Positions 1 through 64,000 of a stretch of DNA of 64,000 bases are shown piece after piece. The translations under genes were made by a program, and so were the position numbers. Position 1 is the first letter of the stretch, and each line of letters opens with the position of its first letter. The stretch is from Candidatus Fraserbacteria bacterium (GTDB taxonomy: Bacteria; Bipolaricaulota; Bipolaricaulia; RBG-16-55-9), in NCBI GenBank assembly GCA_037442925.1, contig JBBIPG010000002.1, positions 12,916-76,915 on the forward strand, written 5' to 3'. The notes beneath the pieces are model-generated. The model was not told the origin of the DNA and made no database searches. It saw nothing but the letters and a program-made list of their open reading frames with translations.

Positions 1-1894
1 CCGCGTGGTTGTACTCCGGTAGCTTTTTGGCGCCTACCGCCCACTGGGTGTCCAGGGGCATGGGGTCATATCGCCATTGACCAGTATGGAAATACCATAG
101 CGAGGTAGAATTCATGAGTCGCGGCGGCCTTGACCAATCCAGGGCGCCACTCAGATTGACAAAAGCGGCATTGAGGCGGGTGTGCTGCGTCCCGACGTAG
201 TGATTGAAGTTGCCGCCGTTCACCCCGTTGCAACCGCACAGGGCAAGCATCACCGCTTCGTTGCGGTAATACATGGAAGCGCCATGGTACCAATGCTGTA
301 TTCCCGGACCGGTGATGAAGAGTGACTTCCCTCTTGTCTTTTCGGCGTTTTCGGCAAATTCCCTTCCCACCTGGATGGCCAGATTCCGGCTCACGCCCGT
401 CTGTGACTCCTGCCATGCCGGGGTGTAGGGCTTGGGGTCGTCATAGTCCTTCGGATAGTCGCCTCCCAGTCCTCGTGACACGCCCGCCTGGGCCATGAAC
501 AAATCAAAGGCGGTAGTGACGAGCAATTCTTTGCCATCTTTTGTTTTTATTTTTCGAGCGGGGACCTCGCGCAAAAGCTCCTTTGCTTTTTTCATCTTGC
601 CCTGGCTTTCCCCGAGATAGATGCTGAAGGTCTCGGTGAAATCGCTGAAGGAGACCATCGCCCGCAGGTCCTCTTTCCCGAGCAGGGTGAGGAGCGGGTC
701 AAACTCTTCCTTCGTGACGGCATTCTTCAGTTGCAGGTTCCAGTTGCCGGTGGGTTCTTTTTCCCAGCGGAAGCCGATGGAGCCAGTGGGGACATGGAGT
801 TTCCCGTCGGCGTCGGTCATGATCAGTTTCCAGTCAGCGTTTTCTTCACCGGCGTATTCCGCAAGATCTGACGCCCTGAGGAATCGCCCCATCTGGTATT
901 TCTTGCCATCTTTTTCCAGGATGACGAGGAAGGGCAAGTTGGTGTACTTTTTCACGTACTCAGTGAAATAGGGCGTTTCCCTGTCGGCATAAAACTCTTT
1001 GAGGATGACGTGGATGCAGGCCATGAAGTAGGCGCCATCGCTTCCAGGGACGAGCGGCACCCAGAGGTCGGCGTATTTTGAAACATCGGAATAATTGGGT
1101 GACACCACCACGACCTTAGCTCCCCGGTATTTCGCCTCGGGGAGGAAGTGACAGTCGGCAGTGCGAGTCATATTCAGATTCGAGCCAGCGACGATCCAGT
1201 ACGTCCCGTTATACCAGTCGGAGGACTCGCAGTTCTCCGTCTGGTCGGCAAACATGGAAGAGGAGACGTGGGGCAGGTCGTGATACCACTCGTAATAGCT
1301 GCAGTATATGCCGCCAAGCAGGTTGTTATATCGGTGTCCCGAAATGAAGCTGAGCAGGCTCATGGCAGGGATGGGAGAGAAGTTGGCGATGTGGTCGGGC
1401 CCGTATCTTTTGATGGTGTAAATCTGCGCCCCAGCGACCAGCTCCGTCGCCTCGTCCCAGGTCACCCGTTTCCACCCTGCCTTCCCCCTGGCTGACTTGT
1501 ATTTCTTGGCCCTCTCTTCGTCTTCTACGATGCTCGCCCACGCCTCTACCGGGTCCTTGCCCTTTTGGCGCTCCTCCCGGTAATAATCCCACAGAACCTT
1601 GCGAACATAGGGGTATTTGGGCCTAAGTGGGCTGTAAGGGTACCAGGATGCCGTGACTCCTCTCTGGCAGCCCCTGGGCTCCACATTGGGGATGTCTGGG
1701 TCAATTTGGGGATAGTCTGTCTTCTGAAGCTCCCAGCAGATGAGCCCATCTTTGACGAAGACCTCCCAGCTGCAGGCCATGGAGCAATTCACGCCGTGGC
1801 TGCTCCGCACGCTGTAGTCATAGGACCACCTGTTCCGGTAAAAGTCCTCCCAGGAGCGGGAGTCGCTGCTGACGTTGAACCATCTGCTCTTCAT
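1..1894 (-). CDS. narG: NarG-like type II DMSO-reductase-family molybdoenzyme alpha subunit, 5' part (runs off the left edge; absent from the ORF track)
   Basis: Manual translation from ATG 1894 (ATGA overlap with the cytochrome c stop): MKSRWFNV...WEDFYRNRWSYDYSVRSSHGVNCSMACSW...EPRGCQRG (FS0 His/Cys motif), FSPIPAMS, WYHDLP (Mo-ligand Asp), NMTRTAD, HWYH, HYVG, LDWSRPPRLMNSTS. No twin-Arg leader. Family is secure, substrate is not. Confidence 0.88.
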   Translation of the reverse strand, partial: MKSRWFNVSSDSRSWEDFYRNRWSYDYSVRSSHGVNCSMACSWEVFVKDGLICWELQKTDYPQIDPDIPNVEPRGCQRGVTASWYPYSPLRPKYPYVRKVLWDYYREERQKGKDPVEAWASIVEDEERAKKYKSARGKAGWKRVTWDEATELVAGAQIYTIKRYGPDHIANFSPIPAMSLLSFISGHRYNNLLGGIYCSYYEWYHDLPHVSSSMFADQTENCESSDWYNGTYWIVAGSNLNMTRTADCHFLPEAKYRGAKVVVVSPNYSDVSKYADLWVPLVPGSDGAYFMACIHVILKEFYADRETPYFTEYVKKYTNLPFLVILEKDGKKYQMGRFLRASDLAEYAGEENADWKLIMTDADGKLHVPTGSIGFRWEKEPTGNWNLQLKNAVTKEEFDPLLTLLGKEDLRAMVSFSDFTETFSIYLGESQGKMKKAKELLREVPARKIKTKDGKELLVTTAFDLFMAQAGVSRGLGGDYPKDYDDPKPYTPAWQESQTGVSRNLAIQVGREFAENAEKTRGKSLFITGPGIQHWYHGASMYYRNEAVMLALCGCNGVNGGNFNHYVGTQHTRLNAAFVNLSGALDWSRPPRLMNSTSLWYFHTGQWRYDPMPLDTQWAVGAKKLPEYNHA

Positions 1895-2460
1895 GTCCTC
1901 ACCTCCACGCGTTTTCTTGCCGCGATGAGCCCGATCACAGTGAGCGCCACGATGACCAGTACACCGATCGCCAACGTGGGAATATATAGAGCCGGTATGG
2001 CGACGGGAGCTATCTCCTCAGTCTCAGTCGTAGTTTGCAAATAGGCGATGACCGCCTCTACCTGCTGTTCCCTGAGTCCCAGGTTCGGCATGGGAATACC
2101 GAATTCTCTGAGCATGGCCAGCGCGATGGCATCCTCTTCCTTGAGCATCTGGTCCGGTTCGAGGATGAAACGTTTGAGCCAGGCCAGATCGCGCCGCTCG
2201 GTGACGCCCAAAAGATCCGGTCCTACGAGGACGCCTGCGCCGATGGTATGACAAGCGGTACAGTTCAGCTCAAAGAGTTTTCGGCCCTCTTCTTGCTGGG
2301 GGGAAGAGCTTTTAGTGACTACCATGTCAGTAACGCTAAAGATGTCACTAAAAGCTTTTGGGCTGGGTTGAGCGAGCGGCAGCGCGAAGGACCCTCCCAG
2401 CAGAGCGAGCGCGATCACGACGAGCAGTGGTCGCTTGCGTGCGGTGCTTTTCATTCTCAT
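1891..2460 (-). CDS. Membrane-anchored monoheme cytochrome c
   Basis: Signal peptide, CTACH, GPDL, PMPNL (distal Met), C-terminal hydrophobic helix; translationally coupled to the narG-like gene. Confidence 0.9.
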   Translation of the reverse strand: MRMKSTARKRPLLVVIALALLGGSFALPLAQPSPKAFSDIFSVTDMVVTKSSSPQQEEGRKLFELNCTACHTIGAGVLVGPDLLGVTERRDLAWLKRFILEPDQMLKEEDAIALAMLREFGIPMPNLGLREQQVEAVIAYLQTTTETEEIAPVAIPALYIPTLAIGVLVIVALTVIGLIAARKRVEVRT

Positions 2461-2696
2461 CTGGATTGACCTCCCGTTTCTCGTTCTTGCGTAGGCTCCC
2501 CTCTGCAGGCACAGGGGAATGGAAGCCCGCTGATCGTCTTCAGGAAGTCGCGCAGTTGGTCGAGATCGTGAAAATATATCTCACGGCCGCTTTGCACGTG
2601 CTGGCTGTGCCCGCGCCAGCAGCGCTCTCCCTCCGAGCCACGCTCTAACCAGAAGCGTGCGACGAATGAGACCGTCTCCCCAGAACTACTTCCCAA
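2457..2696 (-). CDS. Small hypothetical protein (79 aa)
   Basis: GAGGTG RBS before a TTG start; 4-bp overlap with the cytochrome c start; compact SFVARFWLE...WRG...HVQSG...YF core. Confidence 0.65.
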   Translation of the reverse strand: MGSSSGETVSFVARFWLERGSEGERCWRGHSQHVQSGREIYFHDLDQLRDFLKTISGLPFPCACRGEPTQERETGGQSR

Positions 2697-2728
2697 AGCC
2701 GATCACCTCTAACGAGATGAAGAGACGA

Positions 2729-2767
2729 TGACATATGGCAGTGACAGTCCGGTGACACGGTACGACA
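2729..2767 (-). promoter_or_regulatory. Phased TGTCA/TGTCG direct repeats, putative operator for the BTAD/winged-helix activator
   Basis: TGACA at 2729, 2742, 2753 and CGACA at 2763 on + (spacings 13, 11, 10), upstream of the small ORF-cytochrome c-narG operon. Confidence 0.55.
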
Positions 2768-2796
2768 ACTGGGAGGCGGGAAGAGGTCAGTTGAGT

Positions 2797-4020
2797 TTAG
2801 GGAAGAGTGCTGTGGAGGATCTCTCTATAGAGGTGCTCCGTATCCGGCATCGGAGGGACCCCCAGTTCGCGGGCCAAAAGGGTGCGGCAGCGCTCAAACT
2901 GCGTTAACGCTTCGTCTCGGCGGCCTTGCCGCCACAAATGCTCCATCAGCGCCCGATGGAAGCTCTCTCGACATGGCTCTCTCACCAGAGCCTTCCGGCA
3001 TACCTGAGCGGCTTCGCCATACTCGGCTCGAGCCGCGTATAAGTTTGACATGCGCATGAGCATCTCCAGATAGATCTCCCGCAGACGCTCACGTTCCTCG
3101 GCACACCAGTCAGAATAGCGCTCTTCTTCCAGATAATCCCCCTGGTAGAGGGCTTCCGCGTCTTGATAGTGCCGAAGGGCTTCCTCTGGATTGCCCCGTG
3201 CCTCCAGGGCTTCTCCCTGGCGAACCCGTTCTTCAAAGACGTGGGCATCCAGCCAGAACGCTTCTGGTCGCAGGCGATAGGCTTCCCCAGCCGTCTCGAT
3301 CAACTGGCTTTCTACGCCGGATTCGCGGAGCTTCTTCCGCAAGAAATAGATGGCTACCTTGAGGCTCTCCCTCCCCTGCCGCTCAGAAACTCCAGGCCAC
3401 ACACACTCGATGAGTCGTTCCCGGTGTACAGCTCGGCCCCGCTGCGTGATCAGATATTTCAGCAGCAGCAGGGCCTGTTTCCTGGCCCAGCGGACAACAG
3501 GAATACCTCGATTTGCAACGGCTAGGCAGAAGCATCCCAACGTGTAGACCCGCAAGCCACCCACGGTTGTTTCTTCTGCTTCCAGAGGCCGTACGAAGAT
3601 CACGGCTGTGATGCCCTCATTCTGCGCGGTGCTTTGGGGGATGACCAAGCTGCCTAAGGAGAGCTTCATCCAACTGCCGTCTTTCCGGGGGACGAGGCAA
3701 CTGCGCACCCCAAAGGGCTGATAGGAACAGAAGCAGAGTTTGGCTTGGCACTCTGGCGTGCAGAGCGGCTGGCCATCGGGCAAGATCCCACGAAGTACAG
3801 CGTAGCAAGGTCGGCCAAGAACCTCCTCGGCCCGATGGCCCAACAACTCCTGGGCGCGTGCGTTCCACGCCACGACTTTAAGCTCCTCATCCACGGCGAT
3901 GGCCGCATCCGACGCGAAGTGTACCAAGCTCCTTGCGGCAGACAAGTGGGCTGGATCGGGGTAGGCGTACTGCTCCTGCCCATGAGTTTTCATAAGCTTC
4001 TGCCTTGCCGGTCTGGCCAT
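2797..4020 (-). CDS. PAS + OmpR-type winged helix + BTAD (SARP-like) transcriptional activator
   Basis: N-terminal PAS (DAAIAVD...WNARAQELLG) with Cys cluster; LLKYL...RERLIECVWP winged helix; LYQGDYLEE...W...ERERLR and EPCRE...LM BTAD motifs. Start may be a few codons downstream. Confidence 0.9.
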   Translation of the reverse strand: MARPARQKLMKTHGQEQYAYPDPAHLSAARSLVHFASDAAIAVDEELKVVAWNARAQELLGHRAEEVLGRPCYAVLRGILPDGQPLCTPECQAKLCFCSYQPFGVRSCLVPRKDGSWMKLSLGSLVIPQSTAQNEGITAVIFVRPLEAEETTVGGLRVYTLGCFCLAVANRGIPVVRWARKQALLLLKYLITQRGRAVHRERLIECVWPGVSERQGRESLKVAIYFLRKKLRESGVESQLIETAGEAYRLRPEAFWLDAHVFEERVRQGEALEARGNPEEALRHYQDAEALYQGDYLEEERYSDWCAEERERLREIYLEMLMRMSNLYAARAEYGEAAQVCRKALVREPCRESFHRALMEHLWRQGRRDEALTQFERCRTLLARELGVPPMPDTEHLYREILHSTLP

Positions 4021-4043
4021 GGGATGCGCTCCAGAGAAGAATC

Positions 4044-4832
4044 TTACTCGATGGCGAAGGCGGAAGACAACGATCGGAGCTTTCGCAAGACCCCTGCGAA
4101 ATCCGCGGGTAGCAGCGCTTCAAAGCGGACCGACTCTTGTGTCAGCGGGTGGGTGAACTCCAGTACAGAGGCGTGCAACATCTGCCGCTGCACGCCTAGC
4201 TCTCTGGAGAGTTGCTGATTCAAGCCAGCTTCCCCATACAAGTCATCACCCACGATGGGGCATCCCACGGCGGCGAAGTGTGCCCGCAACTGGTGCGTGC
4301 GTCCAGTGAGCGGTCGAGCCTCAACGAAGGAGAATTTTTCAGCTTTGAACGCGAAGAGCTCCAGGCGCCGGTAGTGCGTTTGAGCGAAGATACCCCCACG
4401 GCGCACCGGCGTCATCCGCGCCAGCCAACGCTTGCGATCCATCTGCTTCTGCAAGGCTAGACGTATCGAGCCTTTGGGGCGAATCTCGCCCACGAGGAGA
4501 GCAAGATATGTCTTGCAAATCTTCTTGAGCTTGAGTTGGCGATTGAGGGATTGTATCGCCGAACGAGTTTTGGCCAGTAAGATCAGACCTGATGTGTCTT
4601 TGTCGAGTCTCTGGGCAAACGCCGGTTGGCAGTCCGATTCTGGCAAATACCTCAGAACAAGGGCCAAGAGCGTACGCTCGCTGGGGTGATGTCGATCCCC
4701 GTGGATCGGCCAGCCGGCAGGCTTATCGATGACCAGTAGATCCGCATCTTCATAGACGATACGCCTCTCAAATTCACACAGTATGAGATCTTGATTCATA
4801 GGCATCTTCAGGAAAAGCAAAGATGGTTTCAT
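4044..4832 (-). CDS. RluA-family pseudouridine synthase
   Basis: IDKPAG, QRLDKDTSG (catalytic Asp), TGRTHQLRAH, PIVGDDLYG, QMLHA. Confidence 0.93.
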   Translation of the reverse strand: MKPSLLFLKMPMNQDLILCEFERRIVYEDADLLVIDKPAGWPIHGDRHHPSERTLLALVLRYLPESDCQPAFAQRLDKDTSGLILLAKTRSAIQSLNRQLKLKKICKTYLALLVGEIRPKGSIRLALQKQMDRKRWLARMTPVRRGGIFAQTHYRRLELFAFKAEKFSFVEARPLTGRTHQLRAHFAAVGCPIVGDDLYGEAGLNQQLSRELGVQRQMLHASVLEFTHPLTQESVRFEALLPADFAGVLRKLRSLSSAFAIE

Positions 4833-4882
4833 CGTAGCTTTGGCCTAGATCCAGAGCAAATCGACACGGCGGGCGAGAGGCG

Positions 4883-4891
4883 TGCTATAAT
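4883..4891 (+). promoter_or_regulatory. Extended -10 promoter for the kbl-crp transcript
   Basis: TGcTATAAT at 4883-4891, then an AGGAG RBS and ATG 4909. Confidence 0.55.
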
Positions 4892-4908
4892 GCTGACAGG
4901 AGAGACGT

Positions 4909-6120
4909 ATGAGTTCGCACACGAAAGCGCACCCAGCTGGGGACAAACTCGATTTCATCCGTCGGAATTTGGAAGAGCTAAAGAAGACGGGACTCTATAA
5001 CCAGATACGCACGATCCAGTCACCCCAGGGAGCCTGGTTGAGGGTGGATGGGAAACGCGTACTGAATTTCTGTTCCAATAACTATCTGGGTCTAGCCAAT
5101 CATCCCGAGATGTGCCAAGCCGCGATGCAGGCTATCGAGGAATACGGTGTGGGGCCGGCTGCCGTGCGCAGCATTGCCGGAACGATGGATCTCCATCTGG
5201 AATTGGAGGAACGGCTGGCGCGCTTTAAGGGAGTGGACGCGGCCATTGCTCTACAATCCGGCTTCAATGCCAATCAAGCCGTGATCCCACTTCTTATGGG
5301 CGAAGGGGATCTCATCGTCAGCGATGAACTCAACCACGCTTCCATCATCGATGGGGTGCGTCTCTCGAAAGCCGATCGGGGAATTTACAAACACTGCGAC
5401 GTAGCGGATCTCAAGGCACGTCTAGAAGAAGCAACTCAGAAGGGCTATGCGAAGGTGCTTGTGATCACCGATGGGGTCTTCTCCATGGATGGAGACATCG
5501 CGCCACTCGACAAGATCGTGGCTGTGTGTGAATCTTGCGGAGCATTGGTCATGGTGGACGACGCTCATGGCGAAGGGGTGTTGGGCAAGGGTGGTCGCGG
5601 GATTGTCGATCACTTCGGCCTGCACGGTCGCGTGGACATCGAAGTGGGAACGCTCTCGAAGGCCTTTGGTGTGGTAGGCGGTTATGTGGCTGGCAAGGGA
5701 CTCATCATTGAGTATCTGCGTCAACGCGCGCGGCCCTTCTTGTTCTCGAGTGCTACGACTCCCGCGGACACGGCAGCTTGCATCGCGGCGGTCGACATTC
5801 TGGAACGTTCTACGGAGCTGGTGGACCATCTGTGGGAAAACACGCATTACTTCAAAGAGAAGATGCTTAAGCTCGGGTTCGATACAGGTCGCAGTCAGAC
5901 GCCCATTGTGCCCGTCATGCTGGGAGAAGCACCTCTGGCTCAGCAGTTCAGCCGAAGGCTCTTTGAAGAAGGGGTCTTCGCCATGGCGATTGGGTATCCC
6001 ACGGTGCCGCAGGGCAAGGCGCGCATTCGCGTCATGATGTCCGCTTCTCATAGCCAGGAGGACCTCGATCAAGGCATTGCGATCTTTCAACAAGTTGGGA
6101 AGGAGCTTGGGGTGATATAA
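4909..6120 (+). CDS. kbl: Glycine C-acetyltransferase / 8-amino-7-oxononanoate synthase family PLP enzyme
   Basis: [43 protein letters not shown] (PLP Lys), ARIRV. Kbl and BioF cannot be fully separated by eye. Confidence 0.85.
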
Positions 6121-6123
6121 AGC

Positions 6124-6813
6124 GTGGTCGTCTCGGAGCGTTGCAAGTATTGCCTTAACGAGGCGTGCATCTTCCTCAACGTGAGTCGAGATGAGATATC
6201 GTTCCACCCGGAGGACTTCACGCGATCCCTCGAATACCAGCCGGGTCAGACGCTCTTCCCCGAGGGCGCGCCCCTGTACGGGTACTCGATCATCTGTGAA
6301 GGTGCCGTGAAGCTGGTGCGGCGTCTCAAGGAGGGCAGAAGAGTCATCGTCGCAGTGCTGGGACCAGGCGATATCCTGGGCTTGTCAGCGACTCGTGAAG
6401 GGCATTTCGCTTTGGAGGCGGAGGCGTTGGATAGGACGCAGGTGGGTTTCATAGATAAAGGGGACTTCATCCGGCTTCTTGAGAGATACCCGCGCTTGGC
6501 TGCCGCGCTCGTGCAGAAACTATCGGAAGAAGTGTCTCAGCTTCAGGAGCGTCTCTTTGCGACCGCTCGGCAGAGTGCGAGGGGCAAGTTGGCCTATCTG
6601 CTCCTGCAATTGGTTGCCTCCTATGGTCGAAAACATCCGCAGGGAACCCTTATTGATCTGGAACTCACTCGGTCAGAACTGGCGGAGATGATTGGGGTGG
6701 CCCGCGAGACGGTCAGCTTGACTCTCGGTCAGTTGAAGTCCAGAGGGTTAATTGCCCTAGAAGGCCACAAGATTGTGATCCTCAATGAGATGGGTCTTGA
6801 GAACCTTTTCTGA
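6124..6813 (+). CDS. Crp/Fnr-family regulator with N-terminal CxxCx4C
   Basis: cNMP-like barrel (GAVKLVR...GPGDILG); HTH LTRSELAEMIGVARETVS; CKYCLNEAC at the N-terminus. Confidence 0.92.
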   Translation: MVVSERCKYCLNEACIFLNVSRDEISFHPEDFTRSLEYQPGQTLFPEGAPLYGYSIICEGAVKLVRRLKEGRRVIVAVLGPGDILGLSATREGHFALEAEALDRTQVGFIDKGDFIRLLERYPRLAAALVQKLSEEVSQLQERLFATARQSARGKLAYLLLQLVASYGRKHPQGTLIDLELTRSELAEMIGVARETVSLTLGQLKSRGLIALEGHKIVILNEMGLENLF

Positions 6814-6919
6814 CTGCACCGCGTGGCATAGATCTCAATGGTGACCGGTCATTGATAGCGAACAGGAAGGTTTGCCATCGCGCTCACGGGCCATTTATGT
6901 GAGAAGACCAACGCTATTT

Positions 6920-6962
6920 TGTGAGAATTCTCACAGCACAACTTCCGCAAAAGAGCTAATCT
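6920..6962 (+). promoter_or_regulatory. Perfect CRP-type box with class II promoter geometry
   Basis: TGTGAGAATTCTCACA (6920-6935) is a perfect TGTGA-N6-TCACA palindrome; -10 TAATCT at 6957-6962 places its centre near -41.5; extra TGTGAGAA half-site at 6898. Confidence 0.85.
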
Positions 6963-7003
6963 AAGCTGTCGGTAGCCGCTAGTGGTTACCACTGAACAGG
7001 CAG

Positions 7004-9160
7004 GTGAACCACATGGCGAAGGCAGCAGAGCTACAACAGCCTATAGAATCAGAGATTCTCGCCATTCTAAGAGAAGCCAAGGCCGAAGTCCACACCGAAC
7101 AGCTCGCCTCACAGCTTGGCATCACACGACACACGGCCGCAAAATATCTGGAGATCCTCCAGGCCAAGGGGCAAGTCAGCTGTCGCAAACTGGGCAACGC
7201 CAAGCTGTGGCGCGAGGCCTCTACCGAGATCGTGATTCGGCTCCTCACTTCCGCAGACCTAAATGCCATAGTAGCCATCCAAAAGCAACTACAGTCGGAG
7301 CCCGAATATGCACAGCTCAAGCTCAGTGACTTCGAGGACGAGGCGGCACTGAACAACTTCCGGCGGATGGTCGAACATCAGCTGGCGAGCAGCGATCCCG
7401 CGTGGATGTTGGGCGCGGAAGTGCAGGGACAACTCGTGGGCTTCATTCTGGGAGAGATTCGTCTCTGGGAGCGTGGCAGCGGGGAGCAGACGGGCTGGAT
7501 CCGGGCGCTTGCAGTTGACCCGCGCTATCACGGACGCCACATCGGACGCCGCCTCGCGGAAGAGCTGCTGGCTCGTTTTCAAGCCCACGGAGTCCGACGT
7601 GTGAGAACGCTCATCGACTGGCAAGCCGGAAAACTCATGGCCTACTTCCAAGACCTTGGCTTCTCCATTTTAAGCATGTTGCCACTCGAAAAGGACTTGC
7701 TCGAGTCAGCTAGTGAGCCGAAGAGCATAGAAAACGGAGAGACTGTGAGTTCTCCCATACTCGGCGAAGCGAATTTAACAGAAGGAGCAGAGATGAGCGT
7801 AAGAACCCCTGCGATCACAGAAGGAGCGTGTAGCACATTCGCAGAACTTCACCCACCATTGACAGATGGGGAAGCCGTCATGGAAGCCTATCGGTGCCTG
7901 GAATGCGGTGGGCCCTATGCTCCGGCTCCCTGCACGGTGGCGTGCCCCACGCACATTGACATCCCCAAGTTCATTCGCGAGATCCGCGAAGGTCGACCGT
8001 TGGATTCAGCCCGCACGATCTTTGAGGCAAATGTCTTGGGAGGCAGTTGTGCCCGCGTCTGTCCCGTGGAAGTCCTCTGCCAAGGGGCCTGCGTTCTGAC
8101 GAAAGAAGGGCGACGTGCCGTGGAGATCGGTCGGCTGCAACGCTATGCGACCGATTGGGCTCTCACACGACATGAGCGGGTCATGCCAGCCAAAACGAAG
8201 ACAAAGCACAACCGCCGAGTGGCCGTTCTCGGTGCAGGGCCAGCAGGGTTGGCTTGCGCAGCCGAACTGGCTCGCCTTGGTTACTCCGTGACGCTATATG
8301 AGAGTAAGACGATGCCGGGCGGACTCATCACTCATGCAATTGCCCCTTATAAGCAGCTGGTGGAGCCTCTGCCTCACGAGGTAGAGGAGATCCAGAAGCT
8401 GGGGGTCGAATTCCGGTTCGGTGTGGCCGTGGGGCGGGATCTCTCGCTTGAGGAGCTCGAGGGCGTGTACGATGCGATCTTCTTGGGGATCGGCCTCGGC
8501 GAAGATCAGTCAGCCGAGGTGCGCGGCGAGGATCTAGAAGGCGTTTACAACTCACTGGATTTTGTGGATGAACTCAAGTTGGGCGACTGGCGCAAGCTTA
8601 AGCAGCGCTTGGGAGAGAGGATAGCAGTGCTTGGCGGTGGCAATACAGCGATTGACGTGGCTCGTGAGGCGGTGCGCCTGGGAGCCAAAGAAGTGACCGT
8701 GCTCTATCGGCGCACCGAAAAGGACATGCCGGCATACGCCCATGAATACGAGGCAGCACGCAAGGAAGGTGTGCGGTTCTTGTGGCTGACGGCTCCCAGA
8801 CGCTTCGTCGGCAACGGAAGAATCCGGGCTGTCGAGTGTGTGCACTTGCGCATGGTCCAGCCGGAAGCCGGTCGCAGCTCGCCTCTGGAGCCTGTGGCGG
8901 GAACGGAGTTTCTCCTCGAAGTCGATGGTGTCATTAAAGCGATCGGCCAGCGGAAGCGTACGGCCTTTCTGCAGCAGATTCGCGGCTTACAGCTCGAGCG
9001 CGGGCTTGTCAAGGTCGACGAGTGGGGCCAGACGGCTGGAAAATACTTTGCCGGCGGAGATTGCGTCAATGGCGGCGACACGGCCGTGCGTGCGGTAGCC
9101 GAAGGCCGACGAGCCGCTCAAGGCATTCATCGCTTCCTAAGTGGGGAGGCCATGTCATGA
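7004..9160 (+). CDS. HTH-GNAT protein in frame with a GltD/PreT/NfnB-like Fe-S flavoprotein (oxidoreductase has its own start at 7793)
   Basis: HTH (LGITRHTAAKYL); GNAT (LAVDPRYHGRHIGRRL); CLECG..PCTVACP, CARVCP..CQGAC, GAGPAG, GGGNTAID, YRRT, AGGD. Internal GAAGGAG RBS before ATG 7793. Confidence 0.85.
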   Translation: MNHMAKAAELQQPIESEILAILREAKAEVHTEQLASQLGITRHTAAKYLEILQAKGQVSCRKLGNAKLWREASTEIVIRLLTSADLNAIVAIQKQLQSEPEYAQLKLSDFEDEAALNNFRRMVEHQLASSDPAWMLGAEVQGQLVGFILGEIRLWERGSGEQTGWIRALAVDPRYHGRHIGRRLAEELLARFQAHGVRRVRTLIDWQAGKLMAYFQDLGFSILSMLPLEKDLLESASEPKSIENGETVSSPILGEANLTEGAEMSVRTPAITEGACSTFAELHPPLTDGEAVMEAYRCLECGGPYAPAPCTVACPTHIDIPKFIREIREGRPLDSARTIFEANVLGGSCARVCPVEVLCQGACVLTKEGRRAVEIGRLQRYATDWALTRHERVMPAKTKTKHNRRVAVLGAGPAGLACAAELARLGYSVTLYESKTMPGGLITHAIAPYKQLVEPLPHEVEEIQKLGVEFRFGVAVGRDLSLEELEGVYDAIFLGIGLGEDQSAEVRGEDLEGVYNSLDFVDELKLGDWRKLKQRLGERIAVLGGGNTAIDVAREAVRLGAKEVTVLYRRTEKDMPAYAHEYEAARKEGVRFLWLTAPRRFVGNGRIRAVECVHLRMVQPEAGRSSPLEPVAGTEFLLEVDGVIKAIGQRKRTAFLQQIRGLQLERGLVKVDEWGQTAGKYFAGGDCVNGGDTAVRAVAEGRRAAQGIHRFLSGEAMS

Positions 9161-9750
9161 TGATCGAAATCCGTTGGCACGCTCGCGGCGGTCAAGGAGC
9201 CATCACGGTTGCGGAGATCCTCGCTGCCGTCGCGCTTTGTCAGGGTCTCTACGTGCAATCGTTTCCCGAGTACGGACCAGAGCGCAGCGGCGCACCACTT
9301 CATGCGTATAATCGCATCTCCGATGAACCCATCAAACTCCATAGTGGCGTCTACGAGCCAGATATCGTCGTCGTGCTCGACCCGACGCTGCTCCATGCCG
9401 AGCCCGTGGCAGAGGGACTCAAAACCGAGGGGCTTCTGCTCGTAAATACGTCAGATGCTGCAAAAGAGATGGCAAAGCGCACGGGCTTTCGCGGCAGAGT
9501 CTTGGCAATTCCCGCCGTTCAACTGGCCGAACAGGCAAAGATCCGCTTCGCCAATGTGCCCATGTTGGGTGTGCTGTTGAGACTTCTGAACTTCCCGCTC
9601 GAAGCGGGACAAGAAGAATTCCAAACTGTCTTTAGCGAAAAGCTCAGTCCTGCTGTGCTCGAAGCGAATCTGGAGGCTTTGCGCCTCGGGTACGAAGCCG
9701 TTTCGCAGGAGAGCGTCGTAGATATGAAACGAGGTGTCATCGCATCATGA
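9157..9750 (+). CDS. porC: Pyruvate/2-oxoacid:ferredoxin oxidoreductase gamma subunit
   Basis: EIRWHARGGQGA, FPEYGPERSGAP, EPDIVVVLD; start ATG 9157 overlaps the upstream stop. Confidence 0.92.
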   Translation: MMIEIRWHARGGQGAITVAEILAAVALCQGLYVQSFPEYGPERSGAPLHAYNRISDEPIKLHSGVYEPDIVVVLDPTLLHAEPVAEGLKTEGLLLVNTSDAAKEMAKRTGFRGRVLAIPAVQLAEQAKIRFANVPMLGVLLRLLNFPLEAGQEEFQTVFSEKLSPAVLEANLEALRLGYEAVSQESVVDMKRGVIAS

Positions 9751-10070
9751 TGGCGAAAGGAAAACTGAAAGCGTGGCAAGAACTGGAGGTTGGGGCTGTC
9801 GTTCTCGAAGGCGGGAGCACCCAAGCCATTCTCACCGGCGGATGGCGCACAGGCAAGAAGCCCATCGTCGACGCCCAGAAGTGCGTCAACTGCCTGCTCT
9901 GCTGGATCCACTGCCCGGAGCCTGCTATCGTCACGGAGAAGGCTCAGATGCGCGGGTACAACTACGAACATTGCAAGGGCTGCGGCATTTGCGCCGAAGC
10001 CTGTCCTTCCGGTGCGATTTCCATGGTCCCCGAAGAAAGGGTCGTCCCCGAGAGAGGGTGGATCGAATGA
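9747..10070 (+). CDS. porD: Pyruvate/2-oxoacid:ferredoxin oxidoreductase delta subunit
   Basis: TGGWR..KP, CVNCLLCWIHCP, CKGCGICAEACP. Confidence 0.93.
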   Translation: MMAKGKLKAWQELEVGAVVLEGGSTQAILTGGWRTGKKPIVDAQKCVNCLLCWIHCPEPAIVTEKAQMRGYNYEHCKGCGICAEACPSGAISMVPEERVVPERGWIE

Positions 10071-11278
10071 CTGTTGCCATGAAGCAGAAGCAATTACTCA
10101 CAGGTGCTGAGGCAGTGGCTCAAGCGTGGCGCCAGATCGATCCGGATGTCGTGCCCGTCTACCCCATCACACCCCAGACGCCGATCATCACGGCCTTCTC
10201 CGAGATGGTCGCTGAGGGACTTGCGAGCACAGAGATCATCAATGTGGAGAGTGAGCACTCGGCGATGAGCGCGGCCGTCGGTGCCGCAGCGGCTGGAGCC
10301 CGTGTGGCCACGGCCACAAGCTCGCAAGGGCTGGCTCTCATGCTCGAGATCTGTTACATTGCTGCATCCCTTCGGCTGCCCATCTTGATGAACGTGGGAG
10401 CGCGGGCACTTTCGGGTCCTATCAATATTCACTGCGACCACTCCGATGCCTATATGGCTCGCGATGCCGGATGGGTGCAGATCTTCACAGAGAATGCCCA
10501 GGAGGCTTACGACTACACGCTTATGGCACAGCGTCTCGCGGAACACGACCGCGTACGCCTGCCGGTGATGGTGATGCTCGATGGGTTCACTACCACACAC
10601 TCCGCGGATGTGGCTGAGATCTTACCCGACGACCTGGCAAGACAGTTCATCGGCGAGTATGAGCCGCCCTTCTCGTTGCTCACGCAGGTCGCGACTGTCG
10701 GCCCCTTTGACATGCCGGACTACTACTTCGAGCACAGACGAGCTCAGCAGCATGCCTTAGAACAGGTGCGTGAGGCCTTCGAGCAGATTCAAAGAATGTT
10801 CAAAGAGCAGAGTGAACGTCCGTATGAAGGGCCTTTCGAGGCGTATCAGATGGACGATGCGCGAACGGCTCTCGTGGTGATGGGTTCAGCCGCAGGCACC
10901 GCTAAGGCCGTTGTGGATATGCTGCGCCGCGAAGGTCGGCGTGTTGGTCTCATTAAACTGTGGCTCTTTCGCCCCTTCCCGCGCGCAGCCATCGCCCGGG
11001 TTTTGGGATACGTCGACAGTGTAGCTGTGTTCGATCGGGGCCTAAGCTACGGTAGCTTCGGCCCGCTGTATCTTGAGGTCACTTCAGCACTCTACAGTCG
11101 AGTCTGGGGTGTGGAGAATTCCAGGCGACCCAAACTAGCCAACATCATCTATGGACTGGGCGGACGGGATTTACGACCCGATCAGATTCGAAAAGCCTTC
11201 GATGATCTGGAGGCTGGGCGCTTGCGAGCTGATCAACTCTACTATGCCGGTTTGCGGGAAGAAGGAGACCAGCGATGA
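10067..11278 (+). CDS. porA: Pyruvate/2-oxoacid:ferredoxin oxidoreductase alpha subunit
   Basis: YPITPQT, VESEHSAMS, TATSSQGL, FRPFP, GLGGRD; start ATG 10067. Confidence 0.93.
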   Translation: MTVAMKQKQLLTGAEAVAQAWRQIDPDVVPVYPITPQTPIITAFSEMVAEGLASTEIINVESEHSAMSAAVGAAAAGARVATATSSQGLALMLEICYIAASLRLPILMNVGARALSGPINIHCDHSDAYMARDAGWVQIFTENAQEAYDYTLMAQRLAEHDRVRLPVMVMLDGFTTTHSADVAEILPDDLARQFIGEYEPPFSLLTQVATVGPFDMPDYYFEHRRAQQHALEQVREAFEQIQRMFKEQSERPYEGPFEAYQMDDARTALVVMGSAAGTAKAVVDMLRREGRRVGLIKLWLFRPFPRAAIARVLGYVDSVAVFDRGLSYGSFGPLYLEVTSALYSRVWGVENSRRPKLANIIYGLGGRDLRPDQIRKAFDDLEAGRLRADQLYYAGLREEGDQR

Positions 11279-12285
11279 TCCACCTCAAAGAACTGGCGCG
11301 GCGCGAGGAGAAGACGCAGAAGTTCTTCGGAGGACATGGCCTATGCGCGGGCTGCGGAGCCCCCATCGTGGTGCGCACCGTGCTCAACGCGATTGACAGG
11401 CCCATGGTCGTCATTAACGCTACAGGGTGTCTTGAGGTCGCCACGACGCGCTTCCCCTACACGGCATGGAGTGTCCCATGGATTCACGTGGCTTTCGAGA
11501 ATGCTGCCGCCGTGGCCAGTGGAATTGAAACGGCTTATCGCGTCTTGCGGCGCAAGGGCAAGATCTCCCAGGACATGGTGTTTGTGGTCTTTGCTGGCGA
11601 TGGGGGCACGTATGATATCGGGTTTCAGGCCCTCTCCGGAGCCCTGGAGCGCGGCCATCGCCTTATCTACATCTGTTACGACAACGAAGCGTACATGAAT
11701 ACGGGTAATCAGCGATCCGGAGCTACACCACGGGGCGCATATACTGCCACCACGCCGATTGGCAGTCGAGGCTCCGGCAAACCCCAGCGCCGCAAGGACT
11801 TGACCGAGATTGTCGTGGCCCACCACATCCCCTATGCTGCCCAGGCATCCATCTCCGACTGGCAAGATATCGTGATGAAGATCGAGCGAGCCGTGGCCGC
11901 GGACGGTCCAAGTTTCCTCAACGTCTTGTCCACGTGCACACGTGGTTGGGGGTTCCCAGCGGAGAAAGCCGTGAAGATGGCGCATCTTGCGGTCCAGAGC
12001 TGTTACTGGCCGCTCTATGAGGTCATTGACGGCGCGTGGCGCCTGAGCTACGAGCCGGAGCCGCGTACGGCCGAGGAGCGTGCCAAGTGGGGGCGCTACG
12101 GGCTCGACATCACGGAATGGCTCAAGCTCCAGGGGCGCTTCGCCCATCTCTTCCAGAAGAAGCAGGAAGGGATCTTCGTAAGGCCAGAGCACAGGGAACT
12201 GATAGCCGAGATTCAGCGTCAGGTCGAGCGCGACTGGGAGAAGCTCCTCGCCAAGTGTGGCCGCGCCATACCGGTGCTCGCCTGA
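11275..12285 (+). CDS. porB: Pyruvate/2-oxoacid:ferredoxin oxidoreductase beta subunit
   Basis: LCAGCG, ATGCLEV, GDGGTYDIG...YDNEAYMNTG.QRS (TPP motif). Confidence 0.93.
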   Translation: MIHLKELARREEKTQKFFGGHGLCAGCGAPIVVRTVLNAIDRPMVVINATGCLEVATTRFPYTAWSVPWIHVAFENAAAVASGIETAYRVLRRKGKISQDMVFVVFAGDGGTYDIGFQALSGALERGHRLIYICYDNEAYMNTGNQRSGATPRGAYTATTPIGSRGSGKPQRRKDLTEIVVAHHIPYAAQASISDWQDIVMKIERAVAADGPSFLNVLSTCTRGWGFPAEKAVKMAHLAVQSCYWPLYEVIDGAWRLSYEPEPRTAEERAKWGRYGLDITEWLKLQGRFAHLFQKKQEGIFVRPEHRELIAEIQRQVERDWEKLLAKCGRAIPVLA

Positions 12286-12298
12286 GGGAGAGACGCCT

Positions 12299-12553
12299 AT
12301 GGAACGCTTTCATCAAGGGGAGTTTCAGCTGATTCTAGAGCCAACCTTCTGCAAGGGCTGCAGTCTCTGCGTGAAGAGTTGCCCGACGGGCATTCTCTAT
12401 TTGAACGGGCAAGGGAAGATCGCAACGCGCTCGGAGGACGTTGCGGAGAAGTGCATCTTTTGTGGATTATGCGAGGCGCGGTGTCCCGATTTCGCCATCT
12501 GGGTCGTGAAACCTGCTCGGGTTGTGCGCAAACAGAAGGCAGGGGTTATCTGA
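12299..12553 (+). CDS. korD: 2x[4Fe-4S] ferredoxin, Kor-type delta subunit
   Basis: CKGCSLCVKSCP and CIFCGLCEARCPDFAI; GAGGGAG RBS. Confidence 0.88.
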   Translation: MERFHQGEFQLILEPTFCKGCSLCVKSCPTGILYLNGQGKIATRSEDVAEKCIFCGLCEARCPDFAIWVVKPARVVRKQKAGVI

Positions 12554-12568
12554 GGCAGTGAAGGGAAT

Positions 12569-13756
12569 ATGAAGATGGCCGATAGCGGAGCCAACAATAA
12601 GAAGAAGCCACGGCTCATCCAAGGCAACGAAGCGTGCGCCTACGGTGCGCTCTACGCGGGCTGTCGCTTCTATGCGGGTTATCCGATCACGCCCAGCTCC
12701 GAGATCATGGAGATCATGTCGAGAGAGCTGCCTAAGATCGGCGGAGTCTTCATCCAGATGGAAGATGAGATCGCATCGATATCGGCCGTGATTGGAGCTG
12801 CTTGGGCGGGAGCTAAGGCGATGGCGGCCACCAGCGGCCCGGGTTTTTCACTCATGCAAGAAGGCATAGGCTACGCGGCGATCACCGAGACCCCGTGCGT
12901 GATTGTGGACTCGCAACGCTGGGGGCCATCGACAGGCCAACCCACAAAAACGGCCCAAGGCGATGTGATGCAGGCCATCTGGGGCACCCACGGCGATCAC
13001 CCCGTGATTGTGCTCACGGCCTCGCATGTGCGAGAGGTCTTCGAAATGACCGTTACGGCGTTCAACTACGCTGAGCAATACCGGGTTCCCGTGATCTTAC
13101 TGTTGGATGAAGTCCTGTCCCACATGCGGGAGAACGTGTTCATCCCCGAGCCAGGGGAGATCGAGATCATCGAGCGGAAACGACCGCCTTCCCTGAGCGA
13201 CTTCCGGCCGTTCAAAGACCTCAGTTTCTTGCCGTTTGGAGATGGTGCCCGCTTCAACGTGACGGGAATGGCCCACGATGAGTGGGGTTTCCCTGCACAA
13301 GGACCAGAGGCGGAACGCCAGCTACGCCGCATCATCGACAAGATTCACGTCGATGTCGAATCCCTCGCGCTCTTTGAAGAACTGCATCTTGATGATGCTG
13401 ACAGCGTGATCGCAAGCTATGGCATCACAAGTCGCGCGGCCGAGAGCGCCGTCGAGCAGTTGCGTGCTGAGGGCCTACGAATCGGGTTCTTGAATTTGAA
13501 GACGCTTTGGCCATTCCCAGATTTCCTCTTCGAGCGGCTTCCAGCACACATCGAATATATTCTAGTCCCGGAGTTGAACCTGGGCCAGCTGGTGCGTGAG
13601 GTGCGGCGGGCCGTGCAGGGACAGCGCGGGCAATCTCTTAGAGTCGAACACCTGGGGCGGGTGGACGGCAGCTTGATCACACCGCAACAGATCATCGAAA
13701 CCGTTCACGCCTTCCCCGGCTCTAGGGTTTCAACGGGAGGAGCCCCACGATGCTGA
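12569..13756 (+). CDS. korA: 2-oxoglutarate-type 2-oxoacid:ferredoxin oxidoreductase alpha subunit
   Basis: GNEA, AGYPITPSSE, QMEDEI, ATSGPGFSLM, QRWGPSTG.PT, ELNLGQ. Confidence 0.9.
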   Translation: MKMADSGANNKKKPRLIQGNEACAYGALYAGCRFYAGYPITPSSEIMEIMSRELPKIGGVFIQMEDEIASISAVIGAAWAGAKAMAATSGPGFSLMQEGIGYAAITETPCVIVDSQRWGPSTGQPTKTAQGDVMQAIWGTHGDHPVIVLTASHVREVFEMTVTAFNYAEQYRVPVILLLDEVLSHMRENVFIPEPGEIEIIERKRPPSLSDFRPFKDLSFLPFGDGARFNVTGMAHDEWGFPAQGPEAERQLRRIIDKIHVDVESLALFEELHLDDADSVIASYGITSRAAESAVEQLRAEGLRIGFLNLKTLWPFPDFLFERLPAHIEYILVPELNLGQLVREVRRAVQGQRGQSLRVEHLGRVDGSLITPQQIIETVHAFPGSRVSTGGAPRC

Positions 13757-14589
13757 AAGAACCATATAGAGAGTACCTACGCTCCGATGAGTTGCCAAGC
13801 GTCTGGTGTCCGGGCTGCGGCAACGGAGTCATCGTCAAAGCTCTCGTCAACGCTATAGACAGTCTGAAGCTGAAGAAAGACGATGTGGTGGTCGTGGGAG
13901 GCATCGGGTGTTCGGGACGTACACCGTTCATTTTGGATTTCAATACCATGCATACGACTCATGGTCGTGCGCTGGCTTTCGCTACAGGGATCAAGCTCAC
14001 ACGACCGGAACTTAAGGTGATCGTCGCGATGGGCGATGGCGATGCCTCGGCCATCGGCGGCAATCACTTCATCCACGCCTGTCGCCGCAACATTGATCTC
14101 ACAGCCCTCATCTTTAACAACGCCATCTATGGCCAGACGGGAGGGCAACTGGCCCCCACCACACCCCAAGGCAAACGAAGCGCAACCTCACAATGGGGGA
14201 GCATCGAGCCGAACTTTGATCTATGTCAGCTGGCGCTGGGTGCCGGAGCCGGTTTTGTGGCACGCACGACGGTCTTCGACTTTCAAGAACTGAAGGGATT
14301 TCTCGAAAGGGCTCTCTGGCACAAGGGGTTTTCGGTGGTGGAGATCATGACTTCGTGTCCAACCTACTTTGGCCGGATGAACGACATCCGCGAACCCTAC
14401 GAGATGCTGCACTATCTCAAAGACTTGACGATTCCCCAAGATGCGGCCGCCATGGAAGAGGAACGAGAACGGATGAGAAGGCTTCCGACGGGGGTTTTCA
14501 AGGACGAAGAACGAACGGAGTACACGCAGCTCTATCGAGAACTCTGTGAGACGGCCAAGGCGGCCACAGACGGTTCCCGTGGAGAATGA
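13750..14589 (+). CDS. korB: 2-oxoglutarate-type 2-oxoacid:ferredoxin oxidoreductase beta subunit
   Basis: WCPGCG, GIGCS, HGRAL, GDGD..IGGNH, NN.IYG.TGGQ. Confidence 0.9.
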   Translation: MLKEPYREYLRSDELPSVWCPGCGNGVIVKALVNAIDSLKLKKDDVVVVGGIGCSGRTPFILDFNTMHTTHGRALAFATGIKLTRPELKVIVAMGDGDASAIGGNHFIHACRRNIDLTALIFNNAIYGQTGGQLAPTTPQGKRSATSQWGSIEPNFDLCQLALGAGAGFVARTTVFDFQELKGFLERALWHKGFSVVEIMTSCPTYFGRMNDIREPYEMLHYLKDLTIPQDAAAMEEERERMRRLPTGVFKDEERTEYTQLYRELCETAKAATDGSRGE

Positions 14590-15179
14590 ACAGCAAGAGA
14601 AGCCGTAGAGGCAGAAAGAGCAAAGATCCTGTGCAGATTCGTCTGAGCGGCTCAGGCGGCCAAGGCTTGATCACAGCCGGTGTCATCTTGGCGGAAGCCG
14701 CGTTACTCGATGGCAAGAACGTCGTGCAGACGCAAAGCTATGGCCCTGAGGCGCGGCTGGGCGCGAGCAAATCCGAAGTGATCATCTCCAAAGGGAAGAT
14801 TGCCTATCCCCAAGTCATGAATCCAGACATCCTTCTTTGCTTATCGCAAGACTCCTTCGACAAGTACATCTCGCAGACCAACGCGGAGGCCATGATCATT
14901 GTGGATTCTGACTTTGTGGAGCATGGGTCATCCACGAACAAGCGGATCTATGCACTTCCGATCACCAAGACAGCTACCGCCGTCGGCAGCAAGGTGGTGG
15001 CGAACGTTGTCGCCTTGGGAGTGATGAATGCTCTGGCAGGCTTGGTTGCTTCCACGAGTTTGCACGAAGCGGTAGTCAAGCGCGTGCCAGAGCGATTCCG
15101 TGCACTCAATGAGCGAGCGGTAGAAGCCGGTGAGAAGCTCATCGAAGAATCTCCGGATTCCGAAAGGAGGGCCATATGA
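14586..15179 (+). CDS. korC: 2-oxoglutarate-type 2-oxoacid:ferredoxin oxidoreductase gamma subunit
   Basis: GSGGQG, QTQSYGPEARLGAS, NVVALG. Confidence 0.9.
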   Translation: MNSKRSRRGRKSKDPVQIRLSGSGGQGLITAGVILAEAALLDGKNVVQTQSYGPEARLGASKSEVIISKGKIAYPQVMNPDILLCLSQDSFDKYISQTNAEAMIIVDSDFVEHGSSTNKRIYALPITKTATAVGSKVVANVVALGVMNALAGLVASTSLHEAVVKRVPERFRALNERAVEAGEKLIEESPDSERRAI

Positions 15180-15484
15180 AACGCCGTTGGGATGATGAAG
15201 AGGAAGCATTGGGACAGACGGCAGGTCTACTCGCGGAATGTGGCGAGAAGGGAAAGAACTGTTGGGCACTCTACGTCGTGATGGATGAAGTGATCGAGAC
15301 GGTAGGACCTTCGTGGCTCGCTCATTTCATCGCCACTACCAAGAACAAAGTGGCTGCCGTTGAACTGCAGAGCTACTTGCAAGCTCACTGGCCCGCTTAC
15401 GCAGAACTGGTTGAACAGCTCCTCGCTGGCACCAACTGGACGAGAGAGACCGACGGCCTCGAAAAAGACTTCGGCGACGACTGA
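15176..15484 (+). CDS. Hypothetical protein (102 aa)
   Basis: AAGGAGG RBS, ATGA overlap with korC, fills the operon gap; no recognised motif. Confidence 0.65.
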   Translation: MKRRWDDEEEALGQTAGLLAECGEKGKNCWALYVVMDEVIETVGPSWLAHFIATTKNKVAAVELQSYLQAHWPAYAELVEQLLAGTNWTRETDGLEKDFGDD

Positions 15485-15485
15485 G

Positions 15486-16427
15486 GTGTTGTCAACGCAA
15501 GTGAAGAGTGCCTCGTACCCAAGTTACCTGGCGCTCCATGAACGCGGTATACTGCACGAGCGGGTCGAAGAAGTCCGCAAGCGCCTAGAAGCCTGTACGC
15601 TTTGTCCACGCGTCTGCCGAGCGAATCGCGTAGAGGGTGAGATCGGTCAGTGCAATGGGAGTCGTTATGCGCTCGTGAGTTCGTTCGGCCCACACTTCGG
15701 CGAAGAGCGCGTTCTACGGGGGACACGGGGCTCAGGCACAGTTTTCTTTGCTGGCTGCAATGTACGGTGCGTTTACTGCCAAAACTACCAGATCAGTCAA
15801 TTGCTCGATGGCTCTCGCGTCACAGCAGAGCAGTTGGCAGAGATCTTCTTACGAGTGCAACAAATGGGATGCCATAATTTGAATCTTGTCACCCCCAGCC
15901 ACGTTGTAGCTCAAATTCTCGAAGCGCTTGAGATCGCCATCCCGCAGGGCTTTCGGCTGCCTCTTGTGTACAACACGAGCGCGTATGATTCCGTTCAATC
16001 TCTAAAGCTTCTGGATGGCGTTGTGGATATCTACATGCCCGATTTGAAATACAGCGACTCTCAGATCGCTCACAAATACTCCGGCATCGCTCACTACTGG
16101 GACGTCGCGCGGGTGGCATTCATAGAGATGCACCGTCAAGTGGGTGATTTGGCTGTTGAAGATGGCTTGGCCAAGCGCGGACTGCTCATTCGGCATCTGG
16201 TCTTACCCTCCGGCCTAGCGGGCTCTCAAGCAGTCTTGAGCTTCATCGCTGAAACACTCTCGCGCGATTCATGGGTCAACATCATGGCGCAATATCATCC
16301 AGCTTACAAAGCCTTCGAGTATCCCGAGCTGTCGCGTAGAATCACACCCAAAGAATATGGGGAAGTCGTCGAATACGCGCACTCGCTGGGGTTGCATCGC
16401 GGAATCCCACTGGAATATGCAGACTAG
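15486..16427 (+). CDS. PflX-like radical SAM protein
   Basis: CTLCPRVC, HFGEE, GTVFFAGCNVRCVYCQN (CX3CX2C), DIYMPDLKY, RHLVLP, NIMAQY; start approximate. Confidence 0.88.
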   Translation: MLSTQVKSASYPSYLALHERGILHERVEEVRKRLEACTLCPRVCRANRVEGEIGQCNGSRYALVSSFGPHFGEERVLRGTRGSGTVFFAGCNVRCVYCQNYQISQLLDGSRVTAEQLAEIFLRVQQMGCHNLNLVTPSHVVAQILEALEIAIPQGFRLPLVYNTSAYDSVQSLKLLDGVVDIYMPDLKYSDSQIAHKYSGIAHYWDVARVAFIEMHRQVGDLAVEDGLAKRGLLIRHLVLPSGLAGSQAVLSFIAETLSRDSWVNIMAQYHPAYKAFEYPELSRRITPKEYGEVVEYAHSLGLHRGIPLEYAD

Positions 16428-16483
16428 CCGCTCTGCCTGACAAAGACCGCTTAGAGCAAGAGGTCTTAGCCACAAGTTGTCAA

Positions 16484-16512
16484 TTGCAGACGAGCCCGAC
16501 TATATTTATATT
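16484..16512 (+). promoter_or_regulatory. Putative sigma70 promoter for the ybhB-HAD genes
   Basis: TTGCAG-17 nt-TATATT in an AT-rich gap. Confidence 0.45.
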
Positions 16513-16529
16513 TGGATAGGGTGACGCGC

Positions 16530-17102
16530 ATGCCCAAGGGGCAGAGAATCTTACTCGTCTGTGTTCTGATCGGTGTGTTGCTCCTGGCCACTTGTGGAGG
16601 AAAAGAGACGGCTTCCAAGAAAGGAGATGAATCTATGGCAACTTCATTCATGCTGACAAGTCCTGCTTTTTCAGAGGGTGGACGCATTCCAGACCGCCAC
16701 ACTTGCGCGGCAGAAGATCTCTCGCCCCCGCTCAACTGGAGTGGAGTTCCTTCGGGGACGCAAAGTTTCGCGCTCGTCGTCGAAGATCCAGACGCCCCCA
16801 GTGGAACCTTCATTCATTGGGTGATCTACAATCTGCCACCCACGCTTACAAGCCTAAGCGAAGGATTGCCGCAAAGCGAGCAGTTGACAAACGGAGCCGC
16901 TCAAGGGATCAGCGATTTTGGGAGCATAGGCTATCGAGGCCCCTGTCCGCCGCGGGGAAAGCCTCATCGTTACTTCTTCATCTTGAGGGCGCTGGATACC
17001 CAACTGACACCGAAGCCCAAGATGACAAGAGTTCAATTGGAGAAGGAGATACAAGGCCATGTACTGGCAGAAGCCCGTCTGATGGGAACGTACAGTCGCT
17101 GA
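16530..17102 (+). CDS. YbhB/YbcL (PEBP/RKIP-like) protein with a lipoprotein-like leader
   Basis: SPPLNW, DPDAP, HWVIYN, YRGPCPP, HRYFF; hydrophobic leader ending LLATC. Confidence 0.9.
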   Translation: MPKGQRILLVCVLIGVLLLATCGGKETASKKGDESMATSFMLTSPAFSEGGRIPDRHTCAAEDLSPPLNWSGVPSGTQSFALVVEDPDAPSGTFIHWVIYNLPPTLTSLSEGLPQSEQLTNGAAQGISDFGSIGYRGPCPPRGKPHRYFFILRALDTQLTPKPKMTRVQLEKEIQGHVLAEARLMGTYSR

Positions 17103-17107
17103 TTGTT

Positions 17108-17806
17108 ATGACGATCCGAGCGGTTCTACTCGATGTGGGTAACGTGCTCGTGGACGAGACAGAACTCTATGAGATGTATCAGAACCAACTCTTGGAGCTC
17201 CTGCAAGATGATGGTATTGACGTGTCCCAAGACGAGATGAAAGAATATTTGCAGCAATTCTGGCAACGTGGCTTGTCCAACTACCGTGCAGCAATCCTCT
17301 GGCACTTCGTGAAGCCAGATATCGAGAAGTTTCGGCGATTGCGGAAGGATCTCAAACCTCTGCTGGCGTTCTATGAAGCTTGGAAGCCAAAGCTGATCTC
17401 TGGTGCCAAGGAAGCCGTCGCCTCGTTGAGTCAGAAGTACCAACTCGCACTGGCGGGAAACCAACCGACCCAGATCAAGAGATTTCTACAATCTCAAGAC
17501 ATCTTGCAATACTTTGAGTATCATCTTGTTTCCGAGGAAATGGGGCTGGCCAAGCCCGACCCACTCTTCTTTCAGATCATCTTGGATCGGCTGGGTGTAA
17601 GTCCCCAAGAAGCCGTGATGGTGGGGGATCGAGTGGACAATGATATCGCGCCAGCAAAACGACTGGGGCTGAAGACGATTCGCTTTTTGTTCTGGCCCTT
17701 TTCGCTCCAGAACGTGCACACGCCTCTAGAGATGCCGGACTGGACAATTGAGAATCTTGGAGAACTTCCTGAGACGATCACGGCCCTCAGCGTAGAGCCA
17801 GCATAG
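17108..17806 (+). CDS. HAD-family hydrolase
   Basis: LLDVGNVLVD (motif I), AKPDP, MVGDRVDND (motif IV). Confidence 0.88.
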   Translation: MTIRAVLLDVGNVLVDETELYEMYQNQLLELLQDDGIDVSQDEMKEYLQQFWQRGLSNYRAAILWHFVKPDIEKFRRLRKDLKPLLAFYEAWKPKLISGAKEAVASLSQKYQLALAGNQPTQIKRFLQSQDILQYFEYHLVSEEMGLAKPDPLFFQIILDRLGVSPQEAVMVGDRVDNDIAPAKRLGLKTIRFLFWPFSLQNVHTPLEMPDWTIENLGELPETITALSVEPA

Positions 17807-17816
17807 CTGAAAAACC

Positions 17817-17850
17817 AAGATCCCCGGAGCTTAGGAAGTCCGGGGATCTT
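17817..17850. terminator. Bidirectional terminator hairpin between convergent genes
   Basis: AAGATCCCCGGA-10 nt-TCCGGGGATCTT perfect 12-bp stem with an A-run on the left and T-rich sequence on the right. Confidence 0.8.
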
Positions 17851-17881
17851 TGTGCTGCTACGACCGTAGAGTGATAACGAC

Positions 17882-18592
17882 CTACCTCTTGACTTCGATC
17901 TTGTAGATCGTCTTGTTGGCGTCGAACTTGATCTCGACGCTTCTGCCGAGGTAGTTCGGTAGCTGATCGAATGAGATGCGACCTTCTTCCTCAACCTCGA
18001 CTTCTACGTTGTTCCTAACGGAGTAGACTCTGCCATCAACTGTGATCTTCAAGCCGGATACGTCGACAGCATCCAGCCGCCCCGTCGCTTCCCATTGGAC
18101 CTCGATCTGGTAGACTGTCGTGCTGGAACTGAGCTTTAGTTCGACAATCCTGCCGATGTAGTCCGCCAGTTGGGCAAAAGAGATATGCCCTTGATCCTCG
18201 ATTTTGACCTCTACGCTAGATGTGACGGAGTAGATTCGACCGTCAACGGTGATCGTCCATCCTGCCACATCTACGGCATCGAGTCTACCGCGCGTCTCCA
18301 GTTTGACTTCGATCTCGCGGACCGTGTTGTCTGTAGTGAGTTTCAGCTCAACGATCCTGCCCACGTAGTTGGGCAACTGGCTGAATAAGATGTGCCCTTG
18401 TTCCTCCACTTCGATCTCCACGTTGGGGCTGACGGAGTAGATCTGACCGTTGACGGTCACTTTCAGCGCTGGCACATCTACAGCATCGAGCCGCCCCTTG
18501 GCTTCGACTTCTCCATCCGAGCTGGCCCAAGCCCCTACCGCCAGTGCGGCCAGAACGATCACCACGAACATGAGTGAGTTGAACGCCTTCAT
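17882..18592 (-). CDS. Secreted protein with three tandem DUF5666-like beta-barrel repeats
   Basis: Signal peptide (AWA); three GRLDAVDV...ITVDG.IYSV...VE.K units; AGGAGGTG RBS before ATG 18592. Confidence 0.78.
   Translation of the reverse strand: MKAFNSLMFVVIVLAALAVGAWASSDGEVEAKGRLDAVDVPALKVTVNGQIYSVSPNVEIEVEEQGHILFSQLPNYVGRIVELKLTTDNTVREIEVKLETRGRLDAVDVAGWTITVDGRIYSVTSSVEVKIEDQGHISFAQLADYIGRIVELKLSSSTTVYQIEVQWEATGRLDAVDVSGLKITVDGRVYSVRNNVEVEVEEEGRISFDQLPNYLGRSVEIKFDANKTIYKIEVKR
17885..18506 (-). repeat. Intragenic tandem triplication, 207-bp period
   Basis: Equivalent GCATC (Asp-Ala) anchors at 18069, 18276 and 18483; boundaries approximate. Confidence 0.85.
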
Positions 18593-18613
18593 AGGGATCA
18601 CCTCCTTTCTGTT

Positions 18614-19096
18614 TCACTCATCAGCTGAGCTCTGCTTTTCAATGGGCTGAGTGAGTTTGACGCCTGCACCATGCTCATAGACGAGTTGGCCTCCGCGATA
18701 GCCTGTGACAGTGAGTAGACCCAAGCCGACGACTCCGGCGATCACATAGACTGCCAAAGCTACCCTAGACACCAGCGGTCGCTTGATCCAAGTCGTCGCC
18801 AGAAGAATTCGCAAAATCGCCACTGCCATCAGCAGATACGCCGTGAGTTGGCCAAGCTGAGCGTGGTTGTCCAAGACCGCTTCGCCAGCCTCACTCAAAC
18901 CCGCTTCTACCGTCTCTTCCACGCTGAGTCCCGTGAGCATCGCTGCTAAGGCACCCAGCGCACCCAAGACCACGAGTACGAGCCCCATCTTCTTCAGCGT
19001 TTCTCGTTCGGCTAGATGCCCCATCACGTCAACCACCAAGCCCGTGATGAAGAGCGCGATGGGGAAGTGGACTACAATCGGATGTACATTCGGCAT
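18614..19096 (-). CDS. DUF2231-family membrane protein
   Basis: HPIVVHFPIAL N-terminus, four hydrophobic helices, internal His, TGYRGGQLVY.HG.GV C-terminus. Confidence 0.85.
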   Translation of the reverse strand: MPNVHPIVVHFPIALFITGLVVDVMGHLAERETLKKMGLVLVVLGALGALAAMLTGLSVEETVEAGLSEAGEAVLDNHAQLGQLTAYLLMAVAILRILLATTWIKRPLVSRVALAVYVIAGVVGLGLLTVTGYRGGQLVYEHGAGVKLTQPIEKQSSADE

Positions 19097-19167
19097 ATAC
19101 TCATGCTCCTCTCTGGATCACAGCCCCAGCTTACGCCATTGCCGGTGAAGGACCCATAGCAGGGAGA

Positions 19168-19206
19168 GGAAAACCCTCTGAAAGGTGGGTGAAAAATCGG
19201 TGAAAA
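19168..19206 (-). promoter_or_regulatory. Four 11-bp-phased repeats, putative OmpR-family operator
   Basis: GAAA at 19169, 19180, 19191 and 19202 on + (the last two are GGTGAAAA), between the response regulator and the DUF2231 gene. Confidence 0.65.
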
Positions 19207-19224
19207 CGCTGGACGTGGGTCTGG

Positions 19225-19887
19225 CTACGCTGCCAGCTTGTACCCGAAGCCGGCCACTGTCTGAATCAGTTTGGGTCTTTTAGCATTCTGTTCCACTTTA
19301 CGTCGCAAGAGATAGATATAGCGCTTGACATCGGTGGAAGAAGCCAGGCTCCCTTCCGGCCAGATGCTCTTGATGATCTCTGCATCCGAGAAGACGCGGC
19401 CGGGTTGCGAAGCCAGGAGCTTCAAGAGATCGTACTCTTTAGGCGAAAGCCTCACTTCATGCCCTCGCCGCCTGACGATCTTGCGCACATCGTCGATCTC
19501 AAGTTCCCCAACTCTAAAGAGGGCCACCGGCCCCAGGCGACGTATTACGGCCTCCAGGCGCGCCTCAACCTCGCGCAGCTTGAAGGGTTTTACAATATAA
19601 TCGTCTGCCCCAGCCTGCAGGGCTTGCACGACATCGTCCGTGGCATCTCTTGCCGTGATCATGAGCACGGGAGTTTGCCCCGATGCGCGGATGTAATGCA
19701 AGACTTCCCAGCCGTCCAGCTTGGGCATCATGATGTCCAGCAAGACTATGTCTGGCTTGAGTTCGGAGTACTGCTTGATGGCTTCCATGCCGTCGGCAGC
19801 CGTGATGATCTCATACTCTTTGGCAGCCAGAAATGTCTTCAGAATCTCGCGGGCATCGGCATCGTCCTCGGCAATCAGAATCTTCAT
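19225..19887 (-). CDS. OmpR-family response regulator
   Basis: EDD, LLDIMMP, ADDYIVKPF, LSPKEYDLL, IQTVAGFGY. Confidence 0.95.
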   Translation of the reverse strand: MKILIAEDDADAREILKTFLAAKEYEIITAADGMEAIKQYSELKPDIVLLDIMMPKLDGWEVLHYIRASGQTPVLMITARDATDDVVQALQAGADDYIVKPFKLREVEARLEAVIRRLGPVALFRVGELEIDDVRKIVRRRGHEVRLSPKEYDLLKLLASQPGRVFSDAEIIKSIWPEGSLASSTDVKRYIYLLRRKVEQNAKRPKLIQTVAGFGYKLAA

Positions 19888-21272
19888 CGCTCGCTCCTTC
19901 GCGGGAGGGATATGTAAAAGGTGCTTCCCTGATGGAGTTGGCTCTCGACCCAGACGCGTCCACCGTGCATTTCCACGTAACGCTTGACGATAGCCAATCC
20001 CAGCCCCAAGCCTTCCGTTTCACGTGTCGTCGAAGCGTCCAGTTGGGTAAAGGGCTCGAAGATCCGCTTCTGATCTTCCTCTTTGATCCCGATCCCACTG
20101 TCATGCACCGCGAAGAGCACTGTATCTCTCTTCTGTTGAAGTCGAATCTCCACAGATCCCTGTTCGGTGTACTTGATGGCATTGCTCAACAAGTTAATGA
20201 GAATCTGCTTGAGTTTTGTGCGATCGGCTTGCAATGGCAGAGCGCTCTTTCGCCCGAAACGAAGGGTGACCTTCTTGGCAAGTGCCAGCGCTTCTACACT
20301 GTGCATCGCTTCCTCAACGACGTGCTTGGCATCGACCTGCTCCATGTGGAGTTTCTCCTCACCCATCTCCAGCTTGGAGAACCGCAGCACATTCTCGATC
20401 AACTCCGAGAGATGTTCTCCCGATCTCATGATGGCATCCAGGCGCTTCTTCTGAGCCTGGTTGAGGCGACCCTCGACCTCCTCCTTCAGCAGTTGTGCGG
20501 AGCCGAGCAGTGTGTGAAGTGGGGTGCGCAGTTCGTGACCCATGATGGTGAGAAACTCCGACTTGGCGCGATTGGATTTCTCCAGCTCTTGCTTTGTGTG
20601 AACGATCGAGTCTGCCATGTGATTGAATTCTTCTGATAGCGTCTCCAGCTCGTCCCCGCTTTTGACAGAAGACCGCGCCTCGAACATCCCTCGGCCAAAC
20701 GCCCGCACGGATGCCATCAACTGTTCCACCGGCCGCAAGATGACTCGATAAAGCCCGAATGCCACCAGTGTCCCTAGCAGTATAAAGCCGACGCTGGCAC
20801 CCGAGACGATCAGAATGTCCTGCCCAATCTCGTACTGGATATACGTAATCGAAAGCCCCAAACGGACATAGCCTGAGCTGCTGCGTTGTTTGATGTCTAG
20901 ATATGGCGTGCCGTCGAGCAGACGACCGCGACGGATCTCAAACTCTGCTGTCACCGCTTCCGTTGGCAGATCGACCGCAACACGCTTTTCTTCAGCGAGA
21001 ACTCTTTGGTCTTGGACGATCTGCGCGTAGATGACGGGTTCTTCGAGGAGGTTCCGCAGCAGCCCTGGCAGCCTATTCTCCTCACCTAACGAGAGCAGGT
21101 GGGCCGTTTCTGTGACGGTATGTTTCGCTAACTGTCGGCCTCGTTCCACAAACTGTTCTTCGAGCTCGTAGGCCATGCGATAGGCAGCAATTGCCCCAAA
21201 CAGAATCGAAAGCAGGATCGTAAAGGCAACGAACGCAACGATGAATTTGCCCTTCAGGCCAAAACGTCGCAT
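19884..21272 (-). CDS. HAMP-domain sensor histidine kinase
   Basis: Two TM helices, HAMP, HELRTPL, NLLSNAIKY, DSGIGI, GLGLGL. Confidence 0.95.
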   Translation of the reverse strand: MRRFGLKGKFIVAFVAFTILLSILFGAIAAYRMAYELEEQFVERGRQLAKHTVTETAHLLSLGEENRLPGLLRNLLEEPVIYAQIVQDQRVLAEEKRVAVDLPTEAVTAEFEIRRGRLLDGTPYLDIKQRSSSGYVRLGLSITYIQYEIGQDILIVSGASVGFILLGTLVAFGLYRVILRPVEQLMASVRAFGRGMFEARSSVKSGDELETLSEEFNHMADSIVHTKQELEKSNRAKSEFLTIMGHELRTPLHTLLGSAQLLKEEVEGRLNQAQKKRLDAIMRSGEHLSELIENVLRFSKLEMGEEKLHMEQVDAKHVVEEAMHSVEALALAKKVTLRFGRKSALPLQADRTKLKQILINLLSNAIKYTEQGSVEIRLQQKRDTVLFAVHDSGIGIKEEDQKRIFEPFTQLDASTTRETEGLGLGLAIVKRYVEMHGGRVWVESQLHQGSTFYISLPRRSER

Positions 21273-21299
21273 GGCACGCCGTAAGTCTAGAGCCTGCCT

Positions 21300-21737
21300 T
21301 CAGGATTTTCCGCGAGCTTTGCGGTTTTTCTTCCTCTCCACGGCATAGGCCATCTCAGACAACGTTGTCGATTGCAGATATTCCTTGATCTGCTGGCGCA
21401 GTGGCTTGAACGTCTCATGGAGCGGACAGGGCATCTTGTCGTTGCACCGGGAGAGTCCTACGGCACACTCGTCCAAGTCAGCCACGCCATCCACGGCTTT
21501 CTTGATCTCGTAGAGGGTGAACCTCTCTGCGGCCTTGGCCAGCTGGAAACCGCCTCCGGGTCCCTTGGTGGATCGTAGGAGCCCATCTCGAGCCAGATCT
21601 TGTAAGATCTTGCTTAAGAAATAGTGTGGGATCTTCTCGCTCTGGGAGATCTCCTTGGTGAGACAGAGCCTATCCGGATGCCGCGCCAAGTATGTCAAGG
21701 CCCGAATGGCATACTCGCAAGCGTTCGAATAGATCAT
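21300..21737 (-). CDS. Rrf2-family regulator (IscR-like Cys3-His)
   Basis: EYAIRAL, KGPGGGFQLAK, CAVGLSRCNDKMPCPLH. Confidence 0.92.
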   Translation of the reverse strand: MIYSNACEYAIRALTYLARHPDRLCLTKEISQSEKIPHYFLSKILQDLARDGLLRSTKGPGGGFQLAKAAERFTLYEIKKAVDGVADLDECAVGLSRCNDKMPCPLHETFKPLRQQIKEYLQSTTLSEMAYAVERKKNRKARGKS

Positions 21738-21754
21738 AATGAGAACCAGAAATC

Positions 21755-21783
21755 TTTATAACACAATTCGGTCGTTGTTTCAA
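21755..21783 (-). promoter_or_regulatory. Sigma70 promoter of rrf2 copy 1
   Basis: TTGAAA-17 nt-TATAAA with TGn extension on the minus strand; very short leader with no SD. Confidence 0.65.
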
Positions 21784-24248
21784 GTTTTATGGCGCTTCGG
21801 AGGAGTTGGTGGCTTTCTTTTCGTCACTTTTGCCTGCTTCTTGCGTGCTGGCTCTTCTTCCGGGGCTTCTTGGAGGCACTCGGCCAGCTCTTTCAATCGT
21901 TCCTGGATGCGATAGTTTACCGTGTCCTTAGGAAACGTTCCATCGGAGGCACGCTCCCCCGCGGGGACGCCGGTCAGGATCTCTATGCCCTCGTCGATTG
22001 TCTTTACGGCCCACACATGGAATCTGCCTGCTTGCACCGCATCGATCACTTCTTCGCGCAACATCAAGTTCCGCACGTTGCTCGCGGGGATCATCACTCC
22101 CTGCTCCCCCGTCAGCCCTTGGATTTGACAGATCTCGAAGAAACCTTCGATCTTCTCGTTCACGCCACCGATGGCCTGGATCTCGCCATGCTGGTTGACC
22201 GAGCCCGTTACGGCAATGCTCTGTTTGAGAGGGAGTCCCGCAAGCGACGAGAGGAGGGCGTAGAGTTCCGCGCTGGAAGCGCTATCGCCCTCGATGCCTT
22301 CGTAGCTCTGCTCAAATACCAATCGCGCTGCCAGCGTGATCGGCATTCCTTGCGCGTACTTGTGAGAGAGGTAGCCGCTTAAGATCATGACCCCCTTGCT
22401 GTGAATGGGGCCACCCAGCTCGACTTCACGCTCGATGTCGATGATCCCTTCTCGTCCCGGTGCTACGCTGGCTGTGATGCGAACCGGTCGTCCAAACTCA
22501 TAATCGCCCAGATGGATCACGGAAAGACCATTCACTTGACCCAGGGCATAATCGCGGGTATCGATCAAGAGGGTTCCTTTGGCAATGAGCTCCTGAATGC
22601 GATCCCGCAGCAAGCTCTCACGATAGACTTTCTCTCGTAAGGCGCGGTGGACGTGCTCGGCGGTCACATACAAGGAATTCTCTTGAGTCGCCCAGAAGTG
22701 GGCTTCTCGTACGAGATCGGCAATCGCGCCGAAGTGGGTGGAGAGTTTTCCTTGATCTTCCGCTCGGCGCGCGGCATACTCCAGCATCTTGGCCATAGCG
22801 CTGGCATCCAAGTGTTTGAGCTTCTCCTTCTGGCAGAGGGTACACAAGAAGGAGAGGAAATTCCGCACGTTCTCTTGGGTGCAGTCCATGTGGGTATCGA
22901 AGTCGGCTTTGACCTTGAAGAGCTCGGCAAACTCATCATCGTAGGTGTGCAACAGATAATACAAGATAGGCTCTCCTACGAGGAGCACTTTCACATCCAG
23001 GGGGATGGGTTGCGGTCGCAGGCTCTTGGTGCTCAGAAATCCCAGACGTTCCCCCAGCTCCTCGATCTGGATCTCCTGACTGCGCAGTGCCCGCTTCAGC
23101 CCATCCCAACTGAAGAGATTGCTTAAGAGGTCTTCGACCGGCAGGACTAAATAGCCCCCATTCGCCCGATGGAGCGCGCCCGCTTTGATCATCGTGAAAT
23201 CGGTGTAGAGAGCACCGAAGACCGTCTCCTTCTCGATGCGCCCGAAGAGATTGCTGTGGCTGGGATTGAACTCCACGACGACCGGCGCTCCCTGCTGCTC
23301 ACTGTTGTCCACCAGCACGTTGACCTGGTATTTCCGAAAGGGGAGATCCGACAGCCATGGCGTGGGAGGGCCCGCTTCCGCAGGAGGCGGAGAGTCCGTC
23401 GGTTTCGCCTTGAAAGAGTCTATATTTTCGAGAATGTCTTGGGACACGGCTTCGAGATGATCTATTACTTGCGGTAGGTCTTGGTATTTCTCCAGAAGCT
23501 CTTCGATCAAGCCACCGACGATGTAGAGGGCTACTTGCTGATCCAATTCTTGGATTTCCCCTTGGGCGGCGCGTTCCAGTTCGCGCGCTTGCTTCATCAT
23601 GACCTTTAGTTCCTCCTGCAGCTGCTCGCGGCGCCGTTGCAGATCCTCGCGTACGGTCGCGGGCAAAGCGAGAAATTCCGCATCACTTAAGGGTTTGCCT
23701 CCCACCACAGGCACCATCATGACGCCCAAGGGTGTGGCCTGTAGGGTGAAGCCTGCTTCCGCCGCTTGTGCACCCAAGCGTTGCAGCATCGCTTCTCGCT
23801 GTTGGTTCACTGCTTTGACGATCTCGTCACGACGGGCGTTGTATTCATCGCTCTCAAAGACTTTGGGGATCTCTCGGCGCGCATGCTCGAGGAAGTTCTT
23901 CATGTCCCGCTGGAGCTCTTTACCGCGACCTGGAGGAAGCTTCATCACTTGGGGTTGATCAGGATCCGCGAAGTCATTCACATAGCACCAGTCCGGCGGA
24001 GTCTCTTTCTGTTTCGCAAGCTTCTCCAAGAACGCCTTGATGGCCGTCATTTTGCCGATGCCCGGCAGTCCAGCGACATACGTGTTGAAGCCGATCGCTT
24101 GGATGCCCAAGCCAAATCGCAGGGCATTGACCGCGCGTTCCTGGCCGATGATGCCCTCCAGCAATGGGAGATTCTCCGTGGTTTCGCAGTCAAGTTCTTT
24201 GGGATCAAACACGCGTCGAAGTTGCGTGGGTGACAGTTTCTGACTCAT
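21780..24248 (-). CDS. Lon-like (S16, LonC-type) protease
   Basis: IGQERA, GLPGIGKMT, GALHRANGGYL, HSKG, FEQSY..EGDSAS (catalytic Ser), GGVNEKIEG (Lys). Confidence 0.9.
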   Translation of the reverse strand: MSQKLSPTQLRRVFDPKELDCETTENLPLLEGIIGQERAVNALRFGLGIQAIGFNTYVAGLPGIGKMTAIKAFLEKLAKQKETPPDWCYVNDFADPDQPQVMKLPPGRGKELQRDMKNFLEHARREIPKVFESDEYNARRDEIVKAVNQQREAMLQRLGAQAAEAGFTLQATPLGVMMVPVVGGKPLSDAEFLALPATVREDLQRRREQLQEELKVMMKQARELERAAQGEIQELDQQVALYIVGGLIEELLEKYQDLPQVIDHLEAVSQDILENIDSFKAKPTDSPPPAEAGPPTPWLSDLPFRKYQVNVLVDNSEQQGAPVVVEFNPSHSNLFGRIEKETVFGALYTDFTMIKAGALHRANGGYLVLPVEDLLSNLFSWDGLKRALRSQEIQIEELGERLGFLSTKSLRPQPIPLDVKVLLVGEPILYYLLHTYDDEFAELFKVKADFDTHMDCTQENVRNFLSFLCTLCQKEKLKHLDASAMAKMLEYAARRAEDQGKLSTHFGAIADLVREAHFWATQENSLYVTAEHVHRALREKVYRESLLRDRIQELIAKGTLLIDTRDYALGQVNGLSVIHLGDYEFGRPVRITASVAPGREGIIDIEREVELGGPIHSKGVMILSGYLSHKYAQGMPITLAARLVFEQSYEGIEGDSASSAELYALLSSLAGLPLKQSIAVTGSVNQHGEIQAIGGVNEKIEGFFEICQIQGLTGEQGVMIPASNVRNLMLREEVIDAVQAGRFHVWAVKTIDEGIEILTGVPAGERASDGTFPKDTVNYRIQERLKELAECLQEAPEEEPARKKQAKVTKRKPPTPPKRHKT

Positions 24249-24291
24249 CGATAGCCTCCCCTGCGATGATTAAAGCAAAAGAGTTTGGACC

Positions 24292-25347
24292 TTAGCAAAT
24301 CCTCGGTAATTGCTCACCACTCAGCATATCCAGAATGCGATTGGCACCAATGTGACTCTGTAGCCTCACGAGGCCACCGCGATCCTCGGTAACCCGACCG
24401 ATCAGAGACGCATTTCGACCCAAGTCGTCCGCTCGCATCAGCTCAAGAGCGCGCTCTACATCCGACGGGGAGACAAATGCGATGAATCGACCCTCGTTCG
24501 CGACGTAGAGGGGATCAAGCCCCAACAGCTCACAGGCGCCCTGCACATCGTCTCTTACGGGAATCGCACTCTCCTCCACGGCGATGCCAGTTCCCGCGGC
24601 CTGCGCGATTTCATTCAAGGCACTGGCCAAGCCGCCGCGTGTGAGGTCTCGCAGACAGTGAATCGCAATGCCTGCGTCGAGCAGCCTGAGCACCAGGCGG
24701 TTCATGGGTGCAGAATCGCTCTCGATCTCGCTTTCAAACGCCAAGCCTTCGCGTACCGCCATGACCGCGATCCCATGGCGTCCAATATCCCCATTTAGCA
24801 AGATGAGATCACCAGGCTTCACATTCTTGGGAAGGATGGAGACGCCATGCTCGATGCTTCCGATGCCTGCTGTATTGATAAACACGCCATCTCCCTTCCC
24901 TTTATCGACGACTTTCGTGTCGCCGGTGACCAGCTGCACTCCGGCGAGTTCTGCTGCCTGTTGCATCGAGCGCACCACACGCCAGAGTGTTTCCATCGGC
25001 AATCCCTCTTCCAAAATCAAACCGGCACTCAAGAATAGAGGCCGTGCGCCACACATAGCCAGATCGTTCACCGTGCCGTAGATAGCCAATTTCCCGATGT
25101 CTCCGCCGGGGAAGAAGAGCGGGCGCACCACATACGAGTCCGTCGTGAAGGCCAACTTTGCCCCATTGAAATTGACAATAGCTCCGTCGTGGCGTTCGTC
25201 GAGATAGGGGTTCTTGAAGGCCGGTCCGAAGATCTTCTCGATGAGTTGATGCATGAGTCTTCCTCCACCCCCGTGCGCGAGCAGCACCTGAGGGTACTCC
25301 GAGATGGGAATCGGACAACTGAGCATGAAATCTTCTCTTTCGGCCAT
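24292..25347 (-). CDS. hypE: Hydrogenase maturation protein HypE
   Basis: AHGGGG, TTDSYVV, VNDLAM, GDTKVV, RDLTRGG, C-terminal LPRIC. Confidence 0.96.
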
Positions 25348-26462
25348 CAAGACCCCTTGATTACACGGGCTGTCGCGGGCATGCGCCGGTAACGGTAGTA
25401 AGCAGCACAAGCTCCTTCCGAAGAGACCATCGTTGCTCCTAAAGGGTGTTCGGGAGTACAGCGTGTCCCGAAGGTGGGACACTCGTGCGGCTTCTTGATG
25501 CCCTGCAAGATGAGGCCACTGATGCATTCCGAAGATTCCTCGACCGTGTGCGCGGCGACGCCAAAGCGCCGCTCGGCATCGTATTCGGCGAATCTCGGCT
25601 GCAATCCTAATCCACTCTGAGGGATCTCCCCCATGCCGCGCCACTTGCGCGGGATAACTCGAAAGACCTCGCGAATGAGCTGCTGAGCTACTCGATTGCC
25701 CTCTCGGCGAACGGATCGCGTGTACTGGTTCTCCACTTCGGCTCGGCCCTCTTCGAGTTGCCGGACACACATGTAGACGCCCTGGAGAATGTCCAACGGC
25801 TCAAAGCCGGTGACCACAATGGGGACTCTGTATTTCTTCGCGATCGGTTCGTATTCCGTGTAGCCCATCACCGTGCAGACGTGACCAGCAGCTAAGAAAC
25901 CCTGCACACGGTTGTGGGGTGAGGAGAGCAGAGCCTCCATCGCCGGAGGGACCAAGACGTGCGATACCAGCATCGAGAAATTTCTGATGTTCTGTTGATA
26001 CGCTTGATAGACGGCCATCGCATTCGCGGGGGCTGTGGTTTCAAAACCCACGGCGAAGAAGACGACCTCTTTGCTGGGATTCTCTTGTGCGATCCGGAGG
26101 GCATCGAGTGGGGAGTAAACGATGCGAACGTCGCCTCCATTGGCTTTCGCACTCAGCAAGTCTTTCTTAGTGCCCGGCACGCGCAGCATGTCTCCGAACG
26201 AACAGAAGATGACATCGGGGCGTGAGGCGATCTCGATGGCTTTATCAATCAATTCCACGGATGTGACGCACACCGGGCATCCGGGGCCGTGCACCAGCGT
26301 GAGCGCTTCGGGCAGGAATTCATCGATGCCAAACTTGACAATGGCGTGGGTCTGTCCGCCACACACTTCCATGAGCGTCCAGGGTCTGGTTGCGATGCGC
26401 TGAATCAGACGTGCGTAGCGCTGTGCTGCCTGGGCATCGCGGTATTCACTGATGAATCTCAT
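25347..26462 (-). CDS. hypD: Hydrogenase maturation protein HypD
   Basis: [22 protein letters not shown]-terminal Cys cluster with [10 protein letters not shown]. Confidence 0.96.
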
Positions 26463-26713
26463 GTTGTTCCTGACTCCAGCTCTTTCAGTTCATCCATCTG
26501 CCGTAAGTACTCGAAAACGCGCTCGGCTTCTTGCTCATCGAGTGTGCTGATGGCAAAGCCCACATGCACGATGACGTAGTCGCCGACGTTGGCCTCGGGC
26601 ACATAGGCGAGATGGACTTCTTTGATGATGCCGCCGAAGTTGACTCTGCCAGTGCGCCACAGTGGGTCATCACTACTGATGCTTTCGATGCGACCGGGAA
26701 CGGCAAGGCACAT
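26459..26713 (-). CDS. hypC: Hydrogenase chaperone HypC
   Basis: MCLAVPG N-terminus, [11 protein letters not shown]. Confidence 0.95.
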
Positions 26714-26718
26714 GGCGA

Positions 26719-29025
26719 TCACTCCCTCGAGTTTGCCGCTGCCACAACCTGCCCTAGCGCGATGCCACCATCGTTGGGCGGCACGCGTTGATGCCAGTAC
26801 ACCCGAAATCCTTCCCCACGCAGCCGCTCCACCGCTCGCTCTGTGAGATAAATGTTCTGGAAACAGCCTCCCGTAAGCACTACTCGTTCCTCTCCTACTC
26901 TCTTTGCCATTACGACCATCATCTCAACAAGCGTGTTGTGAAACTTCGCCGATATCTTACTCACAGAGATGTGACTCTGCATATCCGCGAGTACCCCATG
27001 CACCAAGGGCTCCCAGTCAAGGAGAATGGCCTCCCCCTCATCGCCGAGTTGGGCTCTCGCAATCTGGAAATCATAAACTTCATCGGTCTTGACGCCATGG
27101 AGCGCGAATTCCAACTCCATCGCTGCTTGTCCCTCGAACTTCGTCTCTTGCCGAAGTCCGATAATGGACGCTACGGCATCGACAAGGCGCCCCGCGCTCG
27201 ATGTGCGCGGTGTATTGAGCTTCTGCTGAAGCATCCTCTGTAAGAGCTTGCGCTCTGCGAGCGAGAAGGCCTCTAGCGGTGGAAGCTCGCGCAGGGAAAA
27301 GAGTGTATCCCCGAAGATCTCATAGAGAAGTCCAAGAGCTGTGCGTCGTGGCTCTTTAATCGCCTGTTCGCCCCCCGGCAGGGGAAACGTGCGCAGATGC
27401 CCCACCCTACGGAAAGAAGTTTGCGTGGCCCACAAGAACTCCCCGCCCCAGACTGTGCCGTCGAGTCCGTAGCCCGTCCCATCCCACGAGACGCCCAGCA
27501 CAGGCTCCTTGGTAAGTTCGTTTTCGGCCATGCACGAGAGGACGTGGGCGTAATGGTGCTGCACACGGGTCAAGGGCAAGCCACGCTGTCGGGCATACTT
27601 ACTGGAGAGATAATCAGGGTGGGCATCACAAGCGATGCTCTGGGGCTTCAAGTCGTAGAGGCGCTCGCAATCTGCAATGACACGACAGAAGGCTCCGAAA
27701 GCCTCTGCCGTCTCCAAGTCTCCAACGTGTTGACTGATAAAGACATCCTGACCCAAGGAGATGGCGATGCTATTCTTGAGATGCGCTCCCACAGCCAGTA
27801 GGGGCGACCGGCCGGTCGCCTCTACGAGATGGATCGGCAAGGGCGCATACCCACGAGCGCGGCGCAGTACGAGCTCTCGCCCCATTACGATGCGCACGAT
27901 GGAATCGTCGACATGGCGAGCAATCGGACGATCATGAACGAGAAAGAGATCCGCGATCTTCCCAAGGCGTGTCAGGGCGTCGCGCTCATCAATGCAGATG
28001 GGCTCATCGGAGAGATTGCCGCTGGTGGCGACCACGGGGAAGTCCAATTCGGCCATGAGCAGATGATGCAAGGGCGTATAGGGCAGCATGATGCCAAGAT
28101 AGGGATTACGCGGGGCGACAGAGGGCGCGAGCTCGGCGCGCTCAGATCGGCGCTTGAGCAGCACAATGGGCGACTCCGGTGAGGTGAGGAGTCGCGCCTC
28201 CAACTCTGAGACCTCACAATGAGCCTTGACCCATTGCAGATGGGGATACATGAGAGCCAAGGGTTTTTCCTCGCGGTGCTTGCGCTGGCGCAGGCGCTCT
28301 ACGGCTTCTTCATGGCGTGCATCTACCATGAGATGAAATCCGCCCAGGCCTTTGACGGCAACAATCTTCCCTTCTTGAATGGCATATGCAGCTTGCAGGA
28401 GGGCGTCGTCATGGGAAGCTAAGATCTTGCCCGCGCTATCCCACAGTTCCAAGTGTGGTCCACATTCAGGGCAGGCGTTGGGTTGGGCATGAAAGCGTCT
28501 ATCCATGGGATTTTCATACTCTGCTTGGCACATGCGGCACATGGGGAACACCTTCATCGTTGTATGGGGGCGGTCATACGGCAGGGTCTCGATGATGCTG
28601 AAGCGCGGGCCGCAATTGGTGCAATTGGTGAAGGGGTAGCGAAAGCGGCGATTATTGGGGCCGAAGGTGTCCTGAAGGCAATCTGCACATGTGGCGATGT
28701 CCGGCAGGATAAGGACGCTCTTTTCTCCCGAGTCGTCGCTGTGCCGAATCTCAAACGTCTCATAGCCGACGGCCTCGAGAAAGGAAGACTCTAAACTTTG
28801 AATGAAGGATCGTGGAGGTCTTTCTCGTTCGATGCGCAGCAGGAATCTCTCTAACTGTTCGCGGCCACCCTCCACTTCGATGAAGACACCTTTGGTGGAA
28901 TTCTGTACCCAGCCTGTGAGCCCCAAGTCAGTAGCCAGGCGATAGATGAAGGGGCGAAAGCCGACGCCCTGCACGGCACCGCGGATTACAACACGCAAAC
29001 GTTGCAATTGCTTATCATTCGCCAC
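26719..29025 (-). CDS. hypF: Carbamoyltransferase HypF
   Basis: GAVQGVGFRPF, zinc fingers CADC/CTNCGPRF/CPECGP, KGLGGFHL, QHHYAH, DGTGYG, PPNDGG. Confidence 0.96.
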   Translation of the reverse strand: MANDKQLQRLRVVIRGAVQGVGFRPFIYRLATDLGLTGWVQNSTKGVFIEVEGGREQLERFLLRIERERPPRSFIQSLESSFLEAVGYETFEIRHSDDSGEKSVLILPDIATCADCLQDTFGPNNRRFRYPFTNCTNCGPRFSIIETLPYDRPHTTMKVFPMCRMCQAEYENPMDRRFHAQPNACPECGPHLELWDSAGKILASHDDALLQAAYAIQEGKIVAVKGLGGFHLMVDARHEEAVERLRQRKHREEKPLALMYPHLQWVKAHCEVSELEARLLTSPESPIVLLKRRSERAELAPSVAPRNPYLGIMLPYTPLHHLLMAELDFPVVATSGNLSDEPICIDERDALTRLGKIADLFLVHDRPIARHVDDSIVRIVMGRELVLRRARGYAPLPIHLVEATGRSPLLAVGAHLKNSIAISLGQDVFISQHVGDLETAEAFGAFCRVIADCERLYDLKPQSIACDAHPDYLSSKYARQRGLPLTRVQHHYAHVLSCMAENELTKEPVLGVSWDGTGYGLDGTVWGGEFLWATQTSFRRVGHLRTFPLPGGEQAIKEPRRTALGLLYEIFGDTLFSLRELPPLEAFSLAERKLLQRMLQQKLNTPRTSSAGRLVDAVASIIGLRQETKFEGQAAMELEFALHGVKTDEVYDFQIARAQLGDEGEAILLDWEPLVHGVLADMQSHISVSKISAKFHNTLVEMMVVMAKRVGEERVVLTGGCFQNIYLTERAVERLRGEGFRVYWHQRVPPNDGGIALGQVVAAANSRE

Positions 29026-29083
29026 AACTTACAGGCTACAAAAAGCCTACGTCGTTGACCAGCGCAGGGAGGACAACAGCAAA

Positions 29084-29974
29084 CTACATATGGTCCCGGC
29101 ACTTGGCGAGTAATCTCTCCCATTCTGTGTCCACGATCTTCTGGATACGCTCGGTGTCCTCTTCACGGAGATGGCTGAAGCGTCCCTGCTGCGTGAAGTA
29201 CTCACGTGCGGGGATTCCATCAGGCATCACGCTGATTGTGTAATGGGTGCCTTCCTCGATTTCATAGAGAGGGAAGACTTTCGTCTGCACGGCGAGCCGG
29301 GCGAGCTTTACCGAAAGCTCGGAAGAGATCTTCCAGCCGGGTGGACAAGGCGATAGCAGATGGATGAACTTCATTCCGCGAATGCTCTTGGCCTTTTCGA
29401 TCTTGCGTACCAGATCATCGGGATAGGCAATCGACGCCGTCGCGGCATAGGGAATCCTGTGCGCGGCCATAATCCCCATCATGTCCTTCTTGGGTTCGCC
29501 CTTGGGAGATAGTTTTGGAGTGGTCGTGGTCCACGCAAGATAAGGCGTTGCAGAGCTTCGTTGAATCCCGGTGTTCATATACGCTTCATTGTCATAGCAG
29601 ACATAGAGGATGTTTTCGTTGCGTTCAGCAGCACCGGAGAGGGATTGCAGCCCGATATCAAACGTCCCGCCATCGCCGGCCCAAGCCAGCACTGTCGTTT
29701 CGGTATCCCCTTGCACGTCCAAGGCGGCTCGCACACCCGAAGCAGCTACAGCTGCTGTCTCGAAAGCCGTATGCAACAGCGGCACCTTAAGCGATGAGTA
29801 CGGGAAAGGCCCGGCAATGATCGTCCAGCAACAAGCGGGCAGCACGACAATCGTCTTGGGGCCGAGAGCCTTGAGCACATAGCGCATGCCCAGCGTCGCC
29901 CCGCACCCCTGGCAACCCAGATGCCCCGAACCCATCAACTCCACTTCGGGCACAGTAAAATTCACGTGGCTCAT
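29084..29974 (-). CDS. 2-oxoacid oxidoreductase beta subunit (second Por/Vor-type set)
   Basis: GCQGCG, PACC, GDGGTFDIG, YDNEAYMNTGIQRS, PCPPGW. Confidence 0.92.
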   Translation of the reverse strand: MSHVNFTVPEVELMGSGHLGCQGCGATLGMRYVLKALGPKTIVVLPACCWTIIAGPFPYSSLKVPLLHTAFETAAVAASGVRAALDVQGDTETTVLAWAGDGGTFDIGLQSLSGAAERNENILYVCYDNEAYMNTGIQRSSATPYLAWTTTTPKLSPKGEPKKDMMGIMAAHRIPYAATASIAYPDDLVRKIEKAKSIRGMKFIHLLSPCPPGWKISSELSVKLARLAVQTKVFPLYEIEEGTHYTISVMPDGIPAREYFTQQGRFSHLREEDTERIQKIVDTEWERLLAKCRDHM

Positions 29975-31140
29975 CGTTTCACCCCAATCCAAACGAGATC
30001 TTCTGGTTCATCGTGAGCCTGTGCATACTGAATGATCTCCTGAATCGTGGCAGGCGTGATGTCACGCCCGCCCAGCCCTGCCACAAAGCCGAAGATGGGC
30101 ACGCCCCGATGATTGTGCAAGGCTGACTTGATCTCTTGAGCGAAGATTCCCCCTGCACCGAAGCTGATGTTGCGATCGATCACGGCCACTTTGCGCGCAC
30201 CCCGGAGCGCGTGACGGACGGCTTCGGACGGGAAGGGTCGGAAGAGTCGAATCTTCAAAAGTCCAACTCTTTGTCCCTGCTCCCGCAATTCATCGATCAC
30301 GACGCGAGCTGTGCTGGTCACCGTGCTCGATGTGACAAGTACCAAATCAGCATCTTCTGTGTGATACGGCTCGATGAGTCCGTAGCGACGTCCGAAGAGT
30401 TCTCCGTACTCTTCGTCAGCGCGCTCCCACTCCGAGAGCGCTTGTTCCATTGATTGTTGCATCTGGTAGCGCAGCTCCATGTAGGTTTCCGGAGGTGCCA
30501 AGCCACCGAAGGCATGGGGGTTGTTTACGTCAAGTCTGTAAAGAGGTCGAAATGGAGGCAGATAGCGATCCACAAGTTCCTGATCGGGAATCTCCACCGG
30601 TTCCGCCGTGTGCGAGAGCACGAACGCATCCAGCACCAACATCACGGGAAGAAGAACCTTTTCGGCTACTTTATAGGCACAGATCACGCTATCTAGGACT
30701 TCTTGATTGCTCTCACAGTAGAGCTGCATCCAGCCGGTGTCCCTTTGAGAGAGGCTGTCATTCTGATCGGTCCAGACCGACCAGGGTGGTCCCATGGCGC
30801 GGTTGACATCGGCCATCACAATCGGCAAGCGGGCACCCGCTGCCCAGTGGAGCATCTCGTGCATCAACGCCAGACCGTGGGAACTGGTTGCCGTGAAAGC
30901 CCGTGCTCCTGCGGACGAAGCTCCAATCAGGGCTGCCATGGCTGAGTGCTCCGACTCCACTTTGATGAATCTCGCGCTGAGAGTCCCATTGGCACAGAAC
31001 TCGCTCAGCAATTCGACGATCTGGGTTTGAGGCGTGATAGGATAGGCGGAGATCACCTGCACCCGGGAGAGCATGGCCCCATACGAGACGGCATGGTTGC
31101 CGGTGATCACTTTCTTCGTGCTGGTTGCGATAGCCTTCAT
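29971..31140 (-). CDS. 2-oxoacid oxidoreductase alpha subunit (second Por/Vor-type set)
   Basis: AYPITPQT, VESEHSAM, TATSSHGL, FRPFP, GLGGRD. Confidence 0.92.
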   Translation of the reverse strand: MKAIATSTKKVITGNHAVSYGAMLSRVQVISAYPITPQTQIVELLSEFCANGTLSARFIKVESEHSAMAALIGASSAGARAFTATSSHGLALMHEMLHWAAGARLPIVMADVNRAMGPPWSVWTDQNDSLSQRDTGWMQLYCESNQEVLDSVICAYKVAEKVLLPVMLVLDAFVLSHTAEPVEIPDQELVDRYLPPFRPLYRLDVNNPHAFGGLAPPETYMELRYQMQQSMEQALSEWERADEEYGELFGRRYGLIEPYHTEDADLVLVTSSTVTSTARVVIDELREQGQRVGLLKIRLFRPFPSEAVRHALRGARKVAVIDRNISFGAGGIFAQEIKSALHNHRGVPIFGFVAGLGGRDITPATIQEIIQYAQAHDEPEDLVWIGVKR

Positions 31141-32822
31141 CGTTCCTCCTCGACTAAGGAGATCACACCCCGCGGGCACTCTTCGGCACAGATCCCACAG
31201 CCCTTGCAGAACTCAGCGTTGACTGCGTATGCGCTATCCACCCGCGAGATGGCCACATCTGGACAGAAGACGCGACAGTTATCGCAGAAGTTGCAGACCC
31301 CGCAGGAGAAACAGCGCTGGGCTTCTGCTATGGCCTGCTCTCGGGATATAGCTCCTTTGACTTCCGAAAAGCTTGCTGTTCGGGTGGAGGGGACAAGATG
31401 CGGAGCATCGGCTCGTGGCGCGGGCGTGAAATAGTCAGGGTTGAGGTGTTCAAAAGCAATCTCTTCGGTGAGGCTTCGCTTGTCTCTTCTCTTGGGAGGA
31501 CGGACGTGCCCGTGTTGCAGGTAGAGTTGAATTGCCTTAGCTGCTTGTTTTCCCGATGCGATGGCGTCGATGACGGTGCTCGGTCCGCTTTGAGCATCCC
31601 CACCGATGAAGATGCCTTCGCGTTCCAGAAGACCCTTGGGATTATGGATCACAAGCCCAGCACTCGTCTCCATGCTCTCTGAGAGGAATGGGAGTTCAGG
31701 CTCCTCGCCGACGGCTTTGAGTACACAGTCGGTCTCGATCACAAATTCGGAGTTCGGAATGGGCACAGGATGCCGCCGCCCGCTCGCATCCGGGGCCCCC
31801 AGCTCCACGCGGATGCACTCGACTTCCAATGTGTTGCCCACTCGTCGGATCTGCCGGGGTGCCGCGAGAAAGATAAACTCAATTCCCTCTTGTTCTGCTT
31901 CCTCAATCTCTTCCGCAATGGCAGGCATCTCTGCTCGCGTGCGACGATAGACAACGGTGGGATGGGCACCCAGCCGAAGAGCGGTCCTGGCCGCATCCAT
32001 GGCCGTGTTGCCGCCACCGATGACGATAACTCGCTTGCCAATCTCGATGTCGTGGTCTGCGTTCACCGACCTCAGAAACTCCAAGCCCGTCATGACTCCC
32101 GCGTTATCTTCGCCGGGGATCTTAAGCGGACGGCTGTGATGAGCGCCTGTGGCGATAAACAGGGCATCAAAACTCTGCCAGAGCTCTTCCAGTTCGACAT
32201 GCGAGCTGATCCGCGTCCCAGGCTGGAACTTTACTCCCAACGCGGCAATGTCTTCAATCTCCTTATCGAGAATATCGCGTGGCAAGCGATAGGATGGAAT
32301 CGCAAGCCGTAGCATTCCACCCGGTTCCCTTGCCGCCTCCAGAACGGTGACGCCCACTCCTTGACGAGCGAGAAAATACGCACACGCAAGCCCAGCCGGC
32401 CCGCTGCCTACCACGGCCACTCGCTCGGATCTTGGCTCTCTCTGGTGAGTCTCAGGCCGTAGATCCAAACACGCGTCGGCAATGAACCGTTCCAGGGCCT
32501 GAATCGAAACGGCTCCATCAAAGTGCTCGCGATTGCAGGCAGCCTCGCACGGATGGTAACAGACCCGGCCACAGATTCCCGGCAGTGGGTTCTCTGCTCG
32601 GATCAGTCTCCAAGCATCGATGAACTGGCCCTCAGCAGCGAGGGTCAGCACGCGAGGCCAGTCTGTGCCCGCGGGACAGCTTACGCGACACGGGGCGAGC
32701 TTCTCCAGATAGACAGGCTTCAAGTAGCGCCAGCCGCCGGTCTTGTTGAACCCCATATCGTTCAGGGAGATGGCCATCGGTGGCATCTCTCGCGCGCTCT
32801 GAAAGACAACTTGTTTGCTCAT
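31137..32822 (-). CDS. GltD/DsrL-like NAD(P)H flavoprotein fused with the OFOR delta ferredoxin
   Basis: TGGWRYLKP; PCRVSCP, CGRVCYHPCEAAC; GSGPAG; GGGNTAMD, YRRT; C-terminal CFSCGVCNFCDNCRVFCP and CKGCGICAEECP. Confidence 0.88.
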   Translation of the reverse strand: MSKQVVFQSAREMPPMAISLNDMGFNKTGGWRYLKPVYLEKLAPCRVSCPAGTDWPRVLTLAAEGQFIDAWRLIRAENPLPGICGRVCYHPCEAACNREHFDGAVSIQALERFIADACLDLRPETHQREPRSERVAVVGSGPAGLACAYFLARQGVGVTVLEAAREPGGMLRLAIPSYRLPRDILDKEIEDIAALGVKFQPGTRISSHVELEELWQSFDALFIATGAHHSRPLKIPGEDNAGVMTGLEFLRSVNADHDIEIGKRVIVIGGGNTAMDAARTALRLGAHPTVVYRRTRAEMPAIAEEIEEAEQEGIEFIFLAAPRQIRRVGNTLEVECIRVELGAPDASGRRHPVPIPNSEFVIETDCVLKAVGEEPELPFLSESMETSAGLVIHNPKGLLEREGIFIGGDAQSGPSTVIDAIASGKQAAKAIQLYLQHGHVRPPKRRDKRSLTEEIAFEHLNPDYFTPAPRADAPHLVPSTRTASFSEVKGAISREQAIAEAQRCFSCGVCNFCDNCRVFCPDVAISRVDSAYAVNAEFCKGCGICAEECPRGVISLVEEER

Positions 32823-32827
32823 TGTCT

Positions 32828-33412
32828 CTACCTCCCTGCTGCCGCTCCTTCCCTGAGTGCGATCCGGACCTGGTTGTAGGCCGCGTGCGCCGCCGCGCTG
32901 TTCTCTTGAGGGCGAATCGGCACTCCTTCAGAGATGGCCTCGATCACAGCTTCCACACCCACCAGCCCGGTGACGCGCGCAAACGCTCCTAGAATCGCTG
33001 TGTTCACGATGGGGTTGGTTCGCGATCCCAATCGGTGTTGCACCGCGATGGCACTGGCATCGACGGTGGCAACTCGCCAGCCGCCCTGAATGAAAGCGGA
33101 GAACGACTCTGGCTCACGGTCACTGTTGATGAGAATCCAGCCTCCGGGCTTTAGTCCTGCCGTGACCTCCACGACGGGGAGAAGCGTGGGTTCTAGAACG
33201 ATGACGTGGTCGGGTTGATAGATCTGACAGCGAAGCCGAATGGGAGCCGAATCGATGCGAAGAAAAGCCATCACAGGTGCGCCGCGCCGTTCCACGCCGA
33301 AGGCCGGAAATGCTTGGACGAACTGGCCCTCCTTAAATGAAGCCACTGCCAACAGTTCTGAAGCTACCACGGCTCCTTGGCCGCCACGCCCATGGAAGCG
33401 AATCTCAATCAT
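32828..33412 (-). CDS. 2-oxoacid oxidoreductase gamma subunit (second Por/Vor-type set)
   Basis: [33 protein letters not shown]; start ATG 33412. Confidence 0.92.
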
Positions 33413-33457
33413 CCTGCACTCCCTTTCGGCCAATTGCGTTCGTTTCATCGTATCCGT

Positions 33458-33540
33458 GCCTAGCATGGAAAAACCATGATCTAGGCTAGCCCCATGGATG
33501 ATCTTCGTCATTTTACATCGCTATACGCAACACATACAAT
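33458..33540 (+). promoter_or_regulatory. Divergent control region: inverted repeat plus sigma70 promoter of the CODH/ACS cluster
   Basis: GCCTAG-CATGG-AAAAA-CCATG-AT-CTAGGC (33458-33486); TTTACA-17 nt-TACAAT (33512-33540). Confidence 0.6.
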
Positions 33541-33550
33541 ACAGACACGT

Positions 33551-34318
33551 ATGAAGATCGTTATATCTGGCAAGGGTGGTGTGGGCAAGACAACCGTGTG
33601 TGCACTCCTTGCCAAAGAGGCGGCGAGCAAGGGCTATCACGTGCTGGCTGTGGATGCTGATCCCAGCCCCACGCTGGCAGCGACCTTGGGAGTCTGTCAG
33701 GAACCCACGCCGCTCATCGAGTTCCGCGATCTGATTGAGGAACGCTTAGGCTCACTCGAGGGGTTCCTCCGGCTCAACCCGAAAGTGGACGACATCCCGG
33801 AGCGGTTTGCCATGGAGAAGGACGGAGTCAAGATCCTCGTCATGGGATCGATTCAGCAGGGTGGAGAAGGATGTGCCTGCCCTCAGAACACGTTCCTAAA
33901 GAGCCTCCTACAGCATATAGCTTTCGAGCGGGAGGATTGGGTCTTCATGGATCTGGAGGCCGGTTTGGAGCCCTTAGGCCGGGCCACCGTGCGTGGCTTC
34001 GATGTGCTACTCGTGGTCGTAGAGCCAGATAGCCGCAGTCTCACCACGGCCGGCCGAATCCACAACTTGGCTCATGACCTGGGGCTAACACACATCTATG
34101 CCATAAACAACAAGATTCGGGAAGCGGCGGATGTAGCGTTCGTTGAAGATCGGCTGCCTCGAGGAGTCACCTTACTCGGTGCCCTGCCCTATAGCGAACC
34201 GATTCGCCGAGCTGGCCGTGATGGGTCACTCCATAAGGACCCACTGGTTCAACAAGAAATCAGAAGAATCCTGGAGCAGCTGGAAGCTTCACACGGCATG
34301 GAGAGAGTTTCAGCCTAG
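33551..34318 (+). CDS. cooC: CooC-family Ni-insertion ATPase
   Basis: GKGGVGKT, DADP, GCACP, DLEAGLE..GR. Confidence 0.9.
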   Translation: MKIVISGKGGVGKTTVCALLAKEAASKGYHVLAVDADPSPTLAATLGVCQEPTPLIEFRDLIEERLGSLEGFLRLNPKVDDIPERFAMEKDGVKILVMGSIQQGGEGCACPQNTFLKSLLQHIAFEREDWVFMDLEAGLEPLGRATVRGFDVLLVVVEPDSRSLTTAGRIHNLAHDLGLTHIYAINNKIREAADVAFVEDRLPRGVTLLGALPYSEPIRRAGRDGSLHKDPLVQQEIRRILEQLEASHGMERVSA

Positions 34319-34336
34319 CCAAGAAAGGAACGGAAC

Positions 34337-34852
34337 ATGGAGCGACTCTTCTGTGACCCACGAAAGTGCGTGGGCTGCCATTCGTGCGAACTGGCCTGCG
34401 CGCTGGAGCATACCCCCTCCAAAGATCTATTCCGGGCCGTCCTCACCGGGGAGTCGGGTCCGCCGCGTCGGCGCGTCCAGACGGTAGGGGACCGGCCCTA
34501 TCGGGTAGCGATTGGTGGCGTTGTTCTCTCACTGGGCTGCCATCACTGCGATCCTGCCCCTTGTGTCGATGCGTGCATCGCTGGGGCGATGCATAAAGAA
34601 AACGGCGAGACGATCTGCGATCTGGACAAGTGCGTAGGTTGCTGGATGTGCGTGATGAGCTGCCCGTATGGGGCCATCACGCCTCACGTCAAAGCACTGA
34701 AGTGTGATCTCTGCCCCGATCGTCGAGACAAGACCGGGCGATCTCGCTACGCTTGCATCGAGGCCTGCCCTACGGAGGCCCTCTTTGCCGGGACGTTTGA
34801 AGCATTCGAGAAGACCCTATCTCAGCCAATTGTTCAGGGGGTGGCCCGATGA
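34337..34852 (+). CDS. cooF: CooF-like 4x[4Fe-4S] electron-transfer protein
   Basis: CVGCHSCELAC, CHHCDPAPCVDAC, CVGCWMCVMSCP, KCDLC...ACIEACP. Confidence 0.88.
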   Translation: MERLFCDPRKCVGCHSCELACALEHTPSKDLFRAVLTGESGPPRRRVQTVGDRPYRVAIGGVVLSLGCHHCDPAPCVDACIAGAMHKENGETICDLDKCVGCWMCVMSCPYGAITPHVKALKCDLCPDRRDKTGRSRYACIEACPTEALFAGTFEAFEKTLSQPIVQGVAR

Positions 34853-36177
34853 GATACGTCATCATCGGTGCTTCCGCGGCAGGAGTCAGTGCGGCAGAGA
34901 CGCTGCGAAAGCATGAGCCCGCTGCTGAGATCGTCATGATCTCCGATGAACAACTCATATATTCCAAGCCGCTTCTCTCGTACTACTTGGCCGGGAAGCT
35001 AAAGGAAGAGCAACTGCTCTGGCGCGCGCCGGATTTCTTCGAGCGCAACCAGATTGAAGCGTTGCTGGGAGTCCGCGCCAGCGAATTAGCACCCCAGCAG
35101 AGCAAAGTTGTGCTCAAAGATGGCCGCGAGGTTTCGTACGATAGGCTTCTCTTGGCAAACGGGGCTTCTCCGAGATTTGCGGCGCTCGAAGGCCGCGAGA
35201 AGGCCGGGCTTTTTGGTCTGCGCAAGCTCGAAGATGCGAGGAGCATTTTGGCGCTACTGGCACGATCCCGGCGGGCGGTCGTGCTCGGCGGGGGCTTAGT
35301 CGGTCTTAAGGTCGCGGCGGCTCTCAAAGAGCGGGGTGTTGAAGTGACTGTCTTGGTGGATTCGCCTCATGTCCTCTCGCAAATGCTTGACGAGACCTCT
35401 GCGCGTATCTTCGAAACAGTGTTCGAGCAGAACGGTGTGCGCATCTTGTGCAAAGCTCGGCCAGTAGCGCTTACCGGAGGCGAGCGGGTTACCGGTGTCA
35501 AGCTAGCATCTGGCGAAGAATACCCGGCAGATCTGGTCGTTGCCGGTAAGGGCGTGGATGCTAACCTCGATCTGGCCAAAAGTGCTGGCATCGCCTGCGA
35601 TTATGCGATCTTGGTGGATGAGTATTGCCGCACGAATGTCGAGAATATCTACGCAGCGGGTGACGTGGCGCAAACGCGCGATGTGCTTCGGGGTGAACCG
35701 TGGGTGAACGCGCTCTGGCCCTGTGCCGTCGAGCAAGGGCGCATCGCTGCTCTCAACATGTTAGGTCAGAAGACGGCGTATCGGGGTTCCATGCGCATGA
35801 ACAGCGTCCAGTTCTTTGAGTTGCCTGTGATCTCAGCGGGATTGGCTGTCTTGACGCCGGGCCCGCTGGGAGGGCGATCCGGCGAGCATGACAAGACGAT
35901 CGAGACGCGACCCGCTCCAGCAGTCTACCGCAAGATCTTCTTAAAAGACGACACCATCGTGGGGTTCGTCCTCATCGGCGGTGAGCGGGACCTGGAAGCC
36001 GCAGGACTGCTGCGCATCTTGATGGAGCGTCGCATGGGGGTCGCAGGAATGGAGGAGGAGTTACTGGAGATAGGACCGGACCTGGGGCGCTTATTGCCAC
36101 GGATCGTGCAAGACCGTGAGCGATTCGTCGAGCGAGAATTTCAAGAACTCATCCAAACGGTGAAGGTGGGGGTGTGA
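34849..36177 (+). CDS. FAD/NAD(P)-dependent oxidoreductase (CODH-associated FNOR type)
   Basis: IIGASAAG, GGGLVG, IYAAGD, QGRIAALNM. Confidence 0.88.
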   Translation: MRYVIIGASAAGVSAAETLRKHEPAAEIVMISDEQLIYSKPLLSYYLAGKLKEEQLLWRAPDFFERNQIEALLGVRASELAPQQSKVVLKDGREVSYDRLLLANGASPRFAALEGREKAGLFGLRKLEDARSILALLARSRRAVVLGGGLVGLKVAAALKERGVEVTVLVDSPHVLSQMLDETSARIFETVFEQNGVRILCKARPVALTGGERVTGVKLASGEEYPADLVVAGKGVDANLDLAKSAGIACDYAILVDEYCRTNVENIYAAGDVAQTRDVLRGEPWVNALWPCAVEQGRIAALNMLGQKTAYRGSMRMNSVQFFELPVISAGLAVLTPGPLGGRSGEHDKTIETRPAPAVYRKIFLKDDTIVGFVLIGGERDLEAAGLLRILMERRMGVAGMEEELLEIGPDLGRLLPRIVQDRERFVEREFQELIQTVKVGV

Positions 36178-36181
36178 CGAT

Positions 36182-39100
36182 ATGTCAAAAATCATCGCGT
36201 CGGCGGCCATCCGCGGTGCACAACACTACTTCTCGGAGGCGGAGACCCAACTCAAACAAGCCATAGCGACCTACAAACCGGAGAAGAAGATCGCCTTTCC
36301 CAACACGGCGTATCATTTGCCTCTCATTTTTGCACTCACAGGACTTAAGGTCGAGACTCTTAAAGACTGTGAAGAAGCATTGAACCATGCCCGCTCTTTG
36401 CTTCCGCCATTGCCGGCGGATTCCCTGTGGCTGCCGTATTTGGGTGATGCACTGGATGCGGGCATTGCCACACTGATCGCGGAAGAGATCATTGAAGCGC
36501 TCAAGTATCTCGACCCGAGCTACAAGCCGGATCCGCCGTGGCTGGGCTTCACGGACGACTCGATCCTGAGAACTCAGGGAATTAAGTTGGTAGATGGGAG
36601 GATGCCGGGCTTCGCGGCCTGCGTGGGGGCGCTTCCCACCAATGGAGACGCTGTGGAACTGATTCGAGCCCTGCAGGAGCGAAGCATTCTTGTCTTCATT
36701 GCAGGCAGCTCCAATGGGCGCTCGATGGCCGAGCAATTGAACGAGGAGGGCATCGAGTTGGGCTGGGACACCTACGTCGTCCCCTATGGCAAGGAGATGA
36801 GCGCTGCAGTCTATGCTCTCAATTTCGCCGCTCGTGCGGCCATGACCTTCGGCGGGATCAAACCCGGCAGCTTTGAAGCGGCAAGAAAAATCTTGCTCTA
36901 CAACAAAGAGCGCGTCTTTGCGTTTGTGCTCGCACTGGGAGCTGACCCGAACGTCAATGGGAACGGCCAGCTGCTAACGGACGAGAAATATGCGACGGCT
37001 GCGGGTGCGATCAACTTTGGCTTTCCTGTCATTGCCGATGTGAACATTCCTCAGATCCTTCCCCGAGGCATCTGCACGTATGAGCACGTCGTCTCGGGAG
37101 TCTCGCTGGACAAGATCATCCAGAAGGCCGTCGAGGTGCGTGGCCTCAAACTCAAGCTGGCTCAGATTCCCATTCCGGTGCCCTACGGCGCAGGCTTCGA
37201 GGGCGAGCGCGTGCGCAAGGAGAATCTCTATGTCGAGTTCGGAGGCAAGTACAGCACAGCGTTTGAGCTCCTGCGAGCGCGACCGATGGATGAAGTGGAA
37301 GATGGGAAGATCGAACTCATCGGACCCGATTTGGATCAAGCCGAAGAAGGTGGGGCCATGCCCCTAGCCGTACTGGTCGATGTTGCTGGGCGCAACCTCA
37401 AGGCGGACTTTGAGCCCGTGCTGGAGAGAAGAATCCATCACTTCATCAGTTGCATCAATGGTGTGATGCACATCGGACAGCGAGACATCCCCTGGGTGCG
37501 CCTGAGCAAAGAAGCGTACGAGAAAGGCTTTCGCTTGAAGCATTACGGCGAAGTCCTCGTTGCCAAATTCAAAGACGACTTTGGTGCCATCGTCGACAAA
37601 GTGCAGGTGAAGCTCGTGACAGATCAGGCACAAGTCGATCAACTGCTGAAAGAAGCGCGAGAGATCTACCGACAACGCGACGAGCGCGTCATGGGTATGA
37701 AGGACGAAGACGTAGATACCTTCTACAGCTGCATCTTGTGTCAGAGCTACGCGCCCAATCACGTCTGCATCGTGACGCCTCAACGCTTGGGCCTTTGTGG
37801 TGCGTATACCTGGCTCGACTGCGGCGCGTCCTACGAGATGGACCCGCACGGCCCCAACAAGCCGGTCACTAAGGGCATCTGTCTCGATCCTGTCTTAGGG
37901 GAGTGGCAAGGGGTCAACGAGTACGTGCGCGTTGCCTCCAACGGCAATCTCGAAAGGGTCTCGATGTACTCGATCATGCAGGACCCCCAAACGTCGTGCG
38001 TTGTTGGGGAGACCGAACTGATCATCGACGGCGTTCCCACACCCCTTGGGGAGTTCATCGAGCAGCACCGGGGGGGCGAGCGCTACAGAGATTCAGCGGC
38101 CTTGACGCTGCGCGAAGGCAAAGCCCGCCTGGAGCCGCTGGTAGCTCTGCAGCGCTTCGATGCTCCTGAGGAACTGATTCGATTAGAAACGAAGTCCGGT
38201 GCTCAGCTGGTCTTGACGAAAGATCACGAGCTGGCAGTCGATCGGCCGGACGGCATGCGATGGGTTCGCGCGGACCAAATCAAAGCGGGCGAGCGCCTGA
38301 TCGCGCTCAAGCACTTGCGTCTGCCGGGACAGCTTCCCGCCGTGGTTGAGCTTTTGCCTAAGGACTTCCGATCTCGGAGGCAGCTGCCGAAGTCTTTAAG
38401 CCCTGAACTCTTCTATCTGCTGGGCTTGATCGCCAGTGACGGCTGCATCACACCGCGCGGCCGCTATGAGCGCATCATCCATTTCGTCAACACTGATGAA
38501 GAGCTTGTCCAGCAATTCACCGGGATTCATAAAGAGCTCTTCCCCGACTGCCATCTGGCGAGAAAGGTCAAATCGGCCAAGCCGACGACGCTGCGGGGAC
38601 GCACGATCAAGCCTACTAGGCCCTGCTTCCAGCTTTCTAGCAACAATTCAGTGTTGGGTTTGCTGGCAGAGCGCTTGGGGCTTCGCGTCGGTAGTCAAGG
38701 GCACTGGGAGCTGGGACGGCTGGCGAGCTTACCGGAGGCTCACATCGCAGCCTTCTTGGCAGGGGTCTTCGACGGCGACGGCAGCGTCCGCTTACGTCAA
38801 TATGCGGGAAAGTGGGACATTGCTGAGGGGTATGTGTGCATCGCCGACGAGCGGGCCGCGCGCCATCTGCAGCTCCTGTTGCGGCGGCTGGGCATTATAG
38901 GAAACCTCAACAAATCGGGATCGGTCTGGAAGATCGTGATGCACGGGGCGAATCTCCGAAAGTTCGCTGAGGTCATCCCGGCCAAGCACCCGGAGAAGCA
39001 GGCGGTCTTGGCGAGCGTTCGTCAGCTGCCGGGCAACGGCAGGCTCGACAAGACGCAAGAAGAAGTGCTGCCGTATTATGTGGGGCAGGCCTTGGCCCAG

Positions 39101-39781
39101 CTGCCCGCCTGCCACGAGGTTCTTAGCCCCAGCACGCTCTATTACTACCAGTCAGGCCGCTCGCGACCTGTAGCAGCCAATGTCCAGAAAGTGCTCGAAG
39201 CTGCTCCGGAGACTGGGCTGCTACGAGCCGCTCTGGAGACAGACTACTTCCTGGACACCGTGGTGACAGTGGAGACGGTGAGCAACACTGGGAAAGATCG
39301 CTATGAGCGCGTCTATTGCTTGACTCTTGCTGACATCCACTGCTTCTTCGCCAACACCATCCTGATCAAGAACTGCGGGTGCTTCGAGTGCATCGTTGCT
39401 GTGTTGCCTGAGACCAACGGGGTGATGGTCGCCAGCCGCGAATATCAGGGTGAGACGCCCATCGGCATGACCTTCTCGACGATGGCCGGCGAGGTCGGCG
39501 GCGGGGTGCAGACGCCGGGCTTTTTGGGCGTGGGCAAGCTCTATCTGACGAGCGAAAAATTTATCAGCGCTGAGGGCGGGATCAGGAGATTAGTGTGGAT
39601 GCCTAGCGAGCTTAAAGAAGAGATCAAAGAGAGACTCCAAAAGCGCTTGGAGGAGATCGGGATGCCCGAACTCTTCGACAAGATCGCCACTGAAAAAGAC
39701 GCCACGACGACGGACGAGTTGATGGCATTCTTGCAGAAAGTGGGACACCCGGTGCTCGAGATGGAAGCGATCATCGCCTAA
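36182..39781 (+). CDS. acsB: Acetyl-CoA synthase precursor containing an intein (740 aa after splicing)
   Basis: FPNTAYHLP, GFEGERVR, CILCQSYAPNHVC..RLGLCG (A-cluster Cys), PQTS|CGCFE, GGGVQTPGF, RLVWMP. Confidence 0.96.
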   Translation: MSKIIASAAIRGAQHYFSEAETQLKQAIATYKPEKKIAFPNTAYHLPLIFALTGLKVETLKDCEEALNHARSLLPPLPADSLWLPYLGDALDAGIATLIAEEIIEALKYLDPSYKPDPPWLGFTDDSILRTQGIKLVDGRMPGFAACVGALPTNGDAVELIRALQERSILVFIAGSSNGRSMAEQLNEEGIELGWDTYVVPYGKEMSAAVYALNFAARAAMTFGGIKPGSFEAARKILLYNKERVFAFVLALGADPNVNGNGQLLTDEKYATAAGAINFGFPVIADVNIPQILPRGICTYEHVVSGVSLDKIIQKAVEVRGLKLKLAQIPIPVPYGAGFEGERVRKENLYVEFGGKYSTAFELLRARPMDEVEDGKIELIGPDLDQAEEGGAMPLAVLVDVAGRNLKADFEPVLERRIHHFISCINGVMHIGQRDIPWVRLSKEAYEKGFRLKHYGEVLVAKFKDDFGAIVDKVQVKLVTDQAQVDQLLKEAREIYRQRDERVMGMKDEDVDTFYSCILCQSYAPNHVCIVTPQRLGLCGAYTWLDCGASYEMDPHGPNKPVTKGICLDPVLGEWQGVNEYVRVASNGNLERVSMYSIMQDPQTSCVVGETELIIDGVPTPLGEFIEQHRGGERYRDSAALTLREGKARLEPLVALQRFDAPEELIRLETKSGAQLVLTKDHELAVDRPDGMRWVRADQIKAGERLIALKHLRLPGQLPAVVELLPKDFRSRRQLPKSLSPELFYLLGLIASDGCITPRGRYERIIHFVNTDEELVQQFTGIHKELFPDCHLARKVKSAKPTTLRGRTIKPTRPCFQLSSNNSVLGLLAERLGLRVGSQGHWELGRLASLPEAHIAAFLAGVFDGDGSVRLRQYAGKWDIAEGYVCIADERAARHLQLLLRRLGIIGNLNKSGSVWKIVMHGANLRKFAEVIPAKHPEKQAVLASVRQLPGNGRLDKTQEEVLPYYVGQALAQLPACHEVLSPSTLYYYQSGRSRPVAANVQKVLEAAPETGLLRAALETDYFLDTVVTVETVSNTGKDRYERVYCLTLADIHCFFANTILIKNCGCFECIVAVLPETNGVMVASREYQGETPIGMTFSTMAGEVGGGVQTPGFLGVGKLYLTSEKFISAEGGIRRLVWMPSELKEEIKERLQKRLEEIGMPELFDKIATEKDATTTDELMAFLQKVGHPVLEMEAIIA
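37997..39373 (+). mobile_element. Intein with LAGLIDADG homing endonuclease (459 aa) in acsB
   Basis: Block A CVVGET; block B LVLTKDH; LAGLIDADG motifs LLGLIASDG and FLAGVFDGDG; block F VYCLTL...FFAN; block G ILIKN followed by Cys+1. Removal restores TS-CGCFE. Confidence 0.95.
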
Positions 39782-39792
39782 AGGAGCTTGTG

Positions 39793-41130
39793 ATGGCCAA
39801 ACTCACGGGAATAGAGATCTATAAACACCTGCCCAAGACTAACTGTGGTGACTGTAATTTCCCTACGTGTATGGCCTTCGCCATGCAAGTGGCCGCCAAG
39901 AAAGTGGGTCTCGAGCAGTGCCCACATGTCTCAGCCGAGGCGAAAGCGGCCCTTTCCGAAGCCCAAGCCCCACCGATGCGTGTGGTCACGATCGGGGCGG
40001 GAGATCGTGCGCTCAAAGTCGGCGGCGAGACGGTGTTGTTCCGACACGACGAGAAATTCCATCGCCCGACGGTCATTGCCATTCGCGTGCGGGATGATCT
40101 GCCGGAAGCGGAGCTGGCTCAGCGTATCGAGAAGATCAATCAGATCCAGTTCGTGCGCGTCGGACAGAAGATCGCCGTCAATGCCATCGCCGTCGAGCAA
40201 ACGAACAGTGGGAAGTTTGTGCCCTCCGTGAAGCTTGTCAGCGAAAGATCCCCACTCGTGCTCATCTTGATCAGCTCTGATCCTCGGGCTCTCACGGCTG
40301 CTCTTGAGATCTGTGCGGATCGACGCCCATTGATCCACGCGGCGACAAAAGAGAACTGTAAAGAACTGGCAGCGCTGGCAAAGCAGTTCAACTGCCCGTT
40401 GGCCGTCCGTGCCACATCTCTTGAAGAGCTGGCTGAACTTACTCACGAGATGAAAGCCTCAGGCGTCGAGGATCTCGTCCTGGACCCGAACGTACAGGGA
40501 ATGGCTGAGGGACTGACCAAACTGACACAACTCCGTCGTCTGGCCCTAGAGAAGACGTTTAGACCCTTAGGATTTCCCACCATGACGATCGTTCCTGGCA
40601 GTGACCCGTTCATGGATACGGCTCAGGCGGCGGCGTACATCTGCAAGTACGCCAGCATCATCGTGATGGATGGCTGCGAACGCTGGCAGCTGTTGCCCAT
40701 TTTGACAGCGCGCCAGAACATCTACACCGACCCGCAAGTGCCCAACGCTGTCGAGGCCAAGCTCTACAAAGTGGGCGAGCCAGGATCTCAATCACCCGTA
40801 CTGGTTACCACAAACTTCGCGCTCACCTACTTCACCGTCGAAGGCGAAGTGGAGAACAGCCGCGTCCCGGCCTACATCGCCGTGGTGGATACCGGGGGAT
40901 TGGGTGTGCTCAATGCCTACGCAGACGACAAGCTCACAGCGGAGGGAATCGTCAAGACCGTCAAGGCCTCTGGAATCATGGATCAAGTTTCCCATAAGAA
41001 ACTCGTCATCCCCGGATTAGTCGCCGTGCTCAAGGGCGAGATCGAGGACGAAGGAGGCTGGGAAGTGTTAGTTGGTCCGGAGGAAGCAGCGGGCTTGCCC
41101 GCCTACTTGCGAAACGATTGGAAAGCGTAA
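39793..41130 (+). CDS. acsC: Corrinoid Fe-S protein large subunit
   Basis: LPKTNCGDCNFPTCMAFA..CPH, GGETVLFRH, RQNIYTDPQ, VTTNFALTY. Confidence 0.95.
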   Translation: MAKLTGIEIYKHLPKTNCGDCNFPTCMAFAMQVAAKKVGLEQCPHVSAEAKAALSEAQAPPMRVVTIGAGDRALKVGGETVLFRHDEKFHRPTVIAIRVRDDLPEAELAQRIEKINQIQFVRVGQKIAVNAIAVEQTNSGKFVPSVKLVSERSPLVLILISSDPRALTAALEICADRRPLIHAATKENCKELAALAKQFNCPLAVRATSLEELAELTHEMKASGVEDLVLDPNVQGMAEGLTKLTQLRRLALEKTFRPLGFPTMTIVPGSDPFMDTAQAAAYICKYASIIVMDGCERWQLLPILTARQNIYTDPQVPNAVEAKLYKVGEPGSQSPVLVTTNFALTYFTVEGEVENSRVPAYIAVVDTGGLGVLNAYADDKLTAEGIVKTVKASGIMDQVSHKKLVIPGLVAVLKGEIEDEGGWEVLVGPEEAAGLPAYLRNDWKA

Positions 41131-41146
41131 AGGCAGGGGACTCGAG

Positions 41147-43057
41147 ATGCCCAAAGTCGTCTTTCACCCAGATGACGTGAGCGTCGAAGTCGAGCGCGGG
41201 GTGACGCTGCAAGCCGCCGCGAAGGCAGCCGGTGTTGAGCTGGCCAGCATCTGCGGCGGGGATGGCATCTGCGGTCGCTGCCGAGTGATCGTGCGAGACG
41301 GCAACATCCAGGCTTCTCCCACTACCTTGCTCAGCCGCGACGAGATCCAAAGAGGGTATGTACTCGCGTGCCAGACGAAGATCACCGGAGACGTCGAAAT
41401 CGAAGTGCCCCCAGAAACACGCACGGAAGAGGGGCAGATTCTCATCGACATCGACGCCCAACGCTTCCGGGCCCTCTATCAGGAGGAGAAGATCTCTTTT
41501 CGGCATGAGCCCTTGGTGCAAAAGCTCTACGCGGAGTTGCCTCGGCCCACGCTGCAAGATAATCTGGCGGACCACCAGCGGCTCTACCGCGAAATCCGCC
41601 GCCACAAGAACTACCAGATCATGCAGACGGGCCTCAAGGTCTTACAGACTCATCCCAAGCTCTTTCGCACGAGTCGCTGGAAGATCACGGCTACCCTGGG
41701 TATGCGCGGCGGGACCATCGAAGTGCTCCAAGTCGAGGGCGGCAATACCGCAGAGCGCAACTACGGCATCGCCGTGGACGTGGGAACTTCCACCGTCGTC
41801 GCTCACTTGCTCGATCTGAATACGGGCAAGACGGTGGATGCCGAAGCCATGTACAACTCACAGCGTGCGTACGGCGAAGAAGTGACACGGCGCATCATCT
41901 ATGCAGAACGCGGCGGACTGGACCAGCTGCAAAAGACAGTCGTCAACGATATCAACAACTTGATCACGGCACTTGTGGCGCGCAACCAGATTGCACAACA
42001 CGACTGTCTCACGGTTCTTTGCGCCGGCAACACGACGATGATGCATCTCGTATTGGGTCTGGACCCCACCTACATCCGCCGCGATCCCTACGTTTCCTGT
42101 TCGACGGCGCCTCCGCCGGTGCGAGCGGCCGAAGTGGGAATTCAGATCAACCCTCGCGGGCTTCTGTACTGCCTGCCGGCCATCGGGGGCTGGGTGGGCG
42201 GAGATGTGACTGGTGGGATTCTGGCGACGGGACTTCACGAGTCGGATGAGACCGTGATGCTGATCGATGTCGGCACCAACGGAGAGATCGTCATCGGCAA
42301 TAGAGAGTGGATGGTGGCCTGTTCGGCCTCCGCCGGTCCGGCCTTTGAGGGCTCGGGAGTGCAGTGCGGCATGAAAGCAAGCCGCGGCGCGATTGAGCGC
42401 GTACAGATCTCATCGGACGGAAACGTGCTCTATAAGAGTGTGGGCAACGTCAAACCCAAAGGCATCTGTGGCTCGGGGCTCATCGATCTGGTCGCGGCGC
42501 TTTTCACAGCTGATCTCATTGATCGGTCCGGAGCGCTGCAGCCGGAAGCCAGCCCCAGAGTCCGTGAGCGCAACGGCTTGCTCGAGTTCGTTGTCGTTCC
42601 CACCCAGCGCTCTGGCACCGGCAAGGATATCGTCATCACTCAAGCCGACATCGAGAATCTACTGAGTGCCAAAGCCGCCATCTACGCCGGGGCACACATC
42701 TTAATCAAATCGCTCGATCTCGACTTCAACGATATCGAAAGAGTCTTTTTAGCCGGAGGCTTCGGGAACTATCTGGACCGCGAGAAGGCGATCACGATTG
42801 GCCTGATTCCCGATCTACCCCTGGAAAAGATTCGATTTGTCGGTAACACGTCCATCATCGGGGCCAAACTGGCGCTGCTCTCTCAAGAAGCGTTCGAGCG
42901 CAGCTACGAGATCGCGAGGAACGTGACGTATTATGATCTCATTAGCTTTCCGCACTATTACGAGGAGTTTCTCGCGGCGAAATTCCTGCCGCATACGGAG
43001 CTGGAACGTTTTCCATCTGTGCAGGAGAGACTGAAATCAAAAGCGAGGATCTTCTAG
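41147..43057 (+). CDS. acsV: Reductive activator of corrinoid protein (RACo, ASKHA ATPase with [2Fe-2S])
   Basis: CGGDGICGRC...LACQ, DVGTST, DVGTNGE, AGPAFEG, GICGSG, LAGGFG. Confidence 0.92.
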   Translation: MPKVVFHPDDVSVEVERGVTLQAAAKAAGVELASICGGDGICGRCRVIVRDGNIQASPTTLLSRDEIQRGYVLACQTKITGDVEIEVPPETRTEEGQILIDIDAQRFRALYQEEKISFRHEPLVQKLYAELPRPTLQDNLADHQRLYREIRRHKNYQIMQTGLKVLQTHPKLFRTSRWKITATLGMRGGTIEVLQVEGGNTAERNYGIAVDVGTSTVVAHLLDLNTGKTVDAEAMYNSQRAYGEEVTRRIIYAERGGLDQLQKTVVNDINNLITALVARNQIAQHDCLTVLCAGNTTMMHLVLGLDPTYIRRDPYVSCSTAPPPVRAAEVGIQINPRGLLYCLPAIGGWVGGDVTGGILATGLHESDETVMLIDVGTNGEIVIGNREWMVACSASAGPAFEGSGVQCGMKASRGAIERVQISSDGNVLYKSVGNVKPKGICGSGLIDLVAALFTADLIDRSGALQPEASPRVRERNGLLEFVVVPTQRSGTGKDIVITQADIENLLSAKAAIYAGAHILIKSLDLDFNDIERVFLAGGFGNYLDREKAITIGLIPDLPLEKIRFVGNTSIIGAKLALLSQEAFERSYEIARNVTYYDLISFPHYYEEFLAAKFLPHTELERFPSVQERLKSKARIF

Positions 43058-43840
43058 ATGGCTTTCACCATTGGGGTTGCCGGTAAAGGCGGCGTGGGGA
43101 AGACGACCCTGGCAGGTTTGATCGCACGATTGCTGTTGGAGCGCGGCGATGGGCCCGTTTTGGCGATTGACGCCGATCCCAACACCAACTTTCATCAAGT
43201 TCTGGGGCTCCACGTGGAACAGACCATCGGCGAACTGCGCGAAGAGACTCTCAAGAAAATAAAAGACTTACCAGCTGGCATCTCCAAGGATCAGTATCTC
43301 GAGTACGGCCTGCACCAGTGTCTCGTCGAGGACAATGGCATCGATCTATTGGCCATGGGACGAGGCGAGGGTCCCTTCTGCTACTGTGCCGTCAACCACG
43401 TACTGCGACGCTACATGGATCTTCTGGCCAAGAACTACAAGTACATCGTCATGGACAACGAGGCTGGCCTGGAACATCTCTCACGACGAACCACACAAGA
43501 TGTTGATGTCTTGCTCATAGTGAGCGAATGCTTTCCCGTGGCACTTCAGGCTGCCGCCAGAATCAGCAAGATCGCCGATGAACTCAAATTACGCATCGGT
43601 CAGAGATTCCTCGTGCTAAACCATGTGAACGACGGAACCCTGTCTGGGCCGGCCCAGGAAGCTCTACAAGAGAGCATTGGGCAGGCGGGGCTCATGCTCA
43701 TCGGGGAGATCCCCCGCGATGAGGCGATTCGGCGCCTCAGCGTGGAAGGCAAACCGCTGAGCGAACTACCCGCCTCCTCGCCGGCCAAGTCAGCCGTGAA
43801 GGCGATTCTTGAAAGAGTGCTGGAGAAAGGAGGCCCCTGA
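43058..43840 (+). CDS. acsF: Second CooC-family ATPase (ACS maturation)
   Basis: GKGGVGKT, DADPN, CYC, DNEAGLEHLSRRT. Confidence 0.85.
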   Translation: MAFTIGVAGKGGVGKTTLAGLIARLLLERGDGPVLAIDADPNTNFHQVLGLHVEQTIGELREETLKKIKDLPAGISKDQYLEYGLHQCLVEDNGIDLLAMGRGEGPFCYCAVNHVLRRYMDLLAKNYKYIVMDNEAGLEHLSRRTTQDVDVLLIVSECFPVALQAAARISKIADELKLRIGQRFLVLNHVNDGTLSGPAQEALQESIGQAGLMLIGEIPRDEAIRRLSVEGKPLSELPASSPAKSAVKAILERVLEKGGP

Positions 43841-44820
43841 TGCCGGTAGCCATTCCCGATGTGAAGAAGACTTGGACGAACGCGATCAACGTGGTGACAC
43901 TGGGGGCCACGCGCGAAGAGGGGGGGACCCGCACGTCGAAGGTGACGGTAGGCGGCGCGACTTCGCTCTCCTTCCATCATTTTGAGGGCACGATGCCCCA
44001 CCCACCTGCGATCGCCATGGAGGTCTGGGATATTGCCCCCACCGACTGGCCCCAGATTCTGACAGAACCCTTCGCGGATGTGCTGAACGACCCCGGGCTC
44101 TGGGCCAAAAAGTGCGTCGAGCAGTACGGTGCCGAGTTGATCTGTCTGCGTCTTATGGGGTGTGATCCCATTCGTGGCAATCGCGGCCCTCAAGAGGCCG
44201 TGCCAGCGGTGAAGCGAGTACTCGCGTCCGTGGGTGTGCCACTCATCATTTGGGGTACGGGCAACGATGAGAAAGATAATGAGATCTTCCCCGCTGTGGC
44301 GGAAGCCGCAGCGGGTGAGAATTGCTTATTAGGCACGATCACGGAAGACAACTACAAGACGCTCGTTGCCGTCTGCACGGCGTACAAACATAAGCTGATC
44401 GCCGAGTCGCCTTGTGATGTCAACATTGCGAAGCAAGTGAACATCCTTGCCACAGATATGGGCTTCAAGCCGGAAGACATAGTGATCTATCCCACGAGCG
44501 CGGCATTGGGCTATGGACTCGAATACGTCTATTCCATCATGGAGCGGGCCAGGCTCGCGGCGTTACGCGGCGACAAGATGCTCTCGCAACCCATGATCTG
44601 TGATATTGGCATTGAGACATGGGGCGTGAAAGAAGCCAAGGCAAGTGAGCAAGAACTGCCCGAATGGGGTGAGCAGAAGGAGCGCGCGCCGCTGTGGGAA
44701 GCGACAACGGCATACATCTATTTGCTGACGGGGGCAGATCTTCTTGTGCTGCGCCATCCACGGGCTGTCGCCAGCGTGCGGCAAGCGATCCAGCAACTCA
44801 TGGGAGCCGGAGGCGGTTAG
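43840..44820 (+). CDS. acsD: Corrinoid Fe-S protein small subunit
   Basis: DVNIAKQVN, LGYGLEY.YS.MER.R, GD.ML, LRHP. Confidence 0.93.
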   Translation: MPVAIPDVKKTWTNAINVVTLGATREEGGTRTSKVTVGGATSLSFHHFEGTMPHPPAIAMEVWDIAPTDWPQILTEPFADVLNDPGLWAKKCVEQYGAELICLRLMGCDPIRGNRGPQEAVPAVKRVLASVGVPLIIWGTGNDEKDNEIFPAVAEAAAGENCLLGTITEDNYKTLVAVCTAYKHKLIAESPCDVNIAKQVNILATDMGFKPEDIVIYPTSAALGYGLEYVYSIMERARLAALRGDKMLSQPMICDIGIETWGVKEAKASEQELPEWGEQKERAPLWEATTAYIYLLTGADLLVLRHPRAVASVRQAIQQLMGAGGG

Positions 44821-44821
44821 C

Positions 44822-45625
44822 ATGATCCTCATTGGCGAGCGAATCAACGGCTCTTTCAAAGACGTCGGGGCTGCCATCAAAGAGAGGAACAAAGAACCCA
44901 TTCAAGACTGGGCAAAGAAGCAGACCGAAGCGGGAGCGGATTATCTCGATGTCAACTTGGGCGCGGTATCGAAGAATCCCGCTGACTTCGCCTGGCTCAT
45001 TCAGACCGTTTGTGAAGCTGTGCCCACGCCGCTTTCGATCGATTCGCTCAAGCTCGATCTGGTGCGCGCGGGACTGGAAGCTTATAGAGAATTCGGAGGC
45101 AGGCGACCTGTCATTATCAACAGCACGACCGCCGAAGAGAGCAAACTGATGCCGTTAGTCGAGTTGGCGGTTCAGTACAACTCAGGTCTCATTGGCGTCG
45201 TGATGGATGAGCGTGGCAGCCCGCAAGATATTGACCGACGAGTTGAGCTGGGAGCGAAGATCTTTGCCATCGCGAGCGAAGCGGGTCTACCTCCGGAACG
45301 AGTCTATCTCGACCCCATCGTCATGCCGGTCAAGTTTATGCAAGAGCAGGGCAAGAACGTCCTAGAAGCCATAAGGCAGTTCGCGATGATCTCCGACCCT
45401 CCGCCGCATATCTCTATCGGGCTCAGTAATATCTGCTCCAAAGCCCAAGAACGCTCGCTCATCACTCGGACGTTTCTCGTCATGGCCATGGCGGCTGGCT
45501 GCGATGCCGCAATCTGCAATGTGATGGACGCGGAACTCGTAAACGCTGTAGCCACAGCGGAGTTGATTCTCAACAAAGAAATATACAGCGACAGCTACTT
45601 GAAGGCATATCGAAAGCGGGGCTGA
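44822..45625 (+). CDS. acsE: Methyl-THF:corrinoid protein methyltransferase
   Basis: IGERING, YLDVN, LSIDS, INST, DP, GLSN (pterin-binding barrel); operon context. Confidence 0.9.
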   Translation: MILIGERINGSFKDVGAAIKERNKEPIQDWAKKQTEAGADYLDVNLGAVSKNPADFAWLIQTVCEAVPTPLSIDSLKLDLVRAGLEAYREFGGRRPVIINSTTAEESKLMPLVELAVQYNSGLIGVVMDERGSPQDIDRRVELGAKIFAIASEAGLPPERVYLDPIVMPVKFMQEQGKNVLEAIRQFAMISDPPPHISIGLSNICSKAQERSLITRTFLVMAMAAGCDAAICNVMDAELVNAVATAELILNKEIYSDSYLKAYRKRG

Positions 45626-45626
45626 A

Positions 45627-46526
45627 ATGAGACTTACAGGTGTACATCTGCTCCTGACGTACGAGTGCAATCTCGAGTGCGATCATTGCTTCGTCTGGGG
45701 CAGTCCCTGGCAACGTGGCACGATGACTCTCAAGACCATCCGTGAGATCCTACAGCAAGCTAAGGATCTTGGAACGGTAGAGTGGATCTACTTTGAGGGT
45801 GGCGAACCCTTTCTCTACTACGCCACTCTGCTCAAAGGGGTGCAAGTGGCTGCACGCCTGGGCTTTCAAGTGGGGATCGTATCGAATGGCTACTGGGCCA
45901 CCGATGCGCAAGATGCTCTAGAGTGGCTAAGACCCTTCGCGGGTCTTGTGCAAGACTTATCGATCAGTAGCGACCTCTATCACTGGAAGGAGAGCCTCAG
46001 CCAGCAAGCCAAGCACATCTGCTCCGCGGCGGGAAAGCTAGACATCCCCATGCAAATCCTCCACATCGCGGCACCCGAAGTCGCGGATGCCCCATCCGCG
46101 GTGGGACAACTTCCGCCGGGTACGTCGAAGGTCATGTATCGTGGGCGTGCGGCAGAGAAGTTGGCAAACAAGACTCCACGCCGACCTTGGACAGAGTTCA
46201 CGGCTTGTACGCATGAGGACCTCCGTGAGCCAGGGCGGGTACACATCGACCCCTTTGGGAATGTCCACATCTGCCAGGGGATCGCGCTGGGTAACGTCTA
46301 CCAAACACCGCTGAGGAGCATGTGCAGGAAGTACGATCCGGATACTCACCCGATTGCCGGTCCGTTGCTTTCGGGCGGTCCCGCAGAGCTTGTGCGCCGC
46401 TACAAGCTGGCTCACGAAGCACGATGTGCCGATTCATGCCATCTGTGCTATGAGGCCCGTCGGGCTCTGCGCAGTCGCTTTCCGGATGTCCTAAAACCGG
46501 ATCAGATGTATGGAGTGGTGCCGTGA
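45627..46526 (+). CDS. Radical SAM protein with C-terminal Cys-rich (SPASM/twitch-like) region
   Basis: CNLECDHC, GGEPF, SNGYWA, HIDPFGNVHICQG, CADSCHLC. Confidence 0.88.
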   Translation: MRLTGVHLLLTYECNLECDHCFVWGSPWQRGTMTLKTIREILQQAKDLGTVEWIYFEGGEPFLYYATLLKGVQVAARLGFQVGIVSNGYWATDAQDALEWLRPFAGLVQDLSISSDLYHWKESLSQQAKHICSAAGKLDIPMQILHIAAPEVADAPSAVGQLPPGTSKVMYRGRAAEKLANKTPRRPWTEFTACTHEDLREPGRVHIDPFGNVHICQGIALGNVYQTPLRSMCRKYDPDTHPIAGPLLSGGPAELVRRYKLAHEARCADSCHLCYEARRALRSRFPDVLKPDQMYGVVP

Positions 46527-46584
46527 ACGTGCTAGGTACAGCAGTCGAAAGACTCGCGTTGACCATCTTGGGGAAGGGGGAGTC

Positions 46585-48492
46585 ATGAAAGAAAAAAGCG
46601 TAGATCGAGCCTCACAAGAGATGCTCGAGCACGCAAAGCAAGAGCATCTGGAGACAGCTTGGGATCGCTGGGAACTTCAACAACCCCAGTGCGGCTTCGG
46701 ACAACTGGGTTTATGTTGCCGGATCTGCAATATGGGTCCGTGTCGCATTGACCCGTTTGGGAGCGGACCCAAGCGCGGCGTATGTGGTGCTGACGCCGAT
46801 ACGTTCGTTGCTCGCCATCTAACCCGCATGATCGCTGCCGGGACGGCAGCGCACTCGGACCACGGGCGCGATGTGGCACATACGCTGCTGCTGGCTGCGG
46901 AGGGCCATCGCGGCTATCGCATCAAAGATCCACGGAAGCTGCGTAAAGTCGCTGCCGAGTTTGGCATTGGGGCAGACACGAAGAGCGATGCAGAGATTGC
47001 CAAGGCGTTGGCAGAAAAGGCGTTGGCGGAGTTCGGCCAACAAGAGGGAGAACTGACACTAACTCGACGTGCTCCCAAGGCGCGGCAAGAGCTCTGGCGC
47101 AAGCTAGGAATCATGCCGCGCGGGATCGACCGCGAAGTCGTGGAGATGATGCACCGCACGACGATGGGGGTAGACACAGATTATAAGAACATCTTGCTCC
47201 AAGGCATGAGGACATCGTTGGCTGATGGCTGGGGTGGCTCGATGCTCGCCACAGACATTCAAGACATTCTCTTTGGGACTCCAATGCCTCTACGTTCCCG
47301 CGTGAATCTGGGAGTGCTAAAGAAGGACGAGGTCAACGTCGTCGTTCATGGCCACGAACCCATCTTGTCAGAGATGCTCGTGGTAGCCAGCCGTGACCCA
47401 GAGCTGGTGAAGTTAGCTCAGCAAAAGGGCGCTCGCGGAATCAATATCACCGGCATCTGCTGCACGGCCAATGAGATTCTCATGCGCCACGGCATCCCGA
47501 TTGCAGGCAACTTCTTGCAGCAGGAGCTGGCACTGGCCACGGGAGCCGTGGATGCCATGATTGTGGACGTGCAATGTGTCATGCCCGCTCTGGCGAGTCT
47601 CGCTCAGTGCTTCCACACAAAGCTCATTGCCACCTCACCCAAGGCGAAATTCCCCAATACAGACTTTGTGGAGTTCCGCGAGGAACGCGCCATTGAGGCA
47701 GCGAAAGAGATCATCCAGCGCGCGATAGAGAACTACCCGAATCGCGAGCCGCGTCGCATGCAGATCCCGGATGCCTCGATGGATCTGATCGCTGGCTTCA
47801 CTTCTGAGTCTGTATTTCGATTCTTAGGCGGACGCTATCGAGCTACCTACCGGCCGCTTAACGATGCCATCATGGACGGGAGGCTCCGCGGAGCCGTCGG
47901 CGTCGTCGGCTGCAACAACCCCAATATCACCCATGACTGGGGGCACCTGACGCTCACCAAAGAACTCCTGAAGAACGATGTACTAGTCGTGTCAAGTGGC
48001 TGCTCAGCCATCGCGGATGCCAAGTTCGGCCTGCTTAGGCCGGAGGCGGCCCACAATTACGCCGGACCCGGCTTGCGTGAGATCTGCGAGACGGTAGGCA
48101 TACCGCCGGTGCTCCACGTGGGAGCCTGCGTGGATAACTCACGCATCTTGACGACGCTGATTGAGATCGTGGGTGAGGGTGGCTTAGGAGACGACTTCGC
48201 GAAACTGCCTGTGGCGGGATCTGCACCTGAGTGGATGAGCGAAAAGGCCGTGGCCATCGGGTTCTATTTCGTCGCTTCCGGAGCTCTGGTGCACTTTGGG
48301 ACACCCCAGCCGATCTACGGCAGCAAGAACGTGACAGAGTTCTTGACGAAAGATGTCGAGACGCTTGTGGGTGGCAAGTTCGCCTTCGAGCCTGATCCAC
48401 AAAAGGCGGCCAAACTGATCCTCGAGCATCTAGATCGCAAGCGGGCCGACTTGAAGCTTCGAGAACCGATGTATACTCCTGTGTACGCGTAG
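46585..48492 (+). CDS. cooS: Anaerobic [NiFe] CO dehydrogenase catalytic subunit (AcsA/CooS)
   Basis: QCGFG..GLCCRICNMGPC...GVCG, HSDH, HGHEP, CCT, VDVQC, GCNN, SGC, GACVDN, EWMSEKA. Confidence 0.96.
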   Translation: MKEKSVDRASQEMLEHAKQEHLETAWDRWELQQPQCGFGQLGLCCRICNMGPCRIDPFGSGPKRGVCGADADTFVARHLTRMIAAGTAAHSDHGRDVAHTLLLAAEGHRGYRIKDPRKLRKVAAEFGIGADTKSDAEIAKALAEKALAEFGQQEGELTLTRRAPKARQELWRKLGIMPRGIDREVVEMMHRTTMGVDTDYKNILLQGMRTSLADGWGGSMLATDIQDILFGTPMPLRSRVNLGVLKKDEVNVVVHGHEPILSEMLVVASRDPELVKLAQQKGARGINITGICCTANEILMRHGIPIAGNFLQQELALATGAVDAMIVDVQCVMPALASLAQCFHTKLIATSPKAKFPNTDFVEFREERAIEAAKEIIQRAIENYPNREPRRMQIPDASMDLIAGFTSESVFRFLGGRYRATYRPLNDAIMDGRLRGAVGVVGCNNPNITHDWGHLTLTKELLKNDVLVVSSGCSAIADAKFGLLRPEAAHNYAGPGLREICETVGIPPVLHVGACVDNSRILTTLIEIVGEGGLGDDFAKLPVAGSAPEWMSEKAVAIGFYFVASGALVHFGTPQPIYGSKNVTEFLTKDVETLVGGKFAFEPDPQKAAKLILEHLDRKRADLKLREPMYTPVYA

Positions 48493-48494
48493 CT

Positions 48495-49133
48495 ATGAAG
48501 CCCAACCCGACATGGGAGAAGAGCCTGGAGCCGCAGATCCAGCGGGCGCGGGAGGAACTGCGCCGCCGCGACCCCCACATAATAGCCGATCTCAGTGGGG
48601 GGGAGTACATTGAGAGTACATCAGGCAGCGGCGAGATGCGTCTGCAATTCTTTGGGCGCATCTACAAGATCGACTGGCCGGAGTTGGAGACTGTGGATCC
48701 CCAAGGACGCCCTTGCTCGAATCCCATGCAAGCATCGCTCTTGCAGTATCTTCTTCTGGCTGACGGGTCGCCGCTTGCGGACCAGTGGGTTTCGCTGCGA
48801 GAGCTGCCCAATGGGGCCTTCTACGAGCGAGCCTTTCAGAGCTATTCTGGAAATCTGGTTGCACGTACGTTCAAGAGCGACGTGCAAGCCTTTCGCAATG
48901 CCGCGCTCAAGCTGGGCGGTGAGCTCCTATCGCTCGGAGATGCTTCGTTTCGCTTCTGGGCGCTTCCCAAGATCCCGCTGGCTCTTGTCTACTGGTCCGG
49001 TGGCGATGAATTCCCCGCAAGTGCACAAGTCTTGTTTGACGCTTCTGCAGGACACTATCACCACTTGGAGATGCTGGCACATCTGGGGGCGTTGCTCTGC
49101 GATAGGGTCATCGCGGCGCACGAAGCGTGCTAG
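48495..49133 (+). CDS. DUF3786-family protein
   Basis: LLQYLL, W..LRELP.G..Y, LPKIPL...W.G.DEFPAS..VLFD; family commonly found near corrinoid activators. Confidence 0.8.
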   Translation: MKPNPTWEKSLEPQIQRAREELRRRDPHIIADLSGGEYIESTSGSGEMRLQFFGRIYKIDWPELETVDPQGRPCSNPMQASLLQYLLLADGSPLADQWVSLRELPNGAFYERAFQSYSGNLVARTFKSDVQAFRNAALKLGGELLSLGDASFRFWALPKIPLALVYWSGGDEFPASAQVLFDASAGHYHHLEMLAHLGALLCDRVIAAHEAC

Positions 49134-49176
49134 GAGAGATCGTCACGATGGGCAAGAAGAAGTAGGTATTACGCCA

Positions 49177-49377
49177 ATGAATCTCGATTTCTACGCACCA
49201 GATTTGCGAGAGCAGTTGGGCAAACTTGACCGAGAGAAGACGTATGTCGTCTACTGTCGAACGGGAAATCGCTCTGCGCAGACTGTGGCCCTGATGAAGG
49301 AGTTGGAGTTCCGCCGGATCTATAACTTAGAGAGCGGGATTGTGGCATGGCAGAGTGAGGGCCTACCACTCAAGTAA
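49177..49377 (+). pseudogene. N-terminally truncated rhodanese domain
   Basis: NLDFY...LDREKTYVVYCRTGNRS...YNLESGI.AW; the DVR...GHI N-terminal part is absent. Confidence 0.6.
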
Positions 49378-49395
49378 GCGAGGGGAGGGAGTTCT

Positions 49396-50562
49396 ATGCG
49401 AGACGTTGTGATCGTTGGAGCCGCCCGCTGCGCCGTAGGCAGAGCGGTCAAGGGCATCTTGAGAAATACGCGGCCAGATGAGATGGCGGCGGAAGTGTTG
49501 AAGGGTTTGATTCAAAAGACGGGCGTTAACCCCGCCGAACTCGATGACCTTCGTCTGGGTTGTGCTATACCGGAGGCAGAGCAGGGCCTTAACGTCGCCC
49601 GCATCACACAGTTTTTGGCCAAGATTCCCGAGAGGGTTCCCGCCTGCACGATCAATCGCTTCTGCGCCTCAGGGCTGGAGTCCATTGTCAATGCTTGCTA
49701 TCAGATTGCGTATGGCGACGCGGATTTGATCATGGCGGGTGGTGTGGAGAGCATGAGCAAGGTCCCCATGACGGGGCACACGCCGCGGCCCAATCCCAAG
49801 CTGGCCGTAGAGTATCCCGAGGTCTACACTCCCATGGGAATCACAGCGGAGAATCTCGTCGAACGATACAAGATCTCTCGTGAAGCCCAAGACCAGTTCG
49901 CGTACGAGTCGCACAGGAAAGCAGCCCAAGCGACCAGAGAGGGCCGCTTCAAAGAGGAGATTGTCCCGCTCGAGGTACAAGTCGACGGCAAGCGAGTCTT
50001 GCACGAAATCGATGAGACCATTCGCCCAGATACGACGGTAGAAGCCTTGGCAACGCTTAAACCTTCCTTCAAAGAGGGGGGAACGGTCACGCCGGGGAAC
50101 TCTTCTCCCCTGACCGACGGAGCCTCGGCGGTGTTGATCGCATCCAAGAAGAAGGCCCGCAGCTTGGGTTTGAAGCCATTCGCTCGATTCGTCTGTGCCG
50201 CGACCTCGGGTGTCGCTCCGGAGATCATGGGGATCGGCCCGGTCTACGCCATCCCCAAAGCTCTTGCGAAGGCGAATCTCTCACTCAAAGACATCGACTT
50301 GATTGAGCTGAACGAGGCGTTTGCTGCCCAATCGCTGGCCGTCATTCAAGAGCTGGATCTGCCAATGAGAAAACTTAACGTCAACGGCGGGGCAATCGCA
50401 CTGGGCCATGCCCTTGGCTCTTCGGGAGCTCGCCTGACGACAACGTTGGTCTATGAGATGGCCCGGCGAGAGGTGGCTCTTGGGTTGGTCTCGATGTGCG
50501 TGGGAGGCGGCCAAGGGATGGCTGCCATCTTCGAGCGCGTGTGGGAAGGGAGCAGAAGGTGA
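49396..50562 (+). CDS. fadA: Acetyl-CoA C-acyltransferase (thiolase)
   Basis: INRFCASG, GGVESMS, NEAFA, GGAIALGH, SMCVGGGQG. Confidence 0.93.
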   Translation: MRDVVIVGAARCAVGRAVKGILRNTRPDEMAAEVLKGLIQKTGVNPAELDDLRLGCAIPEAEQGLNVARITQFLAKIPERVPACTINRFCASGLESIVNACYQIAYGDADLIMAGGVESMSKVPMTGHTPRPNPKLAVEYPEVYTPMGITAENLVERYKISREAQDQFAYESHRKAAQATREGRFKEEIVPLEVQVDGKRVLHEIDETIRPDTTVEALATLKPSFKEGGTVTPGNSSPLTDGASAVLIASKKKARSLGLKPFARFVCAATSGVAPEIMGIGPVYAIPKALAKANLSLKDIDLIELNEAFAAQSLAVIQELDLPMRKLNVNGGAIALGHALGSSGARLTTTLVYEMARREVALGLVSMCVGGGQGMAAIFERVWEGSRR

Positions 50563-52964
50563 TGCGAAAAATCAAGACAGCGGTGGTGTTGGGTGCCGGA
50601 ACCATGGGAGCAGGCATCGCGGCCCTTTTGGCAAGCGTGGGCATCAAGACGTATCTACTGGACATCGTACCCAAGGAATTGACGCCGGAAGAGAAAGCGA
50701 AAGGCTTGAGTCTCCGTGAGCCCGTCGTCCGCAATAGAATTGTAAACTCCGGTCTTCAGCGGGCCCTCAAGGCAAGCCCGGCCCTCTTCTATGATCCGGC
50801 CGATGCACAACTCATCACAGTGGGAAACATCGAGGACAATCTCGACTGGCTGAGAGAAGCCGACTGGATCGTCGAGGCGGTCTTTGAAAGACTCGATGTC
50901 AAACAAGACATCTTTGCCAAGATCGAGAAGTTCAGGAACCCGCATTCCATCGTCAGCTCCAATACTTCGGGGATTGCACTCAAAGCGATCACTCAAAAGT
51001 CCTCACCGGAGCTCAAGAAGCACACACTCATCACGCACTTCTTCAACCCCGTTCGCTACATGAAACTTCTGGAAGTCGTCGCCGGCACGGAGACCGACCC
51101 GAAAATCCTAGAATTCATGAGCGACTTTGCCGAGCGCAAGCTAGGCAAGGGAGTCGTCCTGGCGAAGGACACGCCTAACTTCATCTGCAATCGTATCGGC
51201 ATCTTCGGCATCTGCTATCTGTTAAAAGCTATGCAAGAGGGCGACTATAAAGTCGAAGAGATTGACGCGATCTTTGGACCGTCATTGGGGCGCCCCAAGA
51301 GCGCCGTCTTCCGAACGGTCGACTTGGTCGGCTTGGATGTCATGGCCGATGTCATCAAGAATATCTATACGAGCTTGCCGAACGATCCGATGCGTGAGGT
51401 CTATCGCCCGCCCGATTTCATCCAGAAGATGCTCACTCAAGGGCTCTTGGGACGCAAGGCAGGCAAGGGGTTCTATCAAGAAAAGACCCTCAACGGCAAG
51501 CGGGAGTTCTGGGTCTTCGATTACAACATTCTCAACTATCGTCGCCAGGAGAAGTTCGACTATCCCTCGTTAGCCAAAGCGACGCAGCAGTCCACTGTCG
51601 GCGAGAAGATCAAGACCGTCGTCTACTCTGACGACCGCGCAGGTCAGATCGCCTGGAAGGTGCTCTCAGAAACTCTGCTCTATACGGCCACTCTGATTCC
51701 GGAGATCTCGGACGATGTCTACCCCATTGATCATGCGATGAAATGGGGCTTCAACTGGGAGCTAGGGCCATTTGAGACATGGGATGCGATCGGCGTTCGC
51801 GAGTCTGTGGAGCGGCTGCAACGCGAGGGCAAGAAGATCCCTAAGCTTGTTGAAGATCTCTTGCAGCGAGGAGAGAGCTTCTATCACAAGCGGGACTCCA
51901 AGAAGCTTTACTATGACATCCAGCTAAGAGACTATCGCGAATTGCCACGGCCTGCCGGTGTCATAGTGCTCTCGCAGCTTAAAGAAGACAGGAAGAGGAT
52001 CATCAGAGAATCGCCGGGGGCTTCGCTCGTAGATCTAGGCGATGGCGTGGCGTGTCTCGAATTCCACACGTACATGAACACCGTGGATGCGGATGTCATC
52101 GAGATGATGAACGCTTCGCTTGATGAGGTCGAGAAGAACTACGAGGGGCTCGTCATCGGGAACGAAGGCCAGAACTTCTGTGTCGGGGCCAACGTCGCGT
52201 TGCTTCTGGGAGCGATGCAGAGTCAAAGCTGGAATGAGATCGATCGGCTGGTGAAGGCCTTTCAAGACACCAACATGGCAATCAAGTACTTCGACAAGCC
52301 CGTCGTCGCTGCTCCCTTCAATATGACGTTAGGAGGCGGTGCGGAGATCGCCATGCACTGCGCTCGCATTCGCGCCCATAGCGAGCTGTACATGGGTCAA
52401 GTCGAGTTCGGGGTCGGCTTGATCCCGGCGGCAGGAGGCTGCAAGGAGCTTTGGATCAGAAATATAGAGAACGTCCCCGAGGATGCCAGCGTAGATCTCT
52501 TCCCGTACTTGCAGAGGGCTTTCGAGACGATCGCATTGGCGAAAGTGGCGACGAGTGCGAAAGAAGCTAGAAAGTTAGGCTTTCTTCGCCGAGTGGATAA
52601 GATCACACCAAACCGAGATCGCCTGATGGCTGAAGCGAAAGAGCAAGCGCTGGCGCTCGTCCGCGAGGGCTATGAACCGCCAGTTCCGAGAAGGTATCAA
52701 GTCTTGGGGCGAAGCGGGTATGCAGCGTTACAGATCGCGATCAAGAGCTTCCAGTGGGGCAAGCGCGTCACAGATCATGAGGTCGTGATGGCGACGCAGC
52801 TAGCCAAAGTGCTCACGGGTGGAGATGTAGAAGCGGGCACGGAAGTGACAGAACAACACTTGTTGGATCTGGAGCGTGAGGCGTTTCTCCATCTCTGCGG
52901 AACCGTCAAGACTCAAGAGCGCATCCAGCACTTTCTGACTACGGGGAAACCACCGAGGAATTGA
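50562..52964 (+). CDS. fadN: 3-hydroxyacyl-CoA dehydrogenase/enoyl-CoA hydratase (FadN type)
   Basis: GAGTMG, SSNTSG, HFFNP.RYM, C-terminal crotonase domain (FCVGAN, GGGAE, GLIP), TGKP.RN. Confidence 0.9.
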   Translation: MRKIKTAVVLGAGTMGAGIAALLASVGIKTYLLDIVPKELTPEEKAKGLSLREPVVRNRIVNSGLQRALKASPALFYDPADAQLITVGNIEDNLDWLREADWIVEAVFERLDVKQDIFAKIEKFRNPHSIVSSNTSGIALKAITQKSSPELKKHTLITHFFNPVRYMKLLEVVAGTETDPKILEFMSDFAERKLGKGVVLAKDTPNFICNRIGIFGICYLLKAMQEGDYKVEEIDAIFGPSLGRPKSAVFRTVDLVGLDVMADVIKNIYTSLPNDPMREVYRPPDFIQKMLTQGLLGRKAGKGFYQEKTLNGKREFWVFDYNILNYRRQEKFDYPSLAKATQQSTVGEKIKTVVYSDDRAGQIAWKVLSETLLYTATLIPEISDDVYPIDHAMKWGFNWELGPFETWDAIGVRESVERLQREGKKIPKLVEDLLQRGESFYHKRDSKKLYYDIQLRDYRELPRPAGVIVLSQLKEDRKRIIRESPGASLVDLGDGVACLEFHTYMNTVDADVIEMMNASLDEVEKNYEGLVIGNEGQNFCVGANVALLLGAMQSQSWNEIDRLVKAFQDTNMAIKYFDKPVVAAPFNMTLGGGAEIAMHCARIRAHSELYMGQVEFGVGLIPAAGGCKELWIRNIENVPEDASVDLFPYLQRAFETIALAKVATSAKEARKLGFLRRVDKITPNRDRLMAEAKEQALALVREGYEPPVPRRYQVLGRSGYAALQIAIKSFQWGKRVTDHEVVMATQLAKVLTGGDVEAGTEVTEQHLLDLEREAFLHLCGTVKTQERIQHFLTTGKPPRN

Positions 52965-53001
52965 GCGAGAAGCCACTGCGCACCGTGATGTGGGAGGTGA
53001 G

Positions 53002-54471
53002 ATGATGTTCAACAAGATTGCAGCTAAATTGGCGATCTTGAGCACAGCAGCGTCGCTATTGGCCGTAGCGTTACTCTTGGGCCTGAATCAGCCTGCGATG
53101 CAGGCTCAGAGCACAAGCGTCTGTGTGGACTGTCACACGAAAGAAACCCCAGGCATCGTCGCTCAGTGGCAAAAGGGGAAGATGGGTCAGATGGGTCTCG
53201 ATTGCTCCGTCTGCCACGGCTCTGAACATAAAGATGCGAGTGATGCCGCGAAGGCCCAACGGCCCACTCCCGAGACCTGCAAGACCTGCCATGCGCAGCA
53301 GGTCGAGCAGTTTCGATCCGGCAAGCACTCGCTAGCCTGGGTGGCTATGAAAGCCATGCCCATGGTCGTTCATCAACCCGTAGCCGTGATCGGTTCCGAA
53401 GGCTTTAAGGGTTGCTCCGGTTGCCATAAGATCGGCGAGAAGTCAGCCGAAGAGCTACAAGGGTTCCGCTACGGCACGGGAAGTTGCGATTCTTGTCATA
53501 CCCGCCATAGTTTCAATGTTAGCGAAGCGCGCGACCCCAGAGCTTGCCAAACTTGCCACATGGGCTTCGACCACCCCCAGTGGGAGATGTGGTCCACTTC
53601 CAAGCACGGCACCATCTGGCAGATCGAGGGAGACACCGGACGTGCCCCCACGTGCCAGACCTGCCACATGTCCGAGGGCAATCACGCCGTGATGACCGCC
53701 TGGGGATTTCTCGCTCTGCGCGTACCAGAGGACGATCCAGAGTGGTGGGCTGATCGGGTGGAGATCCTCAAAGCTTTGGGGGTCTTCGATGAGAAGGGTC
53801 AAGGCACGGAACGTCTCGAGGCAGTCGAAGCAGCGAGAATGGCTCGCTTGACCAAAGAGGAATTTCAGGCTGAGCGGGCTAAGACGGAAGGCAACTGCGC
53901 ACGCTGCCACTCGGCCAGCTATGTGGCTGAGCAATTGGCCGCCGGTGATGCGATCATTCGCGAAGCAGATCGCATCATGGCCGAAGCCATCCGCACGGTC
54001 AAGGGTCTCTACAGTGACGGGCTGCTACAAGTGCCCCAAGGATGGAAGTATGCTCCTGACCTGCTGCAGTTCTATGAGGCCAAGAGCAGCGTGGAACAGG
54101 AGCTATACGTCATGTTTCTGGAATACCGCATGAGGGCCTTTCAAGGCGCGTTTCACGTCAACCCGGACTACATGCACTGGTATGGCTGGGCTCCGATGAA
54201 GGAGTCCTTGCAGAAGATCAAGGATGAAGCAGTCCGCATGAGAGCTGAAGCTGCCGCCAAGCCCGCCGGAGAGGCTGTTCCACAGAAAGAGATCACTACG
54301 CTCAAGAGCGAGCTCGATAAGGTCACACGTGATCTGGAGAAGCTCGTCATCGAAGGGGAAACACTGAAGGGTGAGGTAACCGAGGCAAAGCAAGGCCAGA
54401 CGCTTGTCCTTAGGGCTGTAGTCATCGGCCTGATTGCCTTGATCCTCAGTGCCCTCGCACTGTTGGGATAA
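53002..54471 (+). CDS. Octaheme HAO-family cytochrome c with C-terminal membrane anchor
   Basis: Signal peptide; eight CxxCH (CVDCH, CSVCH, CKTCH, CSGCH, CDSCH, CQTCH x2, CARCH); HTRHSF, DHPQWE..SKHG, HVNPDY; coiled coil then TM helix. Confidence 0.88.
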   Translation: MMFNKIAAKLAILSTAASLLAVALLLGLNQPAMQAQSTSVCVDCHTKETPGIVAQWQKGKMGQMGLDCSVCHGSEHKDASDAAKAQRPTPETCKTCHAQQVEQFRSGKHSLAWVAMKAMPMVVHQPVAVIGSEGFKGCSGCHKIGEKSAEELQGFRYGTGSCDSCHTRHSFNVSEARDPRACQTCHMGFDHPQWEMWSTSKHGTIWQIEGDTGRAPTCQTCHMSEGNHAVMTAWGFLALRVPEDDPEWWADRVEILKALGVFDEKGQGTERLEAVEAARMARLTKEEFQAERAKTEGNCARCHSASYVAEQLAAGDAIIREADRIMAEAIRTVKGLYSDGLLQVPQGWKYAPDLLQFYEAKSSVEQELYVMFLEYRMRAFQGAFHVNPDYMHWYGWAPMKESLQKIKDEAVRMRAEAAAKPAGEAVPQKEITTLKSELDKVTRDLEKLVIEGETLKGEVTEAKQGQTLVLRAVVIGLIALILSALALLG

Positions 54472-54515
54472 CAGAGAAAGGCAGGTCTGCGCACGGTGAA
54501 AGTGGGGAAAGGCTT

Positions 54516-55007
54516 ATGACGGAGATTGAGGCAGTGGAATCGCGCCTGCAACAGATCTTCACGGCATATCAGGGCGAGGCTGCTGAATTGATTCCCCTCT
54601 TGCAGGCAGCCCAAGCGCACTTTGGCTATCTTCCCAAAGAAGTCCTATGTGCCATCGCGCGCTTCACCAGAGTGCCCGAGAGTAAAGTCTACGGCGTGGC
54701 GACGTTTTATGCCCAGTTCAAGCTGACTCGACAGGGCCAGCACTCGGTCAAGGTTTGTCAAGGAACAGCGTGTCACGTCAAGGGCGCTCCCCGACTCATG
54801 CGAACAGTTGAGACGGAGTTGGGCATTCAGCCGGGCGAGACGACAGGAGATTATCGATTCAGCTTAGAGCGGGTAGCCTGCTTTGGCTCCTGTGCGTTGG
54901 CTCCGGTCATCGTGATCGACGAACGCGTCCACGTCAAGATGACGACCCAGAAAGCCAAGGAGCTGCTGAGGAAATATGAGAAACATGAACTTCGAGAAGC
55001 TTCGTAA
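54516..55007 (+). CDS. NuoE/HydC-like [2Fe-2S] subunit
   Basis: VATFY, CQGTACH, CFGSCALAP. Confidence 0.92.
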   Translation: MTEIEAVESRLQQIFTAYQGEAAELIPLLQAAQAHFGYLPKEVLCAIARFTRVPESKVYGVATFYAQFKLTRQGQHSVKVCQGTACHVKGAPRLMRTVETELGIQPGETTGDYRFSLERVACFGSCALAPVIVIDERVHVKMTTQKAKELLRKYEKHELREAS

Positions 55008-56709
55008 CCAAGCCCTGGCCGAATGGGAGACGTTGCAACACAGTGACAAGCCCCAGATCATTGTGGGCGCTGGGACCTGTGGTCGAGCGGCGGGCGCGCT
55101 GGAAGTGCTCGATGCCATCACGAGGGAACTCGCCCTCTGTGGTATCAAGGCTGTGGTTCGAGAGGTTGGCTGCATGGGCCTCTGCTTTGCCGAGGTTCTT
55201 GTCGACATCATCAAGCCGGGACGACCGCGCATCTGTTACAAGAACATGACGCCGGAGCTGGTTCCAGAGCTGATCGAAGAGTATTTGGTGAGAGACAATC
55301 CACGGCCTGATCTGGCTCTGGGGGCCTTGGGTGAAGGTCAGATCGATGGCATCCCCCGTTTGATGGATCTCCCGCTGATGGCGACCCAGCGGCGCGTCGT
55401 TTTGGCTCGCTGTGGTCACATCAATCCCGAGAGCATTCATGAATACATCGCTACTGACGGTTATGCGGGTTTGCTCAAAGCGTTGGAACAACCTCCCGAA
55501 GCAATCATTGATGAGGTAAAACGATCCGGCTTACGCGGGCGTGGCGGCGCGGGTTTTCCGACGGGGCGCAAATGGGAGCTCTGCCGCCAAGCCCCCGGCG
55601 ACGGAAAATATGTTATTTGCAATGCCCACGAGGGTGATCCCGGCTCCTTTCAGGATCGCACGATTCTGGTCAGTGACCCGCATGCTGTGATCGAGGGCAT
55701 GATTATTGCCGCTTATGCCATCGGTGCCAAGCAGGGCTATATTTACATGGGGGCTGAGAACGCTCTGGTGATGGAGCGTGTGCAGAAGGCTCTTCAGCAA
55801 GCTCGAGAGAATGGGCTCTTAGGCAGGGATATCTTAGACAGCGGCTTCGATTGCGACATCGAGATCTTTGCGGGTGTGGTCGCCTATGTGTGTGGCGAGG
55901 AGACGGCTCTGATTGCTTCCATAGAAGGCAGCCGCGGGATGCCTCGCCCCCGCCCGCCCTTCCCGGCCCAGTCGGGCCTTTGGGGCAAACCCACTGTGAT
56001 CAACAACGTCAAGACCTTGGCCAGCGTTCCGGCCATCATCCGGCAGGGAGCCGACTGGTACGCCCAAATCGGGACCGAAAAGAGCAAAGGGACGGCGATC
56101 TTTTCGCTGGCCGGCAAGATCCAAAACTGTGGACTGCTCGAAGTCCCGATGGGTACGACGCTTTCTCGGATTATTGCTGACATCGGCGGTGGGGTTGCCG
56201 GTGGCAAGGCCCTCAAAGCTGTACAAACGGGGGGCCCTTCGGGAGGCTGTCTGCCGGCGAGTCTATTAGACACTGCCGTGGACTTCGATTCGCTTACAGC
56301 TCTGGGCACGATTATGGGCAGCGGCGGAATGATCGTCATGGATGAAGACACTTGCATGGTAGACATCGCCCGCTACTTTCTTGATTTCGTTCAGAAAGAA
56401 TCTTGCGGCAAGTGCGCACCATGCCGATTGGGCACGAAACAGATGCTCAGCATTCTGGAAGCGATCACACAGGGACGCGGACGAATGGAAGATCTGGACA
56501 GATTGCAAGCGTTGGCAGAATCTGTGAAGGCAGGCGCGCTCTGCGGACTGGGCCAGAGCGCGCCCAATCCTGTGCTCACGACGCTGCGCTACTTCCGCAA
56601 TGAGTATGAAGAGCATATCAAGGAGCATTCTTGTCGCGCCGGTGTCTGTGAGGACTTAGTCGAAGCACCGAAGAAGCGCAAGCTGAGACGAGGTGCTGCC
56701 CAGACATGA
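54976..56709 (+). CDS. NuoF/HydB-like FMN/NAD(P)H subunit
   Basis: N-terminal thioredoxin-like domain (GCMGLC), GRGGAGF, EGDPG, CGEET, GGPSGG, CGKCAPCR, LCGLG; ends after C.AGVC without a 2x[4Fe-4S] domain. Confidence 0.92.
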   Translation: MRNMNFEKLRNQALAEWETLQHSDKPQIIVGAGTCGRAAGALEVLDAITRELALCGIKAVVREVGCMGLCFAEVLVDIIKPGRPRICYKNMTPELVPELIEEYLVRDNPRPDLALGALGEGQIDGIPRLMDLPLMATQRRVVLARCGHINPESIHEYIATDGYAGLLKALEQPPEAIIDEVKRSGLRGRGGAGFPTGRKWELCRQAPGDGKYVICNAHEGDPGSFQDRTILVSDPHAVIEGMIIAAYAIGAKQGYIYMGAENALVMERVQKALQQARENGLLGRDILDSGFDCDIEIFAGVVAYVCGEETALIASIEGSRGMPRPRPPFPAQSGLWGKPTVINNVKTLASVPAIIRQGADWYAQIGTEKSKGTAIFSLAGKIQNCGLLEVPMGTTLSRIIADIGGGVAGGKALKAVQTGGPSGGCLPASLLDTAVDFDSLTALGTIMGSGGMIVMDEDTCMVDIARYFLDFVQKESCGKCAPCRLGTKQMLSILEAITQGRGRMEDLDRLQALAESVKAGALCGLGQSAPNPVLTTLRYFRNEYEEHIKEHSCRAGVCEDLVEAPKKRKLRRGAAQT

Positions 56710-59432
56710 GAGGAAAGAGCATGAGAAGCGTTGCCACGGCTGAAGCTGTCGAGACAATCCCATTGACCATTGACGGCGTACGAGTCCAGACGGAGCGTGG
56801 ACGGACCGTACTCGAGGCCGCTCAAGAAGCCGGGATCTATCTGCCCACGCTCTGCCATCATCCTGAGCTTGAGCCGTATGGCGGCTGCCGTCTTTGCATT
56901 GTCGAAGTCGCAGGACTGCGCGGCCTGCCCACCGCTTGCACGTTGCCTGCGGAAGCCGGAATGGTCGTCCGCACGGAGTCAGAGAAGCTAACTTCCGTGC
57001 GACGCTCGACGCTCGAACTCATCTTGGCCGATCACGCGGGCGATTGTTTGACATGTCGAAAGAACGGCAATTGCAGGCTACAAGAAGTGTCGAGCTACTT
57101 GGGAGTTGATTGTCGACCCCTGTTGCTACGTGAGGCCACCAGACCCATAGATGCCAGTAACCCCTTCTTCACGTTTGATCCCAATAAGTGCATTCTTTGC
57201 GGGATCTGCGTGAGAACCTGCGCGGAAATCCAAGGCGCACATGCCATTGACTTTGCTTGGAGAGGCATTGAAACGAGAGTGACTCCCTCCGGAGGCGGCC
57301 TATGGATCGATTCCAACTGCGAGAGCTGTGGTGAGTGTGTTGTGCGTTGCCCAACGGGAGCGTTGACGGTGAGAAATTTTCAGAAGGCTTCGCGTACAGT
57401 CAAGACGGTCTGCCCCTATTGCGGTGTCGGCTGCAGTCTCTATCTCGGCATACGCGGGAATCGCATCGTGAGCGTGCAGGGTGATCCCGAGAGTCCTGTG
57501 AACGCTGGACGACTCTGCGTCAAGGGGCGTTTCGGGATCATGGAGAGTGTGCACTCCCCACATCGCTTAAAGAAGCCCCTGATCAAGCGCAACGGAAAAT
57601 TCGAGGAGGTGAGCTGGGAGGAAGCCCTTGATCATGTGGCAACGAAACTACGCGAATTGAAAGAACGCTATGGCCCTGATGGGCTCGGTGTCATCTCCTC
57701 ATCGCGTGCCACCAACGAAACGAACTATCTGGCCCAAAAATTCGCGCGTGCTGTCCTAGGCACGAATAAAGTCGATAACTGTGCACGTATCTGCCATGCT
57801 CCCAGTGTCCACGGTCTACTGCGCTCTTTCGGGAGCGGTGCTATGACGAACTCGTTTCGAGAGATTGAGCAAGCTGACTGCATTCTGTTGATTGGCTCTA
57901 ACACGACGGAGGCTCATCCCGTTGCAGGGAGTCGCATTCGAAGGGCCGTCCGAAAAGGCACGAAGCTCATCGTTGTCGATCCACGAGAGATTGAGCTTGC
58001 GAAGATCGCGGATATTCATCTGCCGCTACGTCCCGGTACAGACATCACGTTGGCCAACGCGATGGCACATCACATCATCTCGCAAGGTCTAGAGAATCAG
58101 AGATTCATGGATGAGCGTACGGAAGGCTTCGAAGAATTCTGGGCCGTCGTGCAAAAATACACCCCCGAATACGCTGAGAAGATCACAGGAGTTCCGGCAG
58201 AGAAGATCAAAGCAGCCGCTGAACTCTACGCTCGCGCTCGTCCGGGCATGATCATCTACTGTCTCGGTGTGACCGAGCACACGACCGGTGTCGTCTCCGT
58301 GCAAGCCATCGCCAATCTTGCTCTGATCACAGGGCATATTGGAAAACCCAGCTCCGGAGTGAACCCGCTGCGCGGTCAGAACAACGTTCAGGGAGCGTGC
58401 GACATGGGAGCATTGCCGGAGTTTCTTCCGGGCTATCAGCGTTGGGATCACCCAGAACACGTGAAGAAATTCGAAGAAGCCTGGGGCGTGTCTCTACCCA
58501 AGACGCCCGCCTACTACCCGCTCATCTTCTGCTCGCGCATGTGGGATGACATCCTCAAGGGCAATCTCCACGGTCTTTACATCATTGGGGAAGACGTGGC
58601 CATGACGGAGGCCAATATCAGCAAAGTCCGCAAAGCTCTTGAAAGTCTTGACTTTCTCGTCGTGCAAGAGCTATTTATGACTCCCACAGCTGAGTTGGCT
58701 CACGTCGTGCTGCCCGCGGCTGGTTTTGCCGAGATCGACGGGACGTTCACAGATTCTGAGCGGCGTGTCCAGCGTCTGCGCCCAGCTATTGAGCCTCCGG
58801 GGGAAGCCAAGCCGGATTGGCAGATCATCTGTGAGATTTCCCATCGAATGGGCTACCCCATGGAATACTCCACAGCCGAAGAAGCCTTCGACGAGCTACG
58901 TCGGCTGATACCAACATACGGGGGCATCACATATAAGAGACTCGGTGAGAATTCGGGCTTGCAGTGGCCGTGCCCTGATGAGGCGCATCCTGGCACGAAG
59001 TTCTTACACGGTGAGAAATTCACCCGTGGCCGAGGGAAGCTAGCGGGAATCGAACAAGAGCCCCCTGCCGAAATCCCCGACGATGAGTATCCACTCTTAC
59101 TGACGACCGGCCGAGTGTTGCAGCACTACAACTGTGCGAACATGACCATGAGCGTGCCAGGCTTAGAGAAGCTAGTCCCAGAGAATTTCGTTGAACTCTC
59201 AGCCGAAGATGCCGAGCGATTGGGCATTGTGAATGGAGATCGGGTCCGTGTAGTCAGCCGGCGCGGTGAAGTACTGGTGCGAACTCGAGTGCGGCATATT
59301 ACAGAAGGCACTGTCTGGATGCCATTTCATCACAAAGGGCAACCCACGAACTTGCTCACAAACGACGCCCTTGATCCGATCTGCGGGACGGCAGAACTGA
59401 AGGCTTGCGCCGTGCGCATCGAGCGAGTCTGA
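56706..59432 (+). CDS. fdhF: Formate dehydrogenase alpha subunit with N-terminal NuoG/HydA-like Fe-S domains
   Basis: LC...CRLC...TAC, H..DCLTC..C, CILCGICVRTC, CESCGEC, CPYCGVGC, LCVKG, NCARICH (Cys ligand plus His), RGQNNVQG. Confidence 0.92.
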   Translation: MRGKSMRSVATAEAVETIPLTIDGVRVQTERGRTVLEAAQEAGIYLPTLCHHPELEPYGGCRLCIVEVAGLRGLPTACTLPAEAGMVVRTESEKLTSVRRSTLELILADHAGDCLTCRKNGNCRLQEVSSYLGVDCRPLLLREATRPIDASNPFFTFDPNKCILCGICVRTCAEIQGAHAIDFAWRGIETRVTPSGGGLWIDSNCESCGECVVRCPTGALTVRNFQKASRTVKTVCPYCGVGCSLYLGIRGNRIVSVQGDPESPVNAGRLCVKGRFGIMESVHSPHRLKKPLIKRNGKFEEVSWEEALDHVATKLRELKERYGPDGLGVISSSRATNETNYLAQKFARAVLGTNKVDNCARICHAPSVHGLLRSFGSGAMTNSFREIEQADCILLIGSNTTEAHPVAGSRIRRAVRKGTKLIVVDPREIELAKIADIHLPLRPGTDITLANAMAHHIISQGLENQRFMDERTEGFEEFWAVVQKYTPEYAEKITGVPAEKIKAAAELYARARPGMIIYCLGVTEHTTGVVSVQAIANLALITGHIGKPSSGVNPLRGQNNVQGACDMGALPEFLPGYQRWDHPEHVKKFEEAWGVSLPKTPAYYPLIFCSRMWDDILKGNLHGLYIIGEDVAMTEANISKVRKALESLDFLVVQELFMTPTAELAHVVLPAAGFAEIDGTFTDSERRVQRLRPAIEPPGEAKPDWQIICEISHRMGYPMEYSTAEEAFDELRRLIPTYGGITYKRLGENSGLQWPCPDEAHPGTKFLHGEKFTRGRGKLAGIEQEPPAEIPDDEYPLLLTTGRVLQHYNCANMTMSVPGLEKLVPENFVELSAEDAERLGIVNGDRVRVVSRRGEVLVRTRVRHITEGTVWMPFHHKGQPTNLLTNDALDPICGTAELKACAVRIERV

Positions 59433-59490
59433 CGGTGGTCATAGTCTTGTGCGTTAACGACGTATAATCTGGAAGGGAGTGAGGTGCACG

Positions 59491-59721
59491 ATGGCTTCTC
59501 AAGCGGAGGCAAAGGTCATCGAGTGCGAATATCTCGGCCCTTGGATCATCAGTCGTGATGTTCGGATGGGGCAGACGTGCTGGCATCCCGCGAACCTCAA
59601 GGATGGTCGCCCGCATCTCTTCAGCAAGTGCTGCGAGGAATGGGGCGACGATTGTCCCATCCATCGAAAAGGGACCAAGAGCAAGGCGTTAGCCGATTGC
59701 ATAGATTGCGGAAGTTGGTGA
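59491..59721 (+). CDS. Small Cys/His-rich hypothetical protein (76 aa)
   Basis: TATAAT at 59463, GAGGTG RBS, ATG 59491; 7 Cys including CWHP, CC, CPIH, CIDC. Confidence 0.6.
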   Translation: MASQAEAKVIECEYLGPWIISRDVRMGQTCWHPANLKDGRPHLFSKCCEEWGDDCPIHRKGTKSKALADCIDCGSW

Positions 59722-59746
59722 GACGTTCTTACTTTCTTTGATGAAT

Positions 59747-60208
59747 TCATTTGCCCAGGATTGATTGGCGCCATAGCAGAGCGCGCTTTTGTTTCACAAT
59801 CTGCGCCAGGTCCTGGAGGCTCGTGTTCTGCCAGTACTGTTTGATCTGACGACGCAGGGGTTCCCAGAGATGATGCTGCGGACAAGGTGATTCGTTGGAA
59901 CATGCAGGCAGTCCAAGGGCACAGCGGTCGAGTGCCCTCGTGCCATCCACCGCAGCGACGATGTCCAGCAGTGTGATCTCACCCGCAGCTCTGGCCAGGG
60001 CAAAGCCTCCGTGCGGTCCTTTCGATGAGCGAAGAATCTGGGCGCGCGCCAGCGTTTGGAAGACCTTGCCCAGGAAATGCCTGGGTATTCCTTCGGCTTT
60101 GGCAATGTCTTTCACACGGCAGACGTTCCCGCCTTCGGGCTCCGCCCGAGAGAGAGCTAGGCGAATGAGCGCGCGTATGGCGTATTCACACGTAATGGAG
60201 TAGAGCAT
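59747..60208 (-). CDS. Rrf2-family regulator (paralog of 21300-21737)
   Basis: CEYAIRAL, KGPHGGFALAR, CALGLPACSNESPCPQH. Confidence 0.92.
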   Translation of the reverse strand: MLYSITCEYAIRALIRLALSRAEPEGGNVCRVKDIAKAEGIPRHFLGKVFQTLARAQILRSSKGPHGGFALARAAGEITLLDIVAAVDGTRALDRCALGLPACSNESPCPQHHLWEPLRRQIKQYWQNTSLQDLAQIVKQKRALLWRQSILGK

Positions 60209-60247
60209 GCAATGAATTTCCCTCGATATTGCAGACTTTCAGATGCG

Positions 60248-60276
60248 AATATAGCTAAAAGCCGAAGAGTCGTCAA
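60248..60276 (-). promoter_or_regulatory. Sigma70 promoter of rrf2 copy 2
   Basis: TTGACG-17 nt-TATATT on the minus strand. Confidence 0.65.
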
Positions 60277-60476
60277 TGACGTAGATCATGGAAGGATGTG
60301 CTACGGAGAGGTTCAGCACAGCAGCTGCCATGAAGTGAACCCCATGACGAAGGGCAGCAGTTGAGTTGATCTGCATCAGCGGAAGATGATAGATATCAGG
60401 GGTCACACTGGCTGGCCTCAGGCATGAAACGATCGATGGATCATATAATGGGAATAGCAACGTAGAGGTGATGCGC

Positions 60477-61646
60477 ATGAACACGGGAAGATCATCCGTA
60501 AGGGTCGATGATAGGGCCATCATCGAACGTTCGGATCTTCCGAGACTCTTCCAAGTGTTGCAGCAGCAGGGCTATCGCGTGGTTGGCCCCACCGTTCGGG
60601 AGGGTGCCATCGTCTACGATGAGCTTAGCTCCTTTGATGACTTGCCCATTGGGTGGACGGATGAACAGGACGGAGGCAGGTATCGGCTCAAGAAGCGTGC
60701 GGACAAAGCCCTCTTTGGCTACGTCGTCGGGCCACATTCATGGAAGAGATTTCTCCATCCGCCGGTGATCCACCTCTGGAAGGCCAAGCGCAATGGGCAG
60801 AGCTTTGAGATTGAGAATGACGATATGGAGATGCCCCGATATGCCTTCATCGGCGTTCGTTCGTGCGAACTGCACGCCATCGCCATTCAAGATCGAGTCT
60901 TCCTGAATGGGAAGTATGTCGATCCCATTTACAAAGCGCGGCGTGAGCAGGCATTTGTCGTTGCGGTCAACTGCGGACAGGCAGGCGGAACATGCTTTTG
61001 TGTTTCGATGAAGACAGGTCCCAAAGCCACCTTCGGCTTTGATCTGGCTCTTACGGAGATCCTCGAAGAGAAGAGACACTATTTCGTAGTGGAAGTCGGC
61101 ACGGAACTCGGTGCGAGTATTCTTCGTGCAATCCCTCATCAAGAAGCGCGTGAGGGAGAAGAGCGAGCGGCAGAGCGAGCGGTGGAACGAGCAGCCCAGC
61201 AGATGGGTCGCATGATGGATACTTCGGACATAAGAGACTTGCTCTACCGCAACCTGGAGCATCCACGCTGGGATGACGTCGCCAATCGTTGCCTGAGCTG
61301 TGCTAACTGCACGATGGTCTGTCCGACCTGCTTCTGCACCACCGTGGAAGACGTCACGGATCTTAGTGGTCAAAGTGCCGAGCGCATTCGCAAGTGGGAT
61401 TCCTGTTTCACCCTGGACTTTTCATACATTCATGGGGGCAGCGTTCGCACCTCGCCGAAATCCCGCTATCGCCAATGGATGACCCATAAGCTGGCCAGTT
61501 GGATCGATCAGTTTGGGACATCGGGTTGCGTGGGTTGCGGACGCTGTATTACCTGGTGTCCGGTTGGGATTGACATCACGGAAGAGGTTCGCGCCATTCA
61601 GGAGAGTGAACAATCTATTAAGGAGGCTACTGATGGAAACGCTTGA
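60477..61646 (+). CDS. Group 3b [NiFe] sulfhydrogenase beta (Fe-S) subunit
   Basis: GVRSCEL, TCFC, CLSCANCTMVCPTCFC, WDSCF, CVGCGRCITWCP; start 60471 or 60477. Confidence 0.9.
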   Translation: MNTGRSSVRVDDRAIIERSDLPRLFQVLQQQGYRVVGPTVREGAIVYDELSSFDDLPIGWTDEQDGGRYRLKKRADKALFGYVVGPHSWKRFLHPPVIHLWKAKRNGQSFEIENDDMEMPRYAFIGVRSCELHAIAIQDRVFLNGKYVDPIYKARREQAFVVAVNCGQAGGTCFCVSMKTGPKATFGFDLALTEILEEKRHYFVVEVGTELGASILRAIPHQEAREGEERAAERAVERAAQQMGRMMDTSDIRDLLYRNLEHPRWDDVANRCLSCANCTMVCPTCFCTTVEDVTDLSGQSAERIRKWDSCFTLDFSYIHGGSVRTSPKSRYRQWMTHKLASWIDQFGTSGCVGCGRCITWCPVGIDITEEVRAIQESEQSIKEATDGNA

Positions 61647-62094
61647 GAGTCTGTTGGCGGAGCATCCCTTCTTCAAAGAGTTGGATCCACGCTACATCAC
61701 GTTGATTGCTGACTGTGCATCCGAAGCCAGCTTCAAAGCAGGGGATTTCATCTTTCGTGAGGGAGACCCCGCGACGCACTTCTGGCTGATACGCCAAGGG
61801 AAAGTATCTCTGGAGATCTTCGCTCCGGGACGGGGTCCCATCATGATCGAAACGCTGAGCGATGGTGACGTGATGGGCTGGTCGTGGATCGTTGAACCCT
61901 ACCGGAAACAGTACGATGGGAGAGCGCTGGAACTTACGCGGACGCTTGTCTTCGATGCCCGGTGCATACGAGGGAAATGCGAGACCGAGCCGAAACTTGG
62001 CTACGAGCTCTTCAAGCGATTTGCGCAGATCTTTGGAGAGCGGCTGCAGGCTACCCGAATGCGGCTCTTAGATCTCTATGGTGTTCATAGTTAA
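61633..62094 (+). CDS. Stand-alone cyclic-nucleotide-binding-domain protein
   Basis: [20 protein letters not shown]; no HTH; AGGAGG RBS. Confidence 0.85.
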
Positions 62095-62104
62095 ACCGGA
62101 GATC

Positions 62105-62771
62105 ATGGAACAAACAGTTGTAGACCCGATGCTCCCTCAGCCCTATCGCGTCCAACGAGTGCGCAAAGAAACGTGCGATACCTTCACCCTGGAGCTGGAA
62201 CCTGCCCCCCATCCCCTCTCCGGAGCGCAGAGGGGTGCCGCAGGCGGCATGAGGTTTGCTCCCGGACAGTTCAGCATGCTCTACCACTTTGGAATAGGCG
62301 AGGTTCCCATCTCGATCAGCGGTGATCCAAGTGAACCCAACAGACTGATCCACACCGTGCGAGCGGTGGGTGCGGTCACAAAGGTCCCAGGATCTCCTCT
62401 ACCGGCGTGAGCTGGAGCACTGGCGTGGCCGCTTTGACCTCGAAGTGGAAGTCACGGTGGACGCCGCACGGCCTGATGAGTGGCGCGGCCATGTGGGCGT
62501 CGTCACCACTCTCGTTTCGAGAGCCAGCTTCGACACACGCCACACGACAGCCCTGATCTGTGGGCCGGAGATCATGATGCGCTTCACGATCCTGGAACTT
62601 GAGAAGGTGGGCGTACCAGACAATCAGCTCTTCCTCTCGATGGAGCGCAACATGAAGTGTGCCATTGGCTTCTGCGGACACTGTCAGTATGGTCCCACGT
62701 TCATCTGCAAGGATGGCCCAGTCTTTCGCTATGATTGCCTCAAAGAGATCTTTGGAAAGCGTGAGATCTGA
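62105..62771 (+). pseudogene. Sulfhydrogenase gamma (FAD/NAD) subunit with internal deletion and frameshift
   Basis: First frame FAPGQF...GEVPISI...VRAVGAVTK; switch near 62383 to DLLY...CGPEIMM...[14 protein letters not shown]...CKDGP; RGPFG and GGxGxxP segments are missing. Confidence 0.8.
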
Positions 62772-62772
62772 T

Positions 62773-63561
62773 ATGCCCACGAGACGCAAACCGAAGCTAG
62801 CTGTCTGGAAGTTTGCCTCGTGTGACGGCTGTCAACTCAGCTTGCTCGATTGTGAGGACGAGCTACTCGCCGTCGCCGGCGCCATCGAGATCGCCAATTT
62901 TGCAGAGGCTTCTCGTGCCATGGTGAGAGGGCCGTATGACCTCTCGCTTGTGGAAGGCTCGATCACCACAGAGCATGACGCAGTGCGCATTCAGCAAATC
63001 CGGCATTCCTCAAAGTTCTTGATCACTATCGGTGCGTGTGCTACAGCTGGCGGCATTCAAGCACTGCGCAACTTCAAAGACGTCAAAGAGTTCATCTCCA
63101 TTGTCTACGCCAAGCCCGAGTATATTGACACCCTCAATACATCCACGCCCATCTCCGCGCACGTCCATGTCGATTTTGAGCTTCGCGGATGTCCCATCAA
63201 TAAGCACCAACTTCTCGAGGCTGTTACAGCCTTTCTCCATGGACGCAAGCCCAATACACCCGCTCACAGCGTCTGCATAGAGTGCAAGCGCCGTGGCACG
63301 GTCTGCGTGATGACGGCTCATGGAATCCCGTGTCTAGGACCTGTGACTCAGGCAGGGTGTGGTGCCATCTGCCCAGTATATCATCGTGGCTGCTACGGTT
63401 GCTTCGGCCCTAAAGAGACGCCGAACACCGCCTCACTCAGTGCTTGGTGGCGTCGTCTGGGTGTGAAGGAACAAGATTTGGTCCGAGCATTCCGTGGCTT
63501 CAACGCCTACGCAGAGCCCTTTAGAAAAGAGAGTGAACTCCATGAACAGACAACAAGCTAG
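62773..63561 (+). CDS. Group 3b [NiFe] hydrogenase small (delta) subunit
   Basis: SCDGCQ, VEGS, GACA..GG, GCP, VCIECK, CLGPVT.AGCGA.CP, CYGCFGP. Confidence 0.9.
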
Positions 63562-63987
63562 AACCATCCGAGTGGACTATCTCGCCCGCGTCGAAGGCGA
63601 AGGTGCACTGTATGTCAAGATCAAAGATGATGCCGTCAAAGATGTGAAATTGAAGATCTTTGAGCCGCCGCGCTTCTTTGAAGCCTTCCTGCGTGGGCGC
63701 AACTTCACGGAAGCCCCAGACATCACAGCCCGCATCTGTGGCATCTGTCCCATTGCCTACCAGATGAGCTCTTGCCATGCGATGGAAGACGCCTGCGGAG
63801 TGAAAGTCGACGGGCCATTGCGTGCACTTCGACGATTGATCTACTGTGGCGAGTGGATCGAAAGTCATGCACTTCACATCTATCTGCTTCACGCTCCCGA
63901 TTTTCTGGGCTACGAGAGCGCGATTCACATGGTGAAGGATCATCCAGAGATCGTCCAACAGGGCCTAAAGCTAAAGAAGATCGGCAA
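63542..63987 (+). CDS. Group 3b [NiFe] hydrogenase large (alpha) subunit, 5' part
   Basis: Manual translation: [21 protein letters not shown]...EPPRFFE...[10 protein letters not shown] (L1 motif)...ESHALH; truncated. Confidence 0.92.
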
Positions 63988-64000
63988 AGATCGGAAGAGC
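63988..64000 (+). other. Illumina adapter remnant
   Basis: The last 13 nt are AGATCGGAAGAGC, the common TruSeq adapter prefix. Confidence 0.9.

Follow-up and report, generated by a model that had tools for sequence, protein, structure and literature searches.

A predicted self-splicing homing intein ahead of the nickel-bridging cysteine of a bacterial acetyl-CoA synthase

Selfish inteins generally insert at conserved catalytic residues of their host proteins. The block F aspartate is common among inteins, not obligatory, and inteins that splice without a penultimate histidine exist. Class 3 inteins have no nucleophile at position 1 and use a triad of Trp (block B), Cys (F:4) and Thr (block G). 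Well-described intein endonucleases with two functions are PI-PkoII, PI-PfuI and PI-SceI, hosted by DNA polymerase, ribonucleotide reductase and VMA1. In the accessible part of PMC10663303, the block F Asp and the penultimate His are described as normal helpers of splicing, and a block F Cys is given a role in class 3 inteins. The same part describes precedents for conditional splicing. The MoaA intein of Pyrococcus abyssi, which also resides within an oxygen-labile metalloenzyme, is trapped by a disulfide that links Cys1 to a Cys of the N-extein, and Zn and Cu inhibit other inteins (PMC10663303). For acetyl-CoA synthase (ACS), the accessible part of PMC10299331 names Cys595-Gly596-Cys597 (Moorella numbering) as ligands of both A-cluster nickel atoms, with Cys595 ligating both.

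The locus described here probably carries a selfish homing intein directly before this nickel-bridging Cys595 in the genome's only acsB, with a predicted self-excision to a 740-residue ACS; we give this reading a probability of roughly 0.8. The window is the whole analysed stretch of 64,000 nucleotides and stems from a Candidatus Fraserbacteria genome, a metagenome bin of 86 contigs from an uncultured organism that probably belongs to the Bipolaricaulota. The ORF under study encodes 1199 amino acids plus stop, and the frame is open along all 1199 codons. Its protein matched the profile NF040764 with 1017.6 bits (cut-off 800), the Pfam profiles PF19436, PF03598 and PF18537, and Moorella ACS (PDB 1oao_C) with an E-value of 2.5e-203. 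By these matches it is a bacterial-type AcsB with one intein inside. The HMMER alignment paired query residues 12-606 with residues 28-595 of 1oao_C and query residues 1064-1197 with residues 594-728. Because the pairing breaks there, the insert is located between Ser594 and Cys595. The features of the gene are, with their basis in brackets:

36182..39781, + strand: acsB precursor ORF (NF040764 and 1oao_C matches)
36182..37996, + strand: N-extein, residues 1-605, ending in ...IMQDPQTS (translation, 1oao_C alignment)
37739..37741, + strand: codon of Cys520 (Moorella Cys509), a second ACS intein site (site a), empty in the window (alignment)
37997..39373, + strand: intein of 459 aa, Cys1 to Asn459 (profiles, family alignment, AF2/Foldseek)
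39374..39382, + strand: +1 Cys-Gly-Cys (Moorella Cys595-Gly596-Cys597), the +1 Cys being the predicted second splicing nucleophile (1oao_C alignment)
39374..39781, + strand: C-extein, 135 aa plus stop (translation, 1oao_C alignment)

The insert comprises residues 606-1064, is in frame and stop-free, starts with Cys and ends with Asn. The junction codons are tcg/tgc at 37994-37999 and aac/tgc ggg tgc at 39371-39382. A preliminary description of this DNA had reported an in-frame insert of 459 aa at PQTS/CGCFE, and translation and the 1oao_C alignment place it at exactly this Ser594/Cys595 boundary. Removal of the insert leaves 740 aa (1199-459), which the same description had called a normal-sized ACS. 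Seven relatives of the same order have acsB genes with the exact empty site, the empty alleles proposed for a check, and all seven genes encode exactly 740 aa. Occupied and empty alleles differ by exactly 1377 nt, located between the Ser and Cys codons.

The assembler might have joined the insert to acsB by mistake. Apart from the origin of the genome as a metagenome bin, nothing speaks for such a chimera, and it was refuted by contigs from two runs of different studies that bridge both junctions, the spanning on which the insert's reality had been made to depend. A 1651-nt contig of run X1 spans 37903-39553 with 0 mismatches, and a 1499-nt contig of run X5, a separate study, spans 37971-39469 with 85 mismatches. 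In addition, 100 protein clusters and 62 species-representative genomes show this architecture, down to the junction residues. The chance of a chimera is practically nil.

All six A-cluster cysteines are present in the pattern C517-x2-C520-x8-C529-x9-C539, followed by C1065-G-C1067 past the intein. The cubane-ligand cysteines C517, C520, C529 and C539 of the N-extein correspond to Moorella 506, 509, 518 and 528, and C1065-G-C1067 aligns to Cys595-Gly596-Cys597. The insert directly precedes the first Cys of Cys-Gly-Cys; the +1 splicing nucleophile is a nickel ligand, as first proposed. That proposal had assigned the Cys-Gly-Cys to the distal nickel. Nickel binding stands, but in the accessible part of PMC10299331 Cys595 is not confined to the distal nickel. 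The assembly (94% complete) has this acsB as the sole copy found, within an otherwise complete acs operon. Active ACS should therefore need splicing.

The insert belongs with the class-1-type inteins and carries a LAGLIDADG endonuclease of two motifs; splicing is predicted. Its parts are:

37997..38377, + strand: N-terminal part of the Hint (splicing) domain, intein residues 1-127 (kept in the P0095 mini-intein)
38207..38239, + strand: block B, LVLTKDHELAV, with Thr74 and His77 (family alignment)
38378..39301, + strand: linker and LAGLIDADG homing-endonuclease insert, intein residues 128-435 (cleanly missing from the P0095 mini-intein)
38417..38443, + strand: LAGLIDADG motif 1, LLGLIASDG, residues 141-149 (family alignment)
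38756..38782, + strand: LAGLIDADG motif 2, LAGVFDGDG, residues 254-262 (family alignment)
39308..39373, + strand: blocks F and G, RVYCLTLADIHCFFANTILIKN, with Cys441, His448 (block F His), Lys458 and Asn459 (family alignment)

The block B motif T74-K-D-H77 represents TxxH. LAGLIDADG_3 (PF14528) matched the insert in two stretches with 65.8 bits (cut-off 22.5) and the intein N-terminal region TIGR01445 with 29.4 (cut-off 24.5); PF14890 stayed slightly below its cut-off (35.1 versus 35.8 bits). An AF2 model of the intein, calculated with a 51-row alignment, had a pLDDT of 94.0 and a pTM of 0.93. Foldseek found the TliVMA intein 7qss as best solved match (E 4.4e-22, TM 0.72/0.76), followed by PI-PkoII 2cw7 (4.2e-19), PI-PfuI 1dq3 (3.7e-18) and PI-SceI 1vde (2.9e-10). 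I-DmoI, I-Tsp061I, I-SceI and E-DreI were also detected. A profile of 27 intein rows matched the KlbA, VMA and PI-PkoII inteins (E 2e-10 to 3e-9), the CDC21 and RadA inteins, hedgehog Hint domains and I-MsoI/I-DmoI. The motifs first noticed, Cys1, TxxH, two LAGLIDADG motifs and the terminal Asn, are all there.

Where both flanks of an AcsB homolog could be mapped, an insert was present at the Cys595 site in 100 of 105 cases. The sample was gathered with the intein as query, and the ratio therefore does not tell how often ACS genes are occupied. The inserts fall into 91 of 447-571 aa and nine of 145-224 aa. Cys1, Thr74, His77, the terminal Asn and the +1 Cys-Gly-Cys are conserved in all 100 members. 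The acidic residue of motif 1, Asp148, is present in 90 of the 91 full-length members and replaced by Glu in the remaining one; in motif 2, Asp259 is present in 91/91 members and Asp261 in 91 of 93 filled alignment cells. The P0095 mini-intein, of the same clade as the window's intein, corresponds to residues 1-127 plus 436-459 of the latter. The Cys595-site intein occurs in 62 GTDB species representatives with at least nine phylum labels, all of them MAGs.

Two helper residues differ from the usual set, which the first motif account had overlooked. Position 4 of block F (F:4), assigned by register with inteins of the same genome (VYDL versus VYCL), is Cys441 in place of Asp, and the penultimate residue is Lys458 in place of His. 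Across the family (n=100), F:4 is Asn in 94 and Cys in six members; the penultimate residue is Lys in 85, Ala in 13, Glu in one and His in one. Position 449 is Cys in the window's clade and Ser in 61 of the 100. The change from Asn to Cys at F:4 together with Cys449 is specific to a clade of six members. With both the F:4 Asp and the penultimate His replaced, the ACS intein family likely has a variant set of helper residues, and its splicing competence is deduced from conservation. Assignment to class 3 was considered for Cys441 and ruled out: Cys1 is present, F:4 is Asn in the 94 relatives, the residue two places past the block B His is Leu79 and not Trp, and residue 457 is Ile and not Thr.

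The two missing helpers could also mean a dead insertion, with splicing lost and acsB turned into a pseudogene or a gene for an inactive protein. This is very improbable. The long reading frame is open, and the other genes of the acs operon are intact. Strong purifying selection acts on the exteins (dN/dS 0.04-0.09, pair L001-L002), and the intein has a dN/dS of 0.11. No family member has lost a nucleophile or a block B residue. Conservation extends to the unusual Lys and Asn, a point in favour of a functional variant.

A working intein would follow the class 1 scheme. An N-S acyl shift at Cys1, aided by Thr74 and His77, would start the reaction. Next, the +1 Cys, which is to become a nickel ligand, would take over the N-extein on its thiol. 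Cyclisation of Asn459 would release the intein, and an S-N shift would link Ser594 to Cys595. The predicted spliced junction peptide is ...MQDPQTS-CGCFECIVAVLPETNGVMVASR. Excision would precede A-cluster assembly and give a normal enzyme. Empty acsB alleles would be cleaved by the endonuclease at ...CAGACGTCG/TGCGGGTGC... and would acquire the intein during repair. The site would have been selected for its invariant DNA and the needed nucleophile at Cys595, rather than for a regulation of the enzyme.

Occupancy of the site is patchy. Among genomes with an informative junction, five are occupied and 17 empty. Genus g10 has two occupied, 11 empty and one undetermined, and genus g8 two occupied and one empty. 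In run X1, an empty-site contig of a relative (depth 117) was present beside the occupied allele (depth 17). The endonuclease part is under purifying selection, with a dN/dS of 0.10-0.11 in three pairs. The extein data reject the intein clade {P0018, P0050, P0054} (p-AU 0.0074), whose SH-aLRT is 100, so one intein transfer is supported in the phylogenies. Some pairs have exteins with 85-92% identity, but inteins with only 46-55%. A selfish homing element would account for the patchy occupancy, the mini-inteins, the purifying selection on the endonuclease and the transfer. The early suggestion of a mobile element in this Wood-Ljungdahl gene is thereby backed for mobility over evolutionary time.

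For the copy in the window, no sign of recent mobility emerged. G000 and G021 share 78.4% nucleotide identity in the intein and 77.9% and 83.3% in the exteins, and sliding windows between these two contained no co-conversion tract. Most major groups recur in both the intein and the extein tree, and for the clade {P0089, P0087, P0086, P0047} the test against the extein data gave no rejection (p-AU 0.476). The intein has a host-like composition, with a GC3 of 0.72 compared with 0.66-0.79 in neighbouring genes. Owing to this composition and a divergence rate about that of the exteins, the intein looks long resident in this order, with sporadic loss or gain. Taken further, the equal divergence, composition and congruent trees would suit a resident that is no longer mobile: a fixed, vertically inherited intein whose empty alleles reflect only occasional precise loss, and whose endonuclease is kept for intein folding or a maturase-like or DNA-binding role. 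We consider this unlikely. The catalytic Asp residues and the entire endonuclease part are under purifying selection, and for the endonuclease of a LAGLIDADG intein continued homing is the simplest account of such selection. The supported transfer, the co-occurrence of occupied and empty alleles in the one sample and recent events in P0003 also speak against it.

P0003 is a protein nearly identical to that of the window. It matches the window protein in 869 of 871 residues over 329-1199, but in only 274 of 328 over 1-328, and has a 544-aa intein at site a, before Moorella Cys509; the Cys595 site is site b. This alignment indicates that a segment with an intein was exchanged recently and that site a has recently gained or lost its intein. 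Inteins at site a (e.g. in P0003, P0109 and G025) resemble those of site b in the ACS host, in the cluster-bridging Cys directly after them and in the Cys1 start. They are 461-554 aa long and form a separate lineage, about 26% identical to site b over the endonuclease part. A Lys-Asn ending is present in 20 of 22, as in the site b intein of the window. Lys replaces the penultimate His in both families; site b has also lost the block F Asp. Both sites are filled in 17 proteins of the sample, which are 1437-1839 aa long.

The preliminary description had also raised a redox or metal switch. Oxidation or metal binding would hold the precursor unspliced, by a disulfide among Cys1, Cys441, Cys449, Cys+1 and Cys+3 or by Ni, Zn or Cu on those thiols. 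If true, reducing conditions, or the proper stage of nickel insertion, would be required for completion of the oxygen-labile ACS. The MoaA and Zn/Cu precedents, the gathering of Cys1, Cys+1 and Cys+3 at the splice junction, the Cys pair at F:4 and 449 in the window's clade, and the position of both ACS intein sites before cluster-bridging cysteines (Cys509 and Cys595) are consistent with it. Conditional splicing is nevertheless quite improbable. No analysis gave a sign of regulation, and most family members lack the extra cysteines. The last 14 residues of the N-extein have no Cys, so that a MoaA-type trap is unavailable. A pyridine-nucleotide disulfide oxidoreductase gene upstream of acsB was found in 9/9 loci of relatives checked, and seven of these are empty. 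The intein is missing from many close relatives, and an invariant catalytic residue is where any selfish intein is expected. A wider version, in which the ACS intein families act as a maturation checkpoint with splicing gated by thiol redox or by Ni or Zn on Cys1, Cys+1 and Cys+3, is a shade less probable again; it would restrict completion of an oxygen-labile, nickel-costly enzyme to reducing, nickel-replete cells.

A selfish homing intein remains the preferred reading. Among known systems, archaeal VMA inteins (TliVMA 7qss/7qsu, PhoVMA 7qst) were the best PDB matches of the single sequence, too. They share the Hint domain with an inserted two-motif LAGLIDADG endonuclease, Cys1 and the terminal Asn. 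They are only 17-19% identical to it in sequence and reside in V-type ATPases of archaea; the ACS intein differs by its penultimate Lys and by Cys or Asn at F:4. PI-PkoII, PI-PfuI and PI-SceI have the same two-function architecture, and their homing cycle fits the pattern of occupied, empty and endonuclease-less forms; for the ACS intein, both activities are predicted. The MoaA intein shares the kind of host, and differs in the N-extein Cys of its trap (PMC10663303, accessible part). Seven other inteins of the same genome are located in DnaB, dCTP deaminase, an ARC/Mpa-type ATPase, SufB, V/A-ATPase A, RtcB and MutS. LAGLIDADG_3 matched all but that of RtcB (6/7). The block F Asp is present in 7/7 and the penultimate His in 6/7 (Ser in RtcB), which makes the ACS intein the odd one out. 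The literature searched contained no description of an ACS intein, in agreement with the initial impression that no case had been characterised. As a selfish element the ACS intein is of an ordinary type, in a host enzyme for which the searched papers describe none. It is not rare, but forms a large family in public metagenome data.

Acetyl-CoA synthase (ACS) is a key enzyme of the Wood-Ljungdahl pathway. The window encodes it as a precursor with a large in-frame insert:

36182..39781, + strand: acsB precursor ORF, 1199 residues, bacterial CODH/ACS subunit alpha/beta
37997-39373: insert, residues 606-1064, 459 amino acids, between Ser594 and Cys595 (numbering of the Moorella ACS)
Junction peptide expected from the spliced ACS (predicted): VSMYSIMQDPQTSCGCFECIVAVLPETNGVMVASR

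The acsB product matched the NCBIfam equivalog NF040764 (bacterial CODH/ACS subunit alpha/beta) with 1017.6 bits at a cut-off of 800. The Pfam families PF18537, PF03598 and PF19436 matched as well, each match being gapped into two. In the alignment to the Moorella thermoacetica ACS (1oao_C, E 2.5e-203), query residues 12-606 corresponded to chain residues 28-595 and query residues 1064-1197 to chain residues 594-728. By these blocks, residues 606-1064 are inserted after Ser594 and before Cys595. The junction codons of the insert are tcg|tgc on the N side and aac|tgc-ggg-tgc on the C side. According to passages of PMC10299331, Cys595 and Cys597 form bridges between the two nickel atoms of ACS (proximal and distal), and Cys509 links the proximal nickel to the cubane. 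The preliminary description had placed an intein here. Its coordinates, the insert size of 459 residues and the 740-residue remainder were all correct, as were the motifs Cys1, TxxH (T74-K-D-H77), two LAGLIDADG stretches (141-149 and 254-262) and a terminal Asn.

The ACS insert is a bifunctional intein, a two-motif LAGLIDADG endonuclease set within a Hint splicing domain. LAGLIDADG_3 matched in two stretches (65.8 bits) and the intein N-terminal model TIGR01445 with 29.4 bits (cut-off 24.5); PF14890 scored 35.1, slightly below its cut-off of 35.8. A profile built from 27 such inserts matched the solved inteins KlbA (2jmz, 1.9e-10), VMA (7qsu, 1.9e-9) and PI-PkoII (2cw7, 2.8e-9), and also hedgehog Hint domains and free LAGLIDADG enzymes. 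An AF2 model from the single intein sequence was unusable (pLDDT 33.7) and was superseded by a model on a 51-row alignment (A1) with a pLDDT of 94.0 and a pTM of 0.93. Foldseek with this model returned the TliVMA intein (7qss, E 4.4e-22, TM 0.72/0.76) at the top, followed by PI-PkoII, PI-PfuI, PhoVMA and PI-SceI. The limits of the splicing and endonuclease parts are marked by a natural deletion: the mini-intein of the homolog P0095, which occupies the same position and is devoid of the endonuclease part, has 151 residues and corresponds to residues 1-127 and 436-459 of the window intein. A class 3 mechanism was rejected, since Cys1 is present, residue 79 is Leu instead of Trp and residue 457 is Ile instead of Thr.

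Both intein junctions were recovered in independent data. A 1651-nt contig of the public sequencing run X1 bridges them with 0 mismatches to the window, and a 1499-nt contig of run X5, from a different study, does so at about 94% identity. Thus, the concern that reads might not span the junctions is answered. Pieces from runs X2 and X3 match the window without a difference at 36873-37526 and within the intein; their length does not allow them to span a junction by 31 letters, and they were not counted as support. The community of run X1 also contains the empty allele: on a contig from a relative of higher abundance, position 37998 is joined directly to 39377. In seven relatives of the same order with an empty site, acsB has exactly 740 codons, and the DNA reads ...CAGACGTCG|TGCGGGTGC... 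at the insertion point. Exactly 1377 nt lie between the Ser and Cys codons in each of the three occupied alleles that were fetched.

The intein region plus flanks, used as query, matched 129 proteins at E below 1e-3, and the best 120 of the 129 were analysed. Both flanks were mapped in 105 of these; 100 had an insert between Ser594 and Cys595 (site b), comprising 91 of 447-571 amino acids and nine mini-inteins of 145-224 amino acids, and five were empty. The value of 100/105 is not a frequency among ACS genes, as the sample was gathered with the intein as query. A second insertion point directly before Cys509 (site a) was filled in 22 of the best 120 of the 129 proteins, with inteins of 461-554 amino acids; 17 of the 22 held the site b insert as well. 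Site a is empty in the window (37739-37741).

In GTDB species representatives, the junction of the intein Asn with Cys-Gly-Cys-Phe was found at 62 of the 66 confirmed loci (42 full-length, 11 mini and 9 broken by contig ends). Their phylum labels were Chloroflexota (35), Omnitrophota (8), Bipolaricaulota, Planctomycetota and Actinomycetota (3 each), Aerophobota and Bacillota (2 each), Fraseribacteriota and Poribacteria (1 each); four were unlabelled. All record titles denote MAGs. The loci nearest to the window (78-81% identity) carry the labels Bipolaricaulota, Acetothermia or Fraserbacteria, so that the source of the window is probably a member of the Bipolaricaulota.

Several variants were seen within this set and in related data. 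Five intein-bearing AcsB proteins (P0067, P0072, P0075, P0077 and P0078; 1723-1839 aa) have a CdhD-family domain (PF03599, corrinoid protein subunit) fused C-terminally. P0096-P0098 (972-1017 aa) are short CdhC-like forms without the N-terminal domain; their matches begin at query residues 331-339, their exteins, the ACS parts flanking the intein, are 42-49% identical, and the same-site intein ends in Lys-Asn. In the hot-spring metagenome run X7, contigs of a relative with about 83% identity track the window to the Cys520 codon and there enter a site a intein (V-P-T-G-E-E-I...); further contigs cross the N-junction of site b. One bin of the same order has two acsB fragments (G015:C30 and G015:C79, locus L019), with site a empty in one and an intein in the other, representing either a polymorphic population or two copies. 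In a Chloroflexia MAG (L048:2501-4092), the intein of 1592 nt has 14 stops on translation and is either a frameshifted, decaying copy or the product of a long-read assembly indel. The acsB genes on G001:C80, from the genus of the window, and on G010:C11 have in-frame stops, shifted pieces and an empty site b; these are either decaying genes or assembly errors.

The ACS intein family is abundant in public data and often misnamed. Whole ACS proteins with the intein bear the name 'LAGLIDADG family homing endonuclease', and some called genes begin at a Met three residues before the intein despite an open upstream frame (P0085, P0088 and P0093; L055, L061 and L072). These 'MTAC...' starts hinted at a naturally split acsB or a split intein. 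This was rejected: the three loci inspected all have an open frame ahead of the called start that connects without a break to the N-extein, and the starts are therefore gene-calling artefacts. The intein family explains both the wrong names and the gene starts inside acsB. The mislabelling matters for the metabolic reconstruction of Chloroflexota, Omnitrophota and Bipolaricaulota bins.

We read the ACS intein as a homing element that has long been resident in this order and is sporadically lost or gained. Of the 91 full-length members, 90-91 retain the acidic LAGLIDADG residues, and the endonuclease part has a dN/dS of 0.10-0.11 (three pairs). Occupancy of site b, read from the contiguity of the two extein matches per genome, is scattered: five genomes of the order are occupied (G000, which carries the window, G021, G016, G013 and G026), 17 are empty and one is without a call. 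Genus g10 has two occupied and 11 empty genomes and one without a call; genus g8 has two occupied and one empty. Mini-inteins occur within the window's own clade. Counting against a recent move of this copy, the intein composition is host-like (GC3 0.72), and intein and extein trees (30 rows, quick search, LG+G4) are congruent for the most part. In favour of mobility, the extein data reject the intein clade of P0018, P0050 and P0054 (SH-aLRT 100) at a p-AU of 0.0074. The clade of P0017, P0025 and P0019 is borderline (p-AU 0.044), and that of P0089, P0087, P0086 and P0047 is not rejected (p-AU 0.476). Some pairs with exteins of 85-92% identity have inteins of just 46-55% identity; the reverse is found for P0018 and P0050, with 75% for the inteins and 62% for the exteins.

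The 1741-residue MAG protein P0003 differs from the window protein at 54 positions in residues 1-328 and at two in residues 329-1199 (871 residues). With segment limits read at the protein level, the break coincides with the boundary of the N-terminal domain and the CdhC-like core. P0003 has an extra 544-aa intein before Cys520 (Moorella Cys509). This mosaic indicates that a gene segment bearing an intein was recently exchanged and that site a recently gained or lost its intein. Co-conversion between G000 and G021, which are occupied and belong to different families, was dropped as an explanation, as sliding windows and overall identities revealed no tract in which G021 is nearer to G000 than its own genus. 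The nucleotide identity of the intein (78.4%) is on par with that of the exteins (77.9% and 83.3%); this and the missing tract likewise count against a recent move of this copy. The pS value is 0.55 for the intein and 0.70 for the N-extein; both are near saturation, and no weight is placed on the difference. Extein residue -5 (37982-37984 in the window) is, in the loci checked among L001-L026, Asp or Glu in every occupied one of this clade and Asn in seven empty ones. The pattern could be a short co-conversion scar, a splicing adaptation or plain ancestry. Asp as a mark of occupancy was rejected, since the empty allele G015:C79 has Asp and leaves no clean rule.

The assembly, 94% complete, has only the acsB of the window, which sits within a complete acs cluster:

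33494-34318: cooC-like ATPase
34849-36177: disulfide oxidoreductase
39790-41130: acsC
41072-43057: RACo
43058-43840: second cooC/acsF-like ATPase
43840-44820: acsD
44744-45625: acsE
46510-48492: CODH

A domain of 459 residues between Ser594 and Cys595 would be incompatible with an assembled A-cluster, so splicing presumably has to come before cluster and nickel insertion. The intein would thereby set the order of ACS maturation. The preliminary description had further suggested a redox or metal switch. Its observation of the intein is confirmed and its interpretation supported in part; the switch gained no supporting finding and is unlikely. The cysteines gathered at the splice junction are some raw material for it, and precedents are the disulfide trap of MoaA and the inhibition of inteins by Zn and Cu (passages of PMC10663303), but the extra cysteines are confined to the window's clade and no N-extein Cys is near the junction. 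Many close relatives do without the intein, and the adjoining oxidoreductase gene also accompanies empty alleles. A link of the intein to this oxidoreductase was rejected, as the gene lies upstream in 9/9 relatives' loci checked, empty alleles included. Should splicing depend on redox state or metals, this would amount to a new control layer on an ancient pathway.

A genome survey of 2015 assigned bacterial intein hosts to replication, recombination and repair (61.5%) and nucleotide metabolism (21.7%), and ACS is unmentioned in its main text and two of its three supplementary files (PMC4760082). Full-text literature searching, with subscription journals and InBase beyond its reach, returned no publication describing an intein in ACS, AcsB or CdhC, in line with the earlier remark that no characterised case was known. 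A large unreported intein family in a carbon-fixation metalloenzyme widens the known host range. It is useful for studies of intein mechanism and ACS maturation and unsurprising in kind.

The ACS intein is a class-1-type LAGLIDADG intein with variant helpers, of a known kind in an undescribed host protein. Cys1, Thr74, His77, Asn459 and the +1 Cys-Gly-Cys are invariant over the 100 aligned site b members. A second Cys directly follows Cys1 in 18 of the 100, mostly with exteins ending in PETS. The block F Asp helps splicing steps 1 and 2, and two His residues (block F and penultimate) help Asn cyclisation (passages of PMC10663303). The penultimate residue of the 100 site b inteins is Lys in 85, Ala in 13, Glu in one and His in one. 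At block F position 4, where Asp is usual, 94 have Asn and six have Cys, these six being the clade of the window; the block F His position has His in 66 and Asn in 33. All three usual helpers are absent in 33 members. The Lys-Asn ending recurs in 20 of the 22 site a inteins among the best 120 of the 129 proteins. Because the unusual Lys and Asn helpers are conserved, they argue for a working splicing variant and not for decay, as far as sequence conservation can predict splicing. The family offers a natural set of class-1-type inteins without the block F Asp and penultimate His, and with it a way to study splicing catalysis without them.

The 2.07-Mb genome G000 has at least seven further intein-bearing genes, giving eight intein hosts for a genome of small size. 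The others are DnaB, dCTP deaminase (cut by a contig end), an ARC/Mpa-type AAA ATPase, SufB, V/A-ATPase subunit A, RtcB and MutS, on contigs C33, C59 (two genes), C29, C6, C7 and C67 (L011-L016). LAGLIDADG_3 matched six of the seven. These inteins keep the block F Asp in 7/7 and the penultimate His in 6/7, whereas the ACS intein of the same genome has neither.
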